From NCBI GenBank assembly GCA_963719465.1, contig OY970386.1:1369471-1433470 (forward strand): 64,000 nucleotides of DNA. The letters are read 5' to 3'. The position numbers were made by a program, and so were the translations under genes. This stretch comes from an uncultured Chloroflexia bacterium (lineage in GTDB: Bacteria; Chloroflexota; Dehalococcoidia; DSTF01; JALHUB01). Under the pieces are notes generated by a model. It was not told the origin of the DNA, searched no databases, and saw only the letters and a list, made by a program, of their open reading frames with translations. Within the stretch, counting starts at the first letter, position 1. Each line of letters opens with the position of its first letter. Positions 1-64,000 of the stretch are shown here, one piece after another.

Positions 1-559
1 TCGCGACGAGGCGGTCTTCGAGAATTGCGCCGAAATAGATGCCCTCGCCGATCTGAGAGCGGCGGTAGCTGATGCCCTCGGCCTCGCTGCGGTTGAGCTG
101 GTTGACGGCGCGGGTGTCTCTCGCCGTGAGGCGTCGGAGCTCCGCCTTCGGAACGTCCGCGGCGGATGGCTCCACGAAGCTGCGGCTGTCGACGACCATG
201 CGTTGCATCGGCTGCTTCTGGCCGAGCGAAAAGAACTGGCGCAGGACGCCGGCATGCCCGAGCTCGGCCGTCGCGAAGGAATAGACGGGGCCGGGATGAA
301 TGCTGAGGAGCGCGTAGAGAGCGATTTCGTCGCCGAGCGCCAGTAGAGCCTGGCCCAGGCCGCCATGCGAATGCATCAGGAGCGCCTTCTCGGGGCCATC
401 TTCCGCCAGCCACCACTGCGACTGCTCGAACAACGGCGGCTCCAACTGCGCCAGGCCGTAGGCGGCGTAGCGGCGATGGGGCCGTAGCAGCGCGCGGATC
501 CGCTCCGGCTCCCGCAGGCTCCGGATGAGGAACGCATCGCGAACGCGCTCGCTCTTCAT
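1..559 (-). CDS. hypothetical protein, 5' portion only; the gene continues beyond the window start
   Basis: Manual minus-strand translation from ATG 557-559 (7 nt after the mtnP stop) reads MKSERVRDAFLIRSLREPERIRALL... with no stops through position 1. It is absent from the ORF track only because no stop codon falls inside the window. Confidence 0.45.
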   Translation of the reverse strand, partial: MKSERVRDAFLIRSLREPERIRALLRPHRRYAAYGLAQLEPPLFEQSQWWLAEDGPEKALLMHSHGGLGQALLALGDEIALYALLSIHPGPVYSFATAELGHAGVLRQFFSLGQKQPMQRMVVDSRSFVEPSAADVPKAELRRLTARDTRAVNQLNRSEAEGISYRRSQIGEGIYFGAILEDRLVA

Positions 560-566
560 GGTCTTG

Positions 567-1454
567 CTAGCCGCCATCGCTGTTCTTCCTGGCTTCAACG
601 CGGTCGCCGAGGATCGGGGCGAGCTTGCGGAGCGTCGCCGGTGGCACGAGGTCGGGCCGTGTGACGAGGGCGTTGTCTAGCGAATGGGCGCAAGCGCAGT
701 TCCTGGCGTCCGGCAGCTGTTCGATAGCGAGCGCGACGACGCGGCGGGCGGTCTCAACGGTCGCAAGCAAGTTATCGAGGATCATTTGCGCCGTGACGTC
801 GGCGTAGGACTCGCGCCAGACGTCGTAGTCGGTCACGCAGGCGAGGGCAGCGTAGCAGATGCCGGCCTCGCGCGCGAGCTTCGCTTCGGGGAGCATCGTC
901 ATGCTGACCAGGTGGGCGCCCCAGGAGCGGTGAAGCAGCGATTCGGCGCGGGTGGAGAAAGACGGGCCTTCGATGACGACCGCGACGGCGCCATCGTGCG
1001 TTGGCGAGTCGCTGCGGCGGCCACCTTCGATAAGGACGCGTCGCAGCTCCGGGCAGAAAGGGTCGGCGAGGGCGACGTGGGCGACGAGGCCGTCGCCGAA
1101 GAAGGTGTCGGTCCGCCCCACCGTTCGATTTATCAGCTGGTCGGGCACGGCCAGATGCCGCGGCTCGATCTGGGCTCGCAGGCTGCCGACGGCGTTGACG
1201 GAGATGATGCGTTCGACGCCGAGGGTCTTCAGGGCGTAGATGTTGGCGCGCGCCGGCACCTCGGACGGGAGCAGGCGATGGCCGCGGCCGTGGCGGGGGA
1301 GGAAGGCGACGCCGGCGCCGGCCAGCGAGCCAAGGAGGATTTCATCGCTGGGATTGCCGAAAGGGGTGTCGACGCGCACGCTGCGGCGGTCCTGGAGGCC
1401 GGGCATCTCGTAGAAGCCGCTGCCGCCGATGACCGCGATCCGCGCTTCGCTCAC
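567..1454 (-). CDS. mtnP: S-methyl-5'-thioadenosine phosphorylase (MTAP, purine nucleoside phosphorylase family)
   Basis: 295 aa with an MTAP-like sequence: IAVIGGSGFY, RHGRGH and the C-terminal CxC region. Confidence 0.85.
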   Translation of the reverse strand: MSEARIAVIGGSGFYEMPGLQDRRSVRVDTPFGNPSDEILLGSLAGAGVAFLPRHGRGHRLLPSEVPARANIYALKTLGVERIISVNAVGSLRAQIEPRHLAVPDQLINRTVGRTDTFFGDGLVAHVALADPFCPELRRVLIEGGRRSDSPTHDGAVAVVIEGPSFSTRAESLLHRSWGAHLVSMTMLPEAKLAREAGICYAALACVTDYDVWRESYADVTAQMILDNLLATVETARRVVALAIEQLPDARNCACAHSLDNALVTRPDLVPPATLRKLAPILGDRVEARKNSDGG

Positions 1455-1455
1455 G

Positions 1456-2415
1456 TCAGTTGCCTCCGAAGATGTGCTTCAGCGTCTGCAGGGCCTGGAG
1501 TGTCACCCACTTGCTCGGCTTGCCCTTCTGCTCGATATCCACCCACATCTTGCCATTGAGGCTCGTCTCCATCAGCCAGCGGCCCTGAGCGTCCTGCTTC
1601 CAGATGACGTGCCTTATGGCGTCGCGCAGCTGCGGCTCGGAGCCGCGGCCGAGGCGGGCCAGCGCGTACAGCGCTTCGAGGATGTTGCTGGTGTAGCTCA
1701 GGGGGAAGCCGAACTTCCGCCAGTTGGAGCTGACGGACTTGCTGCAGGGGTAGTCGGCGACGGCGAGATTGCGGCTCAAGAGGAAGGAGACGGTCTCGTC
1801 CATCGCGTCTTTCACCGCGCCGACGCGCTGGTCCGGCGGGACGGCTGAGAACGCCTGCAGCGCTTTGACGGCGCCCCAGGCGCAGGGTAGCTTCGCGTTC
1901 GCACCGCACTCGAAGTGCCTTCGGCCGACGGCGCCGGCCAGCTGCTGCACGGCCTCTCCGACGCGCGGGTCCGCCCCCCAGCCGAGCTGATAGAAGGCCT
2001 GGATGAGGTTGCCGTTGAGACAGTCGACGGCGGCGTTGGTCTGGCCGTTCAGCGAGAACGAGCCGTGCTTCGTCCGGCTGTGCCCCAGGACGTACTCGCA
2101 GCCTGTGGCTACGCGCTCGTCGCTGCCGTCGGCTGCCAGGTGCCCGAGGAAGATGATCTGCCAGACCGTGCTACGGTACTTCGGCGAGTAGCCGGGGCCG
2201 GGCTTGAACCAGTAGCCTTCGGGATCCTGAGCGGCGAGGATTGCCGGCACGGGGCCCTCGGCCATGATCGCCTTTCTTGCGGACGCGACCTGACTGTGGT
2301 CTTCGTCGAGCTCGACTAGCGAGCGCAGCGCGTGGTAGCGGACGGATGGGTTGTCCTCTTCGAGGAGCCAGTCTGTGGGGTCGTCGCGGAGGAAGTCCGG
2401 CCAGCCTGCTACCAT
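1456..2415 (-). CDS. hypothetical protein, possibly a prenyltransferase/terpene-cyclase-like alpha/alpha-toroid repeat protein
   Basis: 319-aa ORF with coding-like composition; recall-based weak resemblance to squalene-cyclase/prenyltransferase repeat proteins. The function call is tentative. Confidence 0.5.
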   Translation of the reverse strand: MVAGWPDFLRDDPTDWLLEEDNPSVRYHALRSLVELDEDHSQVASARKAIMAEGPVPAILAAQDPEGYWFKPGPGYSPKYRSTVWQIIFLGHLAADGSDERVATGCEYVLGHSRTKHGSFSLNGQTNAAVDCLNGNLIQAFYQLGWGADPRVGEAVQQLAGAVGRRHFECGANAKLPCAWGAVKALQAFSAVPPDQRVGAVKDAMDETVSFLLSRNLAVADYPCSKSVSSNWRKFGFPLSYTSNILEALYALARLGRGSEPQLRDAIRHVIWKQDAQGRWLMETSLNGKMWVDIEQKGKPSKWVTLQALQTLKHIFGGN

Positions 2416-2736
2416 TTCTCGTCAATCCTGTGCTTGCGTCGGGACGCGTGCTTATCGATTCACTGATGGGGGGCAACAAAAAACTTCTCGTGGTGTGAGA
2501 AGTTCTTCCTACTCTCATCTCTCCCGCTGCGGCAGGGTCGGACTTGGCACCATGTTGGGGGCTGATGACCTCCCAAACTGGTTGCCGGGCTTCGTAGGGC
2601 CGGTCCCTCCACCACTCTGGATAAGAGCGTTTACCGTATTCGGTTGTTACTTTATTCTAGGCTCGACGCCCAACGCCGTCAACCCGTGGCAGCGGAGCGT
2701 TTTGTGTCCTAAACGAAGAGTGGAGGGTGACGAGAC

Positions 2737-3906
2737 TTGGATTTCGAGCTGAGCGAAGAGCATGAGCTAATCCGCAACGCGGCCAGGCGGATCGCGCGCG
2801 AGCAGGTGCAGCCGCGAGCCGCCGAGATCGACGCGACGGCGAGCTTCCCGGTCGAGCTGTTCAACGTCTTTCGCGACGCCGGCCTTCTCGGCCTGACGAT
2901 TCCGGCGGAGTACGGAGGCAGCGGCGCGGGCTTCCTGGCGCTGGCGCTGGCGGTGGAGGAGGTCGCGAAGTACTGCTGCGCGTCGGGGCTGACGCTTCTC
3001 CTGACGGCGCTGCCGACGCAGCCAATCGTTCTCGGCGGGACGGAGGAGCAGAAGAAGCGGTATCTGCCGCCGATTGCGCGGGGGGAAATGCGGGCCGCTT
3101 TCGGGCTGACGGAGCCAAACGCCGGCTCGGACGCGGCGGCCATTCAGGCGCGGGCGGTGCGGAAGGACGGCGGTTACGTGGTGAACGGCGAGAAGGCGTT
3201 CATCTCCGGCGGCGCCGTCGCCGACTACGTGACGATGTTCGCCAAGACGAAGCCGGAAGCGAAATCGCACGGCATTTCGGGGTTCATCGTGCCGAAGACG
3301 ACGCCCGGCTATTCGGTCGCGCGGCTGGACGAGAAGATGGGCGTGCGCGGCGTCGCGACGGCGCTTCTCGCCTTCCAGGACTGCTTCGTGCCGGAAGAGA
3401 ACCTTCTCGGCGGGAAGGAGAACGAGGTGTTCACCACCGCCGTCCTGGGAACGCTCAACAGCGTGCGGCCGATCGTCGCGGCGCGCGGCCTGGGGCTGGC
3501 GGAAGGCGCGCTGGCCTACGCGCTGAACTTCGCGCGGCAGCGGGAGGCGTTCGGCGGGCCGATTGCGAATCTGGAGGCGATCCAGTTCATGTTCGCCGAC
3601 ATGGCGATCCAGATTGAGGCGGCGCGGGTGCTCACGTATCAGGCCGCGTGGATGGTGGACAAGGGCCGCTTCGGGGTGGCCTATTCGCACATGCTGTCGG
3701 TCGCCAAGGCCTTCGCGACGGAGACGGCGGTGAAGGTCTCGTCGGACGCGTTGCAGGTGCTTGGGGCGCAGGGCTACATGCGCGATCACCCGCTGGAGCG
3801 GCACTATCGCGACGCCCGCCAGCTCATGATCGTGGAAGGGACGAGCCAGATTCACCGCGTTATCATCTCGCGGGCGCTGCTGGACGGGCACCTGGCGTAC
3901 CCGTAG
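2737..3906 (+). CDS. acyl-CoA dehydrogenase
   Basis: 389 aa, TTG start preceded by GGAGGG; ACAD N-terminal, middle and C-terminal motifs (GLTEPNAGSD, YMRDHPLERHYRDARQLMIVEGTSQI). Confidence 0.9.
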   Translation: MDFELSEEHELIRNAARRIAREQVQPRAAEIDATASFPVELFNVFRDAGLLGLTIPAEYGGSGAGFLALALAVEEVAKYCCASGLTLLLTALPTQPIVLGGTEEQKKRYLPPIARGEMRAAFGLTEPNAGSDAAAIQARAVRKDGGYVVNGEKAFISGGAVADYVTMFAKTKPEAKSHGISGFIVPKTTPGYSVARLDEKMGVRGVATALLAFQDCFVPEENLLGGKENEVFTTAVLGTLNSVRPIVAARGLGLAEGALAYALNFARQREAFGGPIANLEAIQFMFADMAIQIEAARVLTYQAAWMVDKGRFGVAYSHMLSVAKAFATETAVKVSSDALQVLGAQGYMRDHPLERHYRDARQLMIVEGTSQIHRVIISRALLDGHLAYP

Positions 3907-3939
3907 ACCGATTTACCGCCGTTTGCGCTGTTTTCGCAC

Positions 3940-3968
3940 TTGAGCGAAGGTTTCGATGGTGCTACAAT
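3940..3968 (+). promoter_or_regulatory. sigma70-like promoter (TTGAGC-17 nt-TACAAT) upstream of the 4002 gene
   Basis: Hexamers read directly at 3940-3945 and 3963-3968. Confidence 0.35.
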
Positions 3969-4001
3969 CAACGAGGCTCCTAGGCGGGGTACGTCGGTGA
4001 G

Positions 4002-4472
4002 ATGAGGTCCATGGACAACGACTACGAGCTGAACGTTGCGGAGATCATCCAGACCGTCGAAACGGCGGAAGTGCTGACCCTCCGATTCGTGGTTCTCAGC
4101 CAGCGCCTCCTTATAGACACCCGCTACACTCCCATCGACGGCCCGATGCTCAAGCTCGTCACGCCGGTCAAGACGGCTGAAGAGCGTTTCCGCAGCCTGA
4201 AGCAGCTTCGCCCCCGCTTCCGCATTCCCGACAAGATCTGCTCCGTATGGTGGCCGAAGCACGTGGATAGCCTGGTGTCGTCCGGCATCTGGCCGGCGAT
4301 TGCCCGCCGCATCATCGATTCCGGCAGCCCGGGCGCGGCGCAGCTGTGCGAAGAGACGTTTCGCGAGCTGCTGGAGCTGGAGCGGGAAGAGATAAGAAAC
4401 GCCATCCTCGGCAAAGGGTATCAGGCGCTCTGGGAATGCTTCAGCCCGGACCAGCCTCGCAAGCAGCTCTGA
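4002..4472 (+). CDS. hypothetical protein
   Basis: 156-aa ORF in a slightly lower-GC patch, 4 nt upstream of the metallopeptidase gene. Confidence 0.5.
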   Translation: MRSMDNDYELNVAEIIQTVETAEVLTLRFVVLSQRLLIDTRYTPIDGPMLKLVTPVKTAEERFRSLKQLRPRFRIPDKICSVWWPKHVDSLVSSGIWPAIARRIIDSGSPGAAQLCEETFRELLELEREEIRNAILGKGYQALWECFSPDQPRKQL

Positions 4473-4476
4473 ACCT

Positions 4477-4863
4477 TTGTCCCCACGTCCTCGAATGAGC
4501 CCGCGTCGCTTTGACCGCCTCGTTGTTGCTGCTCTGGCGGAGATTCCGCCGCCCTTCGACGAGAAGCTGGCGAACGTCGATATCGTCGTGAAGCGACGGC
4601 CGAGCCCGGGCGATTACCGACGGGCGCACGCGAAGCCAGGCGAGAGGCTGTACGGGCTCTACGAAGGGGTTCCGCTGAGCGAGAGGGCGGGGAGCTTCGG
4701 TTTCGAGACGCCGGACAAGATCACGCTGTTCCGCGGGCCGCTGGAGCGCGACTTTCCGCAGGACGCGGACCTGAAGCGGGAGGTGCGGATCACGGTCCTG
4801 CACGAGATAGCACACTTCTTCGGGCTGTCGGACGAGTCGCTGGCGGAGATGGGCTTGGACTGA
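4477..4863 (+). CDS. metallopeptidase family protein (Zn-dependent, HExxH; zincin-like, DUF1025-type)
   Basis: 128 aa with a C-terminal HEIAHFFG motif typical of this small metallopeptidase family. Confidence 0.7.
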   Translation: MSPRPRMSPRRFDRLVVAALAEIPPPFDEKLANVDIVVKRRPSPGDYRRAHAKPGERLYGLYEGVPLSERAGSFGFETPDKITLFRGPLERDFPQDADLKREVRITVLHEIAHFFGLSDESLAEMGLD

Positions 4864-4908
4864 GGCGGCGGCAGCAGGCAAGGACAGGGCGCGAGCGGCT
4901 GTGCTAGA

Positions 4909-5433
4909 ATGCGCCTGAGCCAGGAGGGCGCTTTGGACGAGGAAGAGGGATCTCTGTCCGAGTACCGCGAGAGACTGGTCCCCACGGGGTCGCTCCGTAT
5001 TCTTCTGCTGGTACTGGCGGTCTGGGACTTCCTCGGCGGCGGCATCCAGCTTGCTCTGCACAGCTTCCTCGTGTCGATGAAGGACGGCGCGCCAAACGGG
5101 ATCATGGCGGGCAGGGCCTTCAGCGGCGCGCTCTTCATAACGGGCCTTCTCTACCTTTTCGCGGCGTTTCAACCGACGCGGTATCGCTTCATCCTCTGGC
5201 TGGCGGTCGCCGAGCAGCTGGTCGCCATCTGCACCGGCGTCTTTCATGGCGCGCGCGGCAACGTCTCCTGGGGCGGCGTGATCCTGCCGGTCGCCGTCGC
5301 GATTGCGCTGCTGATCCTGCTGCTGCTGAACTTCCCGCGCGGCCTGCCGGAGCCGGAAGAAGAGGAAGTCGGGGAAGAGGCGCTGCCGCCGGGAACAACT
5401 TCAGCGCCCGAGCCGCCGCCCGTCAAGCAATAG
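4909..5433 (+). CDS. hypothetical integral membrane protein with an acidic/Pro-rich tail
   Basis: 174 aa with 4 predicted TM helices; the 3' end overlaps the convergent glycerate kinase gene by about 30 nt, so the true start may be internal. Confidence 0.5.
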   Translation: MRLSQEGALDEEEGSLSEYRERLVPTGSLRILLLVLAVWDFLGGGIQLALHSFLVSMKDGAPNGIMAGRAFSGALFITGLLYLFAAFQPTRYRFILWLAVAEQLVAICTGVFHGARGNVSWGGVILPVAVAIALLILLLLNFPRGLPEPEEEEVGEEALPPGTTSAPEPPPVKQ

Positions 5434-6540
5434 CCGGGTCGCGCGCTCCGCCGTCGCCGAAAGCAGCTCGGCCGCCTTCGCTATGGCCTCCTCTTTCGTC
5501 ATCGGGCCGATCGCTATGGGAATCGCGGCGTCGAGGCCGAGCGCGGTCGGGTCCGCGTCGTCGGCAACGCTGCCGGCAAAGGCGATGACGGGTCGCTTGC
5601 GCTCCCGGGCCATTCGCGCGACGACGGCGACCGCTTTGCCGTAGGCGGTCTGGGAATCGAGGCGCCCCTCGCCGGTGAAGACGACGTCCGCTCGCTCGAT
5701 TCGATTCGCCAGAGATATCGCCTCCCCGACGTACTCCCCGCCGGAGATGATGCGCGCCCCCAGGAAAGCGACGAGGCCCGCGCCCAGGCCGCCCGCCGCG
5801 CCCGCCCCGTCGACTTGGGCGACGTCGATGCCCAAGTCGCGGCGAATGACGGCGGCGTAGTTCTCCAGCGCCGCTTCCAGCCCCGCGACGGCTTCGGGCG
5901 TGCCGCCTTTCTGCGGTCCGTAGACGAGACTGGCGCCGGCGGGGCCGAGAAGCGGGTTGATGGCGTCAGCGGCAACCGTCACTTGGCACGAACGGAGACG
6001 CGGATCCAGGCCGGAAACGTCGATTCGACGGAGCACGGCCAGGGCCGCGCCGCCGGGCTCGAGGTCGCGGCCATCGGCGTCGAGCAAACGAGCGCCCAAC
6101 GCCTGGGCTATGCCGGCGCCGCCGTCGTTCGTCGCGCTGCCGCCGATGGCGAGGACGAGGCGTCGGCTGTCCCGGTCGAGAGCGGCGCGAACGAGCTCGC
6201 CGACGCCTCGGGTCGTCGTCAGGCGCGGATCGCGCTCTTCGGGGCGCAGCAACGCCAGACCGTTCGCCTCCGCCGCCTCGATAAGCGCGGTGCTGTCACC
6301 GAGCAACGCCCAGACAGCCTCGCGGGGGCGTCCCAGCGGGTCGGATACGGCGGCCTTCATTCGCTCGCCCGTTATCGACGAGAGGACGGCGTCGATTGTG
6401 CCCGGACCGCCGTCGGCCATCGGCGCGAGGTCGACTTCGGCGGTCGGGTCGGCGCGTCGGGCGCCGCGGGCGATGGCGTCGGCGGCCTGGCGAGCGGTGA
6501 GGCTCTCCTTGAACTCCTGGGGACAGACAAGAATGCGCAT
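5401..6540 (-). CDS. glycerate kinase
   Basis: 379 aa, GlxK/GarK family (MRILVCPQEFKESLTA..., GGSATNDGGAG, GAGAAGGLG). Confidence 0.85.
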   Translation of the reverse strand: MRILVCPQEFKESLTARQAADAIARGARRADPTAEVDLAPMADGGPGTIDAVLSSITGERMKAAVSDPLGRPREAVWALLGDSTALIEAAEANGLALLRPEERDPRLTTTRGVGELVRAALDRDSRRLVLAIGGSATNDGGAGIAQALGARLLDADGRDLEPGGAALAVLRRIDVSGLDPRLRSCQVTVAADAINPLLGPAGASLVYGPQKGGTPEAVAGLEAALENYAAVIRRDLGIDVAQVDGAGAAGGLGAGLVAFLGARIISGGEYVGEAISLANRIERADVVFTGEGRLDSQTAYGKAVAVVARMARERKRPVIAFAGSVADDADPTALGLDAAIPIAIGPMTKEEAIAKAAELLSATAERATRLLLDGRRLGR

Positions 6541-6589
6541 GCTTGGCGTGAACTGATGATATTCCTCTTCACTTTTCAGGCGGAAGGGC

Positions 6590-6637
6590 TTGACAATAGA
6601 ACAGATATTCTATACTCTTTTGAGAGAACAAGTGTTC
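6590..6637 (+). promoter_or_regulatory. promoter-like TTGACA(6590-6595)/TATACT(6611-6616) with an overlapping GAAC-N4-GTTC (LexA/Cheo-type) box at 6626-6637
   Basis: Read directly from the sequence. The box aGAACaagtGTTCt sits just downstream of the -10; a second half-site-like GAACagatATTC lies in the spacer. Confidence 0.35.
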
Positions 6638-6656
6638 TGGAGAAGGAGACGGGGAG

Positions 6657-6776
6657 ATGAAGAAGGACAAGAGCCGATCGCGTGATTCGCGCTGCCCGGA
6701 GTGCGGTGGCCCGCTCGTCTACGGCGAGGGATGCGTCCGCTGCCCGATTTGCGGCTTCACGCGCTGCGGCTGCTGA
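6657..6776 (+). CDS. small Cys-rich zinc-ribbon protein (39 aa: MKKDKSRSRDSRCPECGGPLVYGEGCVRCPICGFTRCGC)
   Basis: Hand-translated ORF below the track's 60-aa cutoff, with a GGAGA RBS 6 nt upstream and CxxC...CxxC...CxC spacing. Confidence 0.4.
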   Translation: MKKDKSRSRDSRCPECGGPLVYGEGCVRCPICGFTRCGC

Positions 6777-6852
6777 GCTAACGTCTCGTCGCCTGGGTCT
6801 GGCCGGACGCGTCTTGCGTTGACACACCTCTGTCATCGGGTATCATGAAGGC

Positions 6853-8172
6853 GTGATTGCCGGAACCGCCGCAGAGAAGAGCGTCGAAAGCCGTTCGCCC
6901 GTGTCGCCGCTAACCGTGGCCGTGCTGACGGTGGGCTGCAAGCTCAACCAGGCCGAGTCGGAGGCGATAGCCGGAGAGCTGGGGAAGGCGGGCTGGCGCG
7001 TCGTTGACCGGGCGACGCAGGCCGACGCGTTCATAATCAACACCTGCGCGGTTACGCACGTGGCGGAGCGCAAGTCGCGGCATCTGGTCCGGCTGGCGCG
7101 ACGGCTCTCGCCCGGCGCTCGGATAGTCGTTACCGGTTGTCTGGCTGACAGGGCCGGGACTGACGCGTTGTCGGCGCTGGGAGCGGACGTGATCCTTGAG
7201 AATAGCGAGAAGGAACGTGCCGCCCACCTTTTGCTGAGGGTCCCGGCGGTGGACGGCGCTTCGGGCGGCGCCGGGCGGCTCCGGACACGGTCCTTCATCA
7301 AGATTCAGGAGGGCTGCGACGACGTCTGCGCGTTCTGCGTCGTGCCCCAGACGCGGGGCCGCGAGCGAAGCGTTCCCGTCGCCGACGTTCTGAGGGCTGT
7401 CAGGTCGGCGGAGGCGGATGGCGTGAAGGAAGTCGTGCTGACGGGCACGCAACTGGGCGCGTACGGCCGCGACGGCGGCAAGAGCGACCTGGCGGAGCTC
7501 ATCCGGCTGGTGCTCTCGGACAGCGACGTCCCGCGCGTTCACGTTTCCTCGCTGCAACCGCAAGACATTACGCCTTCCTTGCTCGACCTGTGGGGCGACC
7601 CGCGCCTGTGCCGCCATTTCCACGTCCCGCTGCAGAGCGGCAGCGACGGGGTGCTGGCGCGAATGCGGCGTCGCTACACGACGCGGCAGTTCGCTGAGGC
7701 GCTCGCAGAGATACGGCACCGCGTGCCTGACGCAGCCATCACCACCGACGTGCTGGTTGGCTTTCCGGGCGAATCGGACGAGGACTTCGAGGCGACACGC
7801 CGGCTCTGCCGCGAGGTCGGGTTCGCGGCGCTGCACGTCTTCCCGTTCTCGTCGCGGCCGGGGACGCTGGCCGCCGGGATGCCGGCTCAGGTGAGCGCGC
7901 AGGTCAAACGGGAGCGCGTGCGGCAGATGCTGGCGCTGGGCGAGGAGCTGCGAGCAGCGTTTCTTGCTCGGTTTCAGAGCGCGACCGCAGAAGTGCTTTT
8001 CGAGAAGAGGGTTCGCGGAGAAGCCGGCCAAATGCTGTGGGAAGGGCTGACCGACAACTACATCCGGGTGCTGGTGCCATCGGAGCAATCGCTGGTGAAT
8101 TGCATCGTGGCCGTGAAGCTGGGCGAGCGTCGCGGCGACAGCCTGCTCGGGGAGTGCAGGAGGGCAGGATGA
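6853..8172 (+). CDS. mtaB: MiaB-like tRNA methylthiotransferase (MtaB-type radical SAM)
   Basis: MTTase N-terminal domain plus a radical-SAM CxxxCxxC (CDDVCAFC); the first ~15 codons may be an N-terminal over-extension. Confidence 0.8.
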   Translation: MIAGTAAEKSVESRSPVSPLTVAVLTVGCKLNQAESEAIAGELGKAGWRVVDRATQADAFIINTCAVTHVAERKSRHLVRLARRLSPGARIVVTGCLADRAGTDALSALGADVILENSEKERAAHLLLRVPAVDGASGGAGRLRTRSFIKIQEGCDDVCAFCVVPQTRGRERSVPVADVLRAVRSAEADGVKEVVLTGTQLGAYGRDGGKSDLAELIRLVLSDSDVPRVHVSSLQPQDITPSLLDLWGDPRLCRHFHVPLQSGSDGVLARMRRRYTTRQFAEALAEIRHRVPDAAITTDVLVGFPGESDEDFEATRRLCREVGFAALHVFPFSSRPGTLAAGMPAQVSAQVKRERVRQMLALGEELRAAFLARFQSATAEVLFEKRVRGEAGQMLWEGLTDNYIRVLVPSEQSLVNCIVAVKLGERRGDSLLGECRRAG

Positions 8173-8888
8173 ACATACTGAATCGGGTCATTGTCGTCCT
8201 CGGCATCGTCGTGCTGATCCTGTTTGCGGTAATGCTCATCGTGCTGGCCTGGGCGTACAGCGGCGAGAGCATCCACCGGCTGAGCCTGTTCGTTCAGTAC
8301 CTGACCGACCACGACACGACGCTGCCGAAAGTGATAATCACGCTCGGCAGCGCTTTCGTCATCCTGATCGCCTTTGCCGCCCTGCTGATCGAAATCGTCC
8401 CGCGGGCCGACAAGACCGTGCTCGTGCGCGACGTGGGAGCGGGCACCGCCGTCCTTTCGACTGCGGCCGTGGCGCGGCGGCTGGAACAGCTCGTCGGGAC
8501 GCTGCCGGAAGTGGAGGCGGTGCGGGCGTCGGTAAGCCGGCGGAAGGACGCGGTCGAGGTGAACTTGCAGGTGATGGTGCACCCGGAAAGCGACCTGGCG
8601 ATGGTGGCGACCGAGGTGTCGCAGACGACGCAGGAGGGCGTCACAGAGCAGATGAGCGTTGCGCTGGCCAGGCCGCCGAAGCTTCGCCTCTACTATTCGT
8701 CCCGGCCGACGGCGTCGCGCGAGCACCCTTCGACAGCGGAAGAGCCACAGCAGGCGCGCCCCCGGCGGGCTGGAGCCGCGGCGCATCGTGAAGCGGGGAA
8801 GCCGCCCGCCGAACCGGCCAGCGAGGCCTCGCAGGCTGAACCCCCGCCACCTTCCGACGAAAGCGCCCCGCACGACGAGAAGCCATGA
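8169..8888 (+). CDS. hypothetical membrane protein with a Pro/Glu/Ala-rich C-terminal tail
   Basis: ATG at 8169 overlaps the mtaB stop (ATGA); two N-terminal TM helices, then a VxV-rich region. The track ORF 8037-8888 is an upstream over-extension. Confidence 0.55.
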   Translation: MNILNRVIVVLGIVVLILFAVMLIVLAWAYSGESIHRLSLFVQYLTDHDTTLPKVIITLGSAFVILIAFAALLIEIVPRADKTVLVRDVGAGTAVLSTAAVARRLEQLVGTLPEVEAVRASVSRRKDAVEVNLQVMVHPESDLAMVATEVSQTTQEGVTEQMSVALARPPKLRLYYSSRPTASREHPSTAEEPQQARPRRAGAAAHREAGKPPAEPASEASQAEPPPPSDESAPHDEKP

Positions 8889-9445
8889 CACGAATGCGCC
8901 GTCCCTCTTCGGACAAAGTGAAGCTGGCGGTCGAAAGCCTCCTCTTCGTCGCGCAGGAGGCGGTCGACGTGGAGATCATCGCCCGCAGCCTGCACGTGAA
9001 GGAGGAAGAGGTGACGGCGGCGATCGAGTCGCTGGCTGAAGACTGCCGCCAGCGAGGGGTCCGGATCCTGCAGAGCGGCAATCTCGTGCAGATGGCGACG
9101 GCGCCCGAGGCGGCCCGCTACGTCGAGAACTTCCTCAACATGGACCACCAGCAGCGCTTGTCGAACGCGGGCCTGGAGACGCTGGCGATCATTGCCTACC
9201 GGCAGCCGATCACGCGGGCGGGAATCGAAGCGATCCGCGGCGTCAACTCCGACGGGGCGGTTGCGACGCTGCTCGCCCGCGACCTGATCGAGGAGACAGG
9301 ACGCGCCCGCACTCCCGGCCGGCCGGCGCTCCTGGGAACTACGGTGCGCTTCCTGGAGCACTTCGGGCTGGAGAAGCCGTCGGACCTGCCACCGCTGCCC
9401 GCCGAGGACGACGACGAGGAGCCGGACGAGGTGCTGCCGCGATGA
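8885..9445 (+). CDS. scpB: segregation and condensation protein B
   Basis: 186-aa ScpB winged-helix pattern; ATGA start overlap with the upstream gene. Confidence 0.85.
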   Translation: MTRMRRPSSDKVKLAVESLLFVAQEAVDVEIIARSLHVKEEEVTAAIESLAEDCRQRGVRILQSGNLVQMATAPEAARYVENFLNMDHQQRLSNAGLETLAIIAYRQPITRAGIEAIRGVNSDGAVATLLARDLIEETGRARTPGRPALLGTTVRFLEHFGLEKPSDLPPLPAEDDDEEPDEVLPR

Positions 9446-9732
9446 TGGTCGGCGTCTGCCACCTGACGCTGCGTCTGCCGGAGAACGCGTCGCTGAAAGG
9501 AAAACGGCAGGTCGTAAAGTCGCTCACGGCGCGCATTCGGAACCGCTACAACGTCTCCATCGCCGAGGTCGATAGCCAGGATAGCTGGCAGATCGCGTCC
9601 CTGGGCATAAGCTGCGTGTCGAACAGCCACAGCCACGCGCAGGAGGTGCTGACAAAGGTGGTCGGCTTCGTACAGAGCAGCCGGCTCGACGCCGAGGTCA
9701 TCGACTGGCAGATAGAGATGGTGCAGGCCTAG
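9442..9732 (+). CDS. DUF503 family protein
   Basis: 96 aa with the typical DUF503 pattern (LxLPxxxSLKxKRxVVKSL...NVSIAEVDxQDxWQ); translationally coupled to scpB. Confidence 0.7.
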   Translation: MMVGVCHLTLRLPENASLKGKRQVVKSLTARIRNRYNVSIAEVDSQDSWQIASLGISCVSNSHSHAQEVLTKVVGFVQSSRLDAEVIDWQIEMVQA

Positions 9733-9744
9733 CGGCGAAGTCGC

Positions 9745-11019
9745 TTATTTCATCAGCTCGCCGATCAGGTCGTAGGCCAGCGCTTCAACGATGCGGACAC
9801 GCTTCAGGTCGCCGGGAAGCGCCTCGCCCGGGCAGAGGACGAGCCCGTCGACCTCCGGGGCGTCGCGGAAGGAGCGTCCGGCGAATAGCTTCCGTTCGGC
9901 GTCATCGCGGCCGCCTTTCGACTCCACCAGCACCGTCACCTCCTTTCCAAGCCAGCGCCTGTTGACCGACAGGGCCGTTTCCTGGGCCACGCGCATCAGC
10001 TCGCGGTAGCGACGGCGCTTGACGCGCTCCGGCACCTGGTCGGGCATGCGCGCCGCGGCGGTGCCCTCCTGCGGCGAGAACATGAACGCGCCGACGTGGT
10101 CGAACTGCGTCTCGCGGACGAAGGCCAGCAGGCCGGCGAAGTCCTGGTCCGTCTCGCCGGGGAAGCCGACCATGAGCGTCGTGCGCAGGGCGACGTCGGG
10201 CATGGCCGAGCGGAGCCGTTCGAGAGTGCGAACGGTCTGCGCGAGGTCGTGGGGGCGTCGCATGCGGCGGAGGACGGCGGGACTGCTATGCTGGAGCGGG
10301 ATGTCGAGATAGTGGCAGACCTGCGGCGACTCGGCCAGCGTGTGGATTAGGCGGGGCGAGACGTGGCCGGGATAGGCGTACATGACGCGCAGCCAGACGG
10401 ACGGCAGGTCAGCGCTCAAGCGGTCGAGAAGGCGGGCGAGGCCGTCTTTCATCCCGAGGTCCTGACCGTAGGCGGTGCTGTCCTGGGCGACGAGCACGAG
10501 CTCCTTCGTTCCGGCGCCGGCCAGGCGCTGCGCCTCCTCGACGACGCAGTCGAGCGGCTCGCTGTGGAGACGCCCCTTGATCCTCGGAATCAGGCAGAAG
10601 GCGCAGCGGGCGTTGCAGCCATCGGCGATCTTGAGGTAGGCGCTGGGAGCGGCGGCGATTTCCGCTGCGACGAGGGACGGCGTGGATTTGTCGACAAGCT
10701 TCGCCACGTCTGACCAGGCTTCGACGCCGAAGATGCGGTCGATCTCCAGCACCTCGGCGAGGAGCTCTTTGTGGTACAGCTCCGGCAGGCAGCCGATGAC
10801 GACGAGCTTCTGGCCGCGCCGCTTCTTCGTCGCGAGCTTCAGGACGGTGTTGACGGACTCTTCTTTCGCCTGGTCGATGAAGCCGCAGGTGTTGACGATC
10901 AGCAGGTCAGCCCTGGCCGCGGTCTCCGGCGCCGCGCCCGCCTCCCGGAGCGTCCGCTCGAGCTTCCTGGAGTCGGCGACGTTCTTCGGGCAGCCGAGGG
11001 TGACGAGGAAGTAGGACAT
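9745..11019 (-). CDS. rimO: ribosomal protein S12 methylthiotransferase RimO
   Basis: 424 aa; MTTase N-terminal domain, radical-SAM CNARCAFC, C-terminal TRAM. Confidence 0.85.
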   Translation of the reverse strand: MSYFLVTLGCPKNVADSRKLERTLREAGAAPETAARADLLIVNTCGFIDQAKEESVNTVLKLATKKRRGQKLVVIGCLPELYHKELLAEVLEIDRIFGVEAWSDVAKLVDKSTPSLVAAEIAAAPSAYLKIADGCNARCAFCLIPRIKGRLHSEPLDCVVEEAQRLAGAGTKELVLVAQDSTAYGQDLGMKDGLARLLDRLSADLPSVWLRVMYAYPGHVSPRLIHTLAESPQVCHYLDIPLQHSSPAVLRRMRRPHDLAQTVRTLERLRSAMPDVALRTTLMVGFPGETDQDFAGLLAFVRETQFDHVGAFMFSPQEGTAAARMPDQVPERVKRRRYRELMRVAQETALSVNRRWLGKEVTVLVESKGGRDDAERKLFAGRSFRDAPEVDGLVLCPGEALPGDLKRVRIVEALAYDLIGELMK

Positions 11020-11045
11020 GCTTAGGCTCTGAGACGAGATGGCCG

Positions 11046-11792
11046 CTACCGAGGACCCTCGCTAAGGAGGAGGGTTATGGAGTCGCCCGCGTGAACGACG
11101 CTGTTCGGCGGCGGGTCCTGGTTGATGACCAGCCCGGCGGCGACCTTGTCGTCGTTGATGGAGACGATGACGAACTTCAGCCCCTGGCCGAGGATGGTGG
11201 AAAGGGCCTGCATTCCGGCGGTTCCGCGGAAGTCGGCGAGGGTCGTCGATTCGGTCGTGGCGGTCGTGGCGGTCGCATTCGCCTCGGCCTCGGCTGTGGG
11301 AGTGTCGTTGAGCGGCTCCGCGCCTTCGTTCTTCGCCTGCGTTGACTCAGCGACGACGCCCTGGGCGGTCGGTGAAGGCGTTCCGTTGCCGCCCGAGCCA
11401 ATCTTGTAGAGGAGGAAGCCGGCGAGGAGGAAAACGAGGATGACTCCGCCAGCGATGACCCAGTTTCGCGACACGGCCGGCGGCGGGGCCTTCGTCACCT
11501 GCGGCAAGGGCGCGAGATCGGCCGCCTGACGTCCGAGTTCGGGCTGGCGGCCAAGGACTTCGGAGGAATCGACGCCCAGGAACTGGGCGTAGGTCCTCAG
11601 GAAGGCGCGGCAGTAGACGGGGGCTGGAAGGGCGTCGAAATCGTCGTGCTCTAGGGCGTCGAGGTAGCGACGGGCAATCCGGGTCTCGCGTTCAACGTCA
11701 TCGAGGGTCAGGCCCCTGGCGATCCGCGCTTCTGAGAGGATCCTTCCAAGAGCTGCCAAGCGGGGGTCAGGTACCTGTTGCATAGTGGACAA
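11046..11792 (-). CDS. RodZ-like cytoskeletal protein (XRE-type HTH, one TM segment, C-terminal domain)
   Basis: N-terminal HTH (LTLDDVERETRIARRYLDALE), a TM segment, a Thr/Ala-rich linker and a DUF4115-like C-terminus. Confidence 0.65.
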   Translation of the reverse strand: MSTMQQVPDPRLAALGRILSEARIARGLTLDDVERETRIARRYLDALEHDDFDALPAPVYCRAFLRTYAQFLGVDSSEVLGRQPELGRQAADLAPLPQVTKAPPPAVSRNWVIAGGVILVFLLAGFLLYKIGSGGNGTPSPTAQGVVAESTQAKNEGAEPLNDTPTAEAEANATATTATTESTTLADFRGTAGMQALSTILGQGLKFVIVSINDDKVAAGLVINQDPPPNSVVHAGDSITLLLSEGPR

Positions 11793-12211
11793 TCGCGAGT
11801 CTAACCGCTCCTGATGTTAGGCTCAACCCGTGGGCTCTATCCATAATACCACGGAGGGCGCCGGTTGCGGGGAGCTCCGCCACTTCTCGTCGAAAACCCG
11901 GTGGCGAAGGGCTGGAGATGAGCTTGGCGGACGTGGCGAAGGCGCTGGATGACTGAAGAATCGACAAGAATAGCAGAAGACGGCCGGGGGAGCCTGGCCG
12001 CCTTCCGCCAATCCAGACCGCCTCTGGCACCCTCAAACCACAGACGGCTTTCAAATATTGGGTAGGAGGTTCGCCTGTATTGTCTCTCTCAGATGTTGTG
12101 CGCCTATAGCTGCCAAGTTAACAATCGGTAAAACGTGCAAAATCTGAACGACTTTCTTGACCCTCCTTTCCGGCCGCCCCTTGTGATTCAGCCGGCTCGG
12201 TTGATCGCCCT

Positions 12212-13238
12212 TGTAGGGTTTCAGGAGATGTGAGACAGAAGGGAGGTGAATAACGTCGGGCCTGGGCTGTAGGCTAACGGAAAACGAAGCCCAATAACCT
12301 ACAGGAGGCCCGACATGCACAAAGCTCGCACACCCTGGCCCATCCAGACAAGAGCCGCCTACATCGCTGCGTTCGAGGAGGCGCGTCGGCAGTATCCCAG
12401 GCTCAGCGCCCGCATCTTTTGCCAGGCGGGAGAGGTGCCCCATTCGACCTTCTCTCGCTGGTGGGCGGCCTGGCGACGCCACGACAGGAGAGCGCTATCA
12501 GACCGCTCCCGCAGGCCTCACCGCTCGCCTACGGCCCTTTCAGGGCATGTTCTAGACATCATCCGCGGCGCCCATCGTAAATTCGGCTTCGGAGTAAAGA
12601 GGCTCCACGCGTATCTGACAAAGGCCGGGCTGATTACCTGCAGCGTTTCCAGTGTCTACAGAGTTCTCCGTCGCGCCGGCGCCCTCCTTGCCTGTCCCCG
12701 TAAACCTAAGCGTCTCTGGCTGCACTACGCCAAAGCTTCCCCCGGTGATCGGGCTCAGATGGACCTGCTCTATCTGCCGGAGGGTCGCTACCAACTGACC
12801 CTGGTCGACGATTGCAGCCGCGTTCTTGCCGCAACGGTTCTTTCCAGGCGCACCTGCGCCGCTGTCTGCAAAGCCCTGCCGTGCCTCCTGGAGACCATCC
12901 CGTTCGCAATTCGCTGCCTCCAGACTGATAACGGCCCTGAATTCTCAGGCGACCTCACTGCCCTTCTGAGGCGAAGAGGCATTCGCCACGTCCGGATCAG
13001 ACCCAGGACGCCTCATCTCAATGGCAAGGTGGAGAGAGTGCAGAGGACGATGCGAGAGGAGTTCTGGGATGGCGTTCTGGCGGGAACGGTCTTGGAGTGG
13101 GAGAAGGGGTTGCAGGCGTATGTGCGCTTCTACAACAAGAAACGGCTGCACAGTGCTCTTGGCTACAGCGCGCCGCTCGTGTACGCTCAGGAGCGTCTAC
13201 CTCAGGCCCGGATCTACCACATCTCCTGAAACCCTACA
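12212..13238 (+). mobile_element. IS481-family insertion sequence, copy 1 (1027 bp)
   Basis: 21-bp terminal inverted repeats TGTAGGGTTTCAGGAGATGTG (12212-12232; reverse complement at 13218-13238), flanked by a 15-16 bp direct repeat TCGGTTGATCGCCCT(T) at 12197-12211 and 13239-13254. Confidence 0.9.
12315..13229 (+). CDS. IS481-family transposase (DDE integrase core)
   Basis: 304 aa; identical to the 41.3-kb copy through residue ~300 (the last residues differ after a 1-nt difference); N-terminal HTH plus an rve-like core. Confidence 0.9.
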   Translation: MHKARTPWPIQTRAAYIAAFEEARRQYPRLSARIFCQAGEVPHSTFSRWWAAWRRHDRRALSDRSRRPHRSPTALSGHVLDIIRGAHRKFGFGVKRLHAYLTKAGLITCSVSSVYRVLRRAGALLACPRKPKRLWLHYAKASPGDRAQMDLLYLPEGRYQLTLVDDCSRVLAATVLSRRTCAAVCKALPCLLETIPFAIRCLQTDNGPEFSGDLTALLRRRGIRHVRIRPRTPHLNGKVERVQRTMREEFWDGVLAGTVLEWEKGLQAYVRFYNKKRLHSALGYSAPLVYAQERLPQARIYHIS

Positions 13239-13374
13239 TCGGTTGATCGCCCTTATGACGCATGGTAAACTGCCAGCAAGCGGCAGAGGCTGTCTGCCGT
13301 TTTGCTCTCATTGAGCAGGTGGACTCAGCAATTGTTGGAAGGGACGCCGCAGCATCAGGAGCGACGAATCTGCG

Positions 13375-13452
13375 GTGGGCGTAGCCGAGCGGTTTAAGGC
13401 GCCAGGTTGTGGCCCTGGAGATCGAGGGTTCGAATCCCTCCGTCCACCCCAG
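13375..13452 (+). tRNA. tRNA-His (anticodon GTG)
   Basis: Hand-folded cloverleaf: extra G-1 pairs with discriminator C73 (a His hallmark), anticodon loop TTGTGGC, T-loop TTCGAAT, CCA encoded. Confidence 0.85.
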
Positions 13453-13484
13453 TCTAACTGGCCGCGCGGCCCTTCAGGAGCCTT

Positions 13485-14429
13485 ATGATATTCAAGGCAG
13501 ATTCTCCACCGAAGCGCCTTCGACTCATTCTATCGACCGCGTTCCTGGGCCTCGCGATTGCCGGGGCGCTCGTCTGCGTGGCTTGCGGAGGCGGCGGCGG
13601 CTCGAACAGCAAGGCCCAGGCCATCATTCAGAAGTTCATCGAAGCCAGCCAGAGCCCGGACACGCAGAGCCAGGTGGTGCTGGGCAAGGTCCCGGATGAT
13701 TTCCCGGCCAACGTGCCTGTCTATCCCGGCTCTAGCCTTCTCGGGTCCGTCGTCACCACCGGCAGCGGCGGCAGCTTGAAGGCGGACAGTGTGCTGCGTG
13801 AGACGAGTGATGCGGTCGGCGACGTGTACGCGTTCTACGAGCAGGCGTTCGATACGTCGCCGTGGCAGATTCAGGCGTCGACGTCGCCGGGCAAGGTCGC
13901 GGCAATCCAGTACGGGAACACCGATGATCCTAACCTGGCCGGCACGCTGGTGATACAACCGGAAAGCAGCGGCGGGTCGGTCATTTATGTGTCGATTCAG
14001 ATGGCTGCCACCGAGACGCCGACAGCCGAACCCTTCACGCCGGCCCCGAGCAAGCCGCTGCCGCACGGCTGGCCGTCGCAGATTCCCATCTATCCGAACG
14101 CCACCATCGCCGATACGGCCTGGTCGCGCTCGAGCGGCAGCATGCAGTGGCAGATCTCGCTTCTCGCTGTCACAACGTCAAAGGACATGATCCAGTACTA
14201 TCGAACGCAACTATCGAACGTAGGCTTCACGGTGACGAGCCAGCCGGACCAGAACGGCGTATCGACTGCCTCGTTCCAGAATACGCTGGTGTCACCGCCC
14301 TGGAGCGGGACGGTAACGACGCAGACGTTCGCTCAAGACCCAACGTACGCGCAGGCGGTGATTCAGTTGCAGATCGGCTCCGGGACGCCTCAGCCAACGT
14401 CGCAGCCGTCAGGTACGGCGACTCCGTAG
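13485..14429 (+). CDS. hypothetical lipoprotein with two tandem homologous ~110-aa domains
   Basis: Signal peptide with lipobox LVCVAC; the two halves share P..P.YP..., D.Y.FY/YY and GT.V.Q motifs; Thr/Ser/Gln-rich. Confidence 0.6.
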   Translation: MIFKADSPPKRLRLILSTAFLGLAIAGALVCVACGGGGGSNSKAQAIIQKFIEASQSPDTQSQVVLGKVPDDFPANVPVYPGSSLLGSVVTTGSGGSLKADSVLRETSDAVGDVYAFYEQAFDTSPWQIQASTSPGKVAAIQYGNTDDPNLAGTLVIQPESSGGSVIYVSIQMAATETPTAEPFTPAPSKPLPHGWPSQIPIYPNATIADTAWSRSSGSMQWQISLLAVTTSKDMIQYYRTQLSNVGFTVTSQPDQNGVSTASFQNTLVSPPWSGTVTTQTFAQDPTYAQAVIQLQIGSGTPQPTSQPSGTATP

Positions 14430-14534
14430 GTGTCGCGAGAAGTGGACCTTTGCCTCGGCGCGATTGCTGTGTCAACTCGGTTGTTGGTGAGGTCGCGCTG
14501 TGATAGACTGGCGGAGCCGTCAGGGATTGGGCTC

Positions 14535-14610
14535 GCGCCTGTAGCTCAGCGGAAAGAGCATCGGTCTTCGGAACCGAGGGTCGGGGGTTCGAATCCCTCC
14601 AGGCGCGCCA
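14535..14610 (+). tRNA. tRNA-Arg (anticodon TCG)
   Basis: Hand-folded: acceptor GCGCCTG/CAGGCGC, D-arm TAGCTCAGCGG, anticodon loop CTTCGGA, T-loop TTCGAAT, discriminator G, CCA encoded. Confidence 0.8.
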
Positions 14611-14712
14611 GCAGCGCCGACGGGATGCGGGGCGTTTCGCCTCGCCGATTCATGTTAAGAGCGCGCAACTCTATACTCTTAGGGTCTTCAGCCGTAGAAT
14701 TGGGCTAGTCAG

Positions 14713-15477
14713 ATGTCTCAACTGGAAATCAACGACCTGTCAATCCGTTTCGGCGGCGTAGTGGCGCTGGACGGCGTATCCTTCCACGTGGAGGAAGGCG
14801 AGATCATGGGGCTTATCGGGCCGAACGGTGCCGGCAAGACGACGCTCTTCAATTGCATCACGCGCGTGTACGACGCTGACGGGGGTTCCATTCGCTTCGA
14901 GGGGCAGGAACTGCTCAAGATGCCGGCTTACAAGATCATCCGCACCGGCATTTCCAGGACTTTCCAGAACCTGGCGCTCTTCCCGTCGATGACCGTGCTC
15001 GAGAACTTGCTGGTTGGCCAGCACGTTCTGATGAAGAGCACAGTGGTCGATTGTCTGTTCCGGCTGCCCCAGGTGATGCGGGAAGAGAAGTTCGCCTTCA
15101 AGAGAGCGGAAGACGTGCTGAAGGTGCTGGGGTTCGAGGGGCTGCGCGACGTGCCGGTTGCCGGCCTTCCCTTCGCGGTGCGGAAAAGGGTCGAGCTGGC
15201 ACGCGCGCTGGTCTCGCGTCCGCGCTTCGTTTTGCTGGACGAGCCGGCGAGCGGCCTGAGCCACGAGGAGATGCAGGCGCTGGGCCGGCTGATTCGTTCG
15301 ATTCGCAGCGACCTCGGCGTCACGATCTTGCTGGTTGAGCACCACATGCAGCTCGTGATGGACGTTTCCGACAGGGTCTGCGTGCTCGACTTCGGCAGGA
15401 AGATTGCTGAGGCAACGCCCGCGGAGGTCCAAAAGGACCCGGCCGTAATCCGAGCTTATCTAGGGGAAGAGCACTAG
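14713..15477 (+). CDS. livG: branched-chain amino acid ABC transporter ATP-binding protein (LivG-like)
   Basis: Walker A GPNGAGKTT, ABC signature, LivG-specific insert. Confidence 0.85.
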   Translation: MSQLEINDLSIRFGGVVALDGVSFHVEEGEIMGLIGPNGAGKTTLFNCITRVYDADGGSIRFEGQELLKMPAYKIIRTGISRTFQNLALFPSMTVLENLLVGQHVLMKSTVVDCLFRLPQVMREEKFAFKRAEDVLKVLGFEGLRDVPVAGLPFAVRKRVELARALVSRPRFVLLDEPASGLSHEEMQALGRLIRSIRSDLGVTILLVEHHMQLVMDVSDRVCVLDFGRKIAEATPAEVQKDPAVIRAYLGEEH

Positions 15478-16184
15478 TGCTTGTAATTCGCGATATCTAC
15501 ACGGCGTACGGACCAATCATGGCCCTGCGGGGCGTCTCGCTGGAGGTGCCGGAAGGGGCGATAATCACGATTCTGGGCGGCAACGGCGCTGGCAAGAGCA
15601 CGACTCTGCGGACGATCTCGGGGCTGGTGCACCCGGTCAAGGGGCAGATCGAGTTTCTGGGGAAGCGCATCGAGAAGCTTTCGCCGGAGAAGATCGTCCA
15701 GATCGGCATATCGCAGGTGCCGGAAGGCAGGCAGATCTTTCCCGAGCTCACAGTCATGGAGAACCTGCGTCTCGGTGCTTACATTCGTCGAGATGGTCGC
15801 GCGGTTCGACGCGATATCGACCGGGTCTTCGAGTATTTTCCAGTGCTCAAGGAGCGCCAGAAGCAGGAGGCCGGCACGCTTAGCGGCGGCGAGCAGCAGA
15901 TGGTGGCGATCGGTCGAGCGCTGATGGCCAAACCGCGCATATTGCTTCTCGACGAGCCATCGCTTGGCCTTGCGCCGCTGGTGGTGCAGCAGATCTTCGG
16001 CATTATCAAGACGCTCAACGAGAACGAGGGCATCACGATCCTCCTGGTCGAGCAGAACGCGGGTTCGGCGCTGAAGATCGCGAAGCACGGGTACGTGCTG
16101 GAGATCGGCAGGGTGGTTCTGGAAGACACGGGCGAGAATCTGCGTAAGGACGAGGCCGTCCGCCGCTCCTACTTGGGGTATTAG
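15477..16184 (+). CDS. livF: branched-chain amino acid ABC transporter ATP-binding protein (LivF-like)
   Basis: Walker A GGNGAGKST, LSGGEQQM signature; start overlaps the livG stop. Confidence 0.85.
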   Translation: MLVIRDIYTAYGPIMALRGVSLEVPEGAIITILGGNGAGKSTTLRTISGLVHPVKGQIEFLGKRIEKLSPEKIVQIGISQVPEGRQIFPELTVMENLRLGAYIRRDGRAVRRDIDRVFEYFPVLKERQKQEAGTLSGGEQQMVAIGRALMAKPRILLLDEPSLGLAPLVVQQIFGIIKTLNENEGITILLVEQNAGSALKIAKHGYVLEIGRVVLEDTGENLRKDEAVRRSYLGY

Positions 16185-16202
16185 CGGCTCAGCGGCCGCT
16201 CG

Positions 16203-16229
16203 ACGCCCGTTCGGGCGCTCCCTTTTTCC
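16203..16229 (+). terminator. intrinsic terminator candidate after livF (GC hairpin CGCCCG-tt-CGGGCG followed by a T5 run)
   Basis: Seen directly in the sequence; preceded by the palindrome AGCGGCCGCT. Confidence 0.45.
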
Positions 16230-16254
16230 TCGAAGTTGCTTGATGGGATGAAGC

Positions 16255-16836
16255 ATGCGAATTGCCGTCCAAGAGCCGTCTCTTGCTTTCGCGCCGACTC
16301 GCCGACGGCTGTTGGCGCAGGCGCTGCTCATCCTCACCGGCGTGGTGCTGCTTTCGCTCTCGGCGCAGATCCGCATCCCGCTTCCGTTCACGCCGGTACC
16401 GGTGACCGGCCAGACCTTCGCGGCGCTGCTTGCCGGCGGATTGCTGGGCAGTCGTGCCGGCTTCACAAGCGTCGCCTGCTACTGGCTGGTGGGCGCCTGC
16501 GGGCTGCCTGTCTTCAACGGCTGGAGCGGCGGCTGGACGGTGGTCAGCGGACCGACCGGCGGCTACATTCTCGGCTTTGCCGGAGCGGCGCTGCTGGTGG
16601 GCTGGTTCCGCGATCGCGGCTGGCGAAGCGGCAGGCGGCTCATCGTATCGCTGCTTCTCGGCGAGGCGGCCATCTACGCCTTCGGACTGACGTGGCTCGC
16701 CTTCTTCGTCGGGCCGCGGGCAGTGGTGGCGATGGGGCTGCTTCCCTTCATCCCGGGCGACTGCATGAAGATTGCCGCGGCGGGGTTCGTTCTGCCGGCC
16801 GCATCGTCGCTCCTGGAGCGCGCGCATCTCTATTGA
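16255..16836 (+). CDS. bioY: biotin transporter BioY
   Basis: 193 aa, 5-6 TM segments, conserved BioY motif IPLPFTPVPVTGQTFAALL. Confidence 0.8.
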   Translation: MRIAVQEPSLAFAPTRRRLLAQALLILTGVVLLSLSAQIRIPLPFTPVPVTGQTFAALLAGGLLGSRAGFTSVACYWLVGACGLPVFNGWSGGWTVVSGPTGGYILGFAGAALLVGWFRDRGWRSGRRLIVSLLLGEAAIYAFGLTWLAFFVGPRAVVAMGLLPFIPGDCMKIAAAGFVLPAASSLLERAHLY

Positions 16837-16921
16837 CCCGGGTGTTGGGCGGAATCGTGCACGTCCTCTGGCAGTTCAGCGGGCGGATGTGAGACGATAG
16901 CTTGAAGGAGCAGGCAGGGAT

Positions 16922-17629
16922 ATGTTTGCTTTGGTTCTGGCGGGAGGGAAAGGCGAACGACTCCGTCCCCTGACCGCGGACCGCCCCAAGCCGATGGTCC
17001 TCCTCAACGAGAAGCCTATCCTGCAGCATCACCTGGAGTGGCTTGCCGGAAACGGCGTCACGGATGCTATCCTGCTTTGCGGCTACAAGCACGAGGCTAT
17101 CCAGCGCCACTTCGGCGACGGGAGCGCCCTCGGACTGCGCATCTCTTACTCGATTGAGGACTCGCCGCTGGGTCGCGGCGGCGCCTTTCGACGTGGCTTC
17201 GAGCAGGTACCGGTGAGTGAGAAGACGGTGATCGGCACGAACGGCGACAATATCGTCGAGCAGCCGCTGGCGCCGCTTCTGCGACGACACCGCCGGACAG
17301 GCGCCGTCGCCACGGTCATGCTCGCGCCGTTGCGCAGCCCCTACGGAATCGTCAGGCTAACGCGCGGCAGCCGCATCGCGGGCTTCGATGAGAAGCCGCT
17401 GCTGCCGCACTGGGTGAACGCCGGCGTCTACGCGTTGGAGCGGGAGTTCTTCGCGATGCTGCCGCAGATCGGCGACCACGAGACGACGGTCTTTCCCCAG
17501 CTCGCGGCGCAGAAGAAGCTGTTCGGCTTCAAGAGCAGGGCTTACTGGAAGCCGATCGACAACGTGAAGGACGTGAACGAGGCCGCCTCACATCTTGCCG
17601 GGAAGGACGGGGACGAGAATGGCCAGTGA
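16922..17629 (+). CDS. sugar-phosphate nucleotidyltransferase (mannose-1-P guanylyltransferase/NTP-transferase family)
   Basis: N-terminal LAGGKGERLRPLT motif with an NTP_transferase fold pattern. Confidence 0.75.
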   Translation: MFALVLAGGKGERLRPLTADRPKPMVLLNEKPILQHHLEWLAGNGVTDAILLCGYKHEAIQRHFGDGSALGLRISYSIEDSPLGRGGAFRRGFEQVPVSEKTVIGTNGDNIVEQPLAPLLRRHRRTGAVATVMLAPLRSPYGIVRLTRGSRIAGFDEKPLLPHWVNAGVYALEREFFAMLPQIGDHETTVFPQLAAQKKLFGFKSRAYWKPIDNVKDVNEAASHLAGKDGDENGQ

Positions 17630-19079
17630 GATCAAGTTCGGAACGGATGGCTGGCGGGCGATCATCGGCGACGACTTCACTTTCGAGAACGTGCGCGTCT
17701 GCGCCCAGAGCGTAGCGCGCTTTCTCAAGCAGAGCGGCATGGCGTCGCGCGGGCTGATCGTCGGCTACGACACGCGATTCGCTTCGGAGGACTTCGCGGC
17801 TGCGGTCGCGGAGGTTATCGCCGGCAATGGGATCAAGGCGTTCCTCTGCGACCGCGCGACGCCAACGCCAACGGTTAGCTGGGCGGTGCTGGATAAGCAG
17901 GCGGGCGGCGCGGCGATGATCACCTCCAGCCACAATCCCTGGCGCTACAACGGCTTCAAGTACAAGCCCGAATACGCCGGCAGCGCTTCGCCGGAGGTGG
18001 TGGCGCAGCTCGAGGCGCCGCTGGCGGAGATACAGAGATCGGGCGACGTCAAGCGGATGCCGCTGGCGGAAGCGCAGGCGCAGGGGCTGGTCGAGCTGTT
18101 CGATCCGCGGCCGGCCTACATAGCGCAGCTGAAGAAGCTCATCGACCTGGAGCCGCTGCGGTCGGCCAACTTCACCGTCTGCGTCGACGCGATGTACGGC
18201 AGCGGCCAGGGGTATTTGCCGGAGCTGCTTTCCGGCGGCCGCCTGCGGGTGATCGAGCTGCACGGCGTACACAACCCGCTCTTCCCGGGGATCGGCGCGC
18301 CGGAGCCGATCGGACGCAACCTGACCGGGCTGATGGAAGCGGTGCGGCAGGAGAAGGCCGACGTGGGGCTGGCGGTCGACGGTGACGCCGACCGCTTCGG
18401 GCTGGTGGACGAGAACGGCGTCTACGTTGACCAGCTACAGGTCTTTGGGCTGCTGACCTACTACCTGCTGGAGGCGCGCGGCGAGCGCGGGCCGATCATC
18501 AAGTCGCTGACAACGACGCGAATGGTCATGCGCCTCGGTGAGCTGTACAACGTGCCGGTCTACGAGACGGCGGTCGGCTTCAAGTACCTGGGGCCGAAGA
18601 TGATCGAGACGAACGGGCTGATCGGCGGCGAGGAGAGCGGCGGCTACGCGTTCCGCGGCCACCTGCCTGAGCGCGACGGCGTCCTGGCGGCGCTGGCGAT
18701 GCTCGACTTCATGGTGCGCACCGGCAAGCGCCCGTCGGAGCTGCTAGCGGAGCTTTACCGGCGCGTCGGGCCGCACTATTACGACCGAGTTGACATAAGG
18801 ATGCCGGCCACGGAAAAGCAGTCGGTGCAGACGCGGGTTGCAGCCGCCCGTCCGGAGGCGATCGCCGGGGTGAAGGTGACCGGCCAGGACGACACCGACG
18901 GCTATCGCTTCAACCTGGATAACGGCGGCTGGCTGCTGCTGCGCTTCTCCGGCACGGAGCCGCTGCTGCGCATCTACACCGAGGTGCCGGACAAGGGGCT
19001 CGTTCGAGGCCTGCTGAAGGCGGGTCGGGAGCTGGCCGGCCTGCCGGAGCAGGAGGTCGGGTTGGATGCACTGTCTTGA
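17619..19079 (+). CDS. phosphomannomutase/phosphoglucomutase (alpha-D-phosphohexomutase)
   Basis: Active-site serine loop TSSHNP, GTDGWR N-terminus, DGDADR Mg-binding loop; likely start MASEIKFGTDGWR at 17619 (the track ORF begins earlier at 17595). Confidence 0.85.
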   Translation: MASEIKFGTDGWRAIIGDDFTFENVRVCAQSVARFLKQSGMASRGLIVGYDTRFASEDFAAAVAEVIAGNGIKAFLCDRATPTPTVSWAVLDKQAGGAAMITSSHNPWRYNGFKYKPEYAGSASPEVVAQLEAPLAEIQRSGDVKRMPLAEAQAQGLVELFDPRPAYIAQLKKLIDLEPLRSANFTVCVDAMYGSGQGYLPELLSGGRLRVIELHGVHNPLFPGIGAPEPIGRNLTGLMEAVRQEKADVGLAVDGDADRFGLVDENGVYVDQLQVFGLLTYYLLEARGERGPIIKSLTTTRMVMRLGELYNVPVYETAVGFKYLGPKMIETNGLIGGEESGGYAFRGHLPERDGVLAALAMLDFMVRTGKRPSELLAELYRRVGPHYYDRVDIRMPATEKQSVQTRVAAARPEAIAGVKVTGQDDTDGYRFNLDNGGWLLLRFSGTEPLLRIYTEVPDKGLVRGLLKAGRELAGLPEQEVGLDALS

Positions 19080-20130
19080 CGACCCGCTAACCTTCGAGCG
19101 GCTCGATCCCGAAGGCATCCGCGAGCGGATCCGGGCGCTCCCCGAGCAGTGCCGGGACGCCTGGCGGCAGGCGGAAAGCTTCCCTTTCCCATCGGAATTC
19201 TCTGAAATCGACTCGCTGGCCGTGCTGGGCATGGGCGGCTCGGCGATTGCCGGCGACATCGTGCGCGCGCTGGCGCTGCGCGACGGCGCGAGGGCGGTCC
19301 TGGTGCATCGCGGCTATGACCTGCCGGCCTTCGTCGGCGAGCGGACGCTTGTCGTGGCCTGCAGCTTCAGCGGTCAGACTGAGGAAACGCTTTCGGCGTT
19401 CGAGAAGGCGCTCGCGACCGGCGCGAAGAAGCTGGCGATCACGACGGGCGGCCGGCTGCTGGAGCTGGCGAAAGCGCAGCGGCTGCCGGCGTACGTGTTC
19501 CAATACGAAGGCGAGCCGCGTTCGGCGCTGGGCTGCAGCCTCATGCCGCTGCTGGTGTGCGCGTCGGCGGCCGGCGTCTTGCCCGACGAGTCGCTCGGAG
19601 TCGAAGAGGCGATCCGGTTGATGGAAGAGCTGCGGGCCGAGATCGGCGATTCCACGCCGCTGGAGAGGAACGCCGGCAAACAGCTGGCAACGCGTCTGCA
19701 GGGGAAGCTGCCGGTCATCTTCGCGGCGGAGGCGCTAACGGAAGCGGCACATCGCTGGAAGACGCAGCTCAACGAGAACAGCAAGGTGTGGGCCTTCTAC
19801 GAGGAGGTCCCGGAGCTGAACCACAACGCCGTCGAAGGGTTCGGCCTGCCGCGGGCGGTTGCTGAGAATGCGCACGTCGTGTTCCTCAGCCATCCGAAGC
19901 TGAACGCGCGAAACGTGCTGCGCTACGAGGGAACGCGGGAGCTGCTGGCCGCGGCGGGCGTTTCGAGCGAGGTCGTCGAAGCGCGGGGCCAAAGCGAGCT
20001 GGCGCGGGTGCTGACGGCGGTCTACTTTGGGGACTGGGTCAGCTTCTATCTGGCGATGCTGAACGGCGTGCATCCGGCGCCGATGCCGGCGATCGACAGG
20101 ATGAAGCGGGCGCTGGCGGAAGCGAACTAG
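19066..20130 (+). CDS. bifunctional phosphoglucose/phosphomannose isomerase (SIS domain, archaeal-type PGI/PMI)
   Basis: 354 aa with double SIS-domain architecture; recall-based family assignment. Confidence 0.65.
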   Translation: MHCLDDPLTFERLDPEGIRERIRALPEQCRDAWRQAESFPFPSEFSEIDSLAVLGMGGSAIAGDIVRALALRDGARAVLVHRGYDLPAFVGERTLVVACSFSGQTEETLSAFEKALATGAKKLAITTGGRLLELAKAQRLPAYVFQYEGEPRSALGCSLMPLLVCASAAGVLPDESLGVEEAIRLMEELRAEIGDSTPLERNAGKQLATRLQGKLPVIFAAEALTEAAHRWKTQLNENSKVWAFYEEVPELNHNAVEGFGLPRAVAENAHVVFLSHPKLNARNVLRYEGTRELLAAAGVSSEVVEARGQSELARVLTAVYFGDWVSFYLAMLNGVHPAPMPAIDRMKRALAEAN

Positions 20131-20177
20131 GGCGAGCTTCGAAGACCAGCGCGGGCGCAAGCGGCTTTGAAGGGAGA

Positions 20178-20198
20178 GGGCGGGCAAGATGCCCGCCC
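20178..20198. terminator. GC-rich hairpin (GGGCGGGC-aagat-GCCCGCCC) between the convergent PGI/PMI and rpsI genes; bidirectional terminator candidate
   Basis: Perfect 8-bp stem seen in the sequence; no strong U-run follows. Confidence 0.35.
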
Positions 20199-20221
20199 TA
20201 CGCGTTCGAATCGTCGGATGA

Positions 20222-20614
20222 TTAGCGCTTGGTGTACTGAGGCGCTTTGCGGGCCCGCTTGAGGCCGTACTTCTTGCGCTCTTTGACGCGGGCGTCGCGA
20301 GTGAGCAAGCCGTTATCTCGCAGCGGCTTCTTCAGCTTCTCGTCCATCGCGACCAGGGCGCGGGCAATGCCGTGAGCCACCGCGCCAGCCCAGGCGCTGA
20401 TGCCGCCGCCTTCGACCTTCACCTGCGCGTTGAACTTGTCCGTTTGCGCGCTCACCAGCAGCGGTCTCAGGACGAGGCTCTGATGGGCGGGCCGGTTGAA
20501 GACCTCTTCCATCGGCTTGCCGTTGATTATGATGGCGCCGCCTCCAGGGTAGAGGCGCACGCGCGCGACGGCTGTCTTCCTGCGACCGGTCCCGGCATAG
20601 TATTGCTGGTTCAA
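20222..20614 (-). CDS. rpsI: 30S ribosomal protein S9
   Basis: 130 aa with a canonical S9 sequence. Confidence 0.95.
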   Translation of the reverse strand: MNQQYYAGTGRRKTAVARVRLYPGGGAIIINGKPMEEVFNRPAHQSLVLRPLLVSAQTDKFNAQVKVEGGGISAWAGAVAHGIARALVAMDEKLKKPLRDNGLLTRDARVKERKKYGLKRARKAPQYTKR

Positions 20615-21333
20615 CTCGAACTCTCCTCCTGCGGGGCGTCGCCGGCGTCTAACGTCTCGGCCTCCGGCGCTGCCTCAGGCTCTTCGGCGGTCGTTGCTTC
20701 TGCCGCCTCCTCGACCGCGGCCTCCGGTGAGGCTTCGGCCGGCTCTTCCGCGACGGCTTCGGGCGCCGCTTCGGCTACGGCTTCCTGGGGGGCCTCTGCC
20801 GGCTCTTCGACGACCGGCGGCGTCTCCTCGACGGGCGCTTCTACGACGGCCGCTGCCGCTTTCGCCTTCTTCTCCGGCGGGGCTACGGCCGCGGCCTCGC
20901 GCGGCTTCTTCGGCGCGCCGCCCGTCTGCGCGGTATGCGGATGCTCCGGTCCCACGTAGACGTGCAGATGGCCGCGCAGCTTGGCGCCCAGGCGGTTGTG
21001 CGGAAGCATGCCTCGCACGGCGTGCTCGATGACCCGCGTCGGGTGCTTCGCCATCATCTTCTCGAGCGTTATCTCTCGCAGTCCGCCCGGGTACTGGGTG
21101 TGATGGCGATAAAGCTTCTGACGCATCTTGTTGTTGCCGCTGATGTGCACCTTCTCCGCGTTGACGACGACCACGAAGTCACGCATGTCCATGTGCGGTG
21201 TGAACTGCGGGCGGTGCTTGCCGCGGAGCAATGACGCGACGCGCGCCGCCAGCCGGCCAAGCGGCTGCTCGGCGGCGTCAACGACGTGCCACTGCGGTGT
21301 TATTTCCTTTGCTTTTGCGCTATACGTTTTCAT
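20611..21333 (-). CDS. rplM: 50S ribosomal protein L13 with a ~95-aa acidic Ala/Glu/Pro-rich C-terminal extension
   Basis: The first ~145 aa are canonical L13, followed by a low-complexity EAPxEE-type tail. Confidence 0.9.
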   Translation of the reverse strand: MKTYSAKAKEITPQWHVVDAAEQPLGRLAARVASLLRGKHRPQFTPHMDMRDFVVVVNAEKVHISGNNKMRQKLYRHHTQYPGGLREITLEKMMAKHPTRVIEHAVRGMLPHNRLGAKLRGHLHVYVGPEHPHTAQTGGAPKKPREAAAVAPPEKKAKAAAAVVEAPVEETPPVVEEPAEAPQEAVAEAAPEAVAEEPAEASPEAAVEEAAEATTAEEPEAAPEAETLDAGDAPQEESSS

Positions 21334-22132
21334 CTATATCCATCTCTTCGCCGAAATCCAGGTCCCGGTAGCTCACGCGCATCAGGCAAAGCCCCTGCGG
21401 CGGCGCCGCGGGCCCGGCCGTCGAAGGCTTCGCCTCTTGGAGCTGTCGCAGCAGGCCCTCCGGCGACTGTCTGCCCTGTCCGACCTCCACGAGCGCTCCG
21501 ACCGTCCTTCGCACCTGATGCGGCAGAAAGGCGTCCGCCTCGGCGTCAAACACGAGCAGGCGTCCTTCGCGCCGAACCTCCAGCCGGCGGAGCGCCCGAA
21601 CGCTGGTCGAGCGCGCGTTCTCCAGCTTGCCGGCGAAGGCGGCGAAATCGTGTCTGCCGGTGAGCGCTGCCGCCGCCTCACGCATCGCCGTCTCGTCCAG
21701 CGGCTCCTTCACGTGCCAGGAGCGCCGTCGCCACAATGGCGAGCGGGCGCGGCCGCGGTAGACCAAGTAGCGATACCAGCGATTCCAGGCGCGTCGTCGA
21801 ACGTCGTAGTCGCCGGTGACGATGCGGGCCGCGCGAACGGCGATATCGTCCGGCAGCCAGTAATTCAGGCCGTCGACGAACACCGCTTCGTCAAAGCGAC
21901 GCTCGGTCAGGAACGACGCCACCTGGCCGCGGGCGTGAACGCCGGCATCGGTGCGTCCGGCGAAGGCGACGCGGGCAGCATTGCCGGTGAGCCTCTTTAT
22001 TGCCCCTTCCAGGTTGCCCTGGATGGTTGGGGCGTTCTTTTGAATCTGCGATCCGCCGTAGCGGCTGCCGTCGTACTCGAGGAGGAGGGCGATTCGCCTT
22101 GTCTCACCTCCGGCCGGCTGCTGCAACGTCAT
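21320..22132 (-). CDS. truA: tRNA pseudouridine(38-40) synthase TruA
   Basis: 270 aa with TruA motifs (RTDAGVHARGQV). Confidence 0.85.
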   Translation of the reverse strand: MTLQQPAGGETRRIALLLEYDGSRYGGSQIQKNAPTIQGNLEGAIKRLTGNAARVAFAGRTDAGVHARGQVASFLTERRFDEAVFVDGLNYWLPDDIAVRAARIVTGDYDVRRRAWNRWYRYLVYRGRARSPLWRRRSWHVKEPLDETAMREAAAALTGRHDFAAFAGKLENARSTSVRALRRLEVRREGRLLVFDAEADAFLPHQVRRTVGALVEVGQGRQSPEGLLRQLQEAKPSTAGPAAPPQGLCLMRVSYRDLDFGEEMDIDENV

Positions 22133-22156
22133 TTCATCTGATAAGTTCGTTGCCCC

Positions 22157-22507
22157 TTAGACCAGCTCCAGTTGGGCGACCTCGGCGCCGTCGCCGACGC
22201 GTCGTCCGAGCTTCACGACGCGCGTATAGCCACCGGGTCGGGTCGCGTACCGCGGCGCGATGTCGTCGAAGACCTTCTTCACGATGTCGGCGTCCGTGAC
22301 GACGCGCAAGGCCTGGCGTCGGGCGTGGACGGTGCCGTCCTTGCCGAGGGTGATTACCTTCTCGGCGATGCCACGCACTTCCTTGGCCTTGGCCTCGGTT
22401 GTGCGGATCCTTTCATAGCGAAAGAGGTCCGTGACCAGGCCACGGAACAGCGCCTGGCGTTGTGGCGTCGACCGCCGCAGCTTCCGACCGGCGACTTTGT
22501 GTCTCAT
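22157..22507 (-). CDS. rplQ: 50S ribosomal protein L17
   Basis: 116-aa canonical L17 ([22 protein letters not shown]...), found as the C-terminal part of the chimeric 508-aa track ORF. Confidence 0.9.
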
Positions 22508-23683
22508 GACTGCTCTTCTTCGTCTTCCCCGGGCTCCGTCTTTTCGCTCTCTTCCAGTTCGGCCGCAGGGAGGTCTTCGCCCACTTTGTGAAATGCCTGA
22601 AGGAGCGCGGCGCCAAGGGCGCTGACCGGCTCGCCTTCCTCCTGCGCGACGGTCGCTGCCCCTTCCTGCTCGATCTCCTCGTAGGCCAGAGGCGCTTCCT
22701 CCTCGGGTTCCGGCTGCAGGAAGCCCATCTCGATCAACTTCGCGCGGAGCTCGTCGTACGACTTGCGTCCGAAGTTGCGGAGCGCCAGGAGGTCGTCTTC
22801 GCTCTTTTCGAGAACCTGGCCGACAGTCATGAGGCCGCTGCGCTTGAGGCAGTTGTAGGCGCGGACGGAGAGGCTGAGCTGTTCGATTGGCGTGTTGTAG
22901 CGGTCGGGCGAGAGGGCAGCGCCGACGCCCAGGCCGCGCTCGACGATTGCCGGCTGCGGCTTGCCGATCTGGTTGTAGAGCGTGAGCTGGTCGATAAGAA
23001 GGCCGGCGGCGCGGCTGATCGCCTCGGAGCCGGTCACGGTGCCGTCGGTCCAGACTTCGAGGACCAGGCGGTCGTAGTCGGTGACCTGGCCGACGCGGGT
23101 TCTCTCGACCTGGTAGTTGACCTTGCGGATTGGCGTGAAGATGGCGTCGACCGGGATGACGCCGATGGGCGCAGGCTCGCGCTCCGTTGCCGGCCAGTAG
23201 CCGTGCCCCTGCTCGACCGTGAACTCGACGGTCAGGTGCGCATCGGGCGAGTCGAGGGTCGCCAGGTGGAGTTCGGTGTTGACGATCTCGTAGTCGGCGG
23301 TGGCCGCGATGTCGCCAGCGGTCACTTTGCCTTCGCCCGAGGCCTCCAGGTACAGCTTGCCCGGCCTGTCGGCGAGGCCGCGGAGGCGTATCTCCTTCAC
23401 CGCCAGGAGGAACTCCATCGGTATCTTCCTTGATGCCGGGGATAGTAGAGAACTCGTGCTCCACCTCTTCGAGGCGCACGGCGGTAATCGCCGCTCCGGG
23501 CAGTGAGCTGAGGAGAACGCGCCTGAGGGCGTTGCCTATGGTCGTGCCGAAGCCGGATTCGAGCGGCTCGGCGACGACGCGGGCGTACGTCTCATTCGCC
23601 TCTTCGATTTCGATTTGCGGCACCGCCAGCTGCGTGGTCGGAACGCCTTCTGTCTCGCCGTCTAAGGGTTGAGGAGATATCAA
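22504..23683 (-). CDS. rpoA: DNA-directed RNA polymerase subunit alpha, with an apparent +1 frameshift near 23414-23421
   Basis: N-terminal domain (IEIEE...[18 protein letters not shown]...[13 protein letters not shown]) reads in one frame (23683 down to ~23419). The rest ([12 protein letters not shown]...C-terminal domain [10 protein letters not shown]) reads in the frame of track ORF 22504-23418. Alignment to E. coli/B. subtilis RpoA places the junction exactly at EDT|(D/M)EFLL. Confidence 0.85.
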
Positions 23684-23702
23684 TTCTCCAGCCTCCCGCT
23701 CT

Positions 23703-24329
23703 CGCTAACGCGAGTAGTACTCAACTATGACAAGGGGATTCGAACGGCGCGCCGGCGTCTGCCGCCTCGGGAGCGCGCAGGACGCGGCCGGTCATGGTGG
23801 CGTCGTCGCGAACCAGCCAGCTTGGCACTTCCTTGCTCTTCGCCGTCTCCTCGACCACCTTGTAGTATTCGCTCTTTTTTCCTCTGGGGCTCCAGCCGAT
23901 GATGTCGTTCACCTTGACGTGGGCCGAAGGGATGCCGGTCTTGCGTCCGTTGATGACGACGTGGCCGTGGCGGACGAGCTGTCGGGCCTGGGAACGCGAG
24001 TCGGCGAGCCCAAGCCGATAGATGACGTTGTCGAGCCGCATTTCCAGCAGGCGGAGCAGGTTGTCGCCGGTCACGCCGGGCCTACGCACGGCCTCGGCGT
24101 AGTAGCGGCGGAACTGTCGCTCCAGGATGCCGTAGGTGAAGCGCGCCTTCTGCTTCTCGCGGAGTTGGACGGCGCGGTCGGAGATGCGGCGCCGTCGGGC
24201 CGTGCGGAAGCCTGGCGGCTGCGTACGGCGCTCCACGCCGCATTTCCTGTAGCACCGTTCGCCTTTCAGCATCAGCTTGTCGCCGAAGCGACGGCAGAGG
24301 CGGCACACCGGTCCTCTATATCGAGCCAT
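23703..24329 (-). CDS. rpsD: 30S ribosomal protein S4, with an apparent +1 frameshift at the GGGG run 23734-23737
   Basis: As sequenced the ORF ends ...APFESPCHS* at 23721. Removing one C from the minus-strand CCCC restores the canonical S4 C-terminus ...[14 protein letters not shown] ending at 23703. Confidence 0.85.
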
Positions 24330-24351
24330 TTACGTTAGTCTCCTTTGCCGC

Positions 24352-24747
24352 CTAGATCCGCCTTCGTTTGGGCGGACGGCAGCCGTTGTGCGGTATCGGC
24401 GTCACGTCGCGGATGCTGAGGACGGCGAGGCCGGCGCTCTGAAGGGCGCGAATGGCCGCCTCGCGACCGCTGCCGGGTCCTTTGACGAAGACGTCCACCT
24501 GTCGCATGCCCTGGTCCATCGCCTTGCGGGCGGCCTGCTGGGCGGCCATCTGGGCGGCGTAGGGCGTGCTCTTCCGCGAGCCCTTGAAGCCGGACGTGCC
24601 GGCGCTGCTCCAGGCAACGGCGTTGCCCATGGGGTCGGTGAGCGTTATGAGGGTATTGTTGAAGGTGGACTGGATGTAGGCTTTGCCCTTCGGGATTGAT
24701 TTTCGTTCCCGACGTCTGACCCGACTCTTTGCTTTCTTTTCGGCCAC
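24352..24747 (-). CDS. rpsK: 30S ribosomal protein S11
   Basis: 131 aa, canonical. Confidence 0.95.
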
Positions 24748-24762
24748 GAGCGCTATCCTCTC

Positions 24763-25146
24763 TTACTTCTTGGCGACGGAGCGTCGCTTGCCGGCCACGG
24801 TGCGTCGCGCGCCCCGTTTGGTGCGGGCGTTGGTGCGCGTCCGCTGGCCGTGCACGGGCAGGCCGCGACGGTGCCGGATGCCGCGATAGCAGTTTATCTC
24901 GATCAGGTGCTGGACGTTCTGGCGGACCTCGCGCCGCAGGTCGCCTTCGACTACGTATTCGCGGTCGATGACCTCGCGGATGCGGTTGATCTCATCGTCG
25001 GTCAGGTCGCGGACGCGCACCTTGCCGTCGATCTGCGTCTGCCCCAGGATCTTCTGGGAGCGCGTTCGGCCGATGCCGTAGATGTAGCCGAGGGCCACGC
25101 CGACCTGTTTGTCGTTGGGTATGTCGACTCCGGCGATACGTGCCAT
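24763..25146 (-). CDS. rpsM: 30S ribosomal protein S13
   Basis: 127 aa, canonical ([10 protein letters not shown]). Confidence 0.95.
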
Positions 25147-25159
25147 AATTCCTCCCGGG

Positions 25160-25273
25160 TTAGCCCTGCCGCTGCTTGTGCTTGGGGTTGGGGCAGATCA
25201 CCATAACGACGCCGTGGCGCCGGACGATCCGGCACTTTTCGCAGCGTACTTTTACTGATGCTCGAACTTTCAT
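25160..25273 (-). CDS. rpmJ: 50S ribosomal protein L36
   Basis: 37 aa [37 protein letters not shown], found inside the 65-aa track ORF. Confidence 0.9.
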
Positions 25274-25301
25274 TATATCCTCTTTTGCCGCCTGATTCGA
25301 C

Positions 25302-25520
25302 TCACTTGAATCGGTAGGTGATGCGGCCGCGCGACAGATCGTAGGGAGAGAGCTCAACGAGGACGCGGTCTCCCGGCAGAATTCGGATGAAGTGCAGCCT
25401 TATCTTTCCGGAGACGTGGGCGAGGACCTTGTGTCCATTCGCCAGGTCTACGCGGAACATCGCATTCGGCAAGGCTTCCCTCACCACCCCTTCTACTTCG
25501 ATCGTCTCTTTCTTGGGCAT
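25302..25520 (-). CDS. infA: translation initiation factor IF-1
   Basis: 72 aa, canonical S1-like IF-1. Confidence 0.95.
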
Positions 25521-25548
25521 AACCTCCTCAGACTTATTGCTTACCGTT

Positions 25549-26299
25549 CTAAGGCAGCGTCAGTATCTCCGCCTTGCCGTCGGTTACGGCGATTGTGTGC
25601 TCGAAATGGGCGGAGAGGCTGTGGTCGAGCGTGCTGACCGTCCAGCCGTCCTCGTGCCTTTTCGTGCGCCAGCCGCCGGCGTTGACCATCGGCTCGATGG
25701 CGAGCACCATGCCCTTTCTCAGGATGGGCCCCCGGTCCGCCGGCCCGAAGTTCGGGATTCTGCGGGTCTTCGTGCATCGCGCGGCCCACGCCGTGTCCGA
25801 CGTACTCGCGCACCACTGAGAACCCGGCCGCTTCGACTTCCGTCTGAACGGCATGCGAGACGGCGCCGAGCGGGCTCCCGGCCCTGGCTGCCTCTATTCC
25901 CTTGTAAAGCGCCCTCTCCGTCGTGCGGAGGAGGCGTTCGGTCTCCGCGCTTATGCGGCCGACGCCGACGGTTATCGCCGCGTCGCCGACGAACCCGTTA
26001 TAGGTCGCGCCGAGGTCTATGCTCAGCACGTCGCCGTCCTTTAGCGCCCGGTCGCCCGGAATGCCGTGGACGACTTCGTCGTTTGCCGAAAGGCAGACGC
26101 TGGCCGGATAGCCCATGTAGCCGAGGAAAGTCGGCTTTACGCCCCGGCCGGCGAACTCCTTTCGTACTATCGCATCCAGTTGTTTGCCCGTGACCCCCGG
26201 TTTCGCCTCCCCGGCCAGTACCTGCAGCACCTGGCCGACGGTGCGACCGGCTTCACGGATGGTCGCTATCTCTTCTTCCGATTTTATTATAATGGGCAT
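25549..26299 (-). CDS. map: type I methionine aminopeptidase, with an apparent +1 frameshift near 25757-25760
   Basis: The N-terminal ~175 aa (through [14 protein letters not shown]) read in the frame of track ORF 25541-26299. The conserved C-terminus ([30 protein letters not shown]...[11 protein letters not shown]) reads in the frame of ORF 25549-25854. Deleting one A from minus-strand CAGAATCCC rejoins them as ...EDPQIPNFGP... Confidence 0.85.
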
Positions 26300-26330
26300 C
26301 TAGCCCCGGCACCTCAAGGCGCCCGGCGGT

Positions 26331-26978
26331 TCAAGAAAGTCCCGCCGCCTTGAGCAGATCCCTGCCTACCGCGTCGGTGTCCTGCTCACCGTCAACCTCG
26401 AGCAGCTTGTTTTGCCCGCGGTAGTAGTCGATGAGAGGAGCCGTCTGCTGGCTGTAAACGCCGAGGCGGTTCCGAACCGTCTCCGGCTTGTCGTCGTCGC
26501 GCTGGTAGAGCTCGCCGCCGCAGCGGTCGCACTTGCCCGCCTGTTTCGGTGGGCTGAACGCCTCGTGATAGACGGCGCCGCACTGGCGGCAGGTCCAGCG
26601 GCCAGCCAGCCGCCGAACGACCTCTTCTTCGCCGACGTTGATGTAGAGCACTTTGTCGACGGTCTGGCCGCGCTTGGTGAGCGCCTCGTCGAGCGCTCGC
26701 GCCTGTTCGACTGTGCGCGGGAAGCCGTCTAGCAGGACGCCCTTCCGGGTGTCCGGGCGGTCAATCCGGTCGAGCAGCATGCCGACCGTTATCTCATCCG
26801 GCACCAGCGCGCCCTTGTCGACGAAGACCTTGGCCTTTTGCCCGAGCTCCGTCTGGTTGCGGATGTTCTCGCGAAAGAGGTCGCCGGTGGCCACGTGGAC
26901 GAGGCCGGCCTGCTTCGCGATGTTGACGGCCTGCGTGCCTTTGCCCGCGCCCGGAGGTCCCAGCAGTATGAGTATCAA
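26331..26978 (-). CDS. adk: adenylate kinase (with a Cys4 zinc lid)
   Basis: 215 aa; GPPGAGKGT P-loop; LID with CRQCG...CDRCG. Confidence 0.95.
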   Translation of the reverse strand: MILILLGPPGAGKGTQAVNIAKQAGLVHVATGDLFRENIRNQTELGQKAKVFVDKGALVPDEITVGMLLDRIDRPDTRKGVLLDGFPRTVEQARALDEALTKRGQTVDKVLYINVGEEEVVRRLAGRWTCRQCGAVYHEAFSPPKQAGKCDRCGGELYQRDDDKPETVRNRLGVYSQQTAPLIDYYRGQNKLLEVDGEQDTDAVGRDLLKAAGLS

Positions 26979-26995
26979 GATTCCTTCCTCAAGTT

Positions 26996-28339
26996 CTAGC
27001 GAATGAATCCGGCGTAGTTCCTCATCAGGAGTTGCGCCTCCAGCTGCTTCATCGTATCGAGCACGACGCCGACCATGATGAGAAGGCCGGTGCTGCTGAT
27101 GGTGAGCGCCGCCGTATTGGCAAACTTCGTCGCGAAGAAAGGCACGACGGCCACGAATCCAAGAAAGATGGCGCCCGCCCAGGTGATGCGCACAAGTACA
27201 CGCATGATATAGTCCTGCGTCGGCCGTCCGGGTCTTATGCCGGGCACAAAGCCGCCCTGTCGTTGCAGGTTCTCTGCCAGGTTCTGCTGCTGGAAGATTA
27301 CAAGCGTATAGAAGAAGGCGAAGGCGACGGTGAGGAAGAAGACCATGACGTAGTAGGGCACGTTGCCCGGGCTGAACGTGCCGGCGACGAACGTGGAGAC
27401 GTCGTGGATCCAGGTCGTGCTCGATGTCTCGAGCGCCTTCGCCATCGTGGCCGGGAAGATGACCACCGCATACGCGAAGATAAGCGGGATCATTCCGGCG
27501 GAGTTGACGCGGAGCGGAATGTGCGTCTGTCCGGACTGGCGGTACATGCGGCCACCGCGGAAGAGGCTGCGGGCGTATTGCACGGGGACCCGGCGCTGCG
27601 CTTCATAGAAGTAAACGATGAGCCCAATGAGGGCGATGATCAGGAGGAACAGGAGCGCGATACCCGCAAAGCCTATGGAAGAGCTGGCGATGCTCGGCAG
27701 GTAGAGGGGCATGCCGGCCACGATGCCGCCGAAAATGATGAGCGAGATACCGTTGCCGATGCCGTTCTCCGTAATTAGCTCACCCAACCAGACGAGGAAC
27801 ATGGTTCCGGCGGTCATAGAGGCAAGGGCCGCGCCGGTCGGCAGCAGGTCAGCGCCGGTGAGGCCGATGTGCTGTATCACAGCCGTTCCACCCGCGGAGT
27901 GCTGCAGGGTCTGGAGCTGCGCGTAGCCCTGGACGATGGCGAGAGGTACCGCCAGCCAGTAGGTGTACAGGGTGATTTTATTCTGCCCGGCCTCGCCTTC
28001 CTTCGACAGAGCTTGGAGCGAGGGGACGATAGGTATGAGGAGCTGCATGATAATAGTGGCGGTTATGTACGGATAGACGCCCATCGATGCGACGCTCAAC
28101 CTCCGGAGGGCGCCGCCGGAGAACAGGTTCAGATAGCTGAGGATCGCATTTCCAGCAAAGGCGTCGCTCAACGCCTGCTGGTTCACGCCGGGTATGGGCA
28201 CGTGCGAGACAAAGCGGAAGACGGTTAATATGAAGAGCGTGAAGAGCAGGCGCTTGCGGATGTCAGGCTGCCGAAACGCCTGCACGAGCGCCTGCGCGAG
28301 TCGTGGTAGGACGGGTTGATTCGCCCGGCTCTGTGTCAT
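26996..28339 (-). CDS. secY: preprotein translocase subunit SecY
   Basis: 447 aa, 10 TM segments, canonical SecY motifs. Confidence 0.95.
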
Positions 28340-28788
28340 TTCGCTGCCACCTCCTCCACCTTGCCGCCGGCCGCCTCGATCTTCTGTCGCGCCGTCGCCG
28401 AGAATTTGTGCGCGCGCACGGTGAGCGCAGCCTTCAGCTCGCCGTCCCCGAGCACCTTAATCGGCGTTTTCGCGTTCTTGATGATGCCCGCGCTTGCGAG
28501 CGTCTCCGCCGTCACCTCGCTGCCCGCCGGGAAGCCGGTCAGCCGAGAGACGTTGATCGGCTCGTATTCGACGCGGAAGACGTTCGTAAAGCCGCGCTTA
28601 CGCGCCATCCTGCGGACGAGCGGAAGCTGGCCTCCTTCGAAGCCGCGCTTGACGCCGCCGCCGGCGCGCGCCTTCTGCCCCTTCAGTCCGCGGCCGGAGT
28701 AGGTCCCGTGGCCGCTGGAGTTGCCTCTTCCCACCCGCTTCGGGGCATGACGAGACCCGGGGGCAGGCCGCAGTTCATTCTGCCGCAC
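28336..28788 (-). CDS. rplO: 50S ribosomal protein L15
   Basis: 150 aa, canonical. Confidence 0.95.
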
Positions 28789-28970
28789 TAGTCGGCCTCC
28801 TCCACGGATACGAGATGATTGACTTTGCGTATCATACCACGCACCGTTGGTGTGTCACCATGGACGACTGTTTGCCCCAGGCGTCGTAGGCCCAGGGCGC
28901 GGATTGTCCGCTTCTGGTCCCCCTGGCGACCGATGGCGCTCCTTACCCAAGTGATCTTAAGCTCGGACAC
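28788..28970 (-). CDS. rpmD: 50S ribosomal protein L30
   Basis: 60 aa, canonical. Confidence 0.9.
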
Positions 28971-29478
28971 CGACGCCCTCCGCTTGCCGAACTCCCGCCC
29001 GCCGCGACGCCCGCACCTGCGCGGGGTCCCGAAGCCGCGTCAGGCCAAGCATCGTCGCCTTGACGACGTTGATGGCGTTGGCGCTGCCCAGTGACTTTGC
29101 CAGGACGTTGTGGACGCCGGCCACCTCCATGATTGCGCGCACGCCTCCGCCGGCGATGACGCCGGTGCCGGGAGAGGCCGGTTTCATCAGCACTTTCGCA
29201 GCGCAGTACTTGCTTTCGATCTGATGAGGGATCGTCGTTCCGGCCAGCGGTATCTGAACCATGTTCTTGCGGGCGATGGTCGAGCCCTTGCGAATTGCCT
29301 CTGCCACCTCGCGCGCCTTGCCGAGGCCAATGCCGACCTTGCCGTGGCCGTCGCCGACGACGACGATGGCGCTGAAATGGAAGCGGCGTCCGCCCTTCAC
29401 GACTTTGGCGACGCGGTTGATGTGGACGACCTTTTCGACAATTTCGATTTCCGGCGGCGCTGTCTGTTCAAATACCAT
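28957..29478 (-). CDS. rpsE: 30S ribosomal protein S5
   Basis: 173 aa, canonical. Confidence 0.95.
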
Positions 29479-29489
29479 CGTTCGTTCCT

Positions 29490-29861
29490 CTAGAATTGCA
29501 GGCCGGCCTTGCGAGCCGCCTCGGCGAGGGCCTTGACGCGCCCGTGGAAGCGGTAGCCGCCGCGGTCGAAGACGACCTGCTCGACGCCTTTCTCCCGTGC
29601 CTTCTTCGCGATCAGGTCGCCGACCAGCGCGGCAACTTCGATCTTCTTCTTGCCGTTGCGGCTGCCGGCGTCTGCCTTCTCCACGTCGGATGCGGCGGCA
29701 AGCGTCTTGCCCGCGTCGTCGTCGATGACCTGCGCGTAGATGTGCGAGAGGCTGCGGAAGACGCAGAGACGGGGCCGGGACGCCGTTCCGCGTATCTTTC
29801 GCCGGACGCGTTCGTGGCGCCTCTTTCTGGCGGCGACCGGTGTCTTGCCTATCGTTGTCAT
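29490..29861 (-). CDS. rplR: 50S ribosomal protein L18
   Basis: 123 aa, canonical. Confidence 0.95.
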
Positions 29862-29865
29862 GTTC

Positions 29866-30414
29866 TTAGCTCTTGGCCGCCTTGCCGGCTTTGCCCGCCT
29901 TGCGGCGGACGTATTCGCCGGCGTAGCGGATACCTTTTCCCTTGTACGGTTCGGGCGGCCGCAGCGCCCTGATGTCCGCGGCTACCTGCCCGACCTGCTC
30001 CTTATCGCGGCCCAGGACGCGGAGCCGGCCCGTCCCCTCCATCTGGAAGGTGATCCCGTCCGGCGGCGCGACTTCGACAGGGTGCGAGTAGCCGAGGCTC
30101 AGCACGAGGTTGGGGCCGCGCATCTCGCCGCGGTAGCCGACGCCGTGCAACTCCAGCATCTTGGCGAAGCCGGTGTCGACGCCGGTGACCATGTTGGCGA
30201 TGAGGGCGCGGGTGAGGCCGTGGAGCGCGCGCTCTCGCGGGGCGTCGCCGGCGCGGCTGACGAGCACCTCGTTGTTCTCCAGCCGCAGCTCCATCTCCGG
30301 CGAGAACTCGCGCGAGAGCTCGCCACCGGGCCCGTGCACGGTGACGCGGTTGCCGTCGATCTCGACGTTCACTTTGGCCGGCACCGGGATGGGCATTCGC
30401 CCTACGCGAGACAT
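29866..30414 (-). CDS. rplF: 50S ribosomal protein L6
   Basis: 182 aa, canonical. Confidence 0.95.
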
Positions 30415-30433
30415 TTCGACTCCTCTGCTTCCC

Positions 30434-30832
30434 CTACCATACGTAGCAAATCACTTCGCCGCCGATGTGGCGATGCCATGCCTGCTGACCGGTCATGACG
30501 CCCTGCGGAGTCGACAGTATCGCGATTCCGAGACCGCCGTAGACGCGTGGTATCTCCCTGTTCTGCACGTATACGCGCAGGCCGGGCTTGCTCACGCGCT
30601 GAAGCCCGGTCAGGACGGGCTCCTTCTTCCCCGTGTAGGCGAGGCGAATGCGAAGGAAGCGCCGCTGCCCGTCTGCGATCTCTTCGAAGTCCTTGACGAA
30701 GCCCTCGTCTTTAAGGACGCGCGCTATAGAGATCTTCATCTTGGAGCTTGGCAGCTTCAACTCGTCGTGCCTGGCCATGATGGCATTGCGAATGCGTGTG
30801 AGCATATCGGCGATGGGATCGGTCATGTTCAT
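30434..30832 (-). CDS. rpsH: 30S ribosomal protein S8
   Basis: Canonical S8 from [17 protein letters not shown]; the track ORF extends 14 codons further upstream. Confidence 0.9.
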
Positions 30833-30892
30833 GCCTTCGCCCCCTCGGGAAAGTAGTTCCGCTGGCCTTTGCACGAAGTCACCTTCTCTCTC

Positions 30893-31078
30893 CTACCAGC
30901 TCGACTTCTTGACGCCGGGCAACTGGCCCTCTAAGGCCAGGTGGCGGAAACAGATGCGGCACATGCCGAACATACGCATATAGGCCCGCGGCCTGCCGCA
31001 GACGCGACAGCGGTTCTTCTGACGCGTCGAGTACTTAGGCGGCCGTCGGGAGGCAACTATCTTCGAAGTTTTAGCCAC
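30893..31078 (-). CDS. rpsN: 30S ribosomal protein S14, type Z (zinc-binding)
   Basis: 61 aa with a CRVCG...CRICFR Cys4 motif. Confidence 0.95.
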
Positions 31079-31101
31079 TACCTGCTCCTCTAACTCGCAT
31101 C

Positions 31102-31650
31102 TCAGTTATGGCTGAAAGGCATTCCCAGCAACTGCAAGAGGCGCTTGCCTTCCTCGTCGCTGCGGGCGGTCGTTACGATGATGATTTGCATGCCGCGAAT
31201 TCGGTCTATCTTGTCGAACTCGATCTCCGGGAAGATCAACTGCTCCTTCAGACCAAGGCTGTAGTTCCCACGCCCGTCGAACGCCTTAGTCGACACGCCG
31301 TGGAAGTCCCGGATACGCGGCAAGGCGGCGTTGACCAGACGGTCATAGAACTCCCACATGCGGTCGCCGCGGACGGTAACGCTGAGGCCGATCGGGTTGC
31401 CCTGGCGCACCTTGAAGTTGGCGATGGAGCGCTTGGCACGATTAGCGATCGGCTTTTGGCCGGTGATCGTGGCGATGTCGGCGCTGGCGGCGTCCATGGC
31501 GCGCGGATTCTGGAGCGCCTCGCCGAGACCGATGTTGACGACGATCTTCTCCAGCCGTGGCACCTCCATGACACCGCTGTAGCTGAACTCCTTGGTCAGT
31601 GCCGGCGTCACTTCGTGGCGGTAGAATTCCTTCAATCTCGGCGGCAACAA
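31102..31650 (-). CDS. rplE: 50S ribosomal protein L5
   Basis: 182 aa, canonical. Confidence 0.95.
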
Positions 31651-31656
31651 TCGCTC

Positions 31657-31971
31657 CTAATCAATGAACTGCCCGCACTTGCGGCAGACGCGTGATTTGT
31701 GACCGTCGGGTCGAATGCCGAATCCGACTCGCGCCGGCTTTCGACAGCTCTTGCAGACGAGCATCACCCTGGAGACGGGAATCGGCGCTTCCTTTTCGAT
31801 GATGCCGGCCTGCGTCCCCTGGGCCTTCGGCTTCTGGTGCTTCTTTACGACGTTGACGCCCTGTACTATTACGCGGCTCTCTCGCGCCAGCACCGTGCGG
31901 ACGGTTCCCTGCTTGCCGCGGTCCCTTCCCCCGATGACCAGCACCTGGTCGTCGCGCTTTATCTTGTTCAT
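31657..31971 (-). CDS. rplX: 50S ribosomal protein L24 with a C-terminal CxxC...CxxC zinc-ribbon extension
   Basis: KOW motif [13 protein letters not shown]; C-terminal CKSCRK...CRKCG. Confidence 0.9.
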
Positions 31972-31974
31972 TGC

Positions 31975-32343
31975 TTACACGACCTCCGGCGCCAGCGAGA
32001 CGATCTTCATGAAGTTCCGCTCGCGCAGCTCGCGGGCGACGGGGCCGAAGATGCGGGTACCCTTGGGGTTCTCCTTATCGCTTAGGATGACGGCAGCGTT
32101 GTCGTCGAAACGAATGTAGGAGCCGTCCTTACGCCCGTAGGTCTTCGCCGTTCGCACGATGACCGCCTTGACGACTTCGCCCTTCTTGACACTGCCGCCC
32201 GGCTGCGCTTGCTTGACGCTGGCCACGATCACGTCGCCGACGCGGGCGTAGCGACGCCCCGTGCCGCCGGAGACGTGAATGCACATTATCTGGCGAGCGC
32301 CGCTGTTATCGGCGACTTTCAAGCGTGAATAGATCTGAATCAT
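31975..32343 (-). CDS. rplN: 50S ribosomal protein L14
   Basis: 122 aa, canonical. Confidence 0.95.
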
Positions 32344-32855
32344 TCCTCTGCCTGTTCTGCCTGTTCCGTCGCTTCCGCTTCAACTTCCGCCGCCGCGACC
32401 TCCGGCTCGGCTTCCGACTGGGCCGCTGGCGCCTCTTCGGCAACTGCCGGCGTTTCCGCCTCCTCGGCGACCGGCGTCTCCACGGTCTCTTCAGTCGCGG
32501 GCGTTTGCGCTGGGGCGGGCGCTTCTTGCGTCATCGCTCTTTCCGTGTGCGGCCGCTCGATTCCGAGCAGAGACGCATCGATCTCACGCGGAGCGATCTC
32601 GGCCACTTCGCGACGGGTGACGATCTCCGCCAGCCGCCAGCGCTTTTCCCGCGAGAGGGGCCGACTTTCGACTATGCGGACGATGTCGCCTGTCTTGGCG
32701 AGCTTGTTGCCGTCGTGGACCTTGTAGCGCGTGGTCAGGCGCACCGTCTTGTTGTAGAGCGGATGCCGTTTGCGTCTCTCCACGGCGACGACGAGCGTCT
32801 TCTGCATCTTGTCACTCACTACAACGCCCAGTCGCGATTTTCGGCGAGTGTACAT
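32340..32855 (-). CDS. rpsQ: 30S ribosomal protein S17 with a ~85-aa acidic Ala/Glu/Thr/Pro-rich C-terminal extension
   Basis: The N-terminal ~85 aa are canonical S17; the tail is low complexity ([25 protein letters not shown]...). Confidence 0.9.
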
Positions 32856-32858
32856 CTC

Positions 32859-33104
32859 TTAGCTCTCTTTTCCCTGCGCCGCTTCCCAGGCGGCCGCCAG
32901 CTCGCGGGCCCGCTGGAAGGTCTTGATGCGGGCGATCTGGTGGCGGGCCTTGGGCAGCTCGCGATGGTTGGCAAGCTGTCGCGTGGAGAGCTTGAGGCGG
33001 AGTGTGAAGAGCTGCCGGTAGGTCTCTTCCAGCCGGCGGGCGAGCTCTTCATCGGAAAGGGCGCGCAACTCTTCGGGAACGGTCTTCTTGCGACGGCGCG
33101 CCAT
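32859..33104 (-). CDS. rpmC: 50S ribosomal protein L29
   Basis: 81 aa, canonical. Confidence 0.9.
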   Translation of the reverse strand: MARRRKKTVPEELRALSDEELARRLEETYRQLFTLRLKLSTRQLANHRELPKARHQIARIKTFQRARELAAAWEAAQGKES

Positions 33105-33105
33105 T

Positions 33106-33525
33106 CTATACTCCCTCGTGCTCTCTCACGACAAAGCGTGTCTCGATTGGCAGCTTGTGCGCGGCCAGCCGCATCGCCTCGTGGGCGATGTCCTGGCGTA
33201 CGCCTGAAAGCTCGAAAAGCATGCGACCCGGCTTGATGACGGCGACCCAGCGGTCCGTGGCACCCTTTCCGCTTCCCATGCGCGTCTCCGCCGGCTTGGC
33301 CGACACCGGCTTGTCCGGGAAGATGCGTATCCAAACCTTGCCGCCGCGGCGGATGTGGTGGGTTATGGCGCGGCGGGCTGCCTCGATCTGGCGGCTGTCC
33401 ACCCAGGCGCACTCAAGGGCCTGCAGGCCGAACTCACCGAAGGTAACTTCGTTCCCTCCGGGCGCGCGACCCCTCATTTTCCCTCGATGCTGCTTGCGAT
33501 GCTTGACTCGCTTCGGTTGAAGCAT
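33106..33525 (-). CDS. rplP: 50S ribosomal protein L16
   Basis: 139 aa, canonical. Confidence 0.95.
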
Positions 33526-33528
33526 CTC

Positions 33529-34290
33529 CTACTCCGATGCCGTTTCTTCCGTTGCCGGCGCCGCGGCCTCTTCGCTCACGCTGGCCGTCGCCTCCGCCAG
33601 AACGGGCGCCTCTTCTTCAGCCGGCGGCGCTGCTTCCGCTACAGGAGCAGGAACGGCCTTTGGCTCGGGAAGAATCTCGCCCTTGTATATCCAGACCTTG
33701 ACGCCGATGCGACCGAATGTTGTGGCCGCCTCGGCTGTTCCGTAGTCGATGTTGGCGCGAAGGGTGTGCAACGGCACGCGCCCCGACTTCTCGGTCTCGC
33801 GACGCGACATCTCCGCGCCGCCGAGCCGGCCGCCGACGATTATCTTTACGCCCTCAGCACCCCGCTGCATGGTGCGCGTCACCGCCTGCTTCATAGCCCG
33901 GCGGTGGGAGACGCGGCGCTCGAGCTGCTCGGCGACGCTGCGGGCGACGAGCGTGGAGTCGAGCTCCGGCTGGCGGATCTCGACGATATTCACTCGCACG
34001 CGCCTGCCGGTCAGCGTCTCCAGGCGCTGGCGCAGCTCGTCGACCTTCTGGCCGCCGCGGCCGATGACGATGCCGGGACGGGCAGTATGGACGGTCACGA
34101 GCACCATGTTGGCGTTGCGGTCGATTTCGACCTTTGAGACGCCGGCGTCGCGCAAGGTTTTCGCGATTGAGGTTCGGATGGAGAGGTCCTCGTGGACGAG
34201 GTCGCTGTAATGGCGGTCGGCATACCACTTGCTCTGCCAGCCGAAGATGACGCCCAGTCGGAACCCCATCGGATGAACCTTGTGACCCAC
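33529..34290 (-). CDS. rpsC: 30S ribosomal protein S3 with an acidic Ala/Pro/Glu-rich C-terminal tail
   Basis: 253 aa; KH/S3-C domains followed by a low-complexity tail. Confidence 0.95.
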
Positions 34291-34291
34291 T

Positions 34292-34627
34292 CTATTCCTC
34301 CTCTTCGACGATCACGGTTATGTGGCTGCCGCGATGCAGGATTCGCGTTCCCCGGCCACGCGCGCGCGGTCGCATTCGCTTGAAGGTCGGCGCCGCGTCG
34401 GCGAAGGCGGCCTTGATTCGCAGGTCGCCGGGCGCGATCTGGAAGTTGTTCTCGGCGTTGGCGGCGGCCGACTTCACGACTTTTTCGACGTGGCGGGCGC
34501 TGGGCATGGGCATATAGCGGAGCATGCTGAGAGCATCATCCACCCGCTTGCCCGGCAGGTGCTCCAGAATCAGGCGCACCTTCCGCGGCGATACGCGAAC
34601 TTGCTTTGCCCTGGCGCTTATTTCCAT
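34292..34627 (-). CDS. rplV: 50S ribosomal protein L22
   Basis: 111 aa, canonical. Confidence 0.95.
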
Positions 34628-34643
34628 TTATCCGTTTCCCGTC

Positions 34644-34937
34644 CTATTTCCGGCGGACGACTTTGCTGGTCTGAGCGGAACGGCCGCCATGGCCGCGGAA
34701 GAGCCGCGTGATGGCGAACTCGCCCAGCTTGTGTCCGACCATGTTCTCGGTGATGAAGATGGGCACGTGGCGGCGGCCGTCGTAAACGCCGATCGTCAGT
34801 CCAACCATCTCGGGCATGATGGTCGAGGCGCGCGACCAGGTGCGGATGACGGTGCGCTGGCCGGAGCGACGGATCATATCCGCCCGCTTCATCAGCTTGG
34901 GCTCTACGTATGGTCCCTTCTTAGTCGAACGTGACAC
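34644..34937 (-). CDS. rpsS: 30S ribosomal protein S19
   Basis: 97 aa, canonical. Confidence 0.95.
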
Positions 34938-34946
34938 GGCTAGCTC

Positions 34947-35774
34947 CTAGGCCTTGTGCCGGCTTCTGACAATGTACTTATCGCTATCGGTCCGACGCCG
35001 CGTCCGCAGGCCGCGGGCTGGCTTGCCCCAGGGCGTCTTCGGGCTGGGCATGCCGATGGGCGCCTTGCCCTCGCCGCCGCCATGGGGGTGGTCGCGTGGC
35101 GTCATGGCCGAGCCGCGGACGGCCGGCCGCCGGCCTTTCCAGCGTGATCGTCCGGCCTTGCCCAGCTTCACCATGCTGTTCTCGACGTTACTGACCTGTC
35201 CAATCGTCGCGATGCAGTCGATTGGGATGCGCCGAAGCTCTCCGGAGGGCAGCCGCACGAGGGCGAACTCGCCCTCTTTCGCCATGAGCTGCGCCGTCGA
35301 GCCGGCGCTGCGGACGATCTGGCCGCCTCTGCCGGGATGGAGCTCGATGTTGTGAATGGACGTGCCGGTCGGCATGTTGCGCATGGGCAGCGCATTTCCG
35401 AGCTTGATCTCGGCGTTGGGGCCGGCTTCGACGACGTTGTCCGGCTTGAGGCCGAACGGCGCCAGGATGTAGCGCTTGTCGCCGTCGCGATAGTGAATGA
35501 GAGCGATCCGGGCGGTCCGGTTCGGATCGTACTCGATGCTGGCGACGCGGCCGGGCACGCCGGTCTTGTCGCGCTTGAAATCGATTATGCGTAGGCGTCG
35601 CTTCGTGCCGCCGCGGTGCCGGACCGTTATGCGGCCCTGGTTGCTGCGGCCGGCCTTGCTCTTGAGCGGCGCGAGCAATGATTTCTCCGGCCGCTTCTTG
35701 GTGACCTCCTCGAAGGTGAAGCCGGTCATGCCGCGGCGCCCCGGCGAGGTGGGCTTGTACTGCTTAACAGGCAT
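34947..35774 (-). CDS. rplB: 50S ribosomal protein L2
   Basis: 275 aa, canonical. Confidence 0.95.
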
Positions 35775-35804
35775 CGAATCTGCCTCGTGTCATGGTTGCT
35801 GTCA

Positions 35805-36101
35805 TCAGACGCCCTCGATGATCTCGATCTTGTGGCCGGGCTTGAGCGTCACGACGGCCTTCTTCCAGTCAGGAGAGGCGCCGACGCCTCTTAGATTGCG
35901 TCTGGCCTTGCCACGGACGTTCATGACGTTTACGGCCTTCACCTCAACATCGAACGCGAGCTCCACCGCCGCCTTGATCTGGTGCTTGTTGGCGGCGCGG
36001 GCGACGCGGAAGGCGTACTGGCCCTGGCCCGCCAGGACAGTGCTCTTCTCGGTGACGAGCGGCCGCAGGATTACGGCATAGGGATGCAGCTCTTTAGGCA
36101 T
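35805..36101 (-). CDS. rplW: 50S ribosomal protein L23
   Basis: 98 aa, canonical. Confidence 0.9.
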   Translation of the reverse strand: MPKELHPYAVILRPLVTEKSTVLAGQGQYAFRVARAANKHQIKAAVELAFDVEVKAVNVMNVRGKARRNLRGVGASPDWKKAVVTLKPGHKIEIIEGV

Positions 36102-36957
36102 CTGTCGCCTCCGATTCGCCTGCGGTCTTTCGACGCCTGCGCGTCGCGGGCCTCTCGGCTGGCGCTTCCGTCGCTGGCTTGCGCCGTCGTCGAGCGGCCG
36201 GCTTTTCGGCTACCGCTGTTTCGACGGGTGCGGCAACTGCGACGCGGCGCCGCGTCCGCCCGGGGGCGGACGGAGCCCGTTCTGCGGCGGGCTCTGGCCC
36301 CGCCGCCAGCGGGGCCCGGCGCCGCACGGCGCGTTCGCCTCCCCACAGGCGCTCCGCCTGGCGCACCGCGCCCACCGTCATCAGCAGGTCCCGGTGCGAC
36401 AGCATGTCTCCCACGTTCAAATACGGCGCCGGCAACACGTCCACCTTTTGAAGGTTGTGGGCGCTCACCTTGACGCCGTTGTCGGAGTTCTCGGTTACGA
36501 CGAGGGTCGAACGGTCCAATCCCAGCGCCTGGAGAACGGCGGCCATGTCCTTCGTGCGCGGCGGCTCGAAGGTCAACGCGTCGAGGACTCGCAGCGATCC
36601 TTCCGCGACCTTGGTCGACAGCACCGACCGGATAGCCAGACGACGCATTCGCTTCGGCAGCCGCTGGTCAAAGCTCCGCGGCTTTGGGCCGAAGACGATA
36701 CCCCCGTGTCGGATGGCGGGTGAGCGCGCGGCCCCGAGACGGGCGCGGCCGATTCCTTTTTGCCGTCGAATCTTCGCTGTGCTGCCAGCGACCTCTCCGC
36801 GCGTCTTCGAGTTCGCCGTGCCGGTGCGTCGGTTCGCGAGCTGGGCCAGGAGCGCCTGATGGATGACGGGCTGGTTTGGCTCGATTCCGAATACGGCGGC
36901 ATCCGCCTCGATTGAGTCGACCTCTTTGCCTTCCCGGTTGACAACTTCCAGCTTCAT
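36094..36957 (-). CDS. rplD: 50S ribosomal protein L4 with a ~80-aa basic Ala/Pro/Arg-rich C-terminal extension
   Basis: Canonical L4 core (~205 aa), then a tail rich in RRRRK/PATEAPAERPATRRRRK repeats. Confidence 0.9.
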   Translation of the reverse strand: MKLEVVNREGKEVDSIEADAAVFGIEPNQPVIHQALLAQLANRRTGTANSKTRGEVAGSTAKIRRQKGIGRARLGAARSPAIRHGGIVFGPKPRSFDQRLPKRMRRLAIRSVLSTKVAEGSLRVLDALTFEPPRTKDMAAVLQALGLDRSTLVVTENSDNGVKVSAHNLQKVDVLPAPYLNVGDMLSHRDLLMTVGAVRQAERLWGGERAVRRRAPLAAGPEPAAERAPSAPGRTRRRVAVAAPVETAVAEKPAARRRRKPATEAPAERPATRRRRKTAGESEATDA

Positions 36958-36981
36958 CGCTCGTTTCTCAAATACTCGCGC

Positions 36982-37641
36982 CTATTGCGCTTTGGCCGCC
37001 GCCTTGGCGCGGGCGCGTTCCGTCTTCGCCGCCAGCCGGATGCGCAGGAGCCCGTTCTTCCCGCCGGGCACCGCGCCTTCGATAAAGAGCAGCCCCTTGG
37101 CCGGATCGCTTTCCACGATACGCAGATTGCGCACCGTGATGCGGGCGTCGCCCAGGTGGCCCGCCATATGCAGTCCCTTGCGCACGTGCCCCGGCGAGTT
37201 TCCCGGCCCGATGGAGCCTGGCGCTCGCGTCCGGTCCGACTGACCGTGGGTGCGCGGTCCGCCGCGGAACCCCCAGCGCCTGACGCCGCCGGCGAAACCG
37301 CGCCCTTTGGAGACGCCGGTCACGTCAACGTGGTCGCCGGTCTGGAAGAGCTCCGCGCCCACCTTTTGTCCCGCCTTCCACTGCGACGGGTCGTCAACCT
37401 TCACCTCGCGCAAGTGGCGGAACTCGCCCAGGCCGCGGAAATGACCTTTCATCGGCTGGTTGACTCGTTTAACGGTGCCCAAGCCCAACTGGACGGCAGC
37501 GTAGCCGTCGCTTTTCGCCGACTTGACCTGGACGACCGTGCAGGGGCCGGCCTCGACGACGGTTACGCCGTGGACTTCGCCCTTCTCGTCGAAGAGCTGA
37601 GTCATGCCGATCTTTCTGCCGATTATTCCTTCGATATCCAT
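36982..37641 (-). CDS. rplC: 50S ribosomal protein L3
   Basis: 219 aa, canonical. Confidence 0.95.
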   Translation of the reverse strand: MDIEGIIGRKIGMTQLFDEKGEVHGVTVVEAGPCTVVQVKSAKSDGYAAVQLGLGTVKRVNQPMKGHFRGLGEFRHLREVKVDDPSQWKAGQKVGAELFQTGDHVDVTGVSKGRGFAGGVRRWGFRGGPRTHGQSDRTRAPGSIGPGNSPGHVRKGLHMAGHLGDARITVRNLRIVESDPAKGLLFIEGAVPGGKNGLLRIRLAAKTERARAKAAAKAQ

Positions 37642-37952
37642 TACAGCTTGATCTCGATGTCCACGCCGGCGGGAAGTTGCAGTCGCATTAGCGTATCCAC
37701 CGTCTTCGCCGTCGGTTCCAGGATGTCTATCAATCGCTTATGAGTCCGAATCTCGAACTGCTCCCGCGAGTCCTTGTCGATGACCGGAGAGCGAATTACC
37801 GTGAACTTCTTGATTTCTGTGGGCAGCGGGATGGGGCCGGCCACGGCGGCGCCCGTCCGCTCTGCTGCCTCCACAATCTGGCTTGCGGACTGATCGAGGA
37901 GCCGGTGGTCGTAGCCCTTCAGCCTGATCCGTATCTTTTGCCTTGAAACCAT
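37641..37952 (-). CDS. rpsJ: 30S ribosomal protein S10
   Basis: 103 aa, canonical. Confidence 0.95.
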
Positions 37953-37997
37953 GTTAAGCTGCCCCGTCCACTAGAACCTGACGATCTTCGGACCCCT

Positions 37998-40086
37998 TTA
38001 AGCCCTCGCCGGCCGCCTGGCGCGAACGCCGAGCTTTTCGACGACCGCGGGCGGCACCTCTTCGTAATGGTCGAACTCCATGTTGTGGCTTGCTCGTCCC
38101 TGCGAAAGCGACCTCAACTCTGTTGCGTAGCCAAATGTCTCTGCTAGCGGCACCAGCGCACGCACAACCTGCAGGCCGCCGCGCGACTCGACGCCAATGA
38201 CGTGACCGCGACGGCCATTGACATCGGCGAGAATATCGCCGAAGAAATCCTCCGGCGTCAGCACTTCGACTTTCATGATCGGTTCCAGGAGAACGGCATC
38301 GCCATGCTCGAGCGCCTTTCGCATGCCCATCGAGCCGGCCATGCGGAACGAAAGCTCCGACGAGTCAACCTCGTGGTAGGCGCCGTCGACCAGCGCTACT
38401 CTGACGTCAATGACGGGGTAGCTGGCGACCGGGCCGTTCTCCAGCGCCTCGTTGACGCCGGCGCGGACCGCAGAAATGAACTCGCGCGGGACTACGCCGC
38501 CGACCGTTTTGTCGACGAACTCGAAGCCGGCGCCGCGCTCTCTCGGCTCGACCTCCAGCCAGACGTCGCCGTACTGACCTCGGCCGCCGGTCTGCCGTAC
38601 GAAACGTCCCTCGGCGCGGGTGGCGGACCGGATCGTCTCCTTGTATGCGACCTCCGGCTTGCCGACATTGGCGTCGACGCGGAACTCGCGAAGCATGCGG
38701 TCGACGATCACCTCCAGGTGCAACTCGCCCATGCCGGAGATGATGGTCTGGCCGGTATCAGCGTCGTAGCGCGTGCGGAAAGTGGGGTCTTCCTCCGCCA
38801 GGCGGTTCAACGTCTCGCCCATCCGGTCCTGGTCGTCCTTCGTCTTCGGTTCGATGGCGACGGACAGAACCGGCTCCGGAAAGCGGATCGACTCCAGCAC
38901 TATTGGGTGAGCGCGGTCGCACAGAGTGTCGCCGGTGAACGTATTCTTCAGGCCAACTGCGGCGACGATGCCGCCGGCGTGCACCTCGTCGACCTCTTCG
39001 CGGCGGTTGGCGTGCATGCGCAGGATGCGGCCGAATCGTTCCCTCTCGTTGCGGGCGGCGTTCAGAATAGTTGCGCCGACCTTTACCTGGCCGCTGTAGA
39101 CGCGGAAGTAGGCAAGCCGCCCAACATACGGGTCGGCGACGATCTTGAAGGCCAGAGCCGTGAACGGCTCGTTGTCGTCTGCTTTTCGTTGGACTGTCTG
39201 ATTGTTCTTGGGGTTGATTCCGGTCACCGGGGGGACGTTCTACGGGAGCCGGGAGGTAGTCGACGACTGCGTTCAGGAGAGGCTGGACGCCCTTGTTTCG
39301 CAGGGCGGAGCCGCACATTACCGGCGTAATTGCGCCAGCCAGCGTGGCGCGCCTGACCGCCTTCTTCAACTCCAGCGTCGTCAGCCGGTGTCCCTCGACG
39401 TAGCTGATCATCGCCTGGTCGTCCACTTCCGCGAGGGTCTCGGTGAGGCGCTCACGGTAGGGGGCGCACTTCTCGGCCAACTCGTCGCTAAGGGGCAGCA
39501 CGTCGGGGTTCTCGTGGCTTTCCGGCGGGAAGTACCAGGCCTTCTCCTCGACCAGGTCCACCACACCCTCGAAGCCTGCCTCGACGCCTATCGGCACCTG
39601 TATGGCTACCGGCCGCGCGCCCAGGCGCTGCTTCACCATCTCGATGGTGTTCCAGAAGTCCGCGCCGATGCGGTCCATCTTGTTAACGAAGCAGATCCGC
39701 GGCACGCTGTAGCGGTCCGCCTGCCGCCAGACCGTCTCCGACTGGGGCTCGACGCCGGCGACGGCGTCGAAGACGACCACGCCGCCGTCGAGGACGCGCA
39801 GGCTGCGCTCCACCTCGACGGTGAAGTCCACGTGGCCCGGCGTGTCGATGATGTTGATCTGATGGTCGAGCCATTCGCAGGTGGTAGCGGCGGCGGTTAT
39901 GGTGATGCCGCGCTCGCGCTCCTGGGCCATCCAGTCCATTACCGCCGTGCCCTCGTGCACCTCGCCCATCTTGTAGGTGCGGCCGGTGTAAAAGAGGATG
40001 CGCTCAGTGACCGTAGTCTTGCCGGCGTCAATATGGGCAATGATGCCTATGTTGCGTAAGCGCTCGATAGGAAACTGCCTGGCCAT
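37998..40086 (-). CDS. fusA: elongation factor G, with an apparent +1 frameshift at the G6 run 39229-39234
   Basis: The G domain ([25 protein letters not shown]...DYLPAPVE) reads in the frame of track ORF 38758-40128. Domains II-V ([10 protein letters not shown]...[12 protein letters not shown]...) read in the frame of ORF 37998-39227. Removing one G/C from the 6-mer rejoins them as ...[17 protein letters not shown]...; total ~695 aa. Confidence 0.85.
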
Positions 40087-40177
40087 GATTTCTATCCCCC
40101 GCGAACGGGGCTTTGTCGATACGATCAATGTTCTACGTATTGCCTTCGGTTAGAGCGGCGACGCGCGCCGCTCGCGA

Positions 40178-40648
40178 TTACCAGCGATAGTGGACGAAGG
40201 CGCGGTTGGCCTCCGCCATCCTGTGCGTGTCTTCACGCTTCTTGACAGTTGCGCCCTGACCAGAGGCGGCGTCGGCAAGCTCAGCGGCCAGTTTCTCCGC
40301 CATCGAATGCCCCTTGCGGGCGCGGGCGGAAGCGATGAGCCAGCGCATTGCCAGCGTGGCGCGCCTTTCGGGGCGGATGTCCACCGGCACCTGATACGTC
40401 GCGCCGCCTACGCGCCGCGGCTTCACCTCAACGACCGGCGTCACGTTTCGCAGCGCCTGTTGGAACGTGTCGATGGGGTTTCGGCGGTTCTGCGCCTCTA
40501 GCAGCTCCAGCGACTTGTAGACGACGCGTTCCGCCGTGCTCTTTTTGCCGCTATACATGATGCGGTTGATGAAGCGCGAGAGGTCTTCGCTCTGGTACTT
40601 GGCGTCCGGCGCTATGATGCGTTTGACAACTTTGGCCCGCCTTGGCAT
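40178..40648 (-). CDS. rpsG: 30S ribosomal protein S7
   Basis: Canonical S7 from MPRRAKVVKRIIAPD (156 aa); the track ORF is over-extended upstream. Confidence 0.9.
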   Translation of the reverse strand: MPRRAKVVKRIIAPDAKYQSEDLSRFINRIMYSGKKSTAERVVYKSLELLEAQNRRNPIDTFQQALRNVTPVVEVKPRRVGGATYQVPVDIRPERRATLAMRWLIASARARKGHSMAEKLAAELADAASGQGATVKKREDTHRMAEANRAFVHYRW

Positions 40649-40667
40649 GTTCCGCTCTCTCCGCTGT

Positions 40668-41093
40668 CTACTTCGACTTGGCGCCGGCTTTGCGCGTCCC
40701 GTACTTGCTGCGACCACGATTGCGGCCGTCGACGCCCTGCGCGTCAAGGGCGCCGCGAATGACGTGATAGCGCACACCCGGCAGGTCTTTGACGCGTCCG
40801 CCGCGGATGAGCACGACCGAGTGCTCCTGGAGGCTGTGCCCTTCGCCGGGAATGTACGCCGTCACCTCGATGCCGTTCGTGAGCCGCACGCGGGCAATCT
40901 TCCGCAGAGCGGAATTCGGCTTCTTCGGCGTCATGGTGCGTACCTGAGTGCAGACGCCGCGCTTTTGCGGCGAGCCTTCGCCGCGCTCGGTCCGGTTCTT
41001 AAGGGCGTTGTAGGTAAAACGCAGAGCGGGCGCCTTCGTCTTCTTGACGAGCTTCTTGCGTCCTTTGCGCACTAATTGGCTTATGGTGGGCAC
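40668..41093 (-). CDS. rpsL: 30S ribosomal protein S12 (GTG start)
   Basis: Canonical S12 from (V)[14 protein letters not shown]; the upstream part of track ORF 40668-41198 is leader, not coding. Confidence 0.9.
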
Positions 41094-41261
41094 GCGCTTA
41101 CCTCTCTCAGGAATCTTGGACTGGCCTGCTCTCAGACAACAAAAAGGCCGAAAACCTGATTCTGAGCCAGTACAGCGTGAAGCGCCGTGGCGCTTCACTA
41201 TCGCTGACCGTAGTCAATTCGAGGTCTTTCGACCTTGCTTTGCTCTGTCGCTCAGCGCCAA

Positions 41262-41298
41262 ACACATACTTTACGTGATATGGCGCAAGAGTGTCAAG
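41262..41298 (-). promoter_or_regulatory. str-operon promoter candidate: consensus -35 TTGACA (plus 41292-41297) - 18 nt - TAAAGT (-10, plus 41268-41273), ~170-nt leader to rpsL
   Basis: Hexamers read on the minus strand; the -35 lies inside the IS copy-2 target duplication. Confidence 0.4.
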
Positions 41299-42224
41299 CA
41301 GTGTAGGGTTTCAGGAGATGTGGTAATCCGGGCCTGAGGTAGACGCTCCTGAGCGTACACGAGCGGCGCGCTGTAGCCAAGAGCACTGTGCAGCCGTTTC
41401 TTGTTGTAGAAGCGCACATACGCCTGCAACCCCTTCTCCCACTCCAAGACCGTTCCCGCCAGAACGCCATCCCAGAACTCCTCTCGCATCGTCCTCTGCA
41501 CTCTCTCCACCTTGCCATTGAGATGAGGCGTCCTGGGTCTGATCCGGACGTGGCGAATGCCTCTTCGCCTCAGAAGGGCAGTGAGGTCGCCTGAGAATTC
41601 AGGGCCGTTATCAGTCTGGAGGCAGCGAATTGCGAACGGGATGGTCTCCAGGAGGCACGGCAGGGCTTTGCAGACAGCGGCGCAGGTGCGCCTGGAAAGA
41701 ACCGTTGCGGCAAGAACGCGGCTGCAATCGTCGACCAGGGTCAGTTGGTAGCGACCCTCCGGCAGATAGAGCAGGTCCATCTGAGCCCGATCACCGGGGG
41801 AAGCTTTGGCGTAGTGCAGCCAGAGACGCTTAGGTTTACGGGGACAGGCAAGGAGGGCGCCGGCGCGACGGAGAACTCTGTAGACACTGGAAACGCTGCA
41901 GGTAATCAGCCCGGCCTTTGTCAGATACGCGTGGAGCCTCTTTACTCCGAAGCCGAATTTACGATGGGCGCCGCGGATGATGTCTAGAACATGCCCTGAA
42001 AGGGCCGTAGGCGAGCGGTGAGGCCTGCGGGAGCGGTCTGATAGCGCTCTCCTGTCGTGGCGTCGCCAGGCCGCCCACCAGCGAGAGAAGGTCGAATGGG
42101 GCACCTCTCCCGCCTGGCAAAAGATGCGGGCGCTGAGCCTGGGATACTGCCGACGCGCCTCCTCGAACGCAGCGATGTAGGCGGCTCTTGTCTGGATGGG
42201 CCAGGGTGTGCGAGCTTTGTGCAT
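41271..42224 (-). CDS. IS481-family transposase, copy 2; a 1-nt difference near the 3' end lets the ORF read through the right IR into flanking DNA
   Basis: 317 aa, identical to copy 1 through ...ERLPQARI, then diverges. Copy 2 has GGATTACC where copy 1 has GGATCTACC. Confidence 0.85.
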   Translation of the reverse strand: MHKARTPWPIQTRAAYIAAFEEARRQYPRLSARIFCQAGEVPHSTFSRWWAAWRRHDRRALSDRSRRPHRSPTALSGHVLDIIRGAHRKFGFGVKRLHAYLTKAGLITCSVSSVYRVLRRAGALLACPRKPKRLWLHYAKASPGDRAQMDLLYLPEGRYQLTLVDDCSRVLAATVLSRRTCAAVCKALPCLLETIPFAIRCLQTDNGPEFSGDLTALLRRRGIRHVRIRPRTPHLNGKVERVQRTMREEFWDGVLAGTVLEWEKGLQAYVRFYNKKRLHSALGYSAPLVYAQERLPQARITTSPETLHCLTLLRHIT

Positions 42225-42327
42225 GTCGGGCCTCCTGTAGGTTATTGGGCTTCGTTTTCCGTTAGCCTACAGCCCAGGCCCGACGTTATTCACCTCCCTT
42301 CTGTCTCACATCTCCTGAAACCCTACA
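41302..42327 (-). mobile_element. IS481-family insertion sequence, copy 2 (1026 bp), inverted relative to copy 1
   Basis: Same 21-bp terminal IRs (41302-41322 and 42307-42327), flanked by a 16-bp direct repeat CAAGAGTGTCAAGCAG at 41286-41301 and 42328-42343. Confidence 0.9.
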
Positions 42328-42358
42328 CAAGAGTGTCAAGCAGATGGCGAAATGGCCG

Positions 42359-42808
42359 CTACATTCGGCCGAGGAGGTCGCGAACGACTTCGCTTACCTC
42401 TTTGCCGTCGGCGCGGCCGCGAAGCTGGGCGGTCAGCGGGCCCATGACCTTTCCCATGTCGCGCGGGCCCTGGGCGCCGACCTCGTCGATGATCTTTCGT
42501 GCTGCGGTTTCGATGTCTTCTCGCGACATCGCCGGCGGCAGGTAGGCCTGCAGGATCGCTGCTTCGGCCTCCTCTTTGTCGACGAGGTCCTGGCGGTTGC
42601 CGCGCCGGAACTCTTCGGCGCTCTCTTTGCGCTGCTTGACCTGCTTGGCGATCACCGCGAGGACGCCGCCGTCATCCAGCGGCTCGCCCTTCTCGATCTC
42701 GGCGTTGTGGACGACGGAGAGGAGAAGGCGGAGGGTGGTTTTGCGGGTTTCGTCGCCCGCCCGCAGGGCCTGCGTCAGGTCGGCGTTAATCTGGTCTTTG
42801 ATGGGCAT
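42359..42808 (-). CDS. GatB/YqeY domain-containing protein
   Basis: 149 aa with the YqeY family pattern (LRLLLSVVHNAEIEKG...). Confidence 0.75.
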   Translation of the reverse strand: MPIKDQINADLTQALRAGDETRKTTLRLLLSVVHNAEIEKGEPLDDGGVLAVIAKQVKQRKESAEEFRRGNRQDLVDKEEAEAAILQAYLPPAMSREDIETAARKIIDEVGAQGPRDMGKVMGPLTAQLRGRADGKEVSEVVRDLLGRM

Positions 42809-42850
42809 GGTGATGCTGCGCTCCGCTTTCTTGCTGCGATGTCGGACGGG

Positions 42851-43030
42851 CTAGCGCCGCTCGCTCTTGCGACGCTTGGCGGCGGCCTTCCGCTTTCGTC
42901 TGACGCTCGGCTTCTCGAAGCGCTCACGACGCTTTGCTTCGGAAAGGATGCCATACTGTTGCACCTTCCGCGTAAAGCGTCGCAGCGCCGCCTCGAAGCT
43001 CTCGTTTTCGCGGACGATTACTTCCGTCAA
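42851..43030 (-). CDS. rpsU: 30S ribosomal protein S21 (TTG start)
   Basis: Hand-translated 59 aa (L/M)[58 protein letters not shown]; below the ORF-track size cutoff. Confidence 0.75.
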
Positions 43031-43140
43031 CTCGTGAACCCCATCGAGATGGGCTCATAACCTGATGGCTGCAGAATTATATTGAGGTGTGCATGTTCTG
43101 TCAACGAGCGCGACAGAGTGAGACGGGCCAGATTGGCGCT

Positions 43141-43866
43141 CTATTGTCGGGCGGGTTTCTTGGGGATCTTCTTGAAGCGCATGCGGGTCAGGCCGCGAAT
43201 ATCCTCCGTCGCCGTCTTGCGAATGTTGACGCGCGTGTCGGGGTCTTCCCGCCAGCGGACCGGTATCTCCTTTATCCGGTAGCCGCCTTTGTCGGCGAGG
43301 ATGAGGAGCTCGGTGTCGAAGAACCACTCTTCGTTCTTGATCAGCGGGACGAGCGTGCGGGCGGTCTCACGGCTGACGGCCTTGAAGCCGCACTGCGCGT
43401 CGACGAAGCTGGGCCAGAACGAGAGCTTAATCATGAGGTTGTAGACGCGCGAGGTGAACTCGCGGCGGGGCGAGCGCGTGGTCTGGGCGCCCTTCTTCAG
43501 ACGGGAGCCGATGGCAACGTCGTAACCCTCGTCGGCGATGGCGGCGACGAGCGCGGGGAAGAAGGCGATGTCGGTGGAGAGGTCAACGTCCATGTAGGTG
43601 AGGACGTCGGCTTCGCTGCCCAGCCAGGTCGCCCGCAGCGCGCGGCCGCGTCCCTTCTGCGGGATGTGGAAGGGGACGACGTCGACGTGCTCCTCCGCCA
43701 GCTTCTGGGCGACGGCGAGCGTCCCGTCGGTGGAGGCGTTGTCGGCGATGACGATGCGCCAGATGTGCGGCAGGTTGTCGCGCAGGAAATCGCGCAGCGT
43801 CGCGACGCTCTGCGCGAGCACGTGCTCTTCGTTGTAGACGGGTATCACGACATCGACGTTCGCCAT
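43141..43866 (-). CDS. family 2 glycosyltransferase (polyprenyl-phosphate sugar transferase-like)
   Basis: 241 aa with GT2 motifs (VIPVYNEE, DADL-type). Confidence 0.8.
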   Translation of the reverse strand: MANVDVVIPVYNEEHVLAQSVATLRDFLRDNLPHIWRIVIADNASTDGTLAVAQKLAEEHVDVVPFHIPQKGRGRALRATWLGSEADVLTYMDVDLSTDIAFFPALVAAIADEGYDVAIGSRLKKGAQTTRSPRREFTSRVYNLMIKLSFWPSFVDAQCGFKAVSRETARTLVPLIKNEEWFFDTELLILADKGGYRIKEIPVRWREDPDTRVNIRKTATEDIRGLTRMRFKKIPKKPARQ

Positions 43867-43884
43867 GGCCTACTCCTCCTGCGT

Positions 43885-44980
43885 TTATGCGCCAAGAGTA
43901 TCCTTCAGCAGGCGGGCCAGCCGCAAGGGGTCGCCGGCGATGACGCTTGCCGCGTAGAGCTCCATTGCGCCGAAATCGCTGGTGCGGTCCATGAGGTCGC
44001 CGCGGTCGACGATATGAGCGATGGCCGGGAAGCAGCGCCAGTCCTCGTCGGCGGGCGCGATGGGCGGCAGGTAGAGCGCCAGGTTGAACGAGACGACGCC
44101 GAGTCGGTCGCGCAGGCAGGCCAGCACCTCGTAGGCGCGGTCCTTCAGCGAGGCATCGAGCGCCGGCGCGATGAGCAACACCTCGTTCTCTTTGAGCGGC
44201 GCCAGGTTAGCGATGACCCGCACGCCTTGCTTCTCGAAGGCGCAGCCGACGGCGGCGTGGGCGTGGAACAGGTCGTCGAAGTAGTCGCTGTTATTGCGGG
44301 AGCGATAGACGAGGGCGGCGCGGCGAAGTGATTCGACGGCGGGGTAGTGCGCCTCGCGCCCGAGCAGCACCTGGGCGTGGCCGTGAACGAGCGAGGAGCC
44401 GGCCCGCCAGAGGCAGTTCCACACGAAGAGGAAGTACCTGGCGCTCGCGTCGACCTTGTGGGCGGCGCGGGCCCAGCGAAGGCCGGTGTCGACGTAATCG
44501 TGCAGCATCTCGCGGTTGAAGCGCAGTGGGTCGCGCTCCTTGAAGATGACGAGCGAGTGGAAGCCGTCGAACTTGGCGACGTTGGCGCCGGTGACGCAGT
44601 GCTTGCCGTCGATCCGGCCGAACGTCGGCGGGGGTGCTTTCCAGCGCGTCGGCGAGGGGGTCGGAGTCGCGGTCCGTGTCGAGAGATGACTGGAGGTCTG
44701 CCCGGCCGGCCGGCGAGTGGGGGCGGCGCGAGCGCAGCGGGTTGAAGAGGGCGCCGCGACCGGTGACGACGTTGGTTACGCGGATGATTCGCTGGGCAAG
44801 GGTCGGTTCGACGGCGCCGAACTGCTTCTCGATCCAGGGACGCATGGAGTCGGGCGGGACGATGCGCCCTTCGACGGCGTCGACGCGGAGGATGCGGCGA
44901 AAAACGGCGCGTTCGGTCGCTGGAAGCGCCTCGACAAGGTCAGGCAGGTTGGCGATGCCGGGAACGCCGTCGTCAGCCAT
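43885..44980 (-). CDS. GalT-like HIT-superfamily nucleotidyltransferase/phosphorylase (galactose-1-P uridylyltransferase family), with an apparent +1 frameshift at the G5 run 44630-44634
   Basis: The N-terminal ~110 aa read in the frame of track ORF 44291-44980. The C-terminus with the HxHxQ-like motif (FVWNCLWRAGSSLVHGHAQVL) reads in the frame of ORF 43885-44508. Removing one C from minus-strand CCCCC rejoins them as ...DALESTPPTFGRIDGKHCVTGANV... Confidence 0.7.
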
Positions 44981-44995
44981 CTTCGGTTGCGAGCT

Positions 44996-46537
44996 CTAGT
45001 GCCGGAAGTGGCGCTGGCCGGTAAAGACCATCGCCATGCCGTGCGCGTCAGCGGCGGCTATAGACTCCTGGTCCCGAATGGAGCCGCCGGGCTGGATAAC
45101 CGCCTTTATTCCCGCCTCCGCCGCCGTCTCGATGCCATCCGGGAACGGGAAGAAGGCGTCGGAGGCCATGACTGCGCCCTTCGCCCGTTCCCCTGCCGCG
45201 CGGGCCGCCAGCATGACGCTGGTAACGCGGTTCGGCTGGCCGGCGCCCATGCCCAGTAACGTCGCGTCCTTCACGAAGACGATGGCGTTCGACTTGATGT
45301 GCTTGACGGCGCGGTTGGCGAACAGGAGGTCGCGCTTTTCGGCTTCGGTGGGCGAGCGCTTGGTCACGACCTTGAGCTCGATGCGGTTGTCGGGTATGTT
45401 GTCGCGCTCCTGAACGAGCAGGCCGCCGACAACGCGACGGTAATCGAGGCCGGCCAGCGAGGGCGGCGCGGCGCGAAGGATGCGCAGGTCGCGCTTCTTG
45501 CGCAGCAGGGCAAGCGCCTCCTCCTCGAAGTCGGTCGCGATGATGATCTCGTAGAACGTTCTGCCGATCTCCTGGGCGATGGCAAGGGTGAAGGGCCGGT
45601 TGACGGCGACGATGCCTCCGTAGGCGGAGACGGGGTCGCCGGCGAAGGCGCGACGGTAGGCCTCGGCGAGGTCCTTGTGGCTGGCAAGGCCGCAGGGATT
45701 CGTGTGCTTGATGATGGCGACGGTCGGGCCGGGGAAGTCGCAGGCGGCGTTCCAGGCGGCGTCGGCGTCCATGACGTTGTTGTAGGAAAGCTCTTTGCCG
45801 TGGAGCTGCTCCGCGGAAACGACTCCGCCCGGCCGCGGCTCGATGACGCTTTCTTCCTGGTAGAAGGCGGCGCGCTGATGCGGGTTCTCGCCGTAGCGCG
45901 TGTCGAACAGCTTGCTCAGGGCGATGGTGAACGACTCCGGCAGGATGTCCCGCGGATCACGGAGGTACTGGGAGATGGCGGTGTCGTAGGAGGCAACGTG
46001 CTGGAACGCCTTCTGCGCCAGGCGGCGGCGTTCCTTGAGGGGAACCTCGCCTTCGCGCAGCATCTCCAGCAGCGGCTCGTAGTCTTGGGGATCGACGAGG
46101 ACGACGACGTTGGGGAAGTTCTTCGCGGCCGCGCGCATCATCGTCGGACCGCCGATGTCGATGTTCTCCAGCGCGTCCTCCAGGGAAACGCCGGCTTTGC
46201 TGACCGTCTCCACGAACGGGTAGAGGTTGACAACGACGAGGTCGATGGGGCTGATTCCGTGCCGCTCCAGCTCCTCGCGATGGGCCGGCAGCTCGCGGCG
46301 GGCGAGGATGCCAGCGTGGACGGCGGGATGGAGGGTCTTGACGCGGCCGTCGAGGATCTCCGGGAAGCCGGTGAGATCGGAGATGGACTTAGCGGCGACC
46401 CTTGCGTTGGTGAGCGCGCGATGGGTGCCGCCGGTGGAGTAAAGCTCGACGCCGAGGGCCGTGAGGCCGCGCGCGAACTCGACGAGGCCGGCTTTGTCGT
46501 GGACGCTGATGATTCCCTTCATCAGTTTCTCTGCCAA
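44996..46537 (-). CDS. purH: bifunctional AICAR transformylase/IMP cyclohydrolase
   Basis: 513 aa, canonical PurH. Confidence 0.95.
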   Translation of the reverse strand: MAEKLMKGIISVHDKAGLVEFARGLTALGVELYSTGGTHRALTNARVAAKSISDLTGFPEILDGRVKTLHPAVHAGILARRELPAHREELERHGISPIDLVVVNLYPFVETVSKAGVSLEDALENIDIGGPTMMRAAAKNFPNVVVLVDPQDYEPLLEMLREGEVPLKERRRLAQKAFQHVASYDTAISQYLRDPRDILPESFTIALSKLFDTRYGENPHQRAAFYQEESVIEPRPGGVVSAEQLHGKELSYNNVMDADAAWNAACDFPGPTVAIIKHTNPCGLASHKDLAEAYRRAFAGDPVSAYGGIVAVNRPFTLAIAQEIGRTFYEIIIATDFEEEALALLRKKRDLRILRAAPPSLAGLDYRRVVGGLLVQERDNIPDNRIELKVVTKRSPTEAEKRDLLFANRAVKHIKSNAIVFVKDATLLGMGAGQPNRVTSVMLAARAAGERAKGAVMASDAFFPFPDGIETAAEAGIKAVIQPGGSIRDQESIAAADAHGMAMVFTGQRHFRH

Positions 46538-46544
46538 TCTAGGT

Positions 46545-47591
46545 CTAGGTCAGGATGACGCGACCGTTCACCTGCGCAACGATCTGGCCGACGGGCAACG
46601 CCTCCGGCACGAGCGACCGCACCTTCTCGACGTCGCCCCGCGCGCAGACCAGCACCATGCCGAGGCCCATGTTGAAGACGTGGAACATCTCGTCGTCGCT
46701 CACGTTACCTTCTCGCTGGATGAGGGTAAAGATGGGCGGGACCTTCCAGGTCGACCGCTCGAAGCGGGCGGCGAGGCCTCCCGGCAGGACGCGCGGCACG
46801 TTGTCGACGAGGCCGCCGCCGGTTATGTGGGCGATGCCCTTCAGATCCGCGAGCGCCGGCTTCACGTCTCGATAATAGCAGCGATGCGGCGCCAGCAGCG
46901 CCTCGCCGAGGGTGACGCCAAGCTCGGGATAGGTGCGATAGAGCGCCGCCTTCTCCGCTTCCGGGTCGCCGCCGAGGCCCACGTTGAACATGCGCCTGGC
47001 GAGCGAGTAGCCGTTGGTGTGGAGGCCGTTCGAAGGGAGGCCGAGCAATGCGTCGCCCTCGCGGATGGACGAGCCGTCGAGTATTGCGTCGCGCTCCACG
47101 ACGCCGACGATAAAGCCGGCGAGGTCGAAGGCGCGCGGGAGGTAGACGTCCGGCATGTCCGCCGTCTCGCCGCCGGTGAGCGCGCAGCCGACGTCCCGGC
47201 AGGCGGAGGCCATGCCTCGCACGATCGCCACTTTGGCGTCTTCATGAAGGTTGGCGCTGGCGATGTAGTCGAGGAAGAAGAGCGGCTCGGCGCCGGTGGT
47301 GAGGATGTCGTTGACGGAGTGGTTGACGAGGTCGATGCCGACGGTATCGAAGCGACCCATGGCGACGGCGAGGTTCAGCTTGGTGCCGACGCCGTCGGCG
47401 CTGGCGACGAGCACGGGCTCGCGATAGCCGGCGAGGCGAAAGAGTGAGGCGAACGGGCCGACGCCGGCGAGCACCTCCGGCCGGCGCGTCGAGGCGACGA
47501 TCTCCTTGATGCGCGCCGCAAGCCGGCTCCCGGCATCGATGTCTACGCCGGCGGCGATGTACGTTTGGCGACTGTCGTTGGCTGCGCTCAC
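46545..47591 (-). CDS. purM: phosphoribosylformylglycinamidine cyclo-ligase (AIR synthetase)
   Basis: 348 aa, canonical PurM. Confidence 0.95.
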   Translation of the reverse strand: MSAANDSRQTYIAAGVDIDAGSRLAARIKEIVASTRRPEVLAGVGPFASLFRLAGYREPVLVASADGVGTKLNLAVAMGRFDTVGIDLVNHSVNDILTTGAEPLFFLDYIASANLHEDAKVAIVRGMASACRDVGCALTGGETADMPDVYLPRAFDLAGFIVGVVERDAILDGSSIREGDALLGLPSNGLHTNGYSLARRMFNVGLGGDPEAEKAALYRTYPELGVTLGEALLAPHRCYYRDVKPALADLKGIAHITGGGLVDNVPRVLPGGLAARFERSTWKVPPIFTLIQREGNVSDDEMFHVFNMGLGMVLVCARGDVEKVRSLVPEALPVGQIVAQVNGRVILT

Positions 47592-47641
47592 GGGGTCCTT
47601 CGGAGCTGGGCAACTGGCCTTCGGCGGAACAGGCCCGAACG

Positions 47642-49099
47642 TCAGCTAGAGAACGGGATGGGCGCGCTCTCCACCCACTCGAAGTCGTGGCGGTCGCGAG
47701 CGGAGGGCGGCGCTTCCAGGGCGAGCTTGTCCATCTGCAGCGGCACCGGCAGCGGGTAGTCGCCGCTGAAGCAGGCCAGGCAGAACGTATCCTGCGGCAA
47801 CCCGATCGATTCCACGAGACCCTCGAGGCTGAGATAGCCGAGGCTGTCGGCGTCGATGTGCTCGCGAATCTCCGGCACGGTCTTCTGAGCGGCGATGAGC
47901 TCCCAGCGGGCCGCCATGTCGACGCCGAGGAAGCAGGGGTAGGTGATGGGCGGCGCGGTGATGCGCATGTGCACCTCGCGGGCACCGGCCCGGCGTATCA
48001 TGTCGACCACGCGCGGGGTCGTCGTGCCACGGACGATGCTGTCATCGACGACGACGACGCGCTTTCCGCCGAGGATCTCCGGCAGCGGGTTGAACTTGAG
48101 CTGCACGCCGACCTCGCGGATGCGCTGGTCGGGCATAATGAACGTCCGGCCGACGTAGCGGTTCTTGACAAGCCCTTCGACGAAGGGGATGCCCGACGCC
48201 TGCGAGTAGCCGATGGCGGCGGCGATGGCGGAGTCCGGCACGCCCATCACAACGTCGGCATCGACCGGGTATTCGCGCGCCAGGCGGGCGCCCATCGCCA
48301 TGCGGACCGGGTAGAGCAGTTTGCCACGGATGACACTGTCCGGGCGGGCGAAGTAGATGTACTCGAAGACGCAGAAGGCGCAGCGATTGCTCTCCAGCGG
48401 GCGGAAGCTGCGGACGCCGCGGCTGCCTATCTGGACGACCTCGCCGGGTTCGACTTCGCGGAGGAAGGTTGCGCCGAGGTGGTCGAAGGCGCAGCTTTCG
48501 GAGGCGACGACCCAGCCGCCGTTCAGCCGCCCCAGGCAAAGCGGCCGCACGCCCAGCGGGTCCCGCACGGCGAAGAGCGTGTCGGGCGTGAGGACGACGA
48601 GGCAGTAGGCGCCCTGGACGCGTCGCATCATGTGGGCGAAGCGCTGCGGCCAGGAGTCGCCGGGAGCGAAGGCGAGGATGCGGGCCATGACCTCAGAGTC
48701 GGTGGCGGTGCGGAACTCGTGGCCTTCCTGCTCGAGGTCGACGCGGAGCATCTCGGCGTTGACCAGGTTGCCGTTGTGGCCGAGAGCTATTTCGCCGTTG
48801 GGACCGGCGACACGGAATGGCTGGGCGTTCTTGTACTGGCTGGAGCCGGTAGTGGAGTAGCGGTTGTGGCCGATGGCCATGTTGCCGCGGAGGTGAGCGA
48901 GATCCTCTTCGTCGAAGACCTGGGAGACGAGGCCCATGCCGACGCGGCTGTGGAGCTCATGGCCGTCGGCTGTGGCAATCCCCGCGCTCTCCTGGCCTCG
49001 GTGTTGGAGCGCGTACAGGCCGTAGAAGGCCAGTCTTGCGGCATCTTCACCACTAGCGCTGACCCCGAAGACGCCGCAGTATTCGCGGGGACTGGACAC
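47642..49099 (-). CDS. purF: amidophosphoribosyltransferase
   Basis: 485 aa; N-terminal nucleophile Cys in CGVFGV, PRTase motif, C-terminal Cys cluster. Confidence 0.95.
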   Translation of the reverse strand: MSSPREYCGVFGVSASGEDAARLAFYGLYALQHRGQESAGIATADGHELHSRVGMGLVSQVFDEEDLAHLRGNMAIGHNRYSTTGSSQYKNAQPFRVAGPNGEIALGHNGNLVNAEMLRVDLEQEGHEFRTATDSEVMARILAFAPGDSWPQRFAHMMRRVQGAYCLVVLTPDTLFAVRDPLGVRPLCLGRLNGGWVVASESCAFDHLGATFLREVEPGEVVQIGSRGVRSFRPLESNRCAFCVFEYIYFARPDSVIRGKLLYPVRMAMGARLAREYPVDADVVMGVPDSAIAAAIGYSQASGIPFVEGLVKNRYVGRTFIMPDQRIREVGVQLKFNPLPEILGGKRVVVVDDSIVRGTTTPRVVDMIRRAGAREVHMRITAPPITYPCFLGVDMAARWELIAAQKTVPEIREHIDADSLGYLSLEGLVESIGLPQDTFCLACFSGDYPLPVPLQMDKLALEAPPSARDRHDFEWVESAPIPFSS

Positions 49100-49301
49100 G
49101 CATACCTCCTGCCGTTGGACGCGGTTGTCCGCCTCAGTTAGGTCCCCGTGAAGCCGACAACAGAATGATAGTACACTGGGAACGCGAACGCAAGCTCGCG
49201 GGATTGCCCACTTTCGCTTGGGATGACGCTCCTGTTATACTCGCTGCGGCTCGGAACCCTGAGCGGAAGGAGGTATGCCCCGATCACGTCGGGGTAAATT
49301 C

Positions 49302-50591
49302 ATGCCGGTAATAGTAGTCATCGGCGGCCAGTGGGGCGACGAAGGCAAGGGCAGGACTATCGACCTGCTGGCGCAGAACGCGAGCATCGTCGCCCGCTAT
49401 TCGGCCGGGAACAACGCCGGGCACACCGTGGTCAACGACAAGGGCAAGTTCAGCCTGCACATCGTGCCAGCGGGCATCTTCTACGGCGACAAGACCTGCA
49501 TCATCGGCAACGGCGTCGTCGTCGACCCAGCGGTGCTGCTGGAGGAGATCGAAGGGTTGCAGGCGAAGGGGGTCGGCGTCAAGAACCTGTACGTGAGCGA
49601 CCGCTGCCACATCGTCATGCCCTACCACATTCTCATCGATAAGGCGGACGAGGAGCTGCGCGGGCCGGCGGCCATCGGCACCACCTTCCGCGGCGTAGGG
49701 CCGGCGTTCGTCGACAAGGTGGGACGCATCGGCGTGCGGATGGTCGACCTCATCGACGCCGACACCTTCCGCGAGCGGCTTTCGCTGGTGCTGCCGTACA
49801 AGAACGCCGTCCTGCAGAAGCTGTACGGCCTCCAGCCGCTGACCTTTGACGAGGTATACGAGCCGTACTGCGGCTTCGGCCGGCGGCTGGCGCCGTTCGT
49901 GGCGGACACGGCCGACATGGTGCAGGAGGCGCTGGCACGCGGCGAGTCGATCCTTCTGGAGGGCGCGCAGGGCTCGCTGCTGGACCTGGACTCGGGGACG
50001 TACGAGTACGTGACGTCGTCGGTGCCATCGTCCACGGCGGCGGGGGCGGGGCTGGGCATCGGGCTGGGGCCGACGCAGATAACGCGGGTGGTCGCGGTGT
50101 ACAAGGCGTACCAGACGCGCGTCGGGAACGGGCCGATGCCGACGGAGCTGAAGGGCGAGCTCGGCGACGAGCTGCGGGAGAAGGGGCAGGAGTACGGCGC
50201 AACCACCGGCCGGCCACGTCGCTGCGGCTGGTTCGACGCGGTGGCGGCGCGCTACACGGCGCGGCTGAACGGGCTATCCGGCGCGGTGATCACTCGCCTA
50301 GACGTGCTGGACACGTTCGCCAGTGTGAAGGTGTGCACGGCGTACCAGGCCGACGGGGTGCCGGTGGACCGCTTCCCGGCAAGCCTGGGCCGGCTGGCCT
50401 GCTGTGAGCCGATCTTCGAGGAGCTGCCGGGCTGGCAGGAGCCGACGACGCACGTCCGGCGCTTCGAGGACTTGCCGAGGCATGCGCGGGAGTACGTGAA
50501 GCGGCTGGAGCAGCTAATCGGGGTGCCGGTGGCGCTGGTGTCGGTGGGGCCGGAGCGGGACCAGGCGATCATCGTGAAGCCGATCCTATAG
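49302..50591 (+). CDS. purA: adenylosuccinate synthetase
   Basis: Canonical PurA from MPVIVVIGGQWGDEGKGR; the track ORF starts 9 codons earlier. Confidence 0.95.
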   Translation: MPVIVVIGGQWGDEGKGRTIDLLAQNASIVARYSAGNNAGHTVVNDKGKFSLHIVPAGIFYGDKTCIIGNGVVVDPAVLLEEIEGLQAKGVGVKNLYVSDRCHIVMPYHILIDKADEELRGPAAIGTTFRGVGPAFVDKVGRIGVRMVDLIDADTFRERLSLVLPYKNAVLQKLYGLQPLTFDEVYEPYCGFGRRLAPFVADTADMVQEALARGESILLEGAQGSLLDLDSGTYEYVTSSVPSSTAAGAGLGIGLGPTQITRVVAVYKAYQTRVGNGPMPTELKGELGDELREKGQEYGATTGRPRRCGWFDAVAARYTARLNGLSGAVITRLDVLDTFASVKVCTAYQADGVPVDRFPASLGRLACCEPIFEELPGWQEPTTHVRRFEDLPRHAREYVKRLEQLIGVPVALVSVGPERDQAIIVKPIL

Positions 50592-50849
50592 GGCGCGGCT
50601 CTGATTGTGTTTGTTTTAAAAAAGATCGCGTCTTTCGAATGTGTTAGCGGCGCGTTTCTTCAGTTGTTTTTCGAAAGGCGTCTTTCCGGCGGGTCGCCCG
50701 TGGGGTGGGTCCGCTCCGCACGGTAGATGTTCCCCTAAGCGGCGGCGGATTGCAAGGGGAAGGTGGCACTTCGGTTGGGGGGAAAGCGGCCGTTCATTCA
50801 TCGGCAGGTCAGCGCTGGGACGAGTTCGATGTCTGGCTTAGGCGTTCGC

Positions 50850-51296
50850 TTATTCCTGTTGGGGAAGAGGCCTCCTCATGAAACGGACGGCCCGTCCGTA
50901 GCCGTCGCACTCGACGTCAGCAAGCGTTGAGTGCTCAATGTCCTCCCAGTCGCCGAGTTTGCTTGTCCATCGACCCGTATTCAGTTGCCGAGCGACATGC
51001 GTTGGGCCATCGTCATTGGCAAAGATAGCGAGCTTTTCGTAGCCGGTCTCAAGTTCGGGACTTGGGCAAAGGACAAAACCCAGAGATTCGAACCCCTCAA
51101 CGACCGCGTCGAGGCTGCCATCTCGCCGAGGCGTGGGCCAGTAGTATTCAGCGAGGCGAGAGTCGGGCCACCACCGAACCTGATCGTCACGAGCCGCCCA
51201 CGCAGCGCAGTTGTAATCAGAGCTCTCTAAGCTCGTGACCGTGTGGTTAGTGGCGTTCAGATTACGGAATGTAGCGCGATGTCGCCACGGCAACAC
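50850..51296 (-). CDS. hypothetical protein (low-GC islet, gene 3 of a 3-gene operon)
   Basis: 148-aa ORF; Trp/Tyr-rich (NCAAWAARDDQVRWWPDSRLAEYYWP); no family recognised. Confidence 0.5.
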   Translation of the reverse strand: MLPWRHRATFRNLNATNHTVTSLESSDYNCAAWAARDDQVRWWPDSRLAEYYWPTPRRDGSLDAVVEGFESLGFVLCPSPELETGYEKLAIFANDDGPTHVARQLNTGRWTSKLGDWEDIEHSTLADVECDGYGRAVRFMRRPLPQQE

Positions 51297-51780
51297 GAGG
51301 GTTCACTCCCGTCGTCAAAGCGTAGCGGTCGGCGTCGACGTAACCATGGTCGCGCCCCCATTTTAGCCAAATGTCCCTTGTCTCACGGGAAGTATGCCGC
51401 ACACCTGGTGGGACCGGAGACTCTCCCGTTATTGCGTGTAGCGCCCAATACCACTGTGCGCCGGTCTGCCGCAGGTCTTCTAGGATAAACGGAACAACGC
51501 TTGGCCCCATGCCGATGATTCGCTGGTATGCCGGATGCATTGCTATCTGCGATGGAGAGGAGAGGTGACCCGTCGCTTCGCGCCACTCTTTCGCGAGTTC
51601 CACGAACCGCTGCCTTGCATCGGCGCGACCGACCGATGAGACAGGCGAAGTAATACGGGACAGCCTCTCAAATAGCGACGTTGGCGCCGATGTTCCCGTG
51701 AGCGGCGGGACATAACAGGGCCGGGGGACTGTTACTGTACCAGCAAACGGCGTTGCAGGTAGGCGATAATCAGTAACCAT
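51262..51780 (-). CDS. hypothetical protein (low-GC islet, gene 2)
   Basis: 172-aa ORF; ATG preceded by GAGGAGAG, 11 nt after the upstream stop; no family recognised. Confidence 0.55.
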   Translation of the reverse strand: MVTDYRLPATPFAGTVTVPRPCYVPPLTGTSAPTSLFERLSRITSPVSSVGRADARQRFVELAKEWREATGHLSSPSQIAMHPAYQRIIGMGPSVVPFILEDLRQTGAQWYWALHAITGESPVPPGVRHTSRETRDIWLKWGRDHGYVDADRYALTTGVNPRVAVATSRYIP

Positions 51781-51791
51781 CGTTCTCTCCT

Positions 51792-52148
51792 CTACGTCTG
51801 TGGTCGTGCCTGCGCTTGCATCTGTGCAATCACGGTTTGTAGTTCGTTAATCCTGTCGGTAAGCCAATCTCTGAGAACGACCGCTGCTCCTGGATTAAGA
51901 ATAACGTCAGCTTCAATCTCTCTGATTATGAATCCAGGATCATCCGTCTGAGTCTCCTGAGGCACGCCCTGCTTGTCCACTGAGATGGTCGTCCCGTCCG
52001 GCAAAGCCCTATGTTCACTGAAAAGTGCCATGTGAATGTTTCCCTGGAACGTCAAGCTACCCCATGCACCGTCAACATGGATAACCCGACAGAGTTTACT
52101 GCGCTTAAATCGGGTCTTTAGTTCTGGTACGTTTTGCGGCTCATTCAT
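51792..52148 (-). CDS. hypothetical protein (low-GC islet, gene 1); tentatively DUF3467-like
   Basis: 118 aa from MNEPQ, with a strong AAGGAG RBS 8 nt upstream; the track start at 52223 is an over-extension. The DUF3467 call is from memory and tentative. Confidence 0.5.
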   Translation of the reverse strand: MNEPQNVPELKTRFKRSKLCRVIHVDGAWGSLTFQGNIHMALFSEHRALPDGTTISVDKQGVPQETQTDDPGFIIREIEADVILNPGAAVVLRDWLTDRINELQTVIAQMQAQARPQT

Positions 52149-52191
52149 ACTTAGTTCTCCTTCAACGGCGACCACGCGTGCGGCGTGGCAG

Positions 52192-52430
52192 TCAAGGCGC
52201 AGCCTCCACCCCGATGAGTTCATTATAGGTTATGCAACGACCAACTACCGACTCTACCACCTTCGACATTCTGTCGCCATCGGAATCCTGCCGAGTGTTA
52301 TATCGGGAAACCTGCTCATCGACATAGCGGATCAAGTGGAAGGGTTCGACGCTGACGTAGGTTCCCTTGAGTGTCCGCTTCATTAGACTCCAGAAGTTCT
52401 CCAGCCCGTTAGTGTGAACCTTGCCGCGAG
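52192..52430 (-). pseudogene. 3'-terminal remnant of an IS1595-family (ISXO2-like) transposase gene
   Basis: Reads ...GKVHTNGLENFWSLMKRTLKGTYVSVEPFHLIRYVDEQVSRYNTRQ..., the conserved C-terminal signature of IS1595 transposases. No DDE core is present upstream, where the methyltransferase gene ends at 52443. Confidence 0.6.
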
Positions 52431-52442
52431 GGAGCCGGGGGG

Positions 52443-53264
52443 TCAGGATTTGACGGCGACGACCTGGAGCCAGTTGCGGGGGACGGTCGATAGTTTCAGG
52501 TCGCGGAAGGCTTCGGCGGCGGCGCGTCGCAGGCAGTCGACGGCGACAGAGAGCGGGACGCCGGGCAGGGCGCCGCGGGCAAACAGCTCATACTCGCTGA
52601 TCGCTTGAAAGCCCTCCAGCGGCATCTCCACGGGGCATAGCTCGAGCGTCCGCACGGCAAAGCCACCGTCGGCAAGCAGGCTGCGGTATTCGTCGACGCT
52701 GAGCTGGATGCGCGCCTGCGCCCTCTCCTCTTTCTCGCGTCGCACGTCGGGGTGCTCGTCACGAAAGATGCGCATGGCGCGCCGCACCCACAGGATGTAG
52801 AAGGGCATGGTGTCCGCCGGCTGCGCGCCCTCGAAGAAGGTGCTGTTGAAGGCGAAGAGGCCGCGCTCCCGCAGGGCCTCCGATACTTCGTGCAGCATGC
52901 GCTTCTTGTCCTCGACGAGGTGGATGGCGTTGCAGAAGACGACGGCGTCGGCGGTGCGCTGGACGAAGCGCGACAGGTTTTCCGCCTTGCCGGAGCAAAA
53001 CCGAACGACGGCGCCCCAGCGCTCCTGAAGGTCCTTTCGGGCGAGCTCCAGCGCCGAGTCGGACGGCTCGACGGCGACGACTTCGCCCCTGTCGGGGCGC
53101 ATCGACTCCAGGATGAGCGTGGTGACCGCGCCGGTGCCGGCGCCGAGGTCGACGACGCGCTGCGAGGGCTTGAAGGCGCACATCTCGACCAGCCGGCGGT
53201 TGATTGCCGTGTAGAACGGCTGGCTGGCGAACTTCCGGAAGGAGTTTCCCTCTAGCTCCGTCAT
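52443..53264 (-). CDS. class I SAM-dependent methyltransferase
   Basis: 273 aa with SAM-binding motif VVDLGAGTGAV. Confidence 0.8.
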   Translation of the reverse strand: MTELEGNSFRKFASQPFYTAINRRLVEMCAFKPSQRVVDLGAGTGAVTTLILESMRPDRGEVVAVEPSDSALELARKDLQERWGAVVRFCSGKAENLSRFVQRTADAVVFCNAIHLVEDKKRMLHEVSEALRERGLFAFNSTFFEGAQPADTMPFYILWVRRAMRIFRDEHPDVRREKEERAQARIQLSVDEYRSLLADGGFAVRTLELCPVEMPLEGFQAISEYELFARGALPGVPLSVAVDCLRRAAAEAFRDLKLSTVPRNWLQVVAVKS

Positions 53265-53283
53265 CGTTGAGCCTCCTCTCGTG

Positions 53284-54183
53284 CTAAGCGGGAACCACGA
53301 GGTCGATTTGCTGGCGACGGACCTCGGCCATTATCTTCGCGGCGCCGGCGTCGTCGGGCTCGACGAGGGGGAGCCGCAGGCCGCCGACTTTGCAGCCGAG
53401 CTGTCGCAGGGCGTACTTGATCGGTATCGGGTTGCTGGCGACGGTCATGAGCGTCGTCATGAGCGGCAGAAGGCGTCGGTGGATGGTCGCCGCCTCTTCG
53501 ACCCTGCCGGCGAGGTAGCTGTCGATGATCTGGCGCATCTGCAGGCCGACGAGGTGGGAGACGACGCAAATGACGCCGTAGCCGCCGATCGACAGGATGG
53601 GCAGCGTATCGGAGTCGTTGCCGCTCCAGATGCGGTAGTCGGGCCGGGAGCCGGCGATTATCTGGCCGATCTGCTCGAGGTTGCCGCTGGCTTCCTTCAG
53701 GCCGGCGATATTGGCGATGGCGGACAGGCGGATGCTGGTCTCGGCCGTCATGTTGACGCCGGTGCGGCCCGGGATGTTGTAGAGGATGCAGGGCAGGCTG
53801 GTCTCGCCGGCCAGGGTCTGGAAGTGGCGGAACATGCCCTCCTGGGTCGGCTTGTTGTAGTAGGGAACGGTGAGCAGGAGGGCGTCGACGCCGGCGGCTT
53901 CGGCCTCGCGGCCGAGCTTGGCGCTCTCGGCGGTGTTGTAGTTGCCGCTGCCGGCCACGACGACGCCCGCGTTGCCGACGGCTTCCTTGACCGCCTTGAA
54001 GAGGCCGAGCTTCTCGTCGCGGCTGAGCGTCGGGACTTCGCCGGTGGTGCCGGAGACGACGACGCCATCGCTGCCGGAGCGCAGGAGCGCGAGCGCCAGT
54101 TGCTGCGCCTGCCGGTAATCGACGGCGCCCTGGTCGTCGAAGGGGGTGATCATTGCCGTAAGCAGACGGCCTATCTCTGTCAT
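53284..54183 (-). CDS. dapA: 4-hydroxy-tetrahydrodipicolinate synthase
   Basis: Canonical DapA from MTEIGRLLTAMITPF, including the active-site Lys region. Confidence 0.9.
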   Translation of the reverse strand: MTEIGRLLTAMITPFDDQGAVDYRQAQQLALALLRSGSDGVVVSGTTGEVPTLSRDEKLGLFKAVKEAVGNAGVVVAGSGNYNTAESAKLGREAEAAGVDALLLTVPYYNKPTQEGMFRHFQTLAGETSLPCILYNIPGRTGVNMTAETSIRLSAIANIAGLKEASGNLEQIGQIIAGSRPDYRIWSGNDSDTLPILSIGGYGVICVVSHLVGLQMRQIIDSYLAGRVEEAATIHRRLLPLMTTLMTVASNPIPIKYALRQLGCKVGGLRLPLVEPDDAGAAKIMAEVRRQQIDLVVPA

Positions 54184-54202
54184 GTCAGCCTCCTTTGTGG
54201 GG

Positions 54203-55222
54203 CTAGACAAGGTCTCGCTTCACCAGCTCTTCCGCTATCTGGATGGCGTTGAGGGCGGCGCCCTTGCGGAGGTTATCGGAAGAGATCCACATGGCGATGG
54301 AGTTCGGGCGGGAGTCGTCCTGACGGATGCGGCCCACGAACACGTCGTCCTCGCCGGCGGCCAGCCAGGGCAGCGGGTAGAGGCTGATGCTGGGGTCGTC
54401 CTGGACGGTCACGCCCGGGGACTCGGACAGGATGTCGCGCACGTCGTCCGGGCTCATGGGATGGGTGAGCTCGACGTGGACGGCGCAGCTATGGGAGATC
54501 ATGACGGGCACGCGGACGCAGGTCGCCGACATGGCGATGGATTCGTCGTGCATGATCTTGCGCGTCTCGTGGATCATCTTCCACTCTTCTTTTGTGTAGC
54601 CGCTGTCCATGAAGACGTCGATTTGCGGCAGGAGGTTGAAGGCGATCTGGTGCGGGTAGACGTGCGAAGACGTCTCCTTGCCTTCGAGCACCTGCTTCGA
54701 CTGGGTGACGAGCTCGTCGACGGCGGCCTTACCGGTGCCGGAGACGGACTGGTAGGTGTCGGCGATGACGCGCTTGACGGGGTTGACCCTGTGGATGGGC
54801 CAGAGGCACATGACCACCGGCGTCGTCGAGCAGTTGGGGATGGAGATGATGCCCTTGTGCTTCTCCACGTCGTCGGCGTTGACCTCGGGGACGACGAGCG
54901 GGACTTTGGGGTCCATGCGCCAGGCGGAGCTGTCGTCGATAGCGATGGCGCCGACCTGAGCGGCGATAGGGCAATAGTCGCGGGAGGCCTGGCCGCTGGC
55001 GGATATGAAGACGAAGTCGGCGCCGGCGAAGGAGTCGTTGTTCGTTTCTTCGACGGTGATCTCCTCGTCGCCGACGACGATCTTCCTGCCGGCAGAGCGC
55101 GAGGTGGCGAGCAGGCGCAGGCCCTTTACAGGGAACTTGCGCTGCTGGAGGATGCCCAGGAACTCGCGGCCGACCATGCCGGTGGCCCCAACGACGGCGA
55201 TGTTGTATGTCTTGTCGGACAT
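54203..55222 (-). CDS. asd: aspartate-semialdehyde dehydrogenase
   Basis: 339 aa; GATGMVG NAD motif; active-site Cys in IPNCST. Confidence 0.95.
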   Translation of the reverse strand: MSDKTYNIAVVGATGMVGREFLGILQQRKFPVKGLRLLATSRSAGRKIVVGDEEITVEETNNDSFAGADFVFISASGQASRDYCPIAAQVGAIAIDDSSAWRMDPKVPLVVPEVNADDVEKHKGIISIPNCSTTPVVMCLWPIHRVNPVKRVIADTYQSVSGTGKAAVDELVTQSKQVLEGKETSSHVYPHQIAFNLLPQIDVFMDSGYTKEEWKMIHETRKIMHDESIAMSATCVRVPVMISHSCAVHVELTHPMSPDDVRDILSESPGVTVQDDPSISLYPLPWLAAGEDDVFVGRIRQDDSRPNSIAMWISSDNLRKGAALNAIQIAEELVKRDLV

Positions 55223-55493
55223 GAGCGTTTCAGCTTCCCTCTAGATTCCGGCGTACCGGTACAGGCAGCGGGCGGCGCATCGATTCGCGGGTACAAGGTA
55301 ACAGACCGTCCGCGTAATTGCACGGTGAGTCATCATAATAACGGCTGAAGGGGGGATCGGGCAACAGCGGCGAGGTCGAGCGAAGCGGCCGGAACCTGAT
55401 GGGACCTGGCTGATTGGGCCTGACGCAACGCGTTGGCAATGCGACAGCAATACGATAGGATTATGCTGGGACGCTGACGCTGCGGGCGAAGGA

Positions 55494-56408
55494 ATGCAAT
55501 CCGCGATTATCGTCAAGGGTCTGAGGAAGAGCTACGGCCCGGTTGAGGCCGTGCGCGGCATCGATCTCGATGTCCACGTCGGCGAGATATTCGCCCTGCT
55601 CGGGCCGAACGGCGCCGGCAAGACGACGACGGTGGAGATTCTGGAAGGGTATCGCCGGCGCGATGGCGGCGAGGTGAGCGTGCTGGGCCAGGACCCCGCC
55701 TCGAACGCGCTGGACCTGAAGCGCAGAATCGGGATAGTGCTGCAAAGCACGGGCGTGCAGCCGTACCTGACGGTCGAAGAGAGCATCGAGCTCTTCCGTG
55801 GCTATTACCCGAATCCTCTTCCGCTCGATGACATCATCGAGGCCGTGGGACTGAAGGAGAAACGTAAGTCGCTCGTTCGGCGGATGTCGGGAGGCGAGCA
55901 ACGACGCCTGGATGTCGCGATCGGGCTGGCGGGCAACCCCGAGCTGCTGTTCCTCGACGAGCCGACGACTGGGTTCGATCCGTCCGCCCGACGACACGCC
56001 TGGGAGATGGTGAAGAACCTGGAGTCGCTGGGCAAGACCGTGGTGCTGACGACGCACTATATGGACGAGGCGCAGTTCCTGGCGGAGCGGGTCGCGATCA
56101 TGGTGGACGGGCGAATCGCCGCCGAGGGCGCGCCGGACGCTTTGAGGCGGATGGACGCGACAACGAAGATCAGCTTCCGCCTGCCCGCCGGCGTCGAGCT
56201 GCCGGATGCCATGCGCGCAGAGGCGAAAGTCGAAGCGGGGCTGGTGTCGCTGGAGGCGCTGGAGCCGACGCGGACTCTTCATGCGCTGACCTCGTGGGCG
56301 GTGGAGCAGGGCGTCGAGCTGGAGCAGCTGGCGGTCTCGCGGGCGTCGCTCGAGGACATCTACCTGGAGCTGGCGAAGGGCTCGGAGCAGGAGGGGGCAA
56401 CGGCGTGA
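55494..56408 (+). CDS. ABC transporter ATP-binding protein (ABC-2/DrrA-like exporter ATPase)
   Basis: Walker A GPNGAGKTT, MSGGEQRRL signature. Confidence 0.85.
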   Translation: MQSAIIVKGLRKSYGPVEAVRGIDLDVHVGEIFALLGPNGAGKTTTVEILEGYRRRDGGEVSVLGQDPASNALDLKRRIGIVLQSTGVQPYLTVEESIELFRGYYPNPLPLDDIIEAVGLKEKRKSLVRRMSGGEQRRLDVAIGLAGNPELLFLDEPTTGFDPSARRHAWEMVKNLESLGKTVVLTTHYMDEAQFLAERVAIMVDGRIAAEGAPDALRRMDATTKISFRLPAGVELPDAMRAEAKVEAGLVSLEALEPTRTLHALTSWAVEQGVELEQLAVSRASLEDIYLELAKGSEQEGATA

Positions 56409-57175
56409 ACGCTCTGAGACTGACGCTGCGACAGGTCTACTACGAGAACCGCGCCTTCTGGCGCAATCCGCAGTCGGCGTTTTTCACCTTCGCCTTCCCG
56501 CTGCTGTTCCTGGTCGTGTTCAACTCGATCTTCGGGAGCCACAACGTCGACGAGAGCGGCGGGACGATTAATGGGTCGACGTTCTACGTGCCGGCGATCG
56601 TCGCGGTGGCGGTGATCTTCGGCTGCTACAGCAATCTGGCGATCAGCATCTCGCTGGCGAGGGACCAGGGAGTTCTCAAGCGCGTTCGGGGCACGCCTCT
56701 GCCGGCGGCGGCGTACATCGGCGGGCGGATCGTGCACTCGACGCTGGTGGCGGTGGTGGTGGTTCTGATTGTGCTCGTCGTTGGGCGGGTCGTCTACAAC
56801 GTGCCGATACCAGGCCACACGCTGCCGGCGTTTCTGCTGGCGCTGGTGGTCGGCGCCGCGTGCTTCTGCAGCCTGGGTCTGGCGATCACGACCGTCATCG
56901 GGAACGCGGACGCGGCGAATCCGATTGTCAACGCCTCGGTGCTGCCGCTTCTGTTCATTTCGAACGTGTTTATCCCTCTATCGCCGCCGAAGTGGCTGGA
57001 CGTGATCGCGGAAGTGTTTCCGGTGAAGCACTTCGCGGACGCGTTGCACACGTCGTTCAGTCCGTTCGTGACGGGGTCCGCCTTCCAGTGGGGCGACATG
57101 GCGGTGATGGCCGTGTGGGGAGTAATCGCGGCGCGGATAGCGGTCAGGTTCTTCTCGTGGGAGCCGCGCCGCTAG
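56405..57175 (+). CDS. ABC-2 family transporter permease
   Basis: GTG start overlapping the ATPase stop; 6 TM segments. The track ORF 56294-57175 is over-extended upstream. Confidence 0.75.
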   Translation: MNALRLTLRQVYYENRAFWRNPQSAFFTFAFPLLFLVVFNSIFGSHNVDESGGTINGSTFYVPAIVAVAVIFGCYSNLAISISLARDQGVLKRVRGTPLPAAAYIGGRIVHSTLVAVVVVLIVLVVGRVVYNVPIPGHTLPAFLLALVVGAACFCSLGLAITTVIGNADAANPIVNASVLPLLFISNVFIPLSPPKWLDVIAEVFPVKHFADALHTSFSPFVTGSAFQWGDMAVMAVWGVIAARIAVRFFSWEPRR

Positions 57176-57213
57176 CGGGGGGTCGCGATCCTCCGCTCGG
57201 GGCTCCTGTCATC

Positions 57214-57311
57214 TGGCGGGAGTGGGTGGGAGTCGAACCCACCCGGGACGGCGCAGGCCGCCCCGCAACGATTTTGAAGACCGCGAGACCCACCGGGACC
57301 CATCCACTCCC
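57214..57311 (-). tRNA. selC: tRNA-Sec (selenocysteine, anticodon TCA) candidate
   Basis: Hand-folded 98-nt tRNA: 8-bp acceptor GGGAGTGG/CCACTCCC, 5-bp T-stem with loop TTCGACT, anticodon loop CTTCAAA, long variable arm with a 7-8 bp stem, discriminator G, CCA encoded. The D-stem is G-U rich. Aligns nearly column-for-column with E. coli selC (D-loop CGGT, CTTCAAA and ...GTCCCGG-GTGGG-TTCGACTCC... shared). Confidence 0.65.
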
Positions 57312-57672
57312 GCAGACCAGTATATGAATGCCCTGGGGAGGGGTCAAAAAGAGGCTGACGGCGGGAGTTCGGAGGTGTGAGAGTATGGGTTGACGGCCGG
57401 CGTTTGTCCGCTACAATTGCAGATGGTAGTGGGGACGGCTGAGGCCAAGCTCATCCCCAAGATATGCGCTGCTCGTATCAATACCTGACTGATGGTCCCT
57501 CAGCCGTCTCTGAGAAATCGTAGAGCCGTGAGCAGCGAGCCGGTCAAGTAGAGTACTTTGCAACTCTACATAATCTAACAAGCGGTTGAGCCCCAGCGGC
57601 CGGCTAGGCTTGCGCTTAGGGTCGGGGCAAACGGTTCGGTCTCCGGAAGGTCAAGCTCAGGTTCAAGTCTGA

Positions 57673-57716
57673 AGACCGCGAGAGCCACCGGGACCCATCC
57701 ACTCCCGCAGATTGTT
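57673..57716 (-). repeat. 44-bp direct repeat (1 mismatch) of the selC 5' half plus 4 upstream nt; second copy of 57277-57320
   Basis: TGAAGACCGCGAGA(C/G)CCACCGGGACCCATCCACTCCCGCAGA occurs at both sites; copy B abuts the trxB stop codon. Confidence 0.8.
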
Positions 57717-58656
57717 ACGAAGGCGGCGTCCAGGCGCCGAACTTCTCGCCGATGTACTTGTCGGCGCGAATGGCCGCCGTCGCGCCGTCACCGGCCGAGC
57801 TGACGACCTGACGCGCCGCGCCGCTGCGGACGTCGCCGGCGGCGAAGATGCCGGGGACGCTGGTTTCCATCCACTCGTTGACGATAACGTAGCCGGCCTC
57901 GTCCATGGCGACGACGCCCCGCAGGTAGTCGATATTCGGCTGCTGCCCGATGAAAACGAAGAGGCCTGTGAGCTCGAGAGACGATTCCTCATCGCTTTCG
58001 AAGTTGCGCAGCCTGACGCCGCTTACCATACCATCACCCTGCACTTCAGTGACAACGGTGTTCCAAAGGAAGTCGATCTTGGGCTCGGCGAAGGCGCGCT
58101 CCTGCAGTATGGGCGCGGCGCGCAGCCGGTCGCGACGGTGGATGACGTGGACTTTCGAGGCGTAGCGGCTGAGGAAGACGGCTTCGTCCAGGGCCGCGTC
58201 GCCGCCACCGACGACCGCGACCTCCTGTCCACGGAAGAAGGCGGCGTCGCAGGTCGCGCAGTAGGAGACGCCGCGTCCGATGAGGCGCTCTTCGCCCGCG
58301 ACGCCGAGGCGCTTGTAGCCGGCGCCGCCGGCGGCGATGACGGTTTTCGTGTAGAACTCGCCCTCGCTGGTCTTGACGAGGAAATGGTTGTCCTCGGCGG
58401 GCTCGACGGAATCGGCCATGGCGTAGGTGGCGAGGAGGCCGTATTTTTCGCCTTGCTTGAGCATGGCCTGGGAGAGGTCGTAGCCGTTGATGCCGTCAGG
58501 GAAGCCAGGGTAGTTTTCGACGACGGCGGTGAGGGCGATCTGACCGCCAACGACGCCTTTTTCGAGTAATACAGTGCAGCGGCGGGCGCGGGATGCGTAG
58601 AGGCCTGCCGTCAGGCCGGCGGGCCCGGCGCCTATTATCACAACGTCGCAATCCAT
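57715..58656 (-). CDS. trxB: thioredoxin-disulfide reductase
   Basis: Canonical TrxB from MDCDVVIIGAGPAGL with the redox-active CATC; the track ORF starts 9 codons upstream. Confidence 0.9.
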   Translation of the reverse strand: MDCDVVIIGAGPAGLTAGLYASRARRCTVLLEKGVVGGQIALTAVVENYPGFPDGINGYDLSQAMLKQGEKYGLLATYAMADSVEPAEDNHFLVKTSEGEFYTKTVIAAGGAGYKRLGVAGEERLIGRGVSYCATCDAAFFRGQEVAVVGGGDAALDEAVFLSRYASKVHVIHRRDRLRAAPILQERAFAEPKIDFLWNTVVTEVQGDGMVSGVRLRNFESDEESSLELTGLFVFIGQQPNIDYLRGVVAMDEAGYVIVNEWMETSVPGIFAAGDVRSGAARQVVSSAGDGATAAIRADKYIGEKFGAWTPPS

Positions 58657-58692
58657 GCGCTTGTGTGGTTCCAAGGGCTGCAATCGAGTTCT

Positions 58693-59019
58693 CTAGCTGA
58701 TGGCGCTCTCGATATTCTTCTTGAGCTCCGTCTTGGGACGAAAGCCGATGACCTGGCTGACTGGCTTGCCGGCCTTGAAGATGATGAGCGTCGGGATGCT
58801 GCGGATGCCGTAGTTCATGGCCGTCGAGGGGCTCTCGTCGGTGTTGAGCTTGACGAAGTCCATCTTGCCGGCGAAGTCGCCTGCCAGCTCTTCGACCAGC
58901 GGCGATACCATTCGGCAGGGGCCGCACCAGGGCGCCCAGAAATCCACGAGCACGGGCAGGGTGGAGTTCAGCACCTCTTTGCTGAAGGTCGCGTCCGTGA
59001 CATCTCTTACGCTTGCCAT
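58693..59019 (-). CDS. trxA: thioredoxin
   Basis: 108 aa with the WCGPC active site. Confidence 0.95.
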   Translation of the reverse strand: MASVRDVTDATFSKEVLNSTLPVLVDFWAPWCGPCRMVSPLVEELAGDFAGKMDFVKLNTDESPSTAMNYGIRSIPTLIIFKAGKPVSQVIGFRPKTELKKNIESAIS

Positions 59020-59044
59020 CTTCTCCTCCTCAATCTCAAGAAGC

Positions 59045-59099
59045 TTGACAATCTCGCTTGTCTTCGCGATAATTGTGACATACCCCCACGGGGTATGTC
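59045..59099 (+). promoter_or_regulatory. csoR promoter (TTGACA 59045-59050, 17-nt spacer, GATAAT 59068-59073) with a CsoR-type operator palindrome GACATACCCC-cac-GGGGTATGTC (59077-59099) at +1
   Basis: Perfect 10-bp inverted repeat with the ATACCC...GGGTAT core characteristic of CsoR operators; on the opposite strand it embeds a TTGACA facing trxA. Confidence 0.5.
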
Positions 59100-59147
59100 A
59101 AGGTAGCAAGTGCCAACGAGTTCAGTATAAGGCCTGGGAAACACAAT

Positions 59148-59468
59148 ATGAACACGAAGCTTCATCCGCCCGAGACGCTGGTGCGGTTGCGACGTCTTGA
59201 AGGGCAAATCAGGGGCATTCAGCGGATGCTGGAGGAAGACCGAGGCTGCGAGCAGCTTCTGACGCAGTTGATGGCGGTCCGCGCCGGCATTGACCAGGTC
59301 GGCCTGATCCTGCTGGAGACGCACATCGAGAAGTGCCTGCTGACGGACCTGGAGGCAACGGACCCGGAACGCGTGCGGGAGCTGCGCGAGACGCTGAAGA
59401 TGTGGGCGCGCTTTGGGCTGGTTCCGGGCGCGGCGCTCCCCTGGCTGGAAGAGACGTCGGAGCAGTAG
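59148..59468 (+). CDS. csoR: CsoR/RcnR-family metal-sensing transcriptional repressor
   Basis: 106 aa; conserved RGCEQL...H...C ligand pattern of the CsoR (DUF156) family. Confidence 0.8.
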   Translation: MNTKLHPPETLVRLRRLEGQIRGIQRMLEEDRGCEQLLTQLMAVRAGIDQVGLILLETHIEKCLLTDLEATDPERVRELRETLKMWARFGLVPGAALPWLEETSEQ

Positions 59469-59479
59469 GGGCGGGGGCG

Positions 59480-61549
59480 CTAGGAACGCACGCGCTTCTG
59501 CTTGTGCGTCACGTAGTCGATGAGGACGTATTCGCCCAGGCCTTCGGGCGTCGTGTAGAAGATTCGCCCCTTGTTGATCTTCGCGAGCTTGTCGACGAAA
59601 TCGTTGAGCTGGTAGTTGCGGTCGAGCATGAAGACGTTGATGACAATGCCGGCGTCAGTGCAGCGCTTGACCTCCCGCAAGGTCGCGGCGATGGTCGCGG
59701 CGCTGGGCGGGTAGGCGAAGCGGGCGTGGCCGCGCTCGAGATGGGCGGTCGGCTCGCCGTCGGAGATCATGATGATCTGGCGCGTTCCCACCTTGTGCTT
59801 CGCCAGCAGCTTCTGGGCGATGATGAGCGCGTGGTGCATGTTGGTGCCGAGGACCGACTCGTCCCAGTTCAGGTAGGGCAGATCCTGAGCGTCGACCTGA
59901 TGGGCGTAGGCTGAGAAGCCGACGATGTAGAGCGCGTCGCGGGAGAACTTGCCGGCGATGAGGCTATTCAGGGCGAGCGCGACCTTCTTCGCGGCCTGGA
60001 AGCTGCCGCGCAGGGCCATCGACCAGGAGAGGTCGACGAGGACGACGGTTGAGGTCTGGGAGAGCAGCTCGCTGCGGTAGACCTCGAAGTCGCCTTCCTC
60101 CAGGTGAACGGGCGGCCCGGGCGAGGGCTCCCGCTGGAGCGAGTTCATGATCGTCTGCTGGAGGTGGAAGTGCATCGGGTCGCCGAACTCGTAGCGCTTC
60201 GTCTCGTCCGCCGGGTCGCCGACGAGGCCGGCGCTGCGGGTGAGGTGGCTGCCGGCGCGGCCGGACCGGATGCGCGAGTAGACTTCCTCGAGCGCCCTCT
60301 CGCCGATCTTGCGGATTGCGCGCGGCGTTAGCTCCCAGCCGCGGCCTTTGCGGCGGACGTACCCCTCGCGCTCAAGCACTTCCAGGAAGCGCCGCAGCTG
60401 CTCGAACGATTCCTTCGCCTCGTCGCCGAGCAGGCGGGCGATGCGCTCCGGGTCGATCTCCTCGATGTCGCCGCCTTGCTCGACGCGCTGGAGCTGGCTC
60501 TCCAGGCCATCGAGGTCCTGCATGTGGTCCATGAGGCGCATCGCTTCGCTGATGTCGAGCCCCTCCTCGCCGCGGAAGGAATAGCGGCTGCGCAGGAGGT
60601 TCATGGGGTAGAGGAGGTCGAGGGCGGCGGCGAGCTCATTCAGCTCTTCATTCAGCTCGGGGTCGGCAATCTTTTCGCCCAGGAGGTCGTGGAGCTGGTC
60701 GCGCAGGTCAGGGGGCAGGCTGTCGAGGACGGCGGTCATCTGGCCGATCTGCTGCTGCATCTGCGCGACGAGGTCGTCGAGGCTCTGCGGCGGCTCCGGG
60801 CCGAAGAGGTCGCCATGTTTGGCCATGAACTCGTCGAAGTTGGGCTCTTCGCCGGCGATCTTTTCGGAGATCATGCGGTTGAGGTCTTTGACCATGTCCT
60901 TGAGGCGCGCCATCTGCGCTGGCGACATGTCGGAGATGCGGCGATGTAGCTCTTTGAAGAAGGAGTCGAGCATGGCCTTGCGGAGCATCTCCAGGAGCTC
61001 CTGGAACTTGTGCTGGGCCTCGGGGTCGATGAACTCGTAGTCCTGCAGGCCTTTCACCTGGCCGCCGATGTCGCCGGGTAAGCGCTTCAGGTAGTCCTGC
61101 TTGCGCTCGATGATGTTCTTCAGCATCCCGGCGAACTGGCGCTCCGGCTCCTCTTCCGGCTCTTCGCCCTGGCCGGCGTCGGGCGGCTCGGCGGGCGACG
61201 CGCTCTGCTCGATCTGGGTCTGCGCCTCTTCCAGGCGGCGTCGGAGGGTGTCCTTTTCCATGCGCAAGACCTCGTCGACGCGCTGGCGGATGTCCTCGAT
61301 GACAGACGTGAGGTCGTAGCGCTCGAGGAGCTGGCGGCGCTGCTGGCGAAGGCGGCGGAGCAGCTCGCGGAGGCCGGGGACGCGCTGGCCCTGCTGGTTC
61401 AGAAGGCCGCGCTGCAGGAGTCCGCGGAGGGCGTGCTGAAGGTCGCCGAAAGAGAGGAGGTCGTCGGTGAGGCCGCGGAGGAGGTCGTCCGCGTCGGGAG
61501 TTGGGACGTCGCGACTGCCAGTCCACCGGGAGTAGCGGTAGCGGTGCAT
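59480..61549 (-). CDS. VWA domain-containing protein (ChlD/CoxE-like partner of an AAA+ ATPase), with an acidic Pro/Glu linker
   Basis: 689 aa; C-terminal von Willebrand A domain with a MIDAS-type VDLSWSM...; the N-terminal region is coiled-coil/Arg-Leu rich. Confidence 0.75.
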   Translation of the reverse strand: MHRYRYSRWTGSRDVPTPDADDLLRGLTDDLLSFGDLQHALRGLLQRGLLNQQGQRVPGLRELLRRLRQQRRQLLERYDLTSVIEDIRQRVDEVLRMEKDTLRRRLEEAQTQIEQSASPAEPPDAGQGEEPEEEPERQFAGMLKNIIERKQDYLKRLPGDIGGQVKGLQDYEFIDPEAQHKFQELLEMLRKAMLDSFFKELHRRISDMSPAQMARLKDMVKDLNRMISEKIAGEEPNFDEFMAKHGDLFGPEPPQSLDDLVAQMQQQIGQMTAVLDSLPPDLRDQLHDLLGEKIADPELNEELNELAAALDLLYPMNLLRSRYSFRGEEGLDISEAMRLMDHMQDLDGLESQLQRVEQGGDIEEIDPERIARLLGDEAKESFEQLRRFLEVLEREGYVRRKGRGWELTPRAIRKIGERALEEVYSRIRSGRAGSHLTRSAGLVGDPADETKRYEFGDPMHFHLQQTIMNSLQREPSPGPPVHLEEGDFEVYRSELLSQTSTVVLVDLSWSMALRGSFQAAKKVALALNSLIAGKFSRDALYIVGFSAYAHQVDAQDLPYLNWDESVLGTNMHHALIIAQKLLAKHKVGTRQIIMISDGEPTAHLERGHARFAYPPSAATIAATLREVKRCTDAGIVINVFMLDRNYQLNDFVDKLAKINKGRIFYTTPEGLGEYVLIDYVTHKQKRVRS

Positions 61550-61553
61550 GGCC

Positions 61554-62954
61554 CTAGCCTCGATAGTGCGCGCGGTGGCCGACGATGTCTTTGCTGAGGC
61601 GCTTGTTGAGGTGGAGGCCTTCGAGGACGAATTCGACGGCGGAGGCGACGGCGGCGGGCTTTTCGCCGACCTTCAGGTGGGCGACGGCGCGCTCCAGGCC
61701 CGGTACGCTCTTGAGCAGAGAGACGTAGCTTTTGGCGGGCGTCAGGTCGGAGGTCTCGACGACGAGGCCACCCTTGAAGCCGTCGACGGTCTGCTCGAGG
61801 TCGTCGAGGTTGAAGTAGCGGTTGAAGACGGAAAGAGCGCCGCTGGCGACCAGCTTCTCCAGGATCTGCTCTTCGCGGCTCTCATCCAGCGTCTCGAACT
61901 CGATCTTGCCGCTGAGGGCGGGGAACAGGTAGTAGAGATCGCTGATGCGGGGGACGACCTCTTTTTCGTCGAGCCGGATGGCGCGACGAAGGGCGTTGGC
62001 GAGGAGTGTCTCGTAGTCGGTGATGGAGGCGCGGACGGACACGCCGGAGCGCTGGTTGACATCGGGGCTGCGGCGGGCGAGGCGGGTGATCTCGGCGATG
62101 ATCTCTTTCATATACTGGGGGACGAAGACGTCCTTCACTTCTTGCGGGAGGACTCGTGCTTCCTGCTCCATGACCGCGATCTCGTCGTCGACGGTACGCG
62201 GGTAGTGGGTGCGGATCTGGGCGCCGAAGCGGTCCTTGAGCGGGGTGATGATGCGGCCGCGGTTGGTGTAGTCCTCCGGGTTGGCGCTGGCGACGATGAA
62301 GACGTCGAGGGGCAGGCGGACGCGATAGCCGCGGACCTGGACGTCGCGCTCTTCCATGATGTTGAGGAGACCGACCTGGATGCGCTCGGCGAGATCGGGC
62401 AGCTCGTTTATGGAGAAGATGCCGCGGTTGCTGCGGGGGACGAGGCCGTAGTGGATGGTGAGCTCGTCGGAGAGGTAGCGGCCCTCGGCGACCTTGATCG
62501 GGTCGATCTCGCCGATGAGGTCGGCGATGGTGATGTCCGGCGTGGCGAGCTTCTCGCCGTAGCGCTCTTCGGGCGTGAGCCAGACGATGGGCAGGTTGTC
62601 GCCCTCGTCGGCGGCGCGGTCGCGGCAGGCGCGGCAGATGGGAGCGAAGGGGTCGTCGTTTATCTCGCAGCCGGCGACGGCGGGAACGGCGTCGTCCAGG
62701 AGCTCGACGAGCTGGCGGATGAGGCGGGACTTGGCCTGGCCGCGCTCGCCGAGGAAGATGACATCCTGGCCGGAGAGGATGGCGTTTTCAAGCTGCGGGA
62801 GGACGGTGTCTTCGAAGCCGATGAGGCCGGGGAAGAGCGGCTGGCCGGCCCGCATCTTGCGGATGAGGTTGCCGCGCATCTCCTCGCGGACGGGCTTCGT
62901 GCGATAGCCGGAGGAGCGCAGTTCGCCGAGCGTCTTGGGTCGGTCCTTCGTCAT
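61554..62954 (-). CDS. ChlI/BchI-like AAA+ ATPase (magnesium-chelatase subunit I family)
   Basis: 466 aa; Walker A GERGQAKS, a Cys-containing insertion (CEINDDPFAPICRACRD), Walker B/sensor regions, and a C-terminal helical domain as in ChlI. Lies 4 nt upstream of the VWA gene. Confidence 0.75.
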   Translation of the reverse strand: MTKDRPKTLGELRSSGYRTKPVREEMRGNLIRKMRAGQPLFPGLIGFEDTVLPQLENAILSGQDVIFLGERGQAKSRLIRQLVELLDDAVPAVAGCEINDDPFAPICRACRDRAADEGDNLPIVWLTPEERYGEKLATPDITIADLIGEIDPIKVAEGRYLSDELTIHYGLVPRSNRGIFSINELPDLAERIQVGLLNIMEERDVQVRGYRVRLPLDVFIVASANPEDYTNRGRIITPLKDRFGAQIRTHYPRTVDDEIAVMEQEARVLPQEVKDVFVPQYMKEIIAEITRLARRSPDVNQRSGVSVRASITDYETLLANALRRAIRLDEKEVVPRISDLYYLFPALSGKIEFETLDESREEQILEKLVASGALSVFNRYFNLDDLEQTVDGFKGGLVVETSDLTPAKSYVSLLKSVPGLERAVAHLKVGEKPAAVASAVEFVLEGLHLNKRLSKDIVGHRAHYRG

Positions 62955-62995
62955 TTCAGTCCTTCCGCGATTAGTACCCTATAAATGTTAACCGG

Positions 62996-63766
62996 TTGTC
63001 GGGGAAGAACGCTACTGCCAGCGGCGAGGGAAGAACAGCGGTCGCCGTGCTAAAATCGATGGCGATTTCGGAGGGCGCGTTGCGACTGCTGACGGCGAAA
63101 GAGGTCATCGACCTGCTGGGGGCGCAGTACGGCGAGCTGCCGCGGCGGCCGCGTCGGGAGCCGCTGGACGAGCTGGTGCTGGGCGTTCTGTCGCAGAACA
63201 CGTCGGACAGGAACTCGGAGCGGGCGTTCGCGGAGCTGAGGCGCCGGCTGCCGGACTGGCGGCGGGTGCTGGAAGGGCGGGCGTCGGAGGTGGAGGAGGC
63301 GATACGGCCGGGAGGACTGGCGCCAACGAAGTCGCTTCGCATCAAGGCGATGCTGGCGGAGATCCTGCGGCGACGGGACTCGTTCGACCTGTCGTTTTTG
63401 GGCGAGGGGCCACTCGATGAGGCGCAGGCGTGGCTGCGGTCGTTGCCGGGCGTGGGGCCGAAGACGGCGGCGGTGACGCTGCTGTTCTCGCTGGGACGGC
63501 CGGCGTTCCCGGTCGATACGCATGTGCATCGGGTGCTGCTGCGGCTGGGACTAGCGCCAAAGGGGGCGTCGGCGACGCAGGCGCAGTCGATCTGGCAGGG
63601 GCGACTGGCGCCGGAGGAGGTTTATCCGTTCCATATGTATTTGATCGCGCACGGGCGTCGCACCTGCGTCGCGCGGCGGCCGCGCTGCCCTGGGTGCAGC
63701 CTGCGGCGTCGATGCCCGTCGGCGGCTGAGTTCTACGCCGAGCTCAGCGCGGCCGCCGCGCCCTGA
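62996..63766 (+). CDS. nth: endonuclease III family DNA glycosylase (HhH-GPD with a 4Fe-4S cluster)
   Basis: HhH motif LPGVGPKTA, catalytic region, C-terminal CVARRPRCPGCSLRRRC cluster; the true start may be the internal Met at ~63059. Confidence 0.8.
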   Translation: MSGKNATASGEGRTAVAVLKSMAISEGALRLLTAKEVIDLLGAQYGELPRRPRREPLDELVLGVLSQNTSDRNSERAFAELRRRLPDWRRVLEGRASEVEEAIRPGGLAPTKSLRIKAMLAEILRRRDSFDLSFLGEGPLDEAQAWLRSLPGVGPKTAAVTLLFSLGRPAFPVDTHVHRVLLRLGLAPKGASATQAQSIWQGRLAPEEVYPFHMYLIAHGRRTCVARRPRCPGCSLRRRCPSAAEFYAELSAAAAP

Positions 63767-63906
63767 GGCATCGCCTCAGGGCCGACGCCCCCCAGTTCGT
63801 CGTACACGCAATCCTTTCTTGCCTGCCGTCGCTGCCGTCGCTATACTTTAACCTTCGATTACGGCTCGTCGCACGTTGCAGGCGATGGGTCTCGCTGGAG
63901 GAGAAG

Positions 63907-64000
63907 TTGACTACCGTAGGGATAATGGGCGCGACCGGCTACGCGGGCATCGAGCTCGCGCGGCTGCTCTACAGGCATCCGAACGTTCGGCTGGCGTCGG
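63907..64000 (+). CDS. argC: N-acetyl-gamma-glutamyl-phosphate reductase, N-terminal fragment (continues past the window end)
   Basis: (L)TTVGIMGATGYAGIELARLLYRHPNVRLAS... with a GGAGGA RBS; typical ArgC Rossmann start. Confidence 0.6.
   Translation, partial: MTTVGIMGATGYAGIELARLLYRHPNVRLAS

Follow-up and report, generated by a model that had tools for sequence, protein, structure and literature searches.

An IS481-like insertion at a str-operon promoter is very probably an ordinary product of an element directed to sigma70-type promoters

In the 64-kb stretch of DNA analysed here (the window), the str operon opens with rpsL (S12; 40668..41093, minus strand), the first gene of rpsL-rpsG-fusA, with the same synteny as in relatives, and is preceded by yqeY, which encodes a GatB/YqeY-domain protein (42359..42808, minus strand, upstream of the insertion described here). 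Between these two genes lies IS copy 2, an IS481-like insertion sequence of 1,026 bp (41302..42327, minus strand) whose termini, IRL (42327..42307) and IRR (41322..41302), are perfect 21-bp inverted repeats, TGTAGGGTTTCAGGAGATGTG, a sequence that occurs four times in the 64-kb window and thereby defines two copies of the element. A 16-bp target duplication, CTGCTTGACACTCTTG, abuts both ends of copy 2 directly and is found exactly twice in the 64 kb, at 42343..42328 and 41301..41286. The duplicate nearer to yqeY (42328..42343, minus strand), separated from the yqeY stop (42359) by 15 nt, adjoins IRL and holds an orphan -35 (42339..42334) followed by IS DNA without a -10. Its counterpart (41286..41301, minus strand) adjoins IRR and forms part of an intact str-operon promoter (41268..41297, minus strand), composed of TTGACA (41297..41292), an 18-nt spacer and TAAAGT (41273..41268). 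Read along the minus strand, this duplicate is followed by CGCCATATCACG, TAAAGT, a leader of 174 nt counted from the end of the -10, and the rpsL GTG at 41093. TTGACA-18-TAAAGT, with 10 of 12 bases matching, was the sole sigma70-like match that a promoter scan returned in 2 kb. The rpsL leader itself (41094..41261, minus strand; ~170 nt) is conserved and structured, with high conservation among relatives and a few compensatory changes, and yielded no match to Rfam at E up to 1. The copy 2 transposase ORF (41271..42224, minus strand; 317 aa), with HTH_32, rve and rve_3 domains, reads in the same direction as rpsL; at its 3' end it crosses IRR and the adjoining duplicate and stops at a TAA (41273..41271) that is also the first three bases of the -10 TAAAGT. 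An earlier note on this DNA had described the element and its -35-bearing duplication upstream of rpsL, the intact promoter contiguous with rpsL, the second -35 at the far IS end and the shared direction of transposase and rpsL, and all of these were found as described.

The earlier note had also suggested a comparison with IS-free relatives, which we located through YqeY homologues at 90% and 81% identity; searches for exact copies of the window's YqeY and RpsL sequences gave no match. The relatives L145-L151 share the gene order purH ... rpsU-yqeY-rpsL-rpsG-fusA, with a yqeY-rpsL spacer of ~225 nt that holds no IS, and provide the uninterrupted site at rpsL. Once the IS and one duplicate are taken out, the window aligns with them colinearly, which proves the insertion and its boundaries; judged from these alignments, the insertion is recent and its boundaries are exact. 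CTTGACA-N18-TAAAGT is conserved in L145-L151, with TAAACT in a more distant relative, and the DNA from the yqeY stop to the -35 is not conserved among relatives. Given conservation of the motif but not of the DNA upstream of it, the motif behaves as the native str-operon promoter.

The window holds a second insertion, IS copy 1 (12212..13238, plus strand; 1,027 bp), with a transposase of 304 aa (12315..13229) and a flanking 15-bp duplication, TCGGTTGATCGCCCT, at 12197..12211 and 13239..13253. Immediately to its right the sequence reads TCGG-TTGATC-17 nt-(TGg)TAAACT, after which 103 nt lead up to tRNA-His (13375..13451); the tRNA-His promoter (13243..13271, plus strand) comprises TTGATC at 13243..13248, a 17-nt spacer and TGgTAAACT, with the -10 at 13266..13271. 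Register and orientation to the IS end are therefore the same at tRNA-His and at rpsL, and both window copies follow a single geometry of IS end, 4 nt, -35, 17-18 nt and -10, co-directional with the downstream gene. At the tRNA-His site, GTTGAT-N17-TGGTAAACT is conserved in an IS-free relative (L152), where the neighbouring DNA is variable, and it is conserved again in L093, which carries a remnant of the IS ends at the homologous tRNA-His promoter in the same register. The two window copies differ solely by one C (IS position 1003) that is missing in copy 2; its loss alters the last few codons of the copy 2 transposase and, as had been noted earlier, extends the ORF through the inverted repeat, from 304 to 317 aa. 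As fusA in the same window is also frameshifted, one extra nucleotide near 39239 splitting this essential gene by comparison with a relative, the 1-nt deletion that lengthens the transposase of copy 2 may be an error of assembly and not real.

The core promoter and conserved leader of rpsL are intact, and the DNA displaced by copy 2 is non-conserved upstream sequence only. No intrinsic terminator was detected on that strand from the transposase gene to rpsL, so that read-through from the IS into rpsL is possible and would probably be minor. The promoter scan detected no sigma70-like promoter inside the IS, and the leader of the transposase gene is predicted to fold into a hairpin (-40 kcal/mol, z = -2.7) that buries the GGAGG ribosome-binding site. 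IS elements commonly remain silent under outside transcription by sequestering the ribosome-binding site in such a hairpin. We infer that the effect of the insertion on rpsL expression is small. A hybrid promoter composed of the orphan -35 and the IS end was considered and rejected: the hexamers at 16-18 nt are CAGGAG, AGGAGA, GGAGAT and GAGATG, and with AGGAGA/GGAGAT standing where a -10 would be needed no such promoter would lead into the transposase gene. A promoter across the circle junction of the window IS is not evident either (CTGAAA ... TCAGGA).

The transposase is encoded by a single ORF of DDE type, without a programmed frameshift, in which rve (49 bits) and rve_3 (58.7 bits) both exceed their cut-offs and HTH_32 scores 37.8 bits. 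Its best NCBIfam match is the IS481 model (NF033577), at 199.6 bits below the curated cut-off of 224, with IS3 at 99.5, and Pfam PF13011 (LZ_Tnp_IS481) passes marginally, at 22.8 bits against a cut-off of 22.2. The ends are TGT...ACA (TGTAGGG...) and the length is ~1 kb, both as in IS481 elements, which measure about 0.95-1.3 kb and have inverted repeats beginning with TGT, and seven residues after the catalytic E there is an R (GKVERVQRTMR; NGKVERVQRTMR), corresponding to the IS481-type K/R; an R at E+7 and a length of 1.03 kb set it apart from IS1202, which has Q at E+7 and larger elements. The duplications of 15-16 bp lie inside the range reported for the IS481 family, in which 6 bp predominates and one subgroup has about 15 bp (PMC10045372). 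On the combined basis of domains, model scores, single ORF, ends, the R at E+7 and length, the element is classified as a divergent member of the IS481 family or of a sister group. The exact transposase sequence was found only in IS-sized Logan contigs without flanks, and the nearest match in the genome-contig collection, 81% identical, is in the Dehalococcoidia MAG PFL44.

To place the two window insertions among others of the same element, we used a scan of a metagenome collection whose query was the 21-nt inverted repeat alone, which holds no promoter information. The scan returned 61 loci and, together with the window and two MAG loci (L004/L015), these gave 60 distinct junction flanks, read outward from the IS end and freed of duplicates by comparing the first 40 nt only; most of the metagenome junctions come from one group of related sediment samples, and some sites may share closely related genomes. 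A promoter match of at least 8/12 with its -35 at bases 5-10 (offset 4), pointing away from the IS, was present in 27 of the 60 flanks against a background of 0.18% at other positions in the same flanks (binomial P 3e-58), with four matches each at offsets 3 and 5 and between zero and two at every remaining offset. At bases 5-7, 27 of the 60 flanks read TTG, against 1.2% in the background, and 27 of the 60 have a TAnnnT beginning at base 28 or 29, against 0.4% per position. Of the 27 flanks with TTG at this place, 19 also show TAnnnT after a spacer of 16-18 nt, compared with 2.6% of background TTG sites. Around 14 flanks combine a weak -35 (at most 4/6) with a strong -10 (at least 5/6) at the right distance (TCGACG...TATAAT and GTGCAA...TATAAT, for example, and also TCGAAC), and some six sites have a good -35 without a recognisable -10 (e.g., L128, L137, L084, L091 and L110). 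Flanks outside the 27 mostly represent the orphan side of an insertion, and 17 of them carry the reverse-complemented -35 at the position expected for that side. Since each insertion contributes one flank with the promoter and one with the orphan duplicate, promoter flanks would be expected to make up ~50% of the total if nearly all insertions were at promoters. Of about 52 distinct sites, at least 43 conform under a strict rule, and ~9 have no clear -35 by the rule used.

Duplication length and orientation could be read from the same junctions. Eight loci had paired junctions, with duplications of 15 bp in five and 16 bp in three; inclusion of the window copies brings these to six and four sites, respectively. 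The complete promoter adjoins IRR in ~10 cases and IRL in ~17, and both orientations of the IS occur, as expected for identical 21-bp ends. On promoter-side flanks a forward ORF or a tRNA mostly starts 40-400 nt downstream. The -35 keeps one offset throughout, whereas the -10 follows it after either 17 or 18 nt, which identifies the -35 as the measuring point. The rpsL site had been regarded in the earlier note as an unusual place for an IS to be tolerated; that view does not stand, because copy 1 and about half of the 60 junction flanks share the same -35 register, and the rpsL site instead reflects target specificity.

Among transposase homologues at 26-34% identity in the genome collection, whose ends were defined by group-specific end motifs, groups from Bacillota and Patescibacteria are also promoter-anchored. 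In the Bacillota group (IRL TGTAGGnnTTACAATGATG), 17 of 19 IRL flanks have a strong outward promoter with its -35 at offset 29-31, equal to a 25-26 bp duplication plus the 4-nt gap found at the window IS, and the IRR flanks have no corresponding promoter peak; TTGACA-17-TACAAT spans the abutted ends of these elements. In the Patescibacteria group, a pair of copies from a single genome defined the ends, and the order IRL, 5-6 bp duplication and TTGACA-17/18-TATAAT is seen in most of the ~16 flanks. These patterns show that promoter anchoring is older than the window IS, and the three duplication classes appear as cuts approximately one helical turn apart, measured from the -35. A further group, from Bacilli/Tenericutes (IRL TGTWGAGTTATAATACATATG), is AT-rich, and its flanks yield promoter-like matches too often to discriminate. 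Some actinobacterial homologues are located at tRNA 3' ends instead.

We propose that copy 2 is very probably an ordinary product of an IS481-like element that targets sigma70-type promoters and takes the -35 as its anchor. The two strand-transfer cuts lie 4 bp before and 5-6 bp after the -35 hexamer, and repair duplicates the 15-16 bp that contain the -35. One junction in this way retains a complete promoter, from 4 bp upstream of the -35 onward, that reads away from the IS, the retained complete promoter at rpsL being that of the str operon, and the other receives an orphan -35 running into the IS end, with no -10 available to it. The low cost of such an insertion to the host would make the target a safe haven, and the presence of the element before essential genes would follow from the small price of an insertion that preserves the promoter.

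What the transposase recognises is a separate matter, and we give roughly even chances to the functional promoter being the target, likeliest as the RNA polymerase-sigma complex or the DNA shape imposed, as opposed to TTGACA alone. A promoter bound by polymerase is favoured because -35, spacer and -10 would most simply be read jointly by the RNA polymerase holoenzyme, and the enrichment of the -10 even where the -35 is weak suggests that whole promoters are recognised, possibly with RNA polymerase bound. Purifying selection against insertions within genes must contribute to the -10 enrichment. Sites with a good -35 but no -10 would fit direct read-out of DNA better than tethering to RNA polymerase. 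Searched against Pfam with E values up to 10, the N-terminus of the transposase gave no indication of a sigma70 region-4-like domain, and no similarity was seen between the inverted repeat and the target sequence. More tentatively, at a little less than even chances, a widespread IS481-like clade that crosses phyla may pick promoters occupied by RNA polymerase holoenzyme and be anchored at sigma region 4/-35.

The strongest competitor to recognition of whole promoters is direct read-out, in which the transposase would bind a -35-like hexamer (cTTGACA) on naked DNA and non-promoter insertions in genes would be purged; we regard it as the less likely reading of the two, but a serious one. It accommodates TTG as the best-conserved part of the target, the anchoring of the register on the -35 and the sites named above where a good -35 has no recognisable -10, but it sits poorly with the many sites whose -35 is weak (3-4 of 6) and whose -10, 17-18 nt away, is near perfect. 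Hexamers this weak are very common, and a transposase that accepted them would be expected to produce numerous harmless insertions between genes that lack a -10, yet such insertions are rare; moreover, the DNA duplicated in Bacillota lies wholly upstream of the -35, yet its distance to the promoter is fixed. Another account, to which the earlier note's view of a tolerated site comes close, is a chance insertion with no special target that survived since the duplication restored the promoter. Though compatible with the rpsL site read alone, this is extremely improbable in light of the single-base register at copy 1 and of 27/60 flanks against a 0.18% background, and selection cannot fix a register when insertion anywhere upstream of the promoter would be equally harmless.

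Two further accounts concern the element itself and its effect on the host. If the IS carried parts of an outward promoter, TTGACA would be part of the element and the apparent duplication would be IS sequence; many IS3 and IS481 elements do carry outward -35 boxes, and the Bacillota relatives have TTGACA 8 nt inside IRR and TACAAT inside IRL. The complete promoter in IS-free relatives at both window sites refutes this for the window IS, the flanks and duplications differ between copies, and the IS ends have no match to a -35 or -10, the orphan -35 meeting AGGAGA/GGAGAT, so that the probability left to it is negligible. Selection of copy 2 for altered expression of the str operon, through lost upstream context or through read-through, is very unlikely for different reasons. 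The DNA upstream of -40 has indeed been replaced by the IS end, and the stretch between transposase gene and rpsL lacks a detected terminator, but the replaced DNA is short and unconserved among relatives, the core promoter and leader are untouched, the IS itself has no detectable promoter, and the general targeting rule already accounts for the site.

IS481 itself has an NCTAGN target and makes 6-bp repeats, and IS1202 elements are larger than the window IS. IS1, IS2, IS30 and, in Bordetella, IS481 have an outward -35 and create or carry promoters. Like the window IS, such elements stand directly beside the -35/-10 region of a gene, but the window IS supplies no promoter and preserves an existing one by duplicating its -35. 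Among eukaryotic retrotransposons, Ty3 integrates where Pol III starts transcription, Ty1 in the DNA upstream of tRNA genes and Tf1 at Pol II promoters. These share with the window IS a fixed position relative to promoters, the sparing of coding DNA and integrases of retroviral/DDE type, and they differ in host domain and element type; for the window IS, tethering to RNA polymerase is a proposal drawn from its insertion sites.

Closer to the element itself, IS481 and flanking genes are mentioned in PMC13548323, and "not a few" members of the IS481 family make ~15-bp duplications (Kojima 2023, PMC10045372), while IS1202 and the eukaryotic IS481EU have duplication classes of about 5, 15 and 25 bp (PMC10045372); that paper has nothing on targets, and the word "promoter" is absent from it. 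The window IS resembles the ~15-bp subgroup of IS481 in its one DDE (rve) ORF of ~300 aa, N-terminal HTH, TGT...ACA ends and ~1-kb length, and the discrete duplication classes, one helical turn apart, of the window IS and its distant relatives match those of IS481, IS1202 and IS481EU, whereas the transposase of the window IS stays below the NCBI cut-off (199.6 against 224 bits). Transposases of IS1202 have a Q seven residues after the catalytic E, and the ISAba32 subgroup inserts 5-6 bp from XerCD recombination sites (bioRxiv 10.1101/2022.12.17.520857); for the 15-17 bp and 27-28 bp subgroups of IS1202 no target is reported (Siguier et al., bioRxiv 10.1101/2022.12.17.520857). ISAba32 is alike in having a related DDE transposase, in inserting at a constant distance from a functional DNA site bound by protein and in its fixed orientation with IRL next to the site, which also applies to the Bacillota and Patescibacteria relatives, and the reading as a safe haven is applicable to both. 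It is unlike the window IS in that its target is a recombinase site and not a promoter, and the window IS has R, not Q, at E+7. In open-access papers and bioRxiv, we found neither target specificity described for the IS481 members with long duplications nor any bacterial IS said to target the promoter -35.

If the proposed targeting is true, promoters at single-base register would constitute a new target class for bacterial DDE transposons, and harmless insertion before essential operons (rpsL, tRNA genes, ftsH) would be accounted for, with the rpsL insertion becoming a predictable event instead of an apparent oddity. For the ~5/15/25-bp duplication classes of IS481, IS1202 and IS481EU, which are unexplained, the -35 would supply a functional landmark, and an interaction of the transposase with RNA polymerase or with promoter DNA would be predicted. 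In Dehalococcoidia, Patescibacteria and other uncultured phyla, the junctions of these elements would mark out real promoters, and the transposase could serve as a tool for promoter-directed insertion. Should the more specific reading through the RNA polymerase holoenzyme also be true, these elements would represent a bacterial counterpart of promoter-tethered integration of the Ty3 or Tf1 type, their 5-6, 15-16 and 25-26 bp duplications would correspond to cuts placed one helical turn apart, as measured from the -35, and they would be natural markers of active promoters in uncultured bacteria.

The rpsL leader, a stretch of about 170 nt on the minus strand (41094..41261), is both conserved and structured. 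Conservation is high among relatives whose YqeY identity is 81-90%, three distinct sequences having been compared, and the predicted fold is one long structure in which a few compensatory changes were seen across these three (for example in the hairpin GTGAAGCGCC..GGCGCTTCAC). An Rfam search of the leader with E values up to 1 returned no match. On the basis of these three distinct sequences, it may represent a type of ribosomal-protein leader in Dehalococcoidia that has yet to be described. Other RNA features in the window include a SAM riboswitch (2512..2627, minus strand, 73.8 bits), tRNA-Arg(TCG) (14535..14610, plus strand) and tRNA-Sec (57214..57311, minus strand), the last of which points to selenoprotein use by this genome.

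In the same operon, the minus-strand gene for EF-G, fusA, has one extra nucleotide at about 39239, within 39230..39245 (GTAGAACGTCC in the window versus GTAG-ATGTCC in L145, an IS-free relative at the yqeY-rpsL site), which breaks the gene into two frames that overlap (ORFs 38758..40128 and 37998..39227). As the gene is essential, the insertion is probably an assembly indel error, and other single-base indels of the window thereby become doubtful, including the missing C by which IS copy 2 differs from IS copy 1.

The transposase leader is predicted to fold into a stable hairpin, GUCGGGCCU...CUGUAGG...CCUACAGGAGGCCCGAC (-40 kcal/mol, z = -2.7), at 12254..12316 in IS copy 1 and about 42285..42223 in IS copy 2, within which the GGAGG ribosome-binding site immediately 5' of the transposase ATG would be sequestered. 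Beside the homologue of the promoter adjoined by IS copy 1, that of tRNA-His (13375..13451, plus strand), the relative L093 carries only an IS remnant, in unchanged register and about 160-240 nt upstream of tRNA-His. This remnant consists of a truncated, inverted left IR followed by the right IR with almost nothing separating them, making it an internally deleted or MITE-like copy. Three Logan contigs of about 1 kb (from SRR28011638, SRR18214601 and SRR18214642) contain the IS and nothing else; their transposases are 100% identical to that of IS copy 1, and the contigs are collapsed repeats, so this IS is present in multiple copies in other samples that have been sequenced.

In the Bacillota relatives (L025-L074), TTGACA stands 8 nt inside IRR, facing outward, and TACAAT 9 nt inside IRL, facing inward, so that abutted ends would yield TTGACA-17-TACAAT, a predicted textbook circle-junction promoter for copy-out-paste-in transposition. 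The window's IS lacks such an arrangement. In Actinomycetota and Dormiibacterota, three transposase homologues (L008, L009 and L013; 31-37% identity) are directly preceded by tRNA 3' ends, with a GGTTCAAATCC-type T-arm and then the acceptor end, and in L009 a 14-bp repeat, CGCCGGGGCTACCA, is identical to the tRNA 3' end. Judging from these junctions, tRNA genes may be the target of a sister transposase lineage.

Follow-up and report, generated by a model that had tools for sequence, protein, structure and literature searches.

Three genes beside an IS1595 transposase relic in a Dehalococcoidia genome resemble a toxin-antitoxin-type module not described before

Type II toxin-antitoxin systems with RHH-type antitoxins, such as ParDE, RelBE and CcdAB, and tripartite systems, such as omega-epsilon-zeta, PaaR-PaaA-ParE and TAC with its SecB-like chaperone, are among the closest described counterparts of the operon dealt with here. 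To our knowledge, no papain-fold Cys/His enzyme is found among the classical type II toxins. Papain-like protease toxins with immunity proteins (Cpe1-Cpi1, PMC12136450; StbD-CT/CdiI, PDB 8ssk and 8ssm; Tae/Tai) also belong among the closest known systems. Cpe1 is an antibacterial papain-like cysteine protease which acts on GyrB and ParE inside cells and is neutralised by a small immunity protein (PMC12136450). Transporter ISs, insertion sequences with passenger genes, are a recognised class of the IS1595 family (TnCentral preprint, bioRxiv 10.1101/2021.05.26.445724). No description of toxin-antitoxin-type or RM cargo in them was found in the literature.

The window, as the whole stretch of 64,000 nucleotides analysed is called below, is from contig OY970386.1 of an uncultured bacterium of the Dehalococcoidia, a placement with which methyltransferases of >=90% identity in Dehalococcoidia MAGs agree. 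It contains a short foreign islet (Table 1) whose three surviving genes, here termed A, B and C, look, from sequence comparison, like a previously undescribed toxin-antitoxin-type module. Probably, though by no means assuredly, the islet is the fossil of an IS1595-family transporter IS with its cargo operon A-B-C intact, and that cargo is a tripartite type II toxin-antitoxin-like module in which C would be the toxin, B the antitoxin and A an accessory.

Table 1. Features of the islet and its border in the window
Feature	Position	Strand	Remarks
Host intergenic DNA downstream of purA	50592..50770	.	homologous to L115; in the interval of the earlier note, outside the islet
Foreign islet	50771..52427	.	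1,657 bp; between host methyltransferase gene and purA 3′ intergenic region
1,497-bp block	50812..52308	-	transposase tail, A, B, C and 38 bp; blastn
Gene C	50850-51296	-	148 aa, GTG start; DUF7689, predicted papain-fold Cys/His enzyme, proposed toxin
Gene B	51262-51780	-	172 aa; proposed antitoxin
Gene A	51792-52148	-	118 aa from internal ATG; weakly DUF3467-like, proposed accessory third component
IS1595-family transposase 3′ relic	52192..52427	-	~72 codons + stop, non-functional; Pfam, tblastn

The earlier note had placed the islet at 50592-52442. In a syntenic relative (L115, 87% nt identity) homology to the host extends, in window coordinates, from 54500 to 52428 and from 50770 to 48719, and between these end-points the relative has an unrelated 2.9-kb insert. 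The greater part of the proposed interval is thus foreign, but its stretch nearest purA is host DNA (a terminator-like hairpin is at 50589-50603 on the + strand). GC content of 50592-52442 is 56.6% against a window mean of 64.9%; it ranks second from the bottom among 1,243 equally long sliding windows, the only one below it overlaps it, and the islet is the lowest-GC stretch of the window. The 50–55% GC initially given applies to A and the relic part only and not to the whole interval. Comparison of composition with the host did bring out the expected deviation, with GC3 being 0.51 for A, 0.58 for B, 0.62 for C and 0.65 for the transposase relic versus 0.85–0.92 for flanking host genes. On the evidence of this deviant GC3 and of relatives that are syntenic on both flanks and have other DNA at the site, the islet is horizontally acquired, as had been supposed; the ‘biosynthetic neighbourhood’ that had been invoked plays no part in its interpretation. 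Rfam and tRNA scans of the islet gave no matches, nor did a scan for sigma-70 promoters. A block comprising most of the islet is also present in a second, differently located copy (L085, L001, L084 and L086) with ~82% nt identity, and in these loci it is flanked by an Smr/MSSS-domain gene and a LigB/AMMECR1 gene. A repeated GGGGAGTGCAGAG motif in the flanks of relatives was considered and discarded, as it is missing from the window.

The reported IS1595 transposase relic is real. It matches the last 43 positions (111-153 of 153) of Pfam DDE_Tnp_IS1595 (E 3.6e-10), though only below cut-off with the NCBIfam IS1595 model, and corresponds in tblastn to residues 238-309 of the 315-aa transposase of L100 with 58% identity. 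It had been taken as a marker of the islet edge. It is more than that, namely what remains of the vehicle, since elsewhere there are intact transporter ISs of this family with A and/or B-C as cargo. Three such elements, L005, L070 and L100, have, like described members of the class, one IS1595 transposase, terminal inverted repeats (starting GGTAATAATATA), 8-bp target duplications and passenger genes. In L100 (2.95 kb, target duplication CAAATTAG), whose full-length transposase includes Zn_ribbon_IS1595, the order is Tnp-A-X-PemK/MazF. L005 (2.45 kb, target duplication AAGTCAGT) is Tnp-B-C, with B-C as sole cargo, and L070 (target duplication CTTTATAG) has Tnp, a type IIG RM::B fusion and C. 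The core of the right repeat is also found downstream of C in L085 and L110. In contrast to these elements the window copy is without about three quarters of the transposase, its N-terminal zinc ribbon included, and without both inverted repeats, no repeat-like sequence being detected in the window within 6 mismatches, and it has no 8-bp target duplication. The element in the window is therefore a remnant rather than a functional member of the class and, with its transposase cut to the last ~72 codons and both repeats gone, it is immobile.

The three minus-strand ORFs are arranged as first described. The stop codon of A is 11 nt from the start of B, and B and C overlap by 35 nt. GGAG precedes the start of A by 8 nt and that of B by 6 nt, as had been noticed for these two genes, and GGGAG is found 9 nt from the start of C. 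The spacing and the Shine Dalgarno sequences bear out a coupled operon. In comparison with L085, dN/dS of the transposase tail is ~1.4, where there are only 10 substitutions over the common tail, and the values for A, B and C are 0.34, 0.38 and 0.20. By this measure the three genes are under purifying selection and the relic is decaying neutrally. Searches of PADLOC, PHROGs and NCBIfam with A, B and C returned nothing useful. No defence-protein model of PADLOC-DB 2.0 is matched by A, B, C or the relic at E<=1, and such Pfam and NCBIfam matches as the islet proteins have are free of any toxin-antitoxin annotation. The surmise of the earlier note, that this is a toxin/immunity or small defence module, is compatible with the comparative evidence.

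That evidence centres on B and C. B is directly upstream of the DUF7689 gene on the same strand, abutting or overlapping it, in 79 of 80 species-level genome loci from many phyla and in 31 of 33 loci on predicted viral or prophage contigs, and two apparent exceptions in gene tables proved to be intact ORFs left uncalled. The number of species-level loci with B-C is at least 592. The two proteins co-diverge (Mantel r 0.83, reached in 0 of 999 permutations). Whether the trio co-occurs elsewhere has a divided answer: the B-C pair is constant, but A is absent from most B-C loci. On these comparisons the B-C pair is the conserved core; A is an extra, specific to a clade, and serves other cassettes as well. 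A tblastn search with C of curated plasmid and phage collections did not find B-C, while a scan of viral contigs for C yielded three A-B-C trios.

B has a Pro/Thr/Ser-rich N-terminal extension (about residues 1-55) followed by a conserved domain of ~100 aa (about 56-150). At least 429 homologues were found. The domain belongs to no Pfam family, and neither A nor B gave a match below E 0.39 when profiles were searched against PDB sequences. As in type II systems with RHH antitoxins, there are two small co-directional overlapping genes with the putative neutraliser first, almost always together, sporadically spread on mobile DNA and co-diverging; moreover, some relatives of B have an N-terminal RHH domain (RHH_5 in 2 of 120 homologues, with a weak RHH_1 match in a third), and for one of these, P0230, an overlapping DUF7689 gene follows. 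Differences from those systems are that the putative toxin has a predicted papain fold, that the B domain is in no described family and that most B proteins, that of the window among them as judged by Pfam for RHH, are without a recognisable DNA-binding domain. With A likewise having none, recognised DNA-binding domains are confined to the few RHH-bearing homologues. The B-C pair has the behaviour of an obligate two-gene module of type II architecture, in which B, the upstream overlapping partner, may neutralise C by direct binding through its ~100-aa domain. The C-terminal tail of B was considered as a possible ‘chaperone-addiction’ extension. With no conservation between the window and L085, this tail, which lies inside the overlap with C, gives no hint of chaperone addiction of the TAC type.

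In three loci (L033, L070 and L074) the B domain is the C-terminal part of HSDR_N + N6_Mtase + Eco57I-type proteins, i.e. type IIG RM fusions, and each time a DUF7689 gene is next. They point to another use of the pair, which we regard as rather unlikely: B-C could be the effector part of a system directed against phages (by abortive infection or as a ‘guard’) and not a plain addiction module. B would then be an adaptor tethering latent protease C to a sensor, either the product of the upstream gene (A, a TIGR04255-family protein or another ~250-aa protein) or the type IIG RM fused to B, and interference with the sensor would free C. Such logic resembles that of PrrC held by the EcoprrI restriction enzyme. 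Besides the fusions, a type IIG RM gene adjoins B-C in L158, neighbouring DNA methyltransferases occur in about 4 of 41 sampled loci, alternative partners occur upstream (TIGR04255 in 9 of 80 loci, where it takes the position of A, and another family in 6 of 80), and the viral and prophage contigs with B-C are in keeping with this use. However, most B-C pairs are alone, with B of ~100–150 aa and no obvious sensor gene, and A, B and C match no PADLOC model. In a tally for defence islands, neighbourhoods are heterogeneous and, scattered DNA methyltransferases apart, show no clear enrichment. The guard arrangement in any case overlaps with a toxin-antitoxin function and does not exclude it.

Homologues of A begin at the same position as the internal ATG, and its predicted fold consists of five beta-strands and a long C-terminal helix, with no functional match and, in a Foldseek search of the model against viral structures, a single uncharacterised one. 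A pattern scan of viral contigs confirmed no member of the A family. The resemblance to DUF3467 suggested initially is weakly borne out: sub-threshold matches occur in 2 of 24 and 15 of 145 representatives of its relatives (best E 0.0011), but the window protein itself has no match to PF11950 at E<=1 and does not reach the gathering threshold. Distant relationship to DUF3467 is plausible on this evidence. As DUF3467, TIGR04255 and DUF7689 are all uncharacterised, membership assigns no function.

The A family comprises about 2,800 sequence clusters, and its members also precede other two-gene cassettes, some of which end in PemK/MazF toxins, so that A is not specific to B-C. Where the operon is A-X-toxin, its third gene encodes a genuine PemK/MazF (Pfam E 2e-8 and 1e-17), and a toxin therefore holds the position that C has here. 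Like the third components of tripartite systems, A is a small protein encoded in the same operon; like omega and PaaR it is specified by the first gene, and like the SecB-like chaperones of TAC its family is combined with unrelated toxin-antitoxin pairs. Unlike these proteins, it has no SecB, RHH or HTH resemblance. A would be an accessory third component, either as regulator of the operon or as an adaptor that binds the antitoxin. Since A immediately follows the transposase gene in each of four independent elements (those of L100, L107, L110 and the window/L085 lineage), it might instead be an accessory gene of the IS1595-type element, such as a transposition regulator or DNA-binding factor, and outside the B-C module. 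We consider this unlikely: intact transporter ISs L005 and L070 are without A, A-led operons on the long contigs L089, L101, L104 and L105 have no transposase nearby, and in nearly all of 31 A loci a two-gene cassette comes next after A, with an A-B junction of -8 to +11 nt in 16 of the 17 that could be measured.

For C, in contrast to what had been thought of all three proteins, there is a named family. C is a member of Pfam DUF7689 (PF24738; E 3e-32, 112.1 bits against a cut-off of 22.6, model positions 2-118 of 118), of which a literature search found no mention in any paper. Its structural model has the arrangement that defines the clan CA papain-like fold, an N-terminal helix bearing the nucleophile packed on an antiparallel beta-sheet. 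Cys30, at the start of helix 30-34, is present in all 78 sequences compared, His100, in strand 97-104, in 77, and Asp119 and His122, in strand 119-122, in all 78. By conservation and predicted secondary-structure placement Cys30/His100/Asp119-His122 fit the clan CA pattern, and activity is putative. C would be a small cytoplasmic papain-like enzyme with a Cys-His-Asp/His active site and, as a toxin, may cleave or modify an essential cellular protein or metabolite.

Alternatively, C could be a non-toxic accessory enzyme, for example a peptidase, an amidase or an acyltransferase whose substrate is a small molecule or a particular protein, with B as its regulatory or substrate-presenting subunit and the pair providing a mobile accessory function. 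The very wide spread of B-C accords with this, as does its conserved position adjoining psaA/psaB in several Nostocales genomes (a position less typical for a selfish module). We nevertheless think it distinctly unlikely, given the sporadic distribution, the carriage of B-C as sole cargo of L005, the foreign composition in the host, the gene order, overlap and sizes as in type II toxin-antitoxin pairs, the RHH fusions to B and the positional equivalence of C with PemK/MazF in A-led operons. That B-C is an interbacterial polymorphic toxin with its immunity protein is highly improbable: the secreted effectors Tse1 and Tae3, as well as a CdiA-CT peptidase, are indeed among the structural neighbours of C, but all homologues listed are stand-alone proteins of ~145–155 aa to which no N-terminal domain for trafficking or secretion has been added, the gene of the putative neutraliser is upstream of C instead of downstream, and no secretion-system genes are recurrent among 140 neighbour proteins sampled.

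The toxin-antitoxin interpretation can be extended, tentatively and with rather low expectation that all of it holds, to two undescribed plug-and-play families for which IS1595 transporter ISs act as a dedicated shuttle. In the first, B would be a portable tether that keeps a DUF7689 protease toxin latent, whether alone, with an RHH domain or fused to a type IIG RM; the RM::B fusions would be a guard-type defence that sets the protease free once the RM enzyme is attacked. In the second, A would be a promiscuous partner that binds the disordered N-termini of otherwise unrelated antitoxins, namely those in the B, MazF and at least two other types of cassette, working like the SecB-like chaperones in TAC but with another fold and in another position.

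If the proposals are correct, DUF7689, with its presence in at least 592 species-level genomes of many phyla, and its unannotated partner family would gain a function, and a papain-fold enzyme would be a new enzymatic class among intracellular toxin-antitoxin toxins. The large DUF3467-like family would be an accessory common to several toxin-antitoxin types. The RM::B fusions may offer a concrete, testable link from restriction enzymes to a latent protease, and toxin-antitoxin and RM cargo on IS1595 transporter ISs would bear on how such modules spread, including into the streamlined genomes of Dehalococcoidia.

Relatives of the host carry other DNA between the methyltransferase gene and purA, which excludes that the three islet genes are ordinary housekeeping genes in conserved synteny. 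MAGs labelled Dehalococcoidia contain methyltransferases with 90% identity or more to the window’s own. In the relative L115, collinearity with the window extends over both flanks (54500→52428 and 50770→48719) at ~87% nucleotide identity, and between its collinear parts is an unrelated 2.9 kb insert encoding a 589-aa DUF4062 + GNAT protein. Contigs L116-L119 have yet another, third unrelated sequence right after the methyltransferase stop codon (a partial reverse ORF in it is IS110-like by eye). Judged from these comparisons, what occupies the site varies among Dehalococcoidia relatives. Because L115 collinearity ends and resumes there and the other relatives differ at the site, the islet can be delimited as 1,657 bp of foreign DNA, window 50771-52427. 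The foreign islet of the earlier note is real; its interval, 50592-52442, has to give way to these limits, as 50592-50770 is host intergenic DNA.

The GC content of 50592-52442 is 56.6% versus a window mean of 64.9%, the second lowest among 1,243 sliding windows of the same size (the sole lower one overlaps it). The compositional anomaly suspected at first reading is strong, with GC3 of 0.51-0.65 in the four islet ORFs versus 0.85-0.92 in purM, purF, purA, the methyltransferase gene, dapA, asd and an ABC gene. Further 500-bp stretches with GC below 58% are at about 11800-12500, 25100-25700, 30700-31300, 40900-41600 and 58700-59200. Re-checking the sequence bore out the three minus-strand ORFs together with the spacing and ribosome-binding sites described for them: 11 nt separate A from B, B overlaps C by 35 nt, GGAG is 8 nt 5′ of the A start and 6 nt 5′ of the B start, and GGGAG is 9 nt 5′ of that of C. 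The transposase remnant reported upstream of the trio is confirmed by its match to positions 111-153 of the 153 of Pfam DDE_Tnp_IS1595 (E 3.6e-10); it also aligns at 58% identity with residues 238-309 of a complete transposase of 315 aa.

Positions of the islet genes and of features in related loci
Locus	Feature	Position	Strand	Remark
Window	gene A	51792-52148	-	118 aa
Window	gene B	51262-51780	-	172 aa
Window	gene C	50850-51296	-	148 aa, GTG start
Window	IS1595-family transposase relic	52192-52427	-	C-terminal ~72 residues, upstream of A
L115	insert at the variable site	5838-8739
L100	additional gene	2535-3077	-	181 aa
L001	small ORF at C 3′ end	1935-2111
L155	small ORF at C 3′ end	1654-1860
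L153	uncalled B and/or C	4354-5338
L158	uncalled B and/or C	1912-2337
L158	type IIG gene	2649-4898
L033	RM::B fusion	4983-7967
L070	RM::B fusion	2096-4723
L074	RM::B fusion	4588-7971
L014	TIGR04255 gene	3951-4718
L021	TIGR04255 gene	6791-7531
L079	TIGR04255 gene	6733-7521
L010	unannotated upstream family	6707-7471
L042	unannotated upstream family	6790-7500
L060	unannotated upstream family	6591-7403
L057	unannotated upstream family with B	7126-7944

Insertion sequences with passenger genes, ‘transporter ISs’, form a recognised class that is said to be limited to the IS1595 and IS66 families (bioRxiv 10.1101/2021.05.26.445724). The element in contig L100 has a 315-aa IS1595 transposase with a zinc ribbon, then A, a middle gene X, MazF and one more gene, all within inverted repeats GGTAATAATATA... 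and an 8-bp duplication CAAATTAG. (The last gene, which separates the MazF gene from the right inverted repeat, is encoded on the opposite strand.) In L005 (Acidocella) transposase, B and C are between repeats of the same kind (duplication AAGTCAGT), and in L070 (Verrucomicrobiia) the transposase is followed by a type IIG restriction-modification (RM)::B fusion and C (duplication CTTTATAG). The right-repeat core, CA[AG][CG]TATATT[AG]TTACC, is also 3′ of C in L085 and L110. A 1,497-bp block of the window (52308→50812), which takes in the last 38 transposase codons, is common to L085-type contigs at ~82% identity; its neighbours there are different ones, an Smr-domain gene on one side and a LigB/AMMECR1 gene on the other. 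Neither inverted repeat was found in the window with up to 6 mismatches allowed, and about three quarters of the transposase gene is missing. The islet is very probably a transporter-IS remnant, immobilised, whose cargo survives. A comparison of the window with L085 gives dN/dS values of 0.34 (A), 0.38 (B) and 0.20 (C) versus ~1.4 for the shared transposase tail (the latter from 8 non-synonymous and 2 synonymous changes); A, B and C are maintained and the relic is not.

The third gene, for which the earlier note could name no family, is a clear member of the uncharacterised Pfam family DUF7689 (E 3.3e-32), of which a literature search found no mention. A scan of one genome per species gave 592 or more DUF7689 loci, spread over Cyanobacteria, Chloroflexota, Planctomycetota, Acidobacteriota, Nitrospirota, Proteobacteria and other groups; searches of curated plasmid and phage collections with C gave no match. 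The neighbourhood conservation that had been proposed as a check holds for the pair: in 79 of the 80 retrieved genome loci C is immediately preceded, on its own strand, by an abutting or overlapping B-family ORF, and B is directly upstream of C in 31 of 33 on viral contigs. Two seeming exceptions in public gene tables are intact but uncalled ORFs, so annotation-based counts would under-report the pair. (Uncalled intact ORFs in two public MAG records are tabulated.) The B and C distance matrices for 78 loci are tightly correlated (Mantel r 0.83, 0/999 permutations), and that the two form an obligate pair is close to certain. A is an add-on in a minority of loci (1/80 in GTDB, 3/33 viral, plus the window’s own clade).

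The AlphaFold model of C is confident (pLDDT 94.6, 36 homologues as input). Cys30, a WTSKLG motif (110-115), Asp119 and His122 are invariant across 78 divergent homologues and His100 is kept in 77 (L080 has Tyr). In the model Cys30 is at a helix start, with His100 and Asp119/His122 on successive strands, an arrangement that is papain-like. Two relatives have a small ORF of 58-68 aa that overlaps the C 3′ end; it is absent from the window, since homology to the L085-type element ends 38 bp past the C stop codon. B, with at least 429 homologues, has no Pfam, NCBIfam, PADLOC or PHROG family and no PDB sequence match. Its conserved part is a ~100-aa domain (residues ~56-150), always at the C-terminus of its ORF, in which the pattern IIGMG..AVP.IL..L....HWFWAL.AITG recalls, by eye, HEAT-like helical repeats. 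One homologue, P0126, has two tandem B domains. An N-terminal ribbon-helix-helix (RHH) domain, RHH_5, is present in 2 of 120 B relatives, with a weak RHH_1 match in a third; in one RHH-bearing relative, P0230, an overlapping DUF7689 gene comes next.

The window’s A protein matches no family. An exhaustive profile search put 2,842 50%-identity clusters in the A family at E≤1e-3, and DUF3467 is the sole Pfam family recurring among its matches, always sub-threshold (15 of 145 representatives, best E 0.0011; 2 of 24 in the closest set). Its model (pLDDT 88.6) has five strands and then a ~29-residue helix. Among 31 metagenomic A loci retrieved, 17 have A-B(-C), with A-B spacing of -8 to +11 nt in 16 of the 17 with a measurable junction, and A-linked B proteins have a low-complexity N-terminal extension of 36-89 residues. 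Nearly all of the remaining 14 have a different two-gene cassette after A. In L099/L100, L103/L104 and L107 it is a ~100-118-aa protein and a PemK/MazF toxin (Pfam E 2.4e-8 and 1.4e-17). Two others are without family annotation, ~145 aa plus ~200 aa (L088, L093, L094, L105) and ~171 aa plus one more small ORF (of 150 aa in L112 and of 93 aa in L113), and may be additional undescribed toxin-antitoxin pairs.

Because a PemK/MazF toxin fills the third position in the sister operons, C is the positional equivalent of a toxin and B of an antitoxin; the RHH-bearing B relatives independently support this. A toxin-antitoxin reading is moderately favoured for this formerly mobile foreign operon, with its co-diverging B and C, a papain-fold protein with conserved Cys, His and Asp, occasional RHH or RM fusions of B, and an A family common to MazF cassettes. 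C would be a cytoplasmic toxin cleaving or modifying an essential target, and B would bind and neutralise it. There is precedent for such an intracellular toxin in Cpe1, a papain-like protease that cleaves GyrB and ParE and whose action a small immunity protein neutralises (PMC12136450). A would be an accessory component, either an operon regulator, as its first-gene position and the analogy with omega and PaaR suggest, or an adaptor for the disordered antitoxin N-terminus; any specific role is tentative.

In three unrelated bacteria B is the C-terminal end of ~900-1,100-aa HSDR_N + N6_Mtase + Eco57I-type proteins, apparently of type IIG RM architecture, with DUF7689 directly 3′ in each, and in L158 a type IIG gene comes after a stand-alone B-C pair. 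The main rival, rather unlikely, is guard-type defence in which B would act as a tether to sensors, RM enzymes or others; this and the toxin-antitoxin reading overlap and are not mutually exclusive. No PADLOC system was found in the B-C neighbourhoods sampled, which are otherwise mixed (DNA methyltransferase neighbours in ~4 of 41). A gene of TIGR04255, an uncharacterised, ‘sporadically distributed’ family, is directly upstream of B-C in 9 of 80 loci (E ~1e-41), where the window has A, and an unannotated ~240-270-aa family (no Pfam or NCBIfam match) is upstream in 6 of 80. In L057 the latter is apparently fused in frame to B. In several Nostocales (L009, L024, L029, L031, L051, L056, L066) B-C is just downstream of psaA/psaB, a conserved position unusual for a selfish module. 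That C is a non-toxic accessory enzyme with B as partner subunit is less probable again, and an interbacterial toxin-immunity pair is highly improbable.

The functions of A, B and C are predicted ones, and as a kind of system, toxin-antitoxin modules of type II or tripartite make-up on mobile elements are already known. As far as could be established, what is new is the pairing of DUF7689 with the B domain, a papain fold for the enzyme at the toxin position, the DUF3467-like A family as an upstream component common to several cassette types, and IS1595 transporter ISs with such cargo, RM fusions included.

Follow-up and report, generated by a model that had tools for sequence, protein, structure and literature searches.

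A canonical selC gene downstream of trxA-trxB in a Chloroflexota bacterium, with a 395-bp insertion between trxB and selC

tRNA-Sec, its look-alikes and selC as an integration site

Selenoproteins have been listed in Chloroflexi, and the selenocysteine (Sec) trait has often been gained and lost (PMC1794560). Two Dehalococcoidia metagenome-assembled genomes (MAGs), with 49 and 46 selenoprotein genes, are among the most selenoprotein-rich bacteria (PMC13326102). Mukai et al. (PMC5389517) describe (8/4) tRNA-Sec, selC*-type tRNA-Cys, which has U73 and a GCA or UCA anticodon, and allo-tRNAs, in which the acceptor/T branch has 12 bp divided 8/4 or 9/3. The gene that is the subject of this analysis lies in a 64-kb stretch of DNA from an uncultured Chloroflexota bacterium (here called the window, at its full length). 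The tRNA that it encodes resembles these three in its general Sec-like build (the variable arm and the D stem are both long, and there is a tetraloop) but differs from them in its 8/5 branch, its G73 and its lack of a bulge.

A closer likeness is to E. coli selC and to the Rfam tRNA-Sec family (RF01852), with which the window tRNA shares the 13-bp 8/5 branch, the 6-bp D stem with a CGGU loop, the CUUCAAA anticodon loop, the long variable arm, G73 and the encoded CCA. (The E. coli reference was fetched by its coordinates in NC_000913.3; blastn of the window tRNA against E. coli genomes gave no match, the query being too short and divergent.) The two genes have 59 identities in 95 aligned positions (62%) and only three gap columns, all of them in the loop of the variable arm, which bears out the nearly column-for-column match claimed in a preliminary description of this locus. 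The differences from E. coli selC lie in three conserved G.U pairs of the D stem, in G.U pairs at 27:43 and 30:40, in a longer variable-arm stem (9 bp), and in the first two pairs of the T stem, which are G-C and U-A in the window tRNA and G.U and C-G in E. coli. The setting differs as well: the window selC lies downstream of trxA-trxB, whereas E. coli selC is free-standing.

In Enterobacteria, the genomic islands LEE and SHI-2 integrate at selC. Tyrosine integrases that target tRNA genes are the subject of Williams 2002 (as cited in PMC6563490 and PMC1635311), and there are documented, if rare, cases in which it is the 5' part of such a gene that recombines (Zhao and Williams 2002, as cited in PMC6563490). 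As will be described below, selC in the window is accompanied by an insertion that invites comparison with both. Like the enterobacterial selC islands and the targets of tRNA-directed integrases, it would have selC as the integration site, and it has a repeated tRNA fragment with its boundary in the anticodon loop; unlike them, it has the 5' half duplicated, an insert of only 353 bp and no integrase. With 5'-targeting integration, as that process is represented by the citation of Zhao and Williams (2002), it has in common the replacement of the 5' part of the tRNA, with the displaced fragment on the far side, and also, in the place where incoming DNA must bring a promoter, a site that resembles one, immediately before the restored selC. 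The difference is that the window has neither integrase nor cargo; what it holds would be at most a decayed remnant, and no membership in that class is claimed.

Identity, fold and conservation of the tRNA

The gene is on the minus strand at 57214..57311. ARAGORN calls a tRNA-SeC with the anticodon tca at exactly those positions, which are also the ones given in the preliminary description (the strand was not given there). The Rfam tRNA-Sec model aligns along its whole length (positions 1-91 of 91) with 57311..57218, scoring 71.6 bits (E=1e-12) against a gathering score of 47, and is retained over RF00005 in competition within the tRNA clan. Both analyses had been suggested as checks of the original proposal; ARAGORN returned tRNA-SeC(UCA), and the covariance model placed the sequence in tRNA-Sec and not in a non-Sec class. 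These results, together with the covariation analysis below, specify an intact selC encoding tRNA-Sec(UCA), 98 nt long with G73 and the encoded CCA.

Read from the sequence, the acceptor stem is GGGAGUGG/CCACUCCC (8 bp), followed by an A-U linker, and the T stem is GUGGG/CCCAC (5 bp). The acceptor/T branch accordingly has 13 bp (8/5), all of them Watson-Crick and G8-C66 included. The D stem, GGGUCC/GGGUCU, has 6 bp, three of which are G.U pairs, and is capped by the loop CGGU. The anticodon stem has 5 bp (G.U, C-G, G-C, G.U and U-A) and its 7-nt loop, CUUCAAA, presents UCA. The variable-arm stem has 9 bp, and the discriminator G73 is followed by CCA. The preliminary description had given the Sec-specific 8-bp acceptor/5-bp T-stem geometry, the anticodon loop, the D stem with its 4-nt loop and G73 as they are found here; it had put the stem of the long extra arm at about 7-8 bp. 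A long variable arm and G73 are identity elements for SerRS. The sequence of the base pairs that constitute the EF-Tu antideterminant in E. coli is not kept in the window tRNA, and this bears on EF-Tu rejection neither way.

Relatives of the tRNA were collected with two search keys. The anticodon-arm 24-mer, searched against one genome per species, yielded 14 loci (L001-L014), nearly all of them from MAGs labelled Dehalococcoidia, Chloroflexia or Chloroflexota out of soil and peat projects, and a metagenome scan with the 5' 22-mer of the tRNA yielded at least 120 further loci. ARAGORN calls tRNA-SeC in 126 of the 134 loci listed, with 61 distinct sequences, all UCA and nearly all with G73 and CCA. 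The alignment for the covariation analysis comprised 61 distinct sequences, made up of the window tRNA, E. coli selC and 59 relatives, and the cloverleaf that was tested on it is the one written from the window sequence.

That cloverleaf is well supported: 96.1% of the cells pair (82.0% in shuffled alignments and at most 60% with slid partners), both sides have changed in 25 of the 33 pairs, and the covariation score is 0.400 (0.145 shuffled, at most 0.091 slid). Compensatory changes are found in all nine pairs of the variable arm, 98.4% of whose cells pair, and in all five pairs of the anticodon stem. In the T stem, pair 72:86 covaries, being A-U in 33 sequences and U-A in 22. The 5' 22 nt served as the search key and are therefore invariant in the metagenome relatives, which leaves variation in the acceptor and D stems under-sampled; with that reservation, 100% of the D-stem cells pair, and for five of its six pairs at least one sequence has both partners changed. 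The anticodon-loop positions (CUUCAAA) are invariant in 61 of 61, and in the family alignment the discriminator G is invariant too.

The preliminary description had attached a caveat to the three G-U pairs of the D stem and to homopolymer errors in the assembly. The caveat falls away. Pair 11:26 is G.U in 54 of the 61 sequences, pair 14:23 is U.G in 53, and pair 13:24 is G.U in 34 and G-C in 26; among the matches listed, moreover, the full 98-nt sequence is found unchanged in 19 independent public contigs. Judged by the alignment, the three G.U pairs are conserved features of the family and not sequencing or homopolymer errors.

The family has its quirks. The 8th acceptor pair (alignment columns 8 and 88) is G opposite G in 50 of the 61 distinct tRNAs (for example L025, L024 and L058), but G-C in the window copy and nine others. 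Pair 27:43 is G.U in most of the sequences and an unpaired A opposite C in 13. These features may be related to the unusual tRNA-Sec forms of Chloroflexi that are described in PMC5389517.

Those forms, which are of the (8/4) type, and the prevalence of G opposite G at the 8th acceptor position among the relatives are also what would favour taking the window tRNA for a look-alike, that is, a selC*-type tRNA-Cys(UCA) or an allo-tRNA that suppresses UGA independently of SelA and SelB; such tRNAs do get picked up by tRNA-Sec searches. The details of the window tRNA point the other way. Its G73 excludes a tRNA-Cys of the selC* type, which would have U73, and its perfect 13-bp 8/5 branch with G8-C66 excludes an allo-tRNA, with its 12-bp branch. 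The tRNA-Sec model score is far above the gathering score, and a selA-selB-selD cluster encloses a sister tRNA (at locus L049, described below). We consider a look-alike to be extremely improbable.

The conservation of the gene can be set against that of its neighbour: at loci with a comparable trxB, the tRNA is identical in 98 of 98 positions where the adjacent trxB has only 73-83% nucleotide identity. This indicates strong purifying selection on selC and argues against its being a relic, a matter that is taken up in the next section.

Selenocysteine machinery and selenoprotein genes

If the tRNA functions as its E. coli counterpart does, SerRS would charge it with serine by way of the long variable arm and G73, SelA would convert the serine to selenocysteine with selenophosphate from SelD, and SelB would deliver the product wherever an in-frame UGA codon has a SECIS hairpin behind it. 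SelA, SelB and SelD are not encoded close by. The preliminary description had remarked that the window contains no sel genes, and tblastn with E. coli SelA, SelB and SelD indeed finds nothing in its 64 kb, nor does it find selA, selB or selD at L001-L014. A weak SelB-like match at L004 is, by reading of its translation, a TypA/BipA-type GTPase. The AIRS-family protein encoded at 46545-47645 is PurM and not SelD: it scores 361 bits with TIGR00878 and 28 with the SelD model (cut-off 125), and its position between purF and purH places it in the same way.

The related statement that the window has no obvious selenoprotein gene has also held. In-frame TGA codons with a coding signal on both sides, and C- and N-terminal extensions through TGA, yielded no credible candidate in the window. 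An all-against-all comparison for Sec/Cys pairs among TGA-read-through ORFs of the window and the 134 loci gave only off-frame noise, and a scan of coding potential across TGA produced no credible selenoprotein, either in the window or across related loci that add up to about 0.78 Mb. Several individual candidates were considered and discarded. The adjacent reading frames 4396-4863 and 4864-5433 are not a gene split by TGA: the first holds a complete Zincin_1 domain and a separate gene follows. The methyltransferase encoded at 52443-53264 lacks the C-terminus of an MduS CxxU-type selenoprotein. TGA-x-x-stop endings at 8170-8178 (in a MiaB-like radical SAM gene) and at 56406-56414 (in an ABC ATPase gene) resemble those of 'UXX-star' selenoproteins, but two such endings among roughly two dozen TGA-terminated genes are about what chance provides, and both were rejected for that reason.

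One could take the lack of sel and selenoprotein genes, in the window and equally at the 14 genome loci that surround this tRNA, as a sign that selC is a relic, in a genome that has no selA, selB, selD or selenoproteins and does not read UGA as Sec; the frequent gain and loss of the Sec trait (PMC1794560) would be in keeping with that. The absence has little weight, since the window would make up no more than about 2-3% of a genome as large as the related MAG chromosomes (~2.2 Mb). The identity of the tRNA across species in 98 of 98 positions, beside trxB genes that are 73-83% identical, is incompatible with neutral decay. At the insertion that is analysed in the next section, the displaced copy of the 5' half already has one substitution in 42 nt while the intact copy has none, and a promoter-like site still lies directly upstream of selC after the insertion. 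A relic gene is, in our judgement, improbable.

Sec machinery does appear next to sister tRNAs. At L049 (6522-10627), selD on the plus strand is followed by selC, selA and selB on the minus strand, making a complete cluster around a sister tRNA-Sec, and at L124 selA and selB lie beside tRNA-Sec. The L049 and L124 tRNAs share the 5' 22-mer and are 85% identical to the window tRNA overall; E. coli proteins match the machinery at these two loci with 37-42% identity and E-values from 1e-55 to 1e-76. Among the best 120 matches to the L049 SelA, the closest named homologues are those of Candidatus Limnocylindrales (Chloroflexota); all 120 are Limnocylindrales-like and none is tied to the MAGs with the identical tRNA. 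The L049 cluster belongs to a different class of Chloroflexota from the organism of the window.

The presence of selA, selB and selD in the window's own genome is nevertheless a well-supported inference, which draws on the invariance of the tRNA, its compensatory fold, the L049 cluster and the published use of Sec in Chloroflexi and Dehalococcoidia. In our assessment, this Chloroflexota bacterium of soil or peat, probably a member of the Dehalococcoidia, very likely has its functional selC at 57311..57214 (minus strand). The identification of selC is correct but ordinary, since default tRNA and Rfam annotation already detects the gene and the group was already known for its use of Sec. For selenocysteine biology there is nothing new in a canonical tRNA with identical copies in public MAGs, from a phylum already known for Sec. 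The gene does serve as a flag for Sec-aware gene calling on this genome; in some Dehalococcoidia, standard callers cut short dozens of selenoprotein genes at their UGA codons. There are also two modest by-products, a widespread trx-selC linkage in Chloroflexota and the standing of selC as a recombination hot spot in the clade, and it is to these that we now turn.

The trxA-trxB neighbourhood and the 395-bp insertion

An ABC-2 transporter gene pair (55494-57175) converges on the 3' end of the tRNA, with asd and dapA beyond it. On the other side, on the same strand as selC, lie trxB (57715..58683, minus; thioredoxin-disulfide reductase, with 375.3 bits for TIGR01292 against a cut-off of 343.45 and a match to Pfam Pyr_redox_2) and trxA (58693..59019, minus; thioredoxin, with 128 bits for TIGR01068 against a cut-off of 96.8 and a match to Pfam PF00085), the first gene of the trxA-trxB-selC series. 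The adjacency of selC to trxB, a point of the preliminary description, is thereby confirmed, yet 403 nt separate the trxB stop from the start of the tRNA, and within this gap lies a truncated second copy of the 5' part of the tRNA that had been missed.

Such proximity to thioredoxin genes is common among the relatives. Among the 104 listed loci with enough upstream sequence, 81 have trxA or trxB directly upstream of selC on the same strand, and the gap is 120 nt or less in 48 of those 81. The loci with this linkage come from soil, sediment and marine metagenomes (for example L008 1092-2502, L018 2304-2760 and L051 1128-2530). In the closest relatives, L001, L005, L008 and L011, the tRNA starts 12-18 nt past the trxB stop. 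The closest flanking sequences are those of L008 (83.6% identity over 5.3 kb) and L002; on the 3' side of selC there is no synteny between any two of the species compared. trxA and/or trxB followed by selC appears to be the usual, clade-wide arrangement, and the extent of the linkage suggests that tRNA-Sec is co-expressed, or co-transcribed, with the thioredoxin system in the clade. By default the tRNA would probably be made by read-through and processing of the trx transcript.

A sub-lineage has a gene of about 400 aa between trxB and selC (L009 339-1535; L002 292-1509, minus strand; L006 1-1378), and selC at these three loci has its own conserved TTGACG-18-TATACT about 31 nt upstream. The trxB-selC gap of about 1.5 kb that results was considered as a possible instance of the insertion found in the window, and was rejected as such: the ~400-aa gene is unrelated and there is no half-copy of the tRNA.

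Relative to the ancestral arrangement, as it is seen at L001, L005, L008 and L011, the window has a 395-bp insertion between trxB and selC. It is bounded by a 42-nt direct repeat, each copy of which comprises 5 nt of upstream sequence and tRNA positions 1-37, to A36 of the anticodon. Copy A (57275..57316, minus) is part of the intact gene. Copy B (57670..57711, minus), a truncated and non-functional 5' part of selC that ARAGORN does not call, begins 3 nt past the trxB stop with TCTGC; it is 98% identical to copy A, the single mismatch being a G to C change in the 3' strand of the D stem. The left context of copy B, TAACAATCTGC followed by GGGAG, matches that of the intact gene at L008, which marks the 395 bp as an insertion.

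The unique inserted segment is the 353 bp between the repeats (57317..57669), which are absent where selC directly follows trxB (L001, L005, L008 and L011). Its GC content is 57%, in comparison with about 65% for the window. It contains no ORF of more than 56 aa, and hence no integrase gene, has no terminal inverted repeats, matches no Rfam family up to E=10, and folds no better than its shuffles on either strand (z-scores of 0.04 and 0.46). Exact-match scans, which miss diverged copies, found no other copy of the insert in the window, the 134 loci, viral contigs or metagenome contigs (the last of these by the junction 22-mer).

What the insert does contain is two sigma70-like sites, against 0.3 expected in the 2 kb that were scanned for the consensus, in which these two were the only ones found. 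One of them, TTGACC-17 nt-TATACT (57319..57347, minus; 10 of 12 consensus matches), has its -10 hexamer ending 7 nt before the mature 5' end of the tRNA. The other, TTGACG-16 nt-TACAAT (57390..57417, plus), points toward trxB in the antisense direction and away from the tRNA. Whatever the origin of the insertion, transcription of selC here probably starts at its own promoter and not at that of trxAB.

At least 10 related loci (L088 4012-5136, L020 4188-5306, L077, L087, L030, L044, L135, L095, L099 and L039) have a tyrosine-integrase gene that points towards the 3' end of tRNA-Sec at a distance of 70-140 nt, and these arrangements clearly mark selC as a recurrent recombination target in this clade, where genomic islands integrate. 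A tblastn search with the L088 integrase has no match in the window. L004 has a partial duplication of another kind: about 70 nt after the intact gene, the 3' part of tRNA-Sec is partly repeated in diverged form (478-545), from the anticodon loop onward, and a second copy of the downstream flank comes next, as would be expected of a partial duplication in tandem.

How did the insertion in the window arise? Its boundary in the anticodon loop, the repeat of a tRNA fragment (42 nt, 98%) flanking it and the empty sites at L001, L005, L008 and L011 together make up the signature of site-specific integration at a tRNA gene. There are two misfits to the usual form of such integration: it is the 5' half of the gene, not the 3' half, that is duplicated, and there is no integrase. 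A tentative reading, to which we would give somewhat less than an even chance, is that the insertion is what remains, after decay, of an integrative element whose recombination with selC, in the rare 'reversed' orientation, took place at the anticodon loop and involved the 5' half of the gene. Selection may then have kept only the new 5' half of the gene and the promoter that the element had carried in.

About evenly poised is the judgement on whether the insertion is instead no footprint of a mobile element at all, having come from illegitimate recombination or repair with filler DNA, or from a local artefact of long-read assembly. An insert that has no integrase, ORF or terminal inverted repeats and no second copy in the scans already described is in keeping with such an origin; the closely related loci stem from nanopore MAG projects, and at L004 the other half of selC has undergone what is apparently a simple tandem partial duplication. 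Set against this are, first, the position of the repeat boundary, in the anticodon loop after A36, one of the classic crossover positions of integrases that target tRNA genes. Second, the promoter-like site of the insert stands before selC, exactly where an element that replaces a tRNA gene's 5' part must supply a promoter. Third, the integrase genes beside selC in at least 10 related loci mark it as a target of recombination in the clade, and finally, 353 bp of unique sequence and a single mismatch between the repeats would be atypical of an artefact in which a repeat has been collapsed or expanded.

The history of the locus is probably as follows. Insertion of the 395 bp at the anticodon-loop position of selC displaced the old 5' half, which became a dead fragment beside trxB, and supplied a new 5' half together with the sigma70-like promoter, from which selC is now probably transcribed on its own. 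On the reading of the insertion as the remnant of an integrative element, selC would have been rewired from a co-transcript of trxA-trxB to an independent gene, and the locus would be a natural case in which a tRNA that is essential for Sec has had its promoter permanently replaced by a mobile element.

Two other places in the window may be mentioned in passing. A lower-GC stretch contains a gene for an IS481-family transposase (12315-13229, plus), which with 199.6 bits for NF033577 is just under the cut-off of 224. It lies just upstream of tRNA-His (13375-13451), and an unannotatable ORF of 314 aa (13485-14429) lies between that tRNA and tRNA-Arg. Near the beginning of the window, an ORF of 321 aa (1456-2421, minus), which has no match in Pfam or NCBIfam, is preceded by a SAM riboswitch (2512-2627, minus; RF00162, 73.8 bits) and is a predicted SAM-regulated gene.

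Follow-up and report, generated by a model that had tools for sequence, protein, structure and literature searches.

A direct duplication of the selC 5′ half around a 353-nt orphan insert in an uncultured Chloroflexota bacterium: a possible integration scar

How did the 5′ half of a tRNA gene come to lie twice, in the same orientation, on one chromosome, with several hundred nucleotides of non-coding DNA between the copies? The question is raised by selC, the gene for tRNA-Sec, in a 64,000-nt stretch of DNA (hereafter the window) from what its closest relatives suggest to be an uncultured lineage of Chloroflexota (a Dehalococcoidia/'Chloroflexia' metagenome-assembled genome, MAG). Read along transcription, the order is trxA, trxB, a 5′ fragment of selC, 353 nt of other sequence and then intact selC, with the gene for an ABC-2 permease converging from the opposite side. 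A first-pass annotation, made from the letters without database searches, had suggested that the DNA between the copies could be either the decayed remnant of an element integrated at selC or a small structured RNA.

Intact selC occupies 57214–57311 on the minus strand, with its 5′ end at 57311, the anticodon UCA and an encoded CCA (ARAGORN). The Rfam model RF01852 matches 57218–57311 over its full length with 71.6 bits (gathering score 47), and the two programs agree on one intact tRNA-Sec in the window, on the minus strand. Its sequence is 100% identical to selC of four relatives (L081, L083, L090 and L105; L numbers denote the loci fetched for comparison). A segment of 42 nt, present at 57275–57316 and again at 57670–57711 with one mismatch and a start-to-start spacing of 395, forms a direct repeat. 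On the minus strand, the copy that belongs to the intact gene consists of the 5 upstream nucleotides TCTGC (57316–57312) and selC nt 1–37 (57311–57275), and the identity block ends on the last anticodon base, inside the anticodon loop. A search of the 64-kb window allowing three mismatches returns just these two copies, whereas 100 shuffles yielded none; the 42-nt direct repeat is real and far beyond chance. The duplicated selC 5′ half of the first-pass annotation, single mismatch included, is confirmed, but its dimensions change: 42 nt instead of 44, 5 upstream nucleotides instead of 4, and a spacing of 395 instead of 396.

The displaced copy (57670–57711, minus strand) is a non-functional fragment, TCTGC plus nt 1–37 with G23 replaced by C. 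The mismatch, C at 57289 versus G at 57684 on the plus strand, falls on tRNA nt 23, where the intact gene has G and the fragment has C; according to the Rfam alignment the change breaks a D-stem pair. As had been noted, the fragment lies just past the stop codon of trxB (57715–58656, minus strand; thioredoxin-disulfide reductase, Pfam Pyr_redox_2), the conserved upstream neighbor of selC: it begins 3 nt beyond the TAA at 57717–57715. Its context is the same 8 nt (CAATCTGC) that stands before intact selC in L081. At the junction, an imperfect hairpin (57655–57684, minus strand; GGTC-TTCAG / CTGAG-CTT-GACC) is formed by the fragment end together with the insert's first 21 nt, and it stands where the lost anticodon stem would be.

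The end of the block right after the anticodon coincides with the classic site of group I introns in bacterial tRNA genes, which brings to mind an intron-like or split-tRNA arrangement, either as a group I intron lodged in the anticodon loop or as tRNA halves encoded apart. We find this scarcely credible. The downstream selC is contiguous and complete, the gene is uninterrupted in all relatives, and models of group I and group II introns give no match at a threshold as loose as E ≤ 10; moreover, the upstream fragment would have to splice past a full duplicate of the 5′ half.

Comparison with relatives gives the polarity of the event. Eighty genome loci were fetched with TrxB, and a search of the protein database led to closer relatives. 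On the same strand, trxB is followed by selC in 8 of the 80 genome loci as well as in L081–L092 and L105–L109, with gaps of 56–138 nt in the distant L004, L012, L013, L017 and L021. Judged by this distribution, the order trxB then selC is ancestral across Dehalococcoidia-like genomes. Empty sites, in which the trxB stop is followed by 8 nt and intact selC with neither repeat nor insert, are found in ten contigs from three related lineages, among them the two nearest to the window. These read trxB-TGA-CATTCTGC-selC in L105–L109 (five contigs obtained from different samples, with TrxB 91% identical; junction at L105:1223–1234), trxB-TAA-CAATCTGC-selC in L081/L082 (TrxB 90%; L081:4940–4951) and trxB-TGA-TAACTTGC-selC in L090–L092 (TrxB 77%; L090:3943–3954). 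The empty site that the first-pass annotation had proposed to look for is thus present in all three lineages. In a three-way alignment, L081 and L090 show one clean gap of 395 nt relative to the window. By this comparison the window lineage gained 395 nt, made up of 353 unique nt and one copy of the 42-nt block; the empty sites therefore point to a lineage-specific insertion flanked by duplicated target sequence.

An assembly artefact, in which a chimeric or mis-joined long-read consensus produced the 42-nt duplicate and the filler, is an alternative to be weighed here. The source appears to be a single MAG contig, and exact look-ups of five window proteins retrieved no independent contig with the same junctions. 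Against this, the filler consists of 353 unique nt rather than of a copy of something nearby, the promoter-like site within it is positioned to the nucleotide relative to selC, the boundaries fall at biologically meaningful tRNA positions, and the two copies differ by a substitution. We therefore hold an artefact to be very unlikely.

The insertion also appears to be young. One substitution separates the 42-nt repeat copies, whereas identity between the window and L081 is only about 87% over the 309 nt up to and including the repeat, which suggests that the insertion is recent when set against the split of the species. The likeness of the copies could also be maintained by gene conversion from the intact gene, which is conserved. 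The five nucleotides before selC are TCTGC in L081 and L105, CTTGC in L090 and CATGC in L001.

The 8-nt gap of the empty-site relatives leaves no room for a promoter, which implies that their tRNA-Sec is made from the trxA-trxB transcript, the only upstream transcription that such a gap would allow. The situation in the window is different. A sigma-70-like promoter, TTGACC-17-TATACT, with 10 of 12 consensus matches, lies on the minus strand at 57319–57347 (read 57347→57319), and its −10 box ends 7 nt before selC +1. The pattern TTTGAC-N16-19-TATACT occurs once in 64 kb, with 0 expected. This site, which the first-pass annotation had missed, is predicted to drive intact selC. The locus therefore has its target sequence twice, with an orphan segment between the two copies, and an intact gene that is contiguous with a promoter-like site inside the insert.

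A second promoter-like site, TTGACG-16-TACAAT, points the other way (57390–57417, plus strand); a transcript from it would cross the remainder of the insert and be antisense to both the selC fragment and trxB. It had been recognized in the first-pass annotation, but with coordinates 57398–57425. Together they make two promoter-like sites in the 700 nt scanned, versus 0.2 expected. About 10 nt past the predicted plus-strand transcription start begins a perfect 11-bp inverted repeat, GACGGCTGAGG / CCTCAGCCGTC, with arms at 57434–57444 and 57498–57508 and 53 nt between them (57434–57508 overall); the long inverted repeat had been reported earlier, though with arms of 10 bp. A 7-bp inverted repeat, GTAGAGT / ACTCTAC with an 8-nt loop, follows at 57548–57569 (arms 57548–57554 and 57563–57569), as described. 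Direct repeats resembling GGYTGACGGCSGG occur at 57353–57369 and 57388–57404, 35 nt apart, and overlap both divergent promoters. Both arms of the 11-bp inverted repeat (57434 and 57503) contain their GACGGC core as well, which makes four copies in the insert against about one expected. As evidence for arm-type sites this enrichment did not convince us, as 2.5% of windows of equal size reach four copies; the repeats could be operator or arm-type sites, or chance.

As to its content, the insert (57317–57669) is a unique, non-coding orphan that is absent from all relatives. The low GC and lack of coding capacity that had been ascribed to it are borne out: its GC is 56.7% versus 64.9% for the window, and it holds no ORF longer than 56 aa. 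Compared with 5.8 billion proteins, a six-frame concatenated translation gives no hit at E ≤ 10, which speaks against a decayed protein gene such as an integrase remnant. There is no integrase within the interval, nor among the ORFs at 44–64 kb of the window.

The promoter-like plus-strand site followed by two hairpins, together with the fact that no plus-strand ORF of at least 40 aa lies downstream, could suggest that the insert encodes a functional small non-coding RNA or a regulatory leader, for instance a plus-strand RNA antisense to the trxB 3′ end, and that the duplication is incidental. We consider this unlikely, and most of what was found speaks against the small structured RNA of the first-pass annotation. 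The Rfam scan that had been suggested was run, and at E ≤ 10 it matches selC and no other family, which rules out a known RNA family in the insert. On both strands the insert folds with an energy no better than that of shuffles (z = 0.04 and 0.46), which speaks against a stable RNA structure, and no terminator is predicted over it. As no relative has the insert, not even those with 90–91% TrxB identity, there is neither conservation nor covariation to draw on.

Nor did searches at the nucleotide level find relatives of the insert. No other copy exists within the window or the 111 fetched loci; a distant-mode comparison with phage and plasmid collections gave no match, and four exact-pattern scans of IMG/VR and one scan of JGI metagenomes for the junction of fragment and insert returned nothing. 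The search for further copies, which had been proposed earlier for the whole genome, covered the window and these collections and came back empty. A metagenome search for displaced selC 5′ halves, with a pattern ending in a base other than A after UCA, gave 12 matches, all of them chance matches in coding sequence and none a tRNA. We also considered whether the insert is homologous to the region upstream of selC in the relatives with an M28-peptidase gene described below; the best local alignments are marginal (8–102 of 500 shuffles are as good) and the promoter lies outside them, and we make no claim of homology.

Considering the anatomy of the locus as a whole, we suggest, at about even confidence, that a Campbell-type integration at selC, through the 42-bp identity block, left the insert behind as its scar, and that what is left today is a relic without an integrase. 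The ancestral state would be that of the relatives, namely trxB stop, 8 nt and selC, and the trxA-trxB transcript would probably have included selC. A circular DNA that carried the 42-bp block (−5 to +37 of selC) would have recombined with the chromosomal selC, most likely by means of a tyrosine integrase; a single reciprocal crossover between circle and chromosome through a shared block has just this geometry, from which we infer Campbell integration. One copy of the block would stay beside trxB as a dead 5′ fragment, and the second, joined to the 3′ part of the host gene, would make up the intact gene. Integration on the 5′ side would separate the tRNA gene from its upstream transcription, and the inserted end would have to bring a promoter, a need that the TTGACC-17-TATACT site appears to meet. 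Later, nearly the whole element including its recombinase would have been deleted, leaving 353 nt of end sequence; alternatively, the element may always have been miniature and non-autonomous. Such a relic should now be immobile, and its sole predicted present activity is to provide selC with its own promoter. The divergent plus-strand promoter and the hairpins may be leftover regulatory sequence of the element. If the difference at nt 23 reflects heterology between attP and attB rather than a later mutation, the crossover would have occurred 5′ of nt 23 and the working gene would be mostly the host's own. Under integration, attP would be expected to read ..TATACTGG, then TCTGC plus selC nt 1–37, then GACTTGAACC.., and the empty junction to read TAACAATCTGC-selC through AAAATCG.

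Several features argue for integration. The repeat is non-random and directly oriented and, apart from the 5 upstream nucleotides, begins at the 5′ terminus of the tRNA. The promoter-like site, unique in the window, lies exactly where an element would need one, and the insert is non-coding with a GC content below that of the window. Other features argue against it. The interval contains neither an integrase nor any other gene, nothing searched holds a homologue of the 353 nt, and the block reaches 5 nt into the lineage-specific TCTGC, which a local origin explains as well as an att core would. In addition, the downstream flank is not syntenic with that of any relative. The remnant of an integrated element suggested in the first-pass annotation is upheld in its empty sites and its 5′-fragment configuration, but not in any integrase, in homology to phage, plasmid, viral or metagenome sequences, or in another copy. 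Nothing links the insert to a mobile element, and when we infer a decayed remnant we do so from anatomy.

The neighborhood of selC is changeable in other relatives too. In an M28-peptidase type, the peptidase gene lies between trxB and selC; this type comprises L001 (TrxB 88%; 4940–6450), L083/L084 (82%; L083:4940–6468) and L085/L086 (83%; L085:3940–5581), and the short contigs L087–L089 (83–89%) show the same sequence past the trxB stop, with L089 (987–1064) covering only the start of the M28 insert. About 1.5 kb separates trxB and selC in these four related lineages (TrxB 82–89%), and the peptidase gene has its own promoter. In this type selC, too, has a promoter of its own, TTGACG-18-TATACT, about 28 nt upstream. 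The M28 insertion has no flanking repeat and no recognizable selC fragment; a hidden decayed selC fragment or a duplication of the trxB end flanking it was sought in L001 and L083, and the alignments are no better than those of shuffles. Going by these gene orders, the trxB-selC junction exists in at least three states in one genus-level clade: an 8-nt gap, an M28 gene with a new selC promoter, and the 395-nt insertion.

On the other side of selC, the ABC-2 permease gene (56408–57175, plus strand) converges on the selC 3′ end across a 38-nt spacer, and this flank (57176–57213 and leftwards) is not syntenic with any relative. What lies downstream of selC differs between the lineages: the ABC-2 gene in the window, a solute-binding protein in L081 (5049–6139), a GDSL lipase and holA in L105 (1332–4016), holA in L090 (4052–5038), and CMD, PAP2 and TauE genes in L083. 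The ABC operon of the window has a counterpart in L110 (5772–6218), with homology that stops about 11 nt past the permease stop codon. In L110 the operon is not beside selC, and no relative has the ABC-2/selC adjacency in common with the window. By these comparisons the selC 3′ side is a recurrent synteny breakpoint. As the downstream flank is different in every lineage, a second rearrangement seems to have touched the locus, and a more complex single event is possible. An island of the 3′ type to the left of selC was considered and rejected, as no selC 3′ fragment is found elsewhere in the 64 kb.

Such plasticity gives some weight to a history in which no mobile element was ever involved, and which we regard as less likely than integration but as a serious rival to it. 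Foreign or ectopic DNA carrying a promoter and the start of selC would have been captured by homology-facilitated or illegitimate recombination, or a small circle would have entered through the 42-bp homology by a RecA-dependent single crossover; the event may have been part of the rearrangement that altered the flank downstream of selC. This fits the lack of an integrase and of homology to elements in everything searched, and the TCTGC of the repeat, being common to L081 and L105, suggests that the copy that entered had its origin in this lineage or in a sister lineage. The locus itself is prone to rearrangement, with the M28 gene between trxB and selC in L001 and L083–L089 in the absence of repeats, and with a different downstream gene in every lineage and an L110 ABC operon that is not beside selC. 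On the other hand, 42 bp is near the lower limit of length at which homologous recombination is efficient, and illegitimate recombination gives no reason to expect a block that starts at the tRNA terminus and stops in the anticodon loop, together with a promoter 7 nt before +1. Moreover, no donor sequence was found in the window or the fetched loci. We thus return to integration as the reading that we favor, and compare the structure with known systems on that basis.

In tRNA genes, shared blocks of this sort serve as the attP/attB identity segments of elements with a tyrosine integrase, and the anticodon loop is among the places where these usually cross over. Integrative elements normally carry the 3′ part of a tRNA gene, and the islands of enterobacteria, in which selC is a well-known target (LEE, SHI-2, PAI-I), are of this kind: they use the selC 3′ end, extend over tens of kilobases and carry P4-type integrases. 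The target gene is the same here, but it is the 5′ half that is duplicated, the inserted DNA measures a few hundred base pairs, and the host belongs to the Chloroflexota. The use of 5′ fragments is uncommon but documented, as 159 of the 3919 islands in Islander have one (PMC4383910). Islander accepts a 5′ fragment upstream of the intact tDNA and in the same orientation, and counts the anticodon loop among the recognized sublocations of crossover (PMC4383910). The window presents this signature, with an intact tRNA gene and a same-orientation fragment of the same gene on one replicon, the fragment being an end fragment rather than an internal one and placed, as the rule has it, upstream of selC along transcription. 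With the tDNA islands of this class, in which a tyrosine integrase acts by crossover in the anticodon loop, the locus shares the intact tDNA preceded by a direct terminal fragment, a block that ends in the anticodon loop, a regenerated gene and an empty site in relatives. It differs from those catalogued in its size of 395 bp versus at least 2 kb, in having no integrase, cargo or recognizable relative among elements, and in a promoter that would have been supplied by the insert. Repeat, orientation, end fragment and empty site agree with Islander; the length of 395 bp, where 2–200 kb is asked for, and the missing integrase place the locus outside two of its filters, which counts against integration.

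A further likeness is to elements that have lost their recombination genes. CIMEs are derivatives of integrative and conjugative elements (ICEs) that are flanked by att sites and lack an integrase, and they are defined by the cognate ICE integrase that acts on them in trans, as with ICESt1 of Streptococcus thermophilus. Here, too, two att-like direct repeats flank a short segment devoid of recombination genes, as would remain after internal deletion of an integrated element. However, neither a cognate element nor an integrase nor a second copy is found here, whether in the window, the fetched loci, IMG/VR, the JGI metagenomes or the phage and plasmid collections. The most fitting name for the structure is an integration scar that lacks an integrase, or else a CIME-like relic with no known cognate element. 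An IS or MITE does not describe it, as the ends of the insert, CCAGTATATG... and ...GGTTCAAGTC, do not form inverted repeats, the duplicated segment measures 42 bp where a short target-site duplication would be expected, and the insert occurs as a single copy in the window.

If the scar is what we suggest, it would be a clean natural example of the rarer use of a tRNA gene, in which an element replaces the 5′ half and brings its own promoter, and an instance at selC in a poorly studied, uncultured lineage of Chloroflexota. It would represent neither a new mechanism nor a new class of system, the use of a 5′ half in Chloroflexota being a new instance of a known minority pattern. The plasticity of the junction could change how the expression of tRNA-Sec is coupled to the thioredoxin operon. 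One could go further and imagine a miniature, non-autonomous cassette that delivers a promoter, has the selC 5′ half as its att core, is moved in trans by an undiscovered integrase of the Dehalococcoidia and uncouples selC from trxAB, possibly with an antisense RNA against trxB; we mention this as a long shot. For annotation, we point out that the locus contains a pseudo-tRNA fragment and an orphan promoter-bearing segment, which should be flagged.

Elsewhere in the window, a group of three small ORFs occupies 50850–52223 on the minus strand, side by side between the purA gene and one for a methyltransferase. Two of them, of 172 and 143 aa, have no Pfam match, and the other matches DUF7689 (E = 3e-32); the three may form a small accessory cassette.
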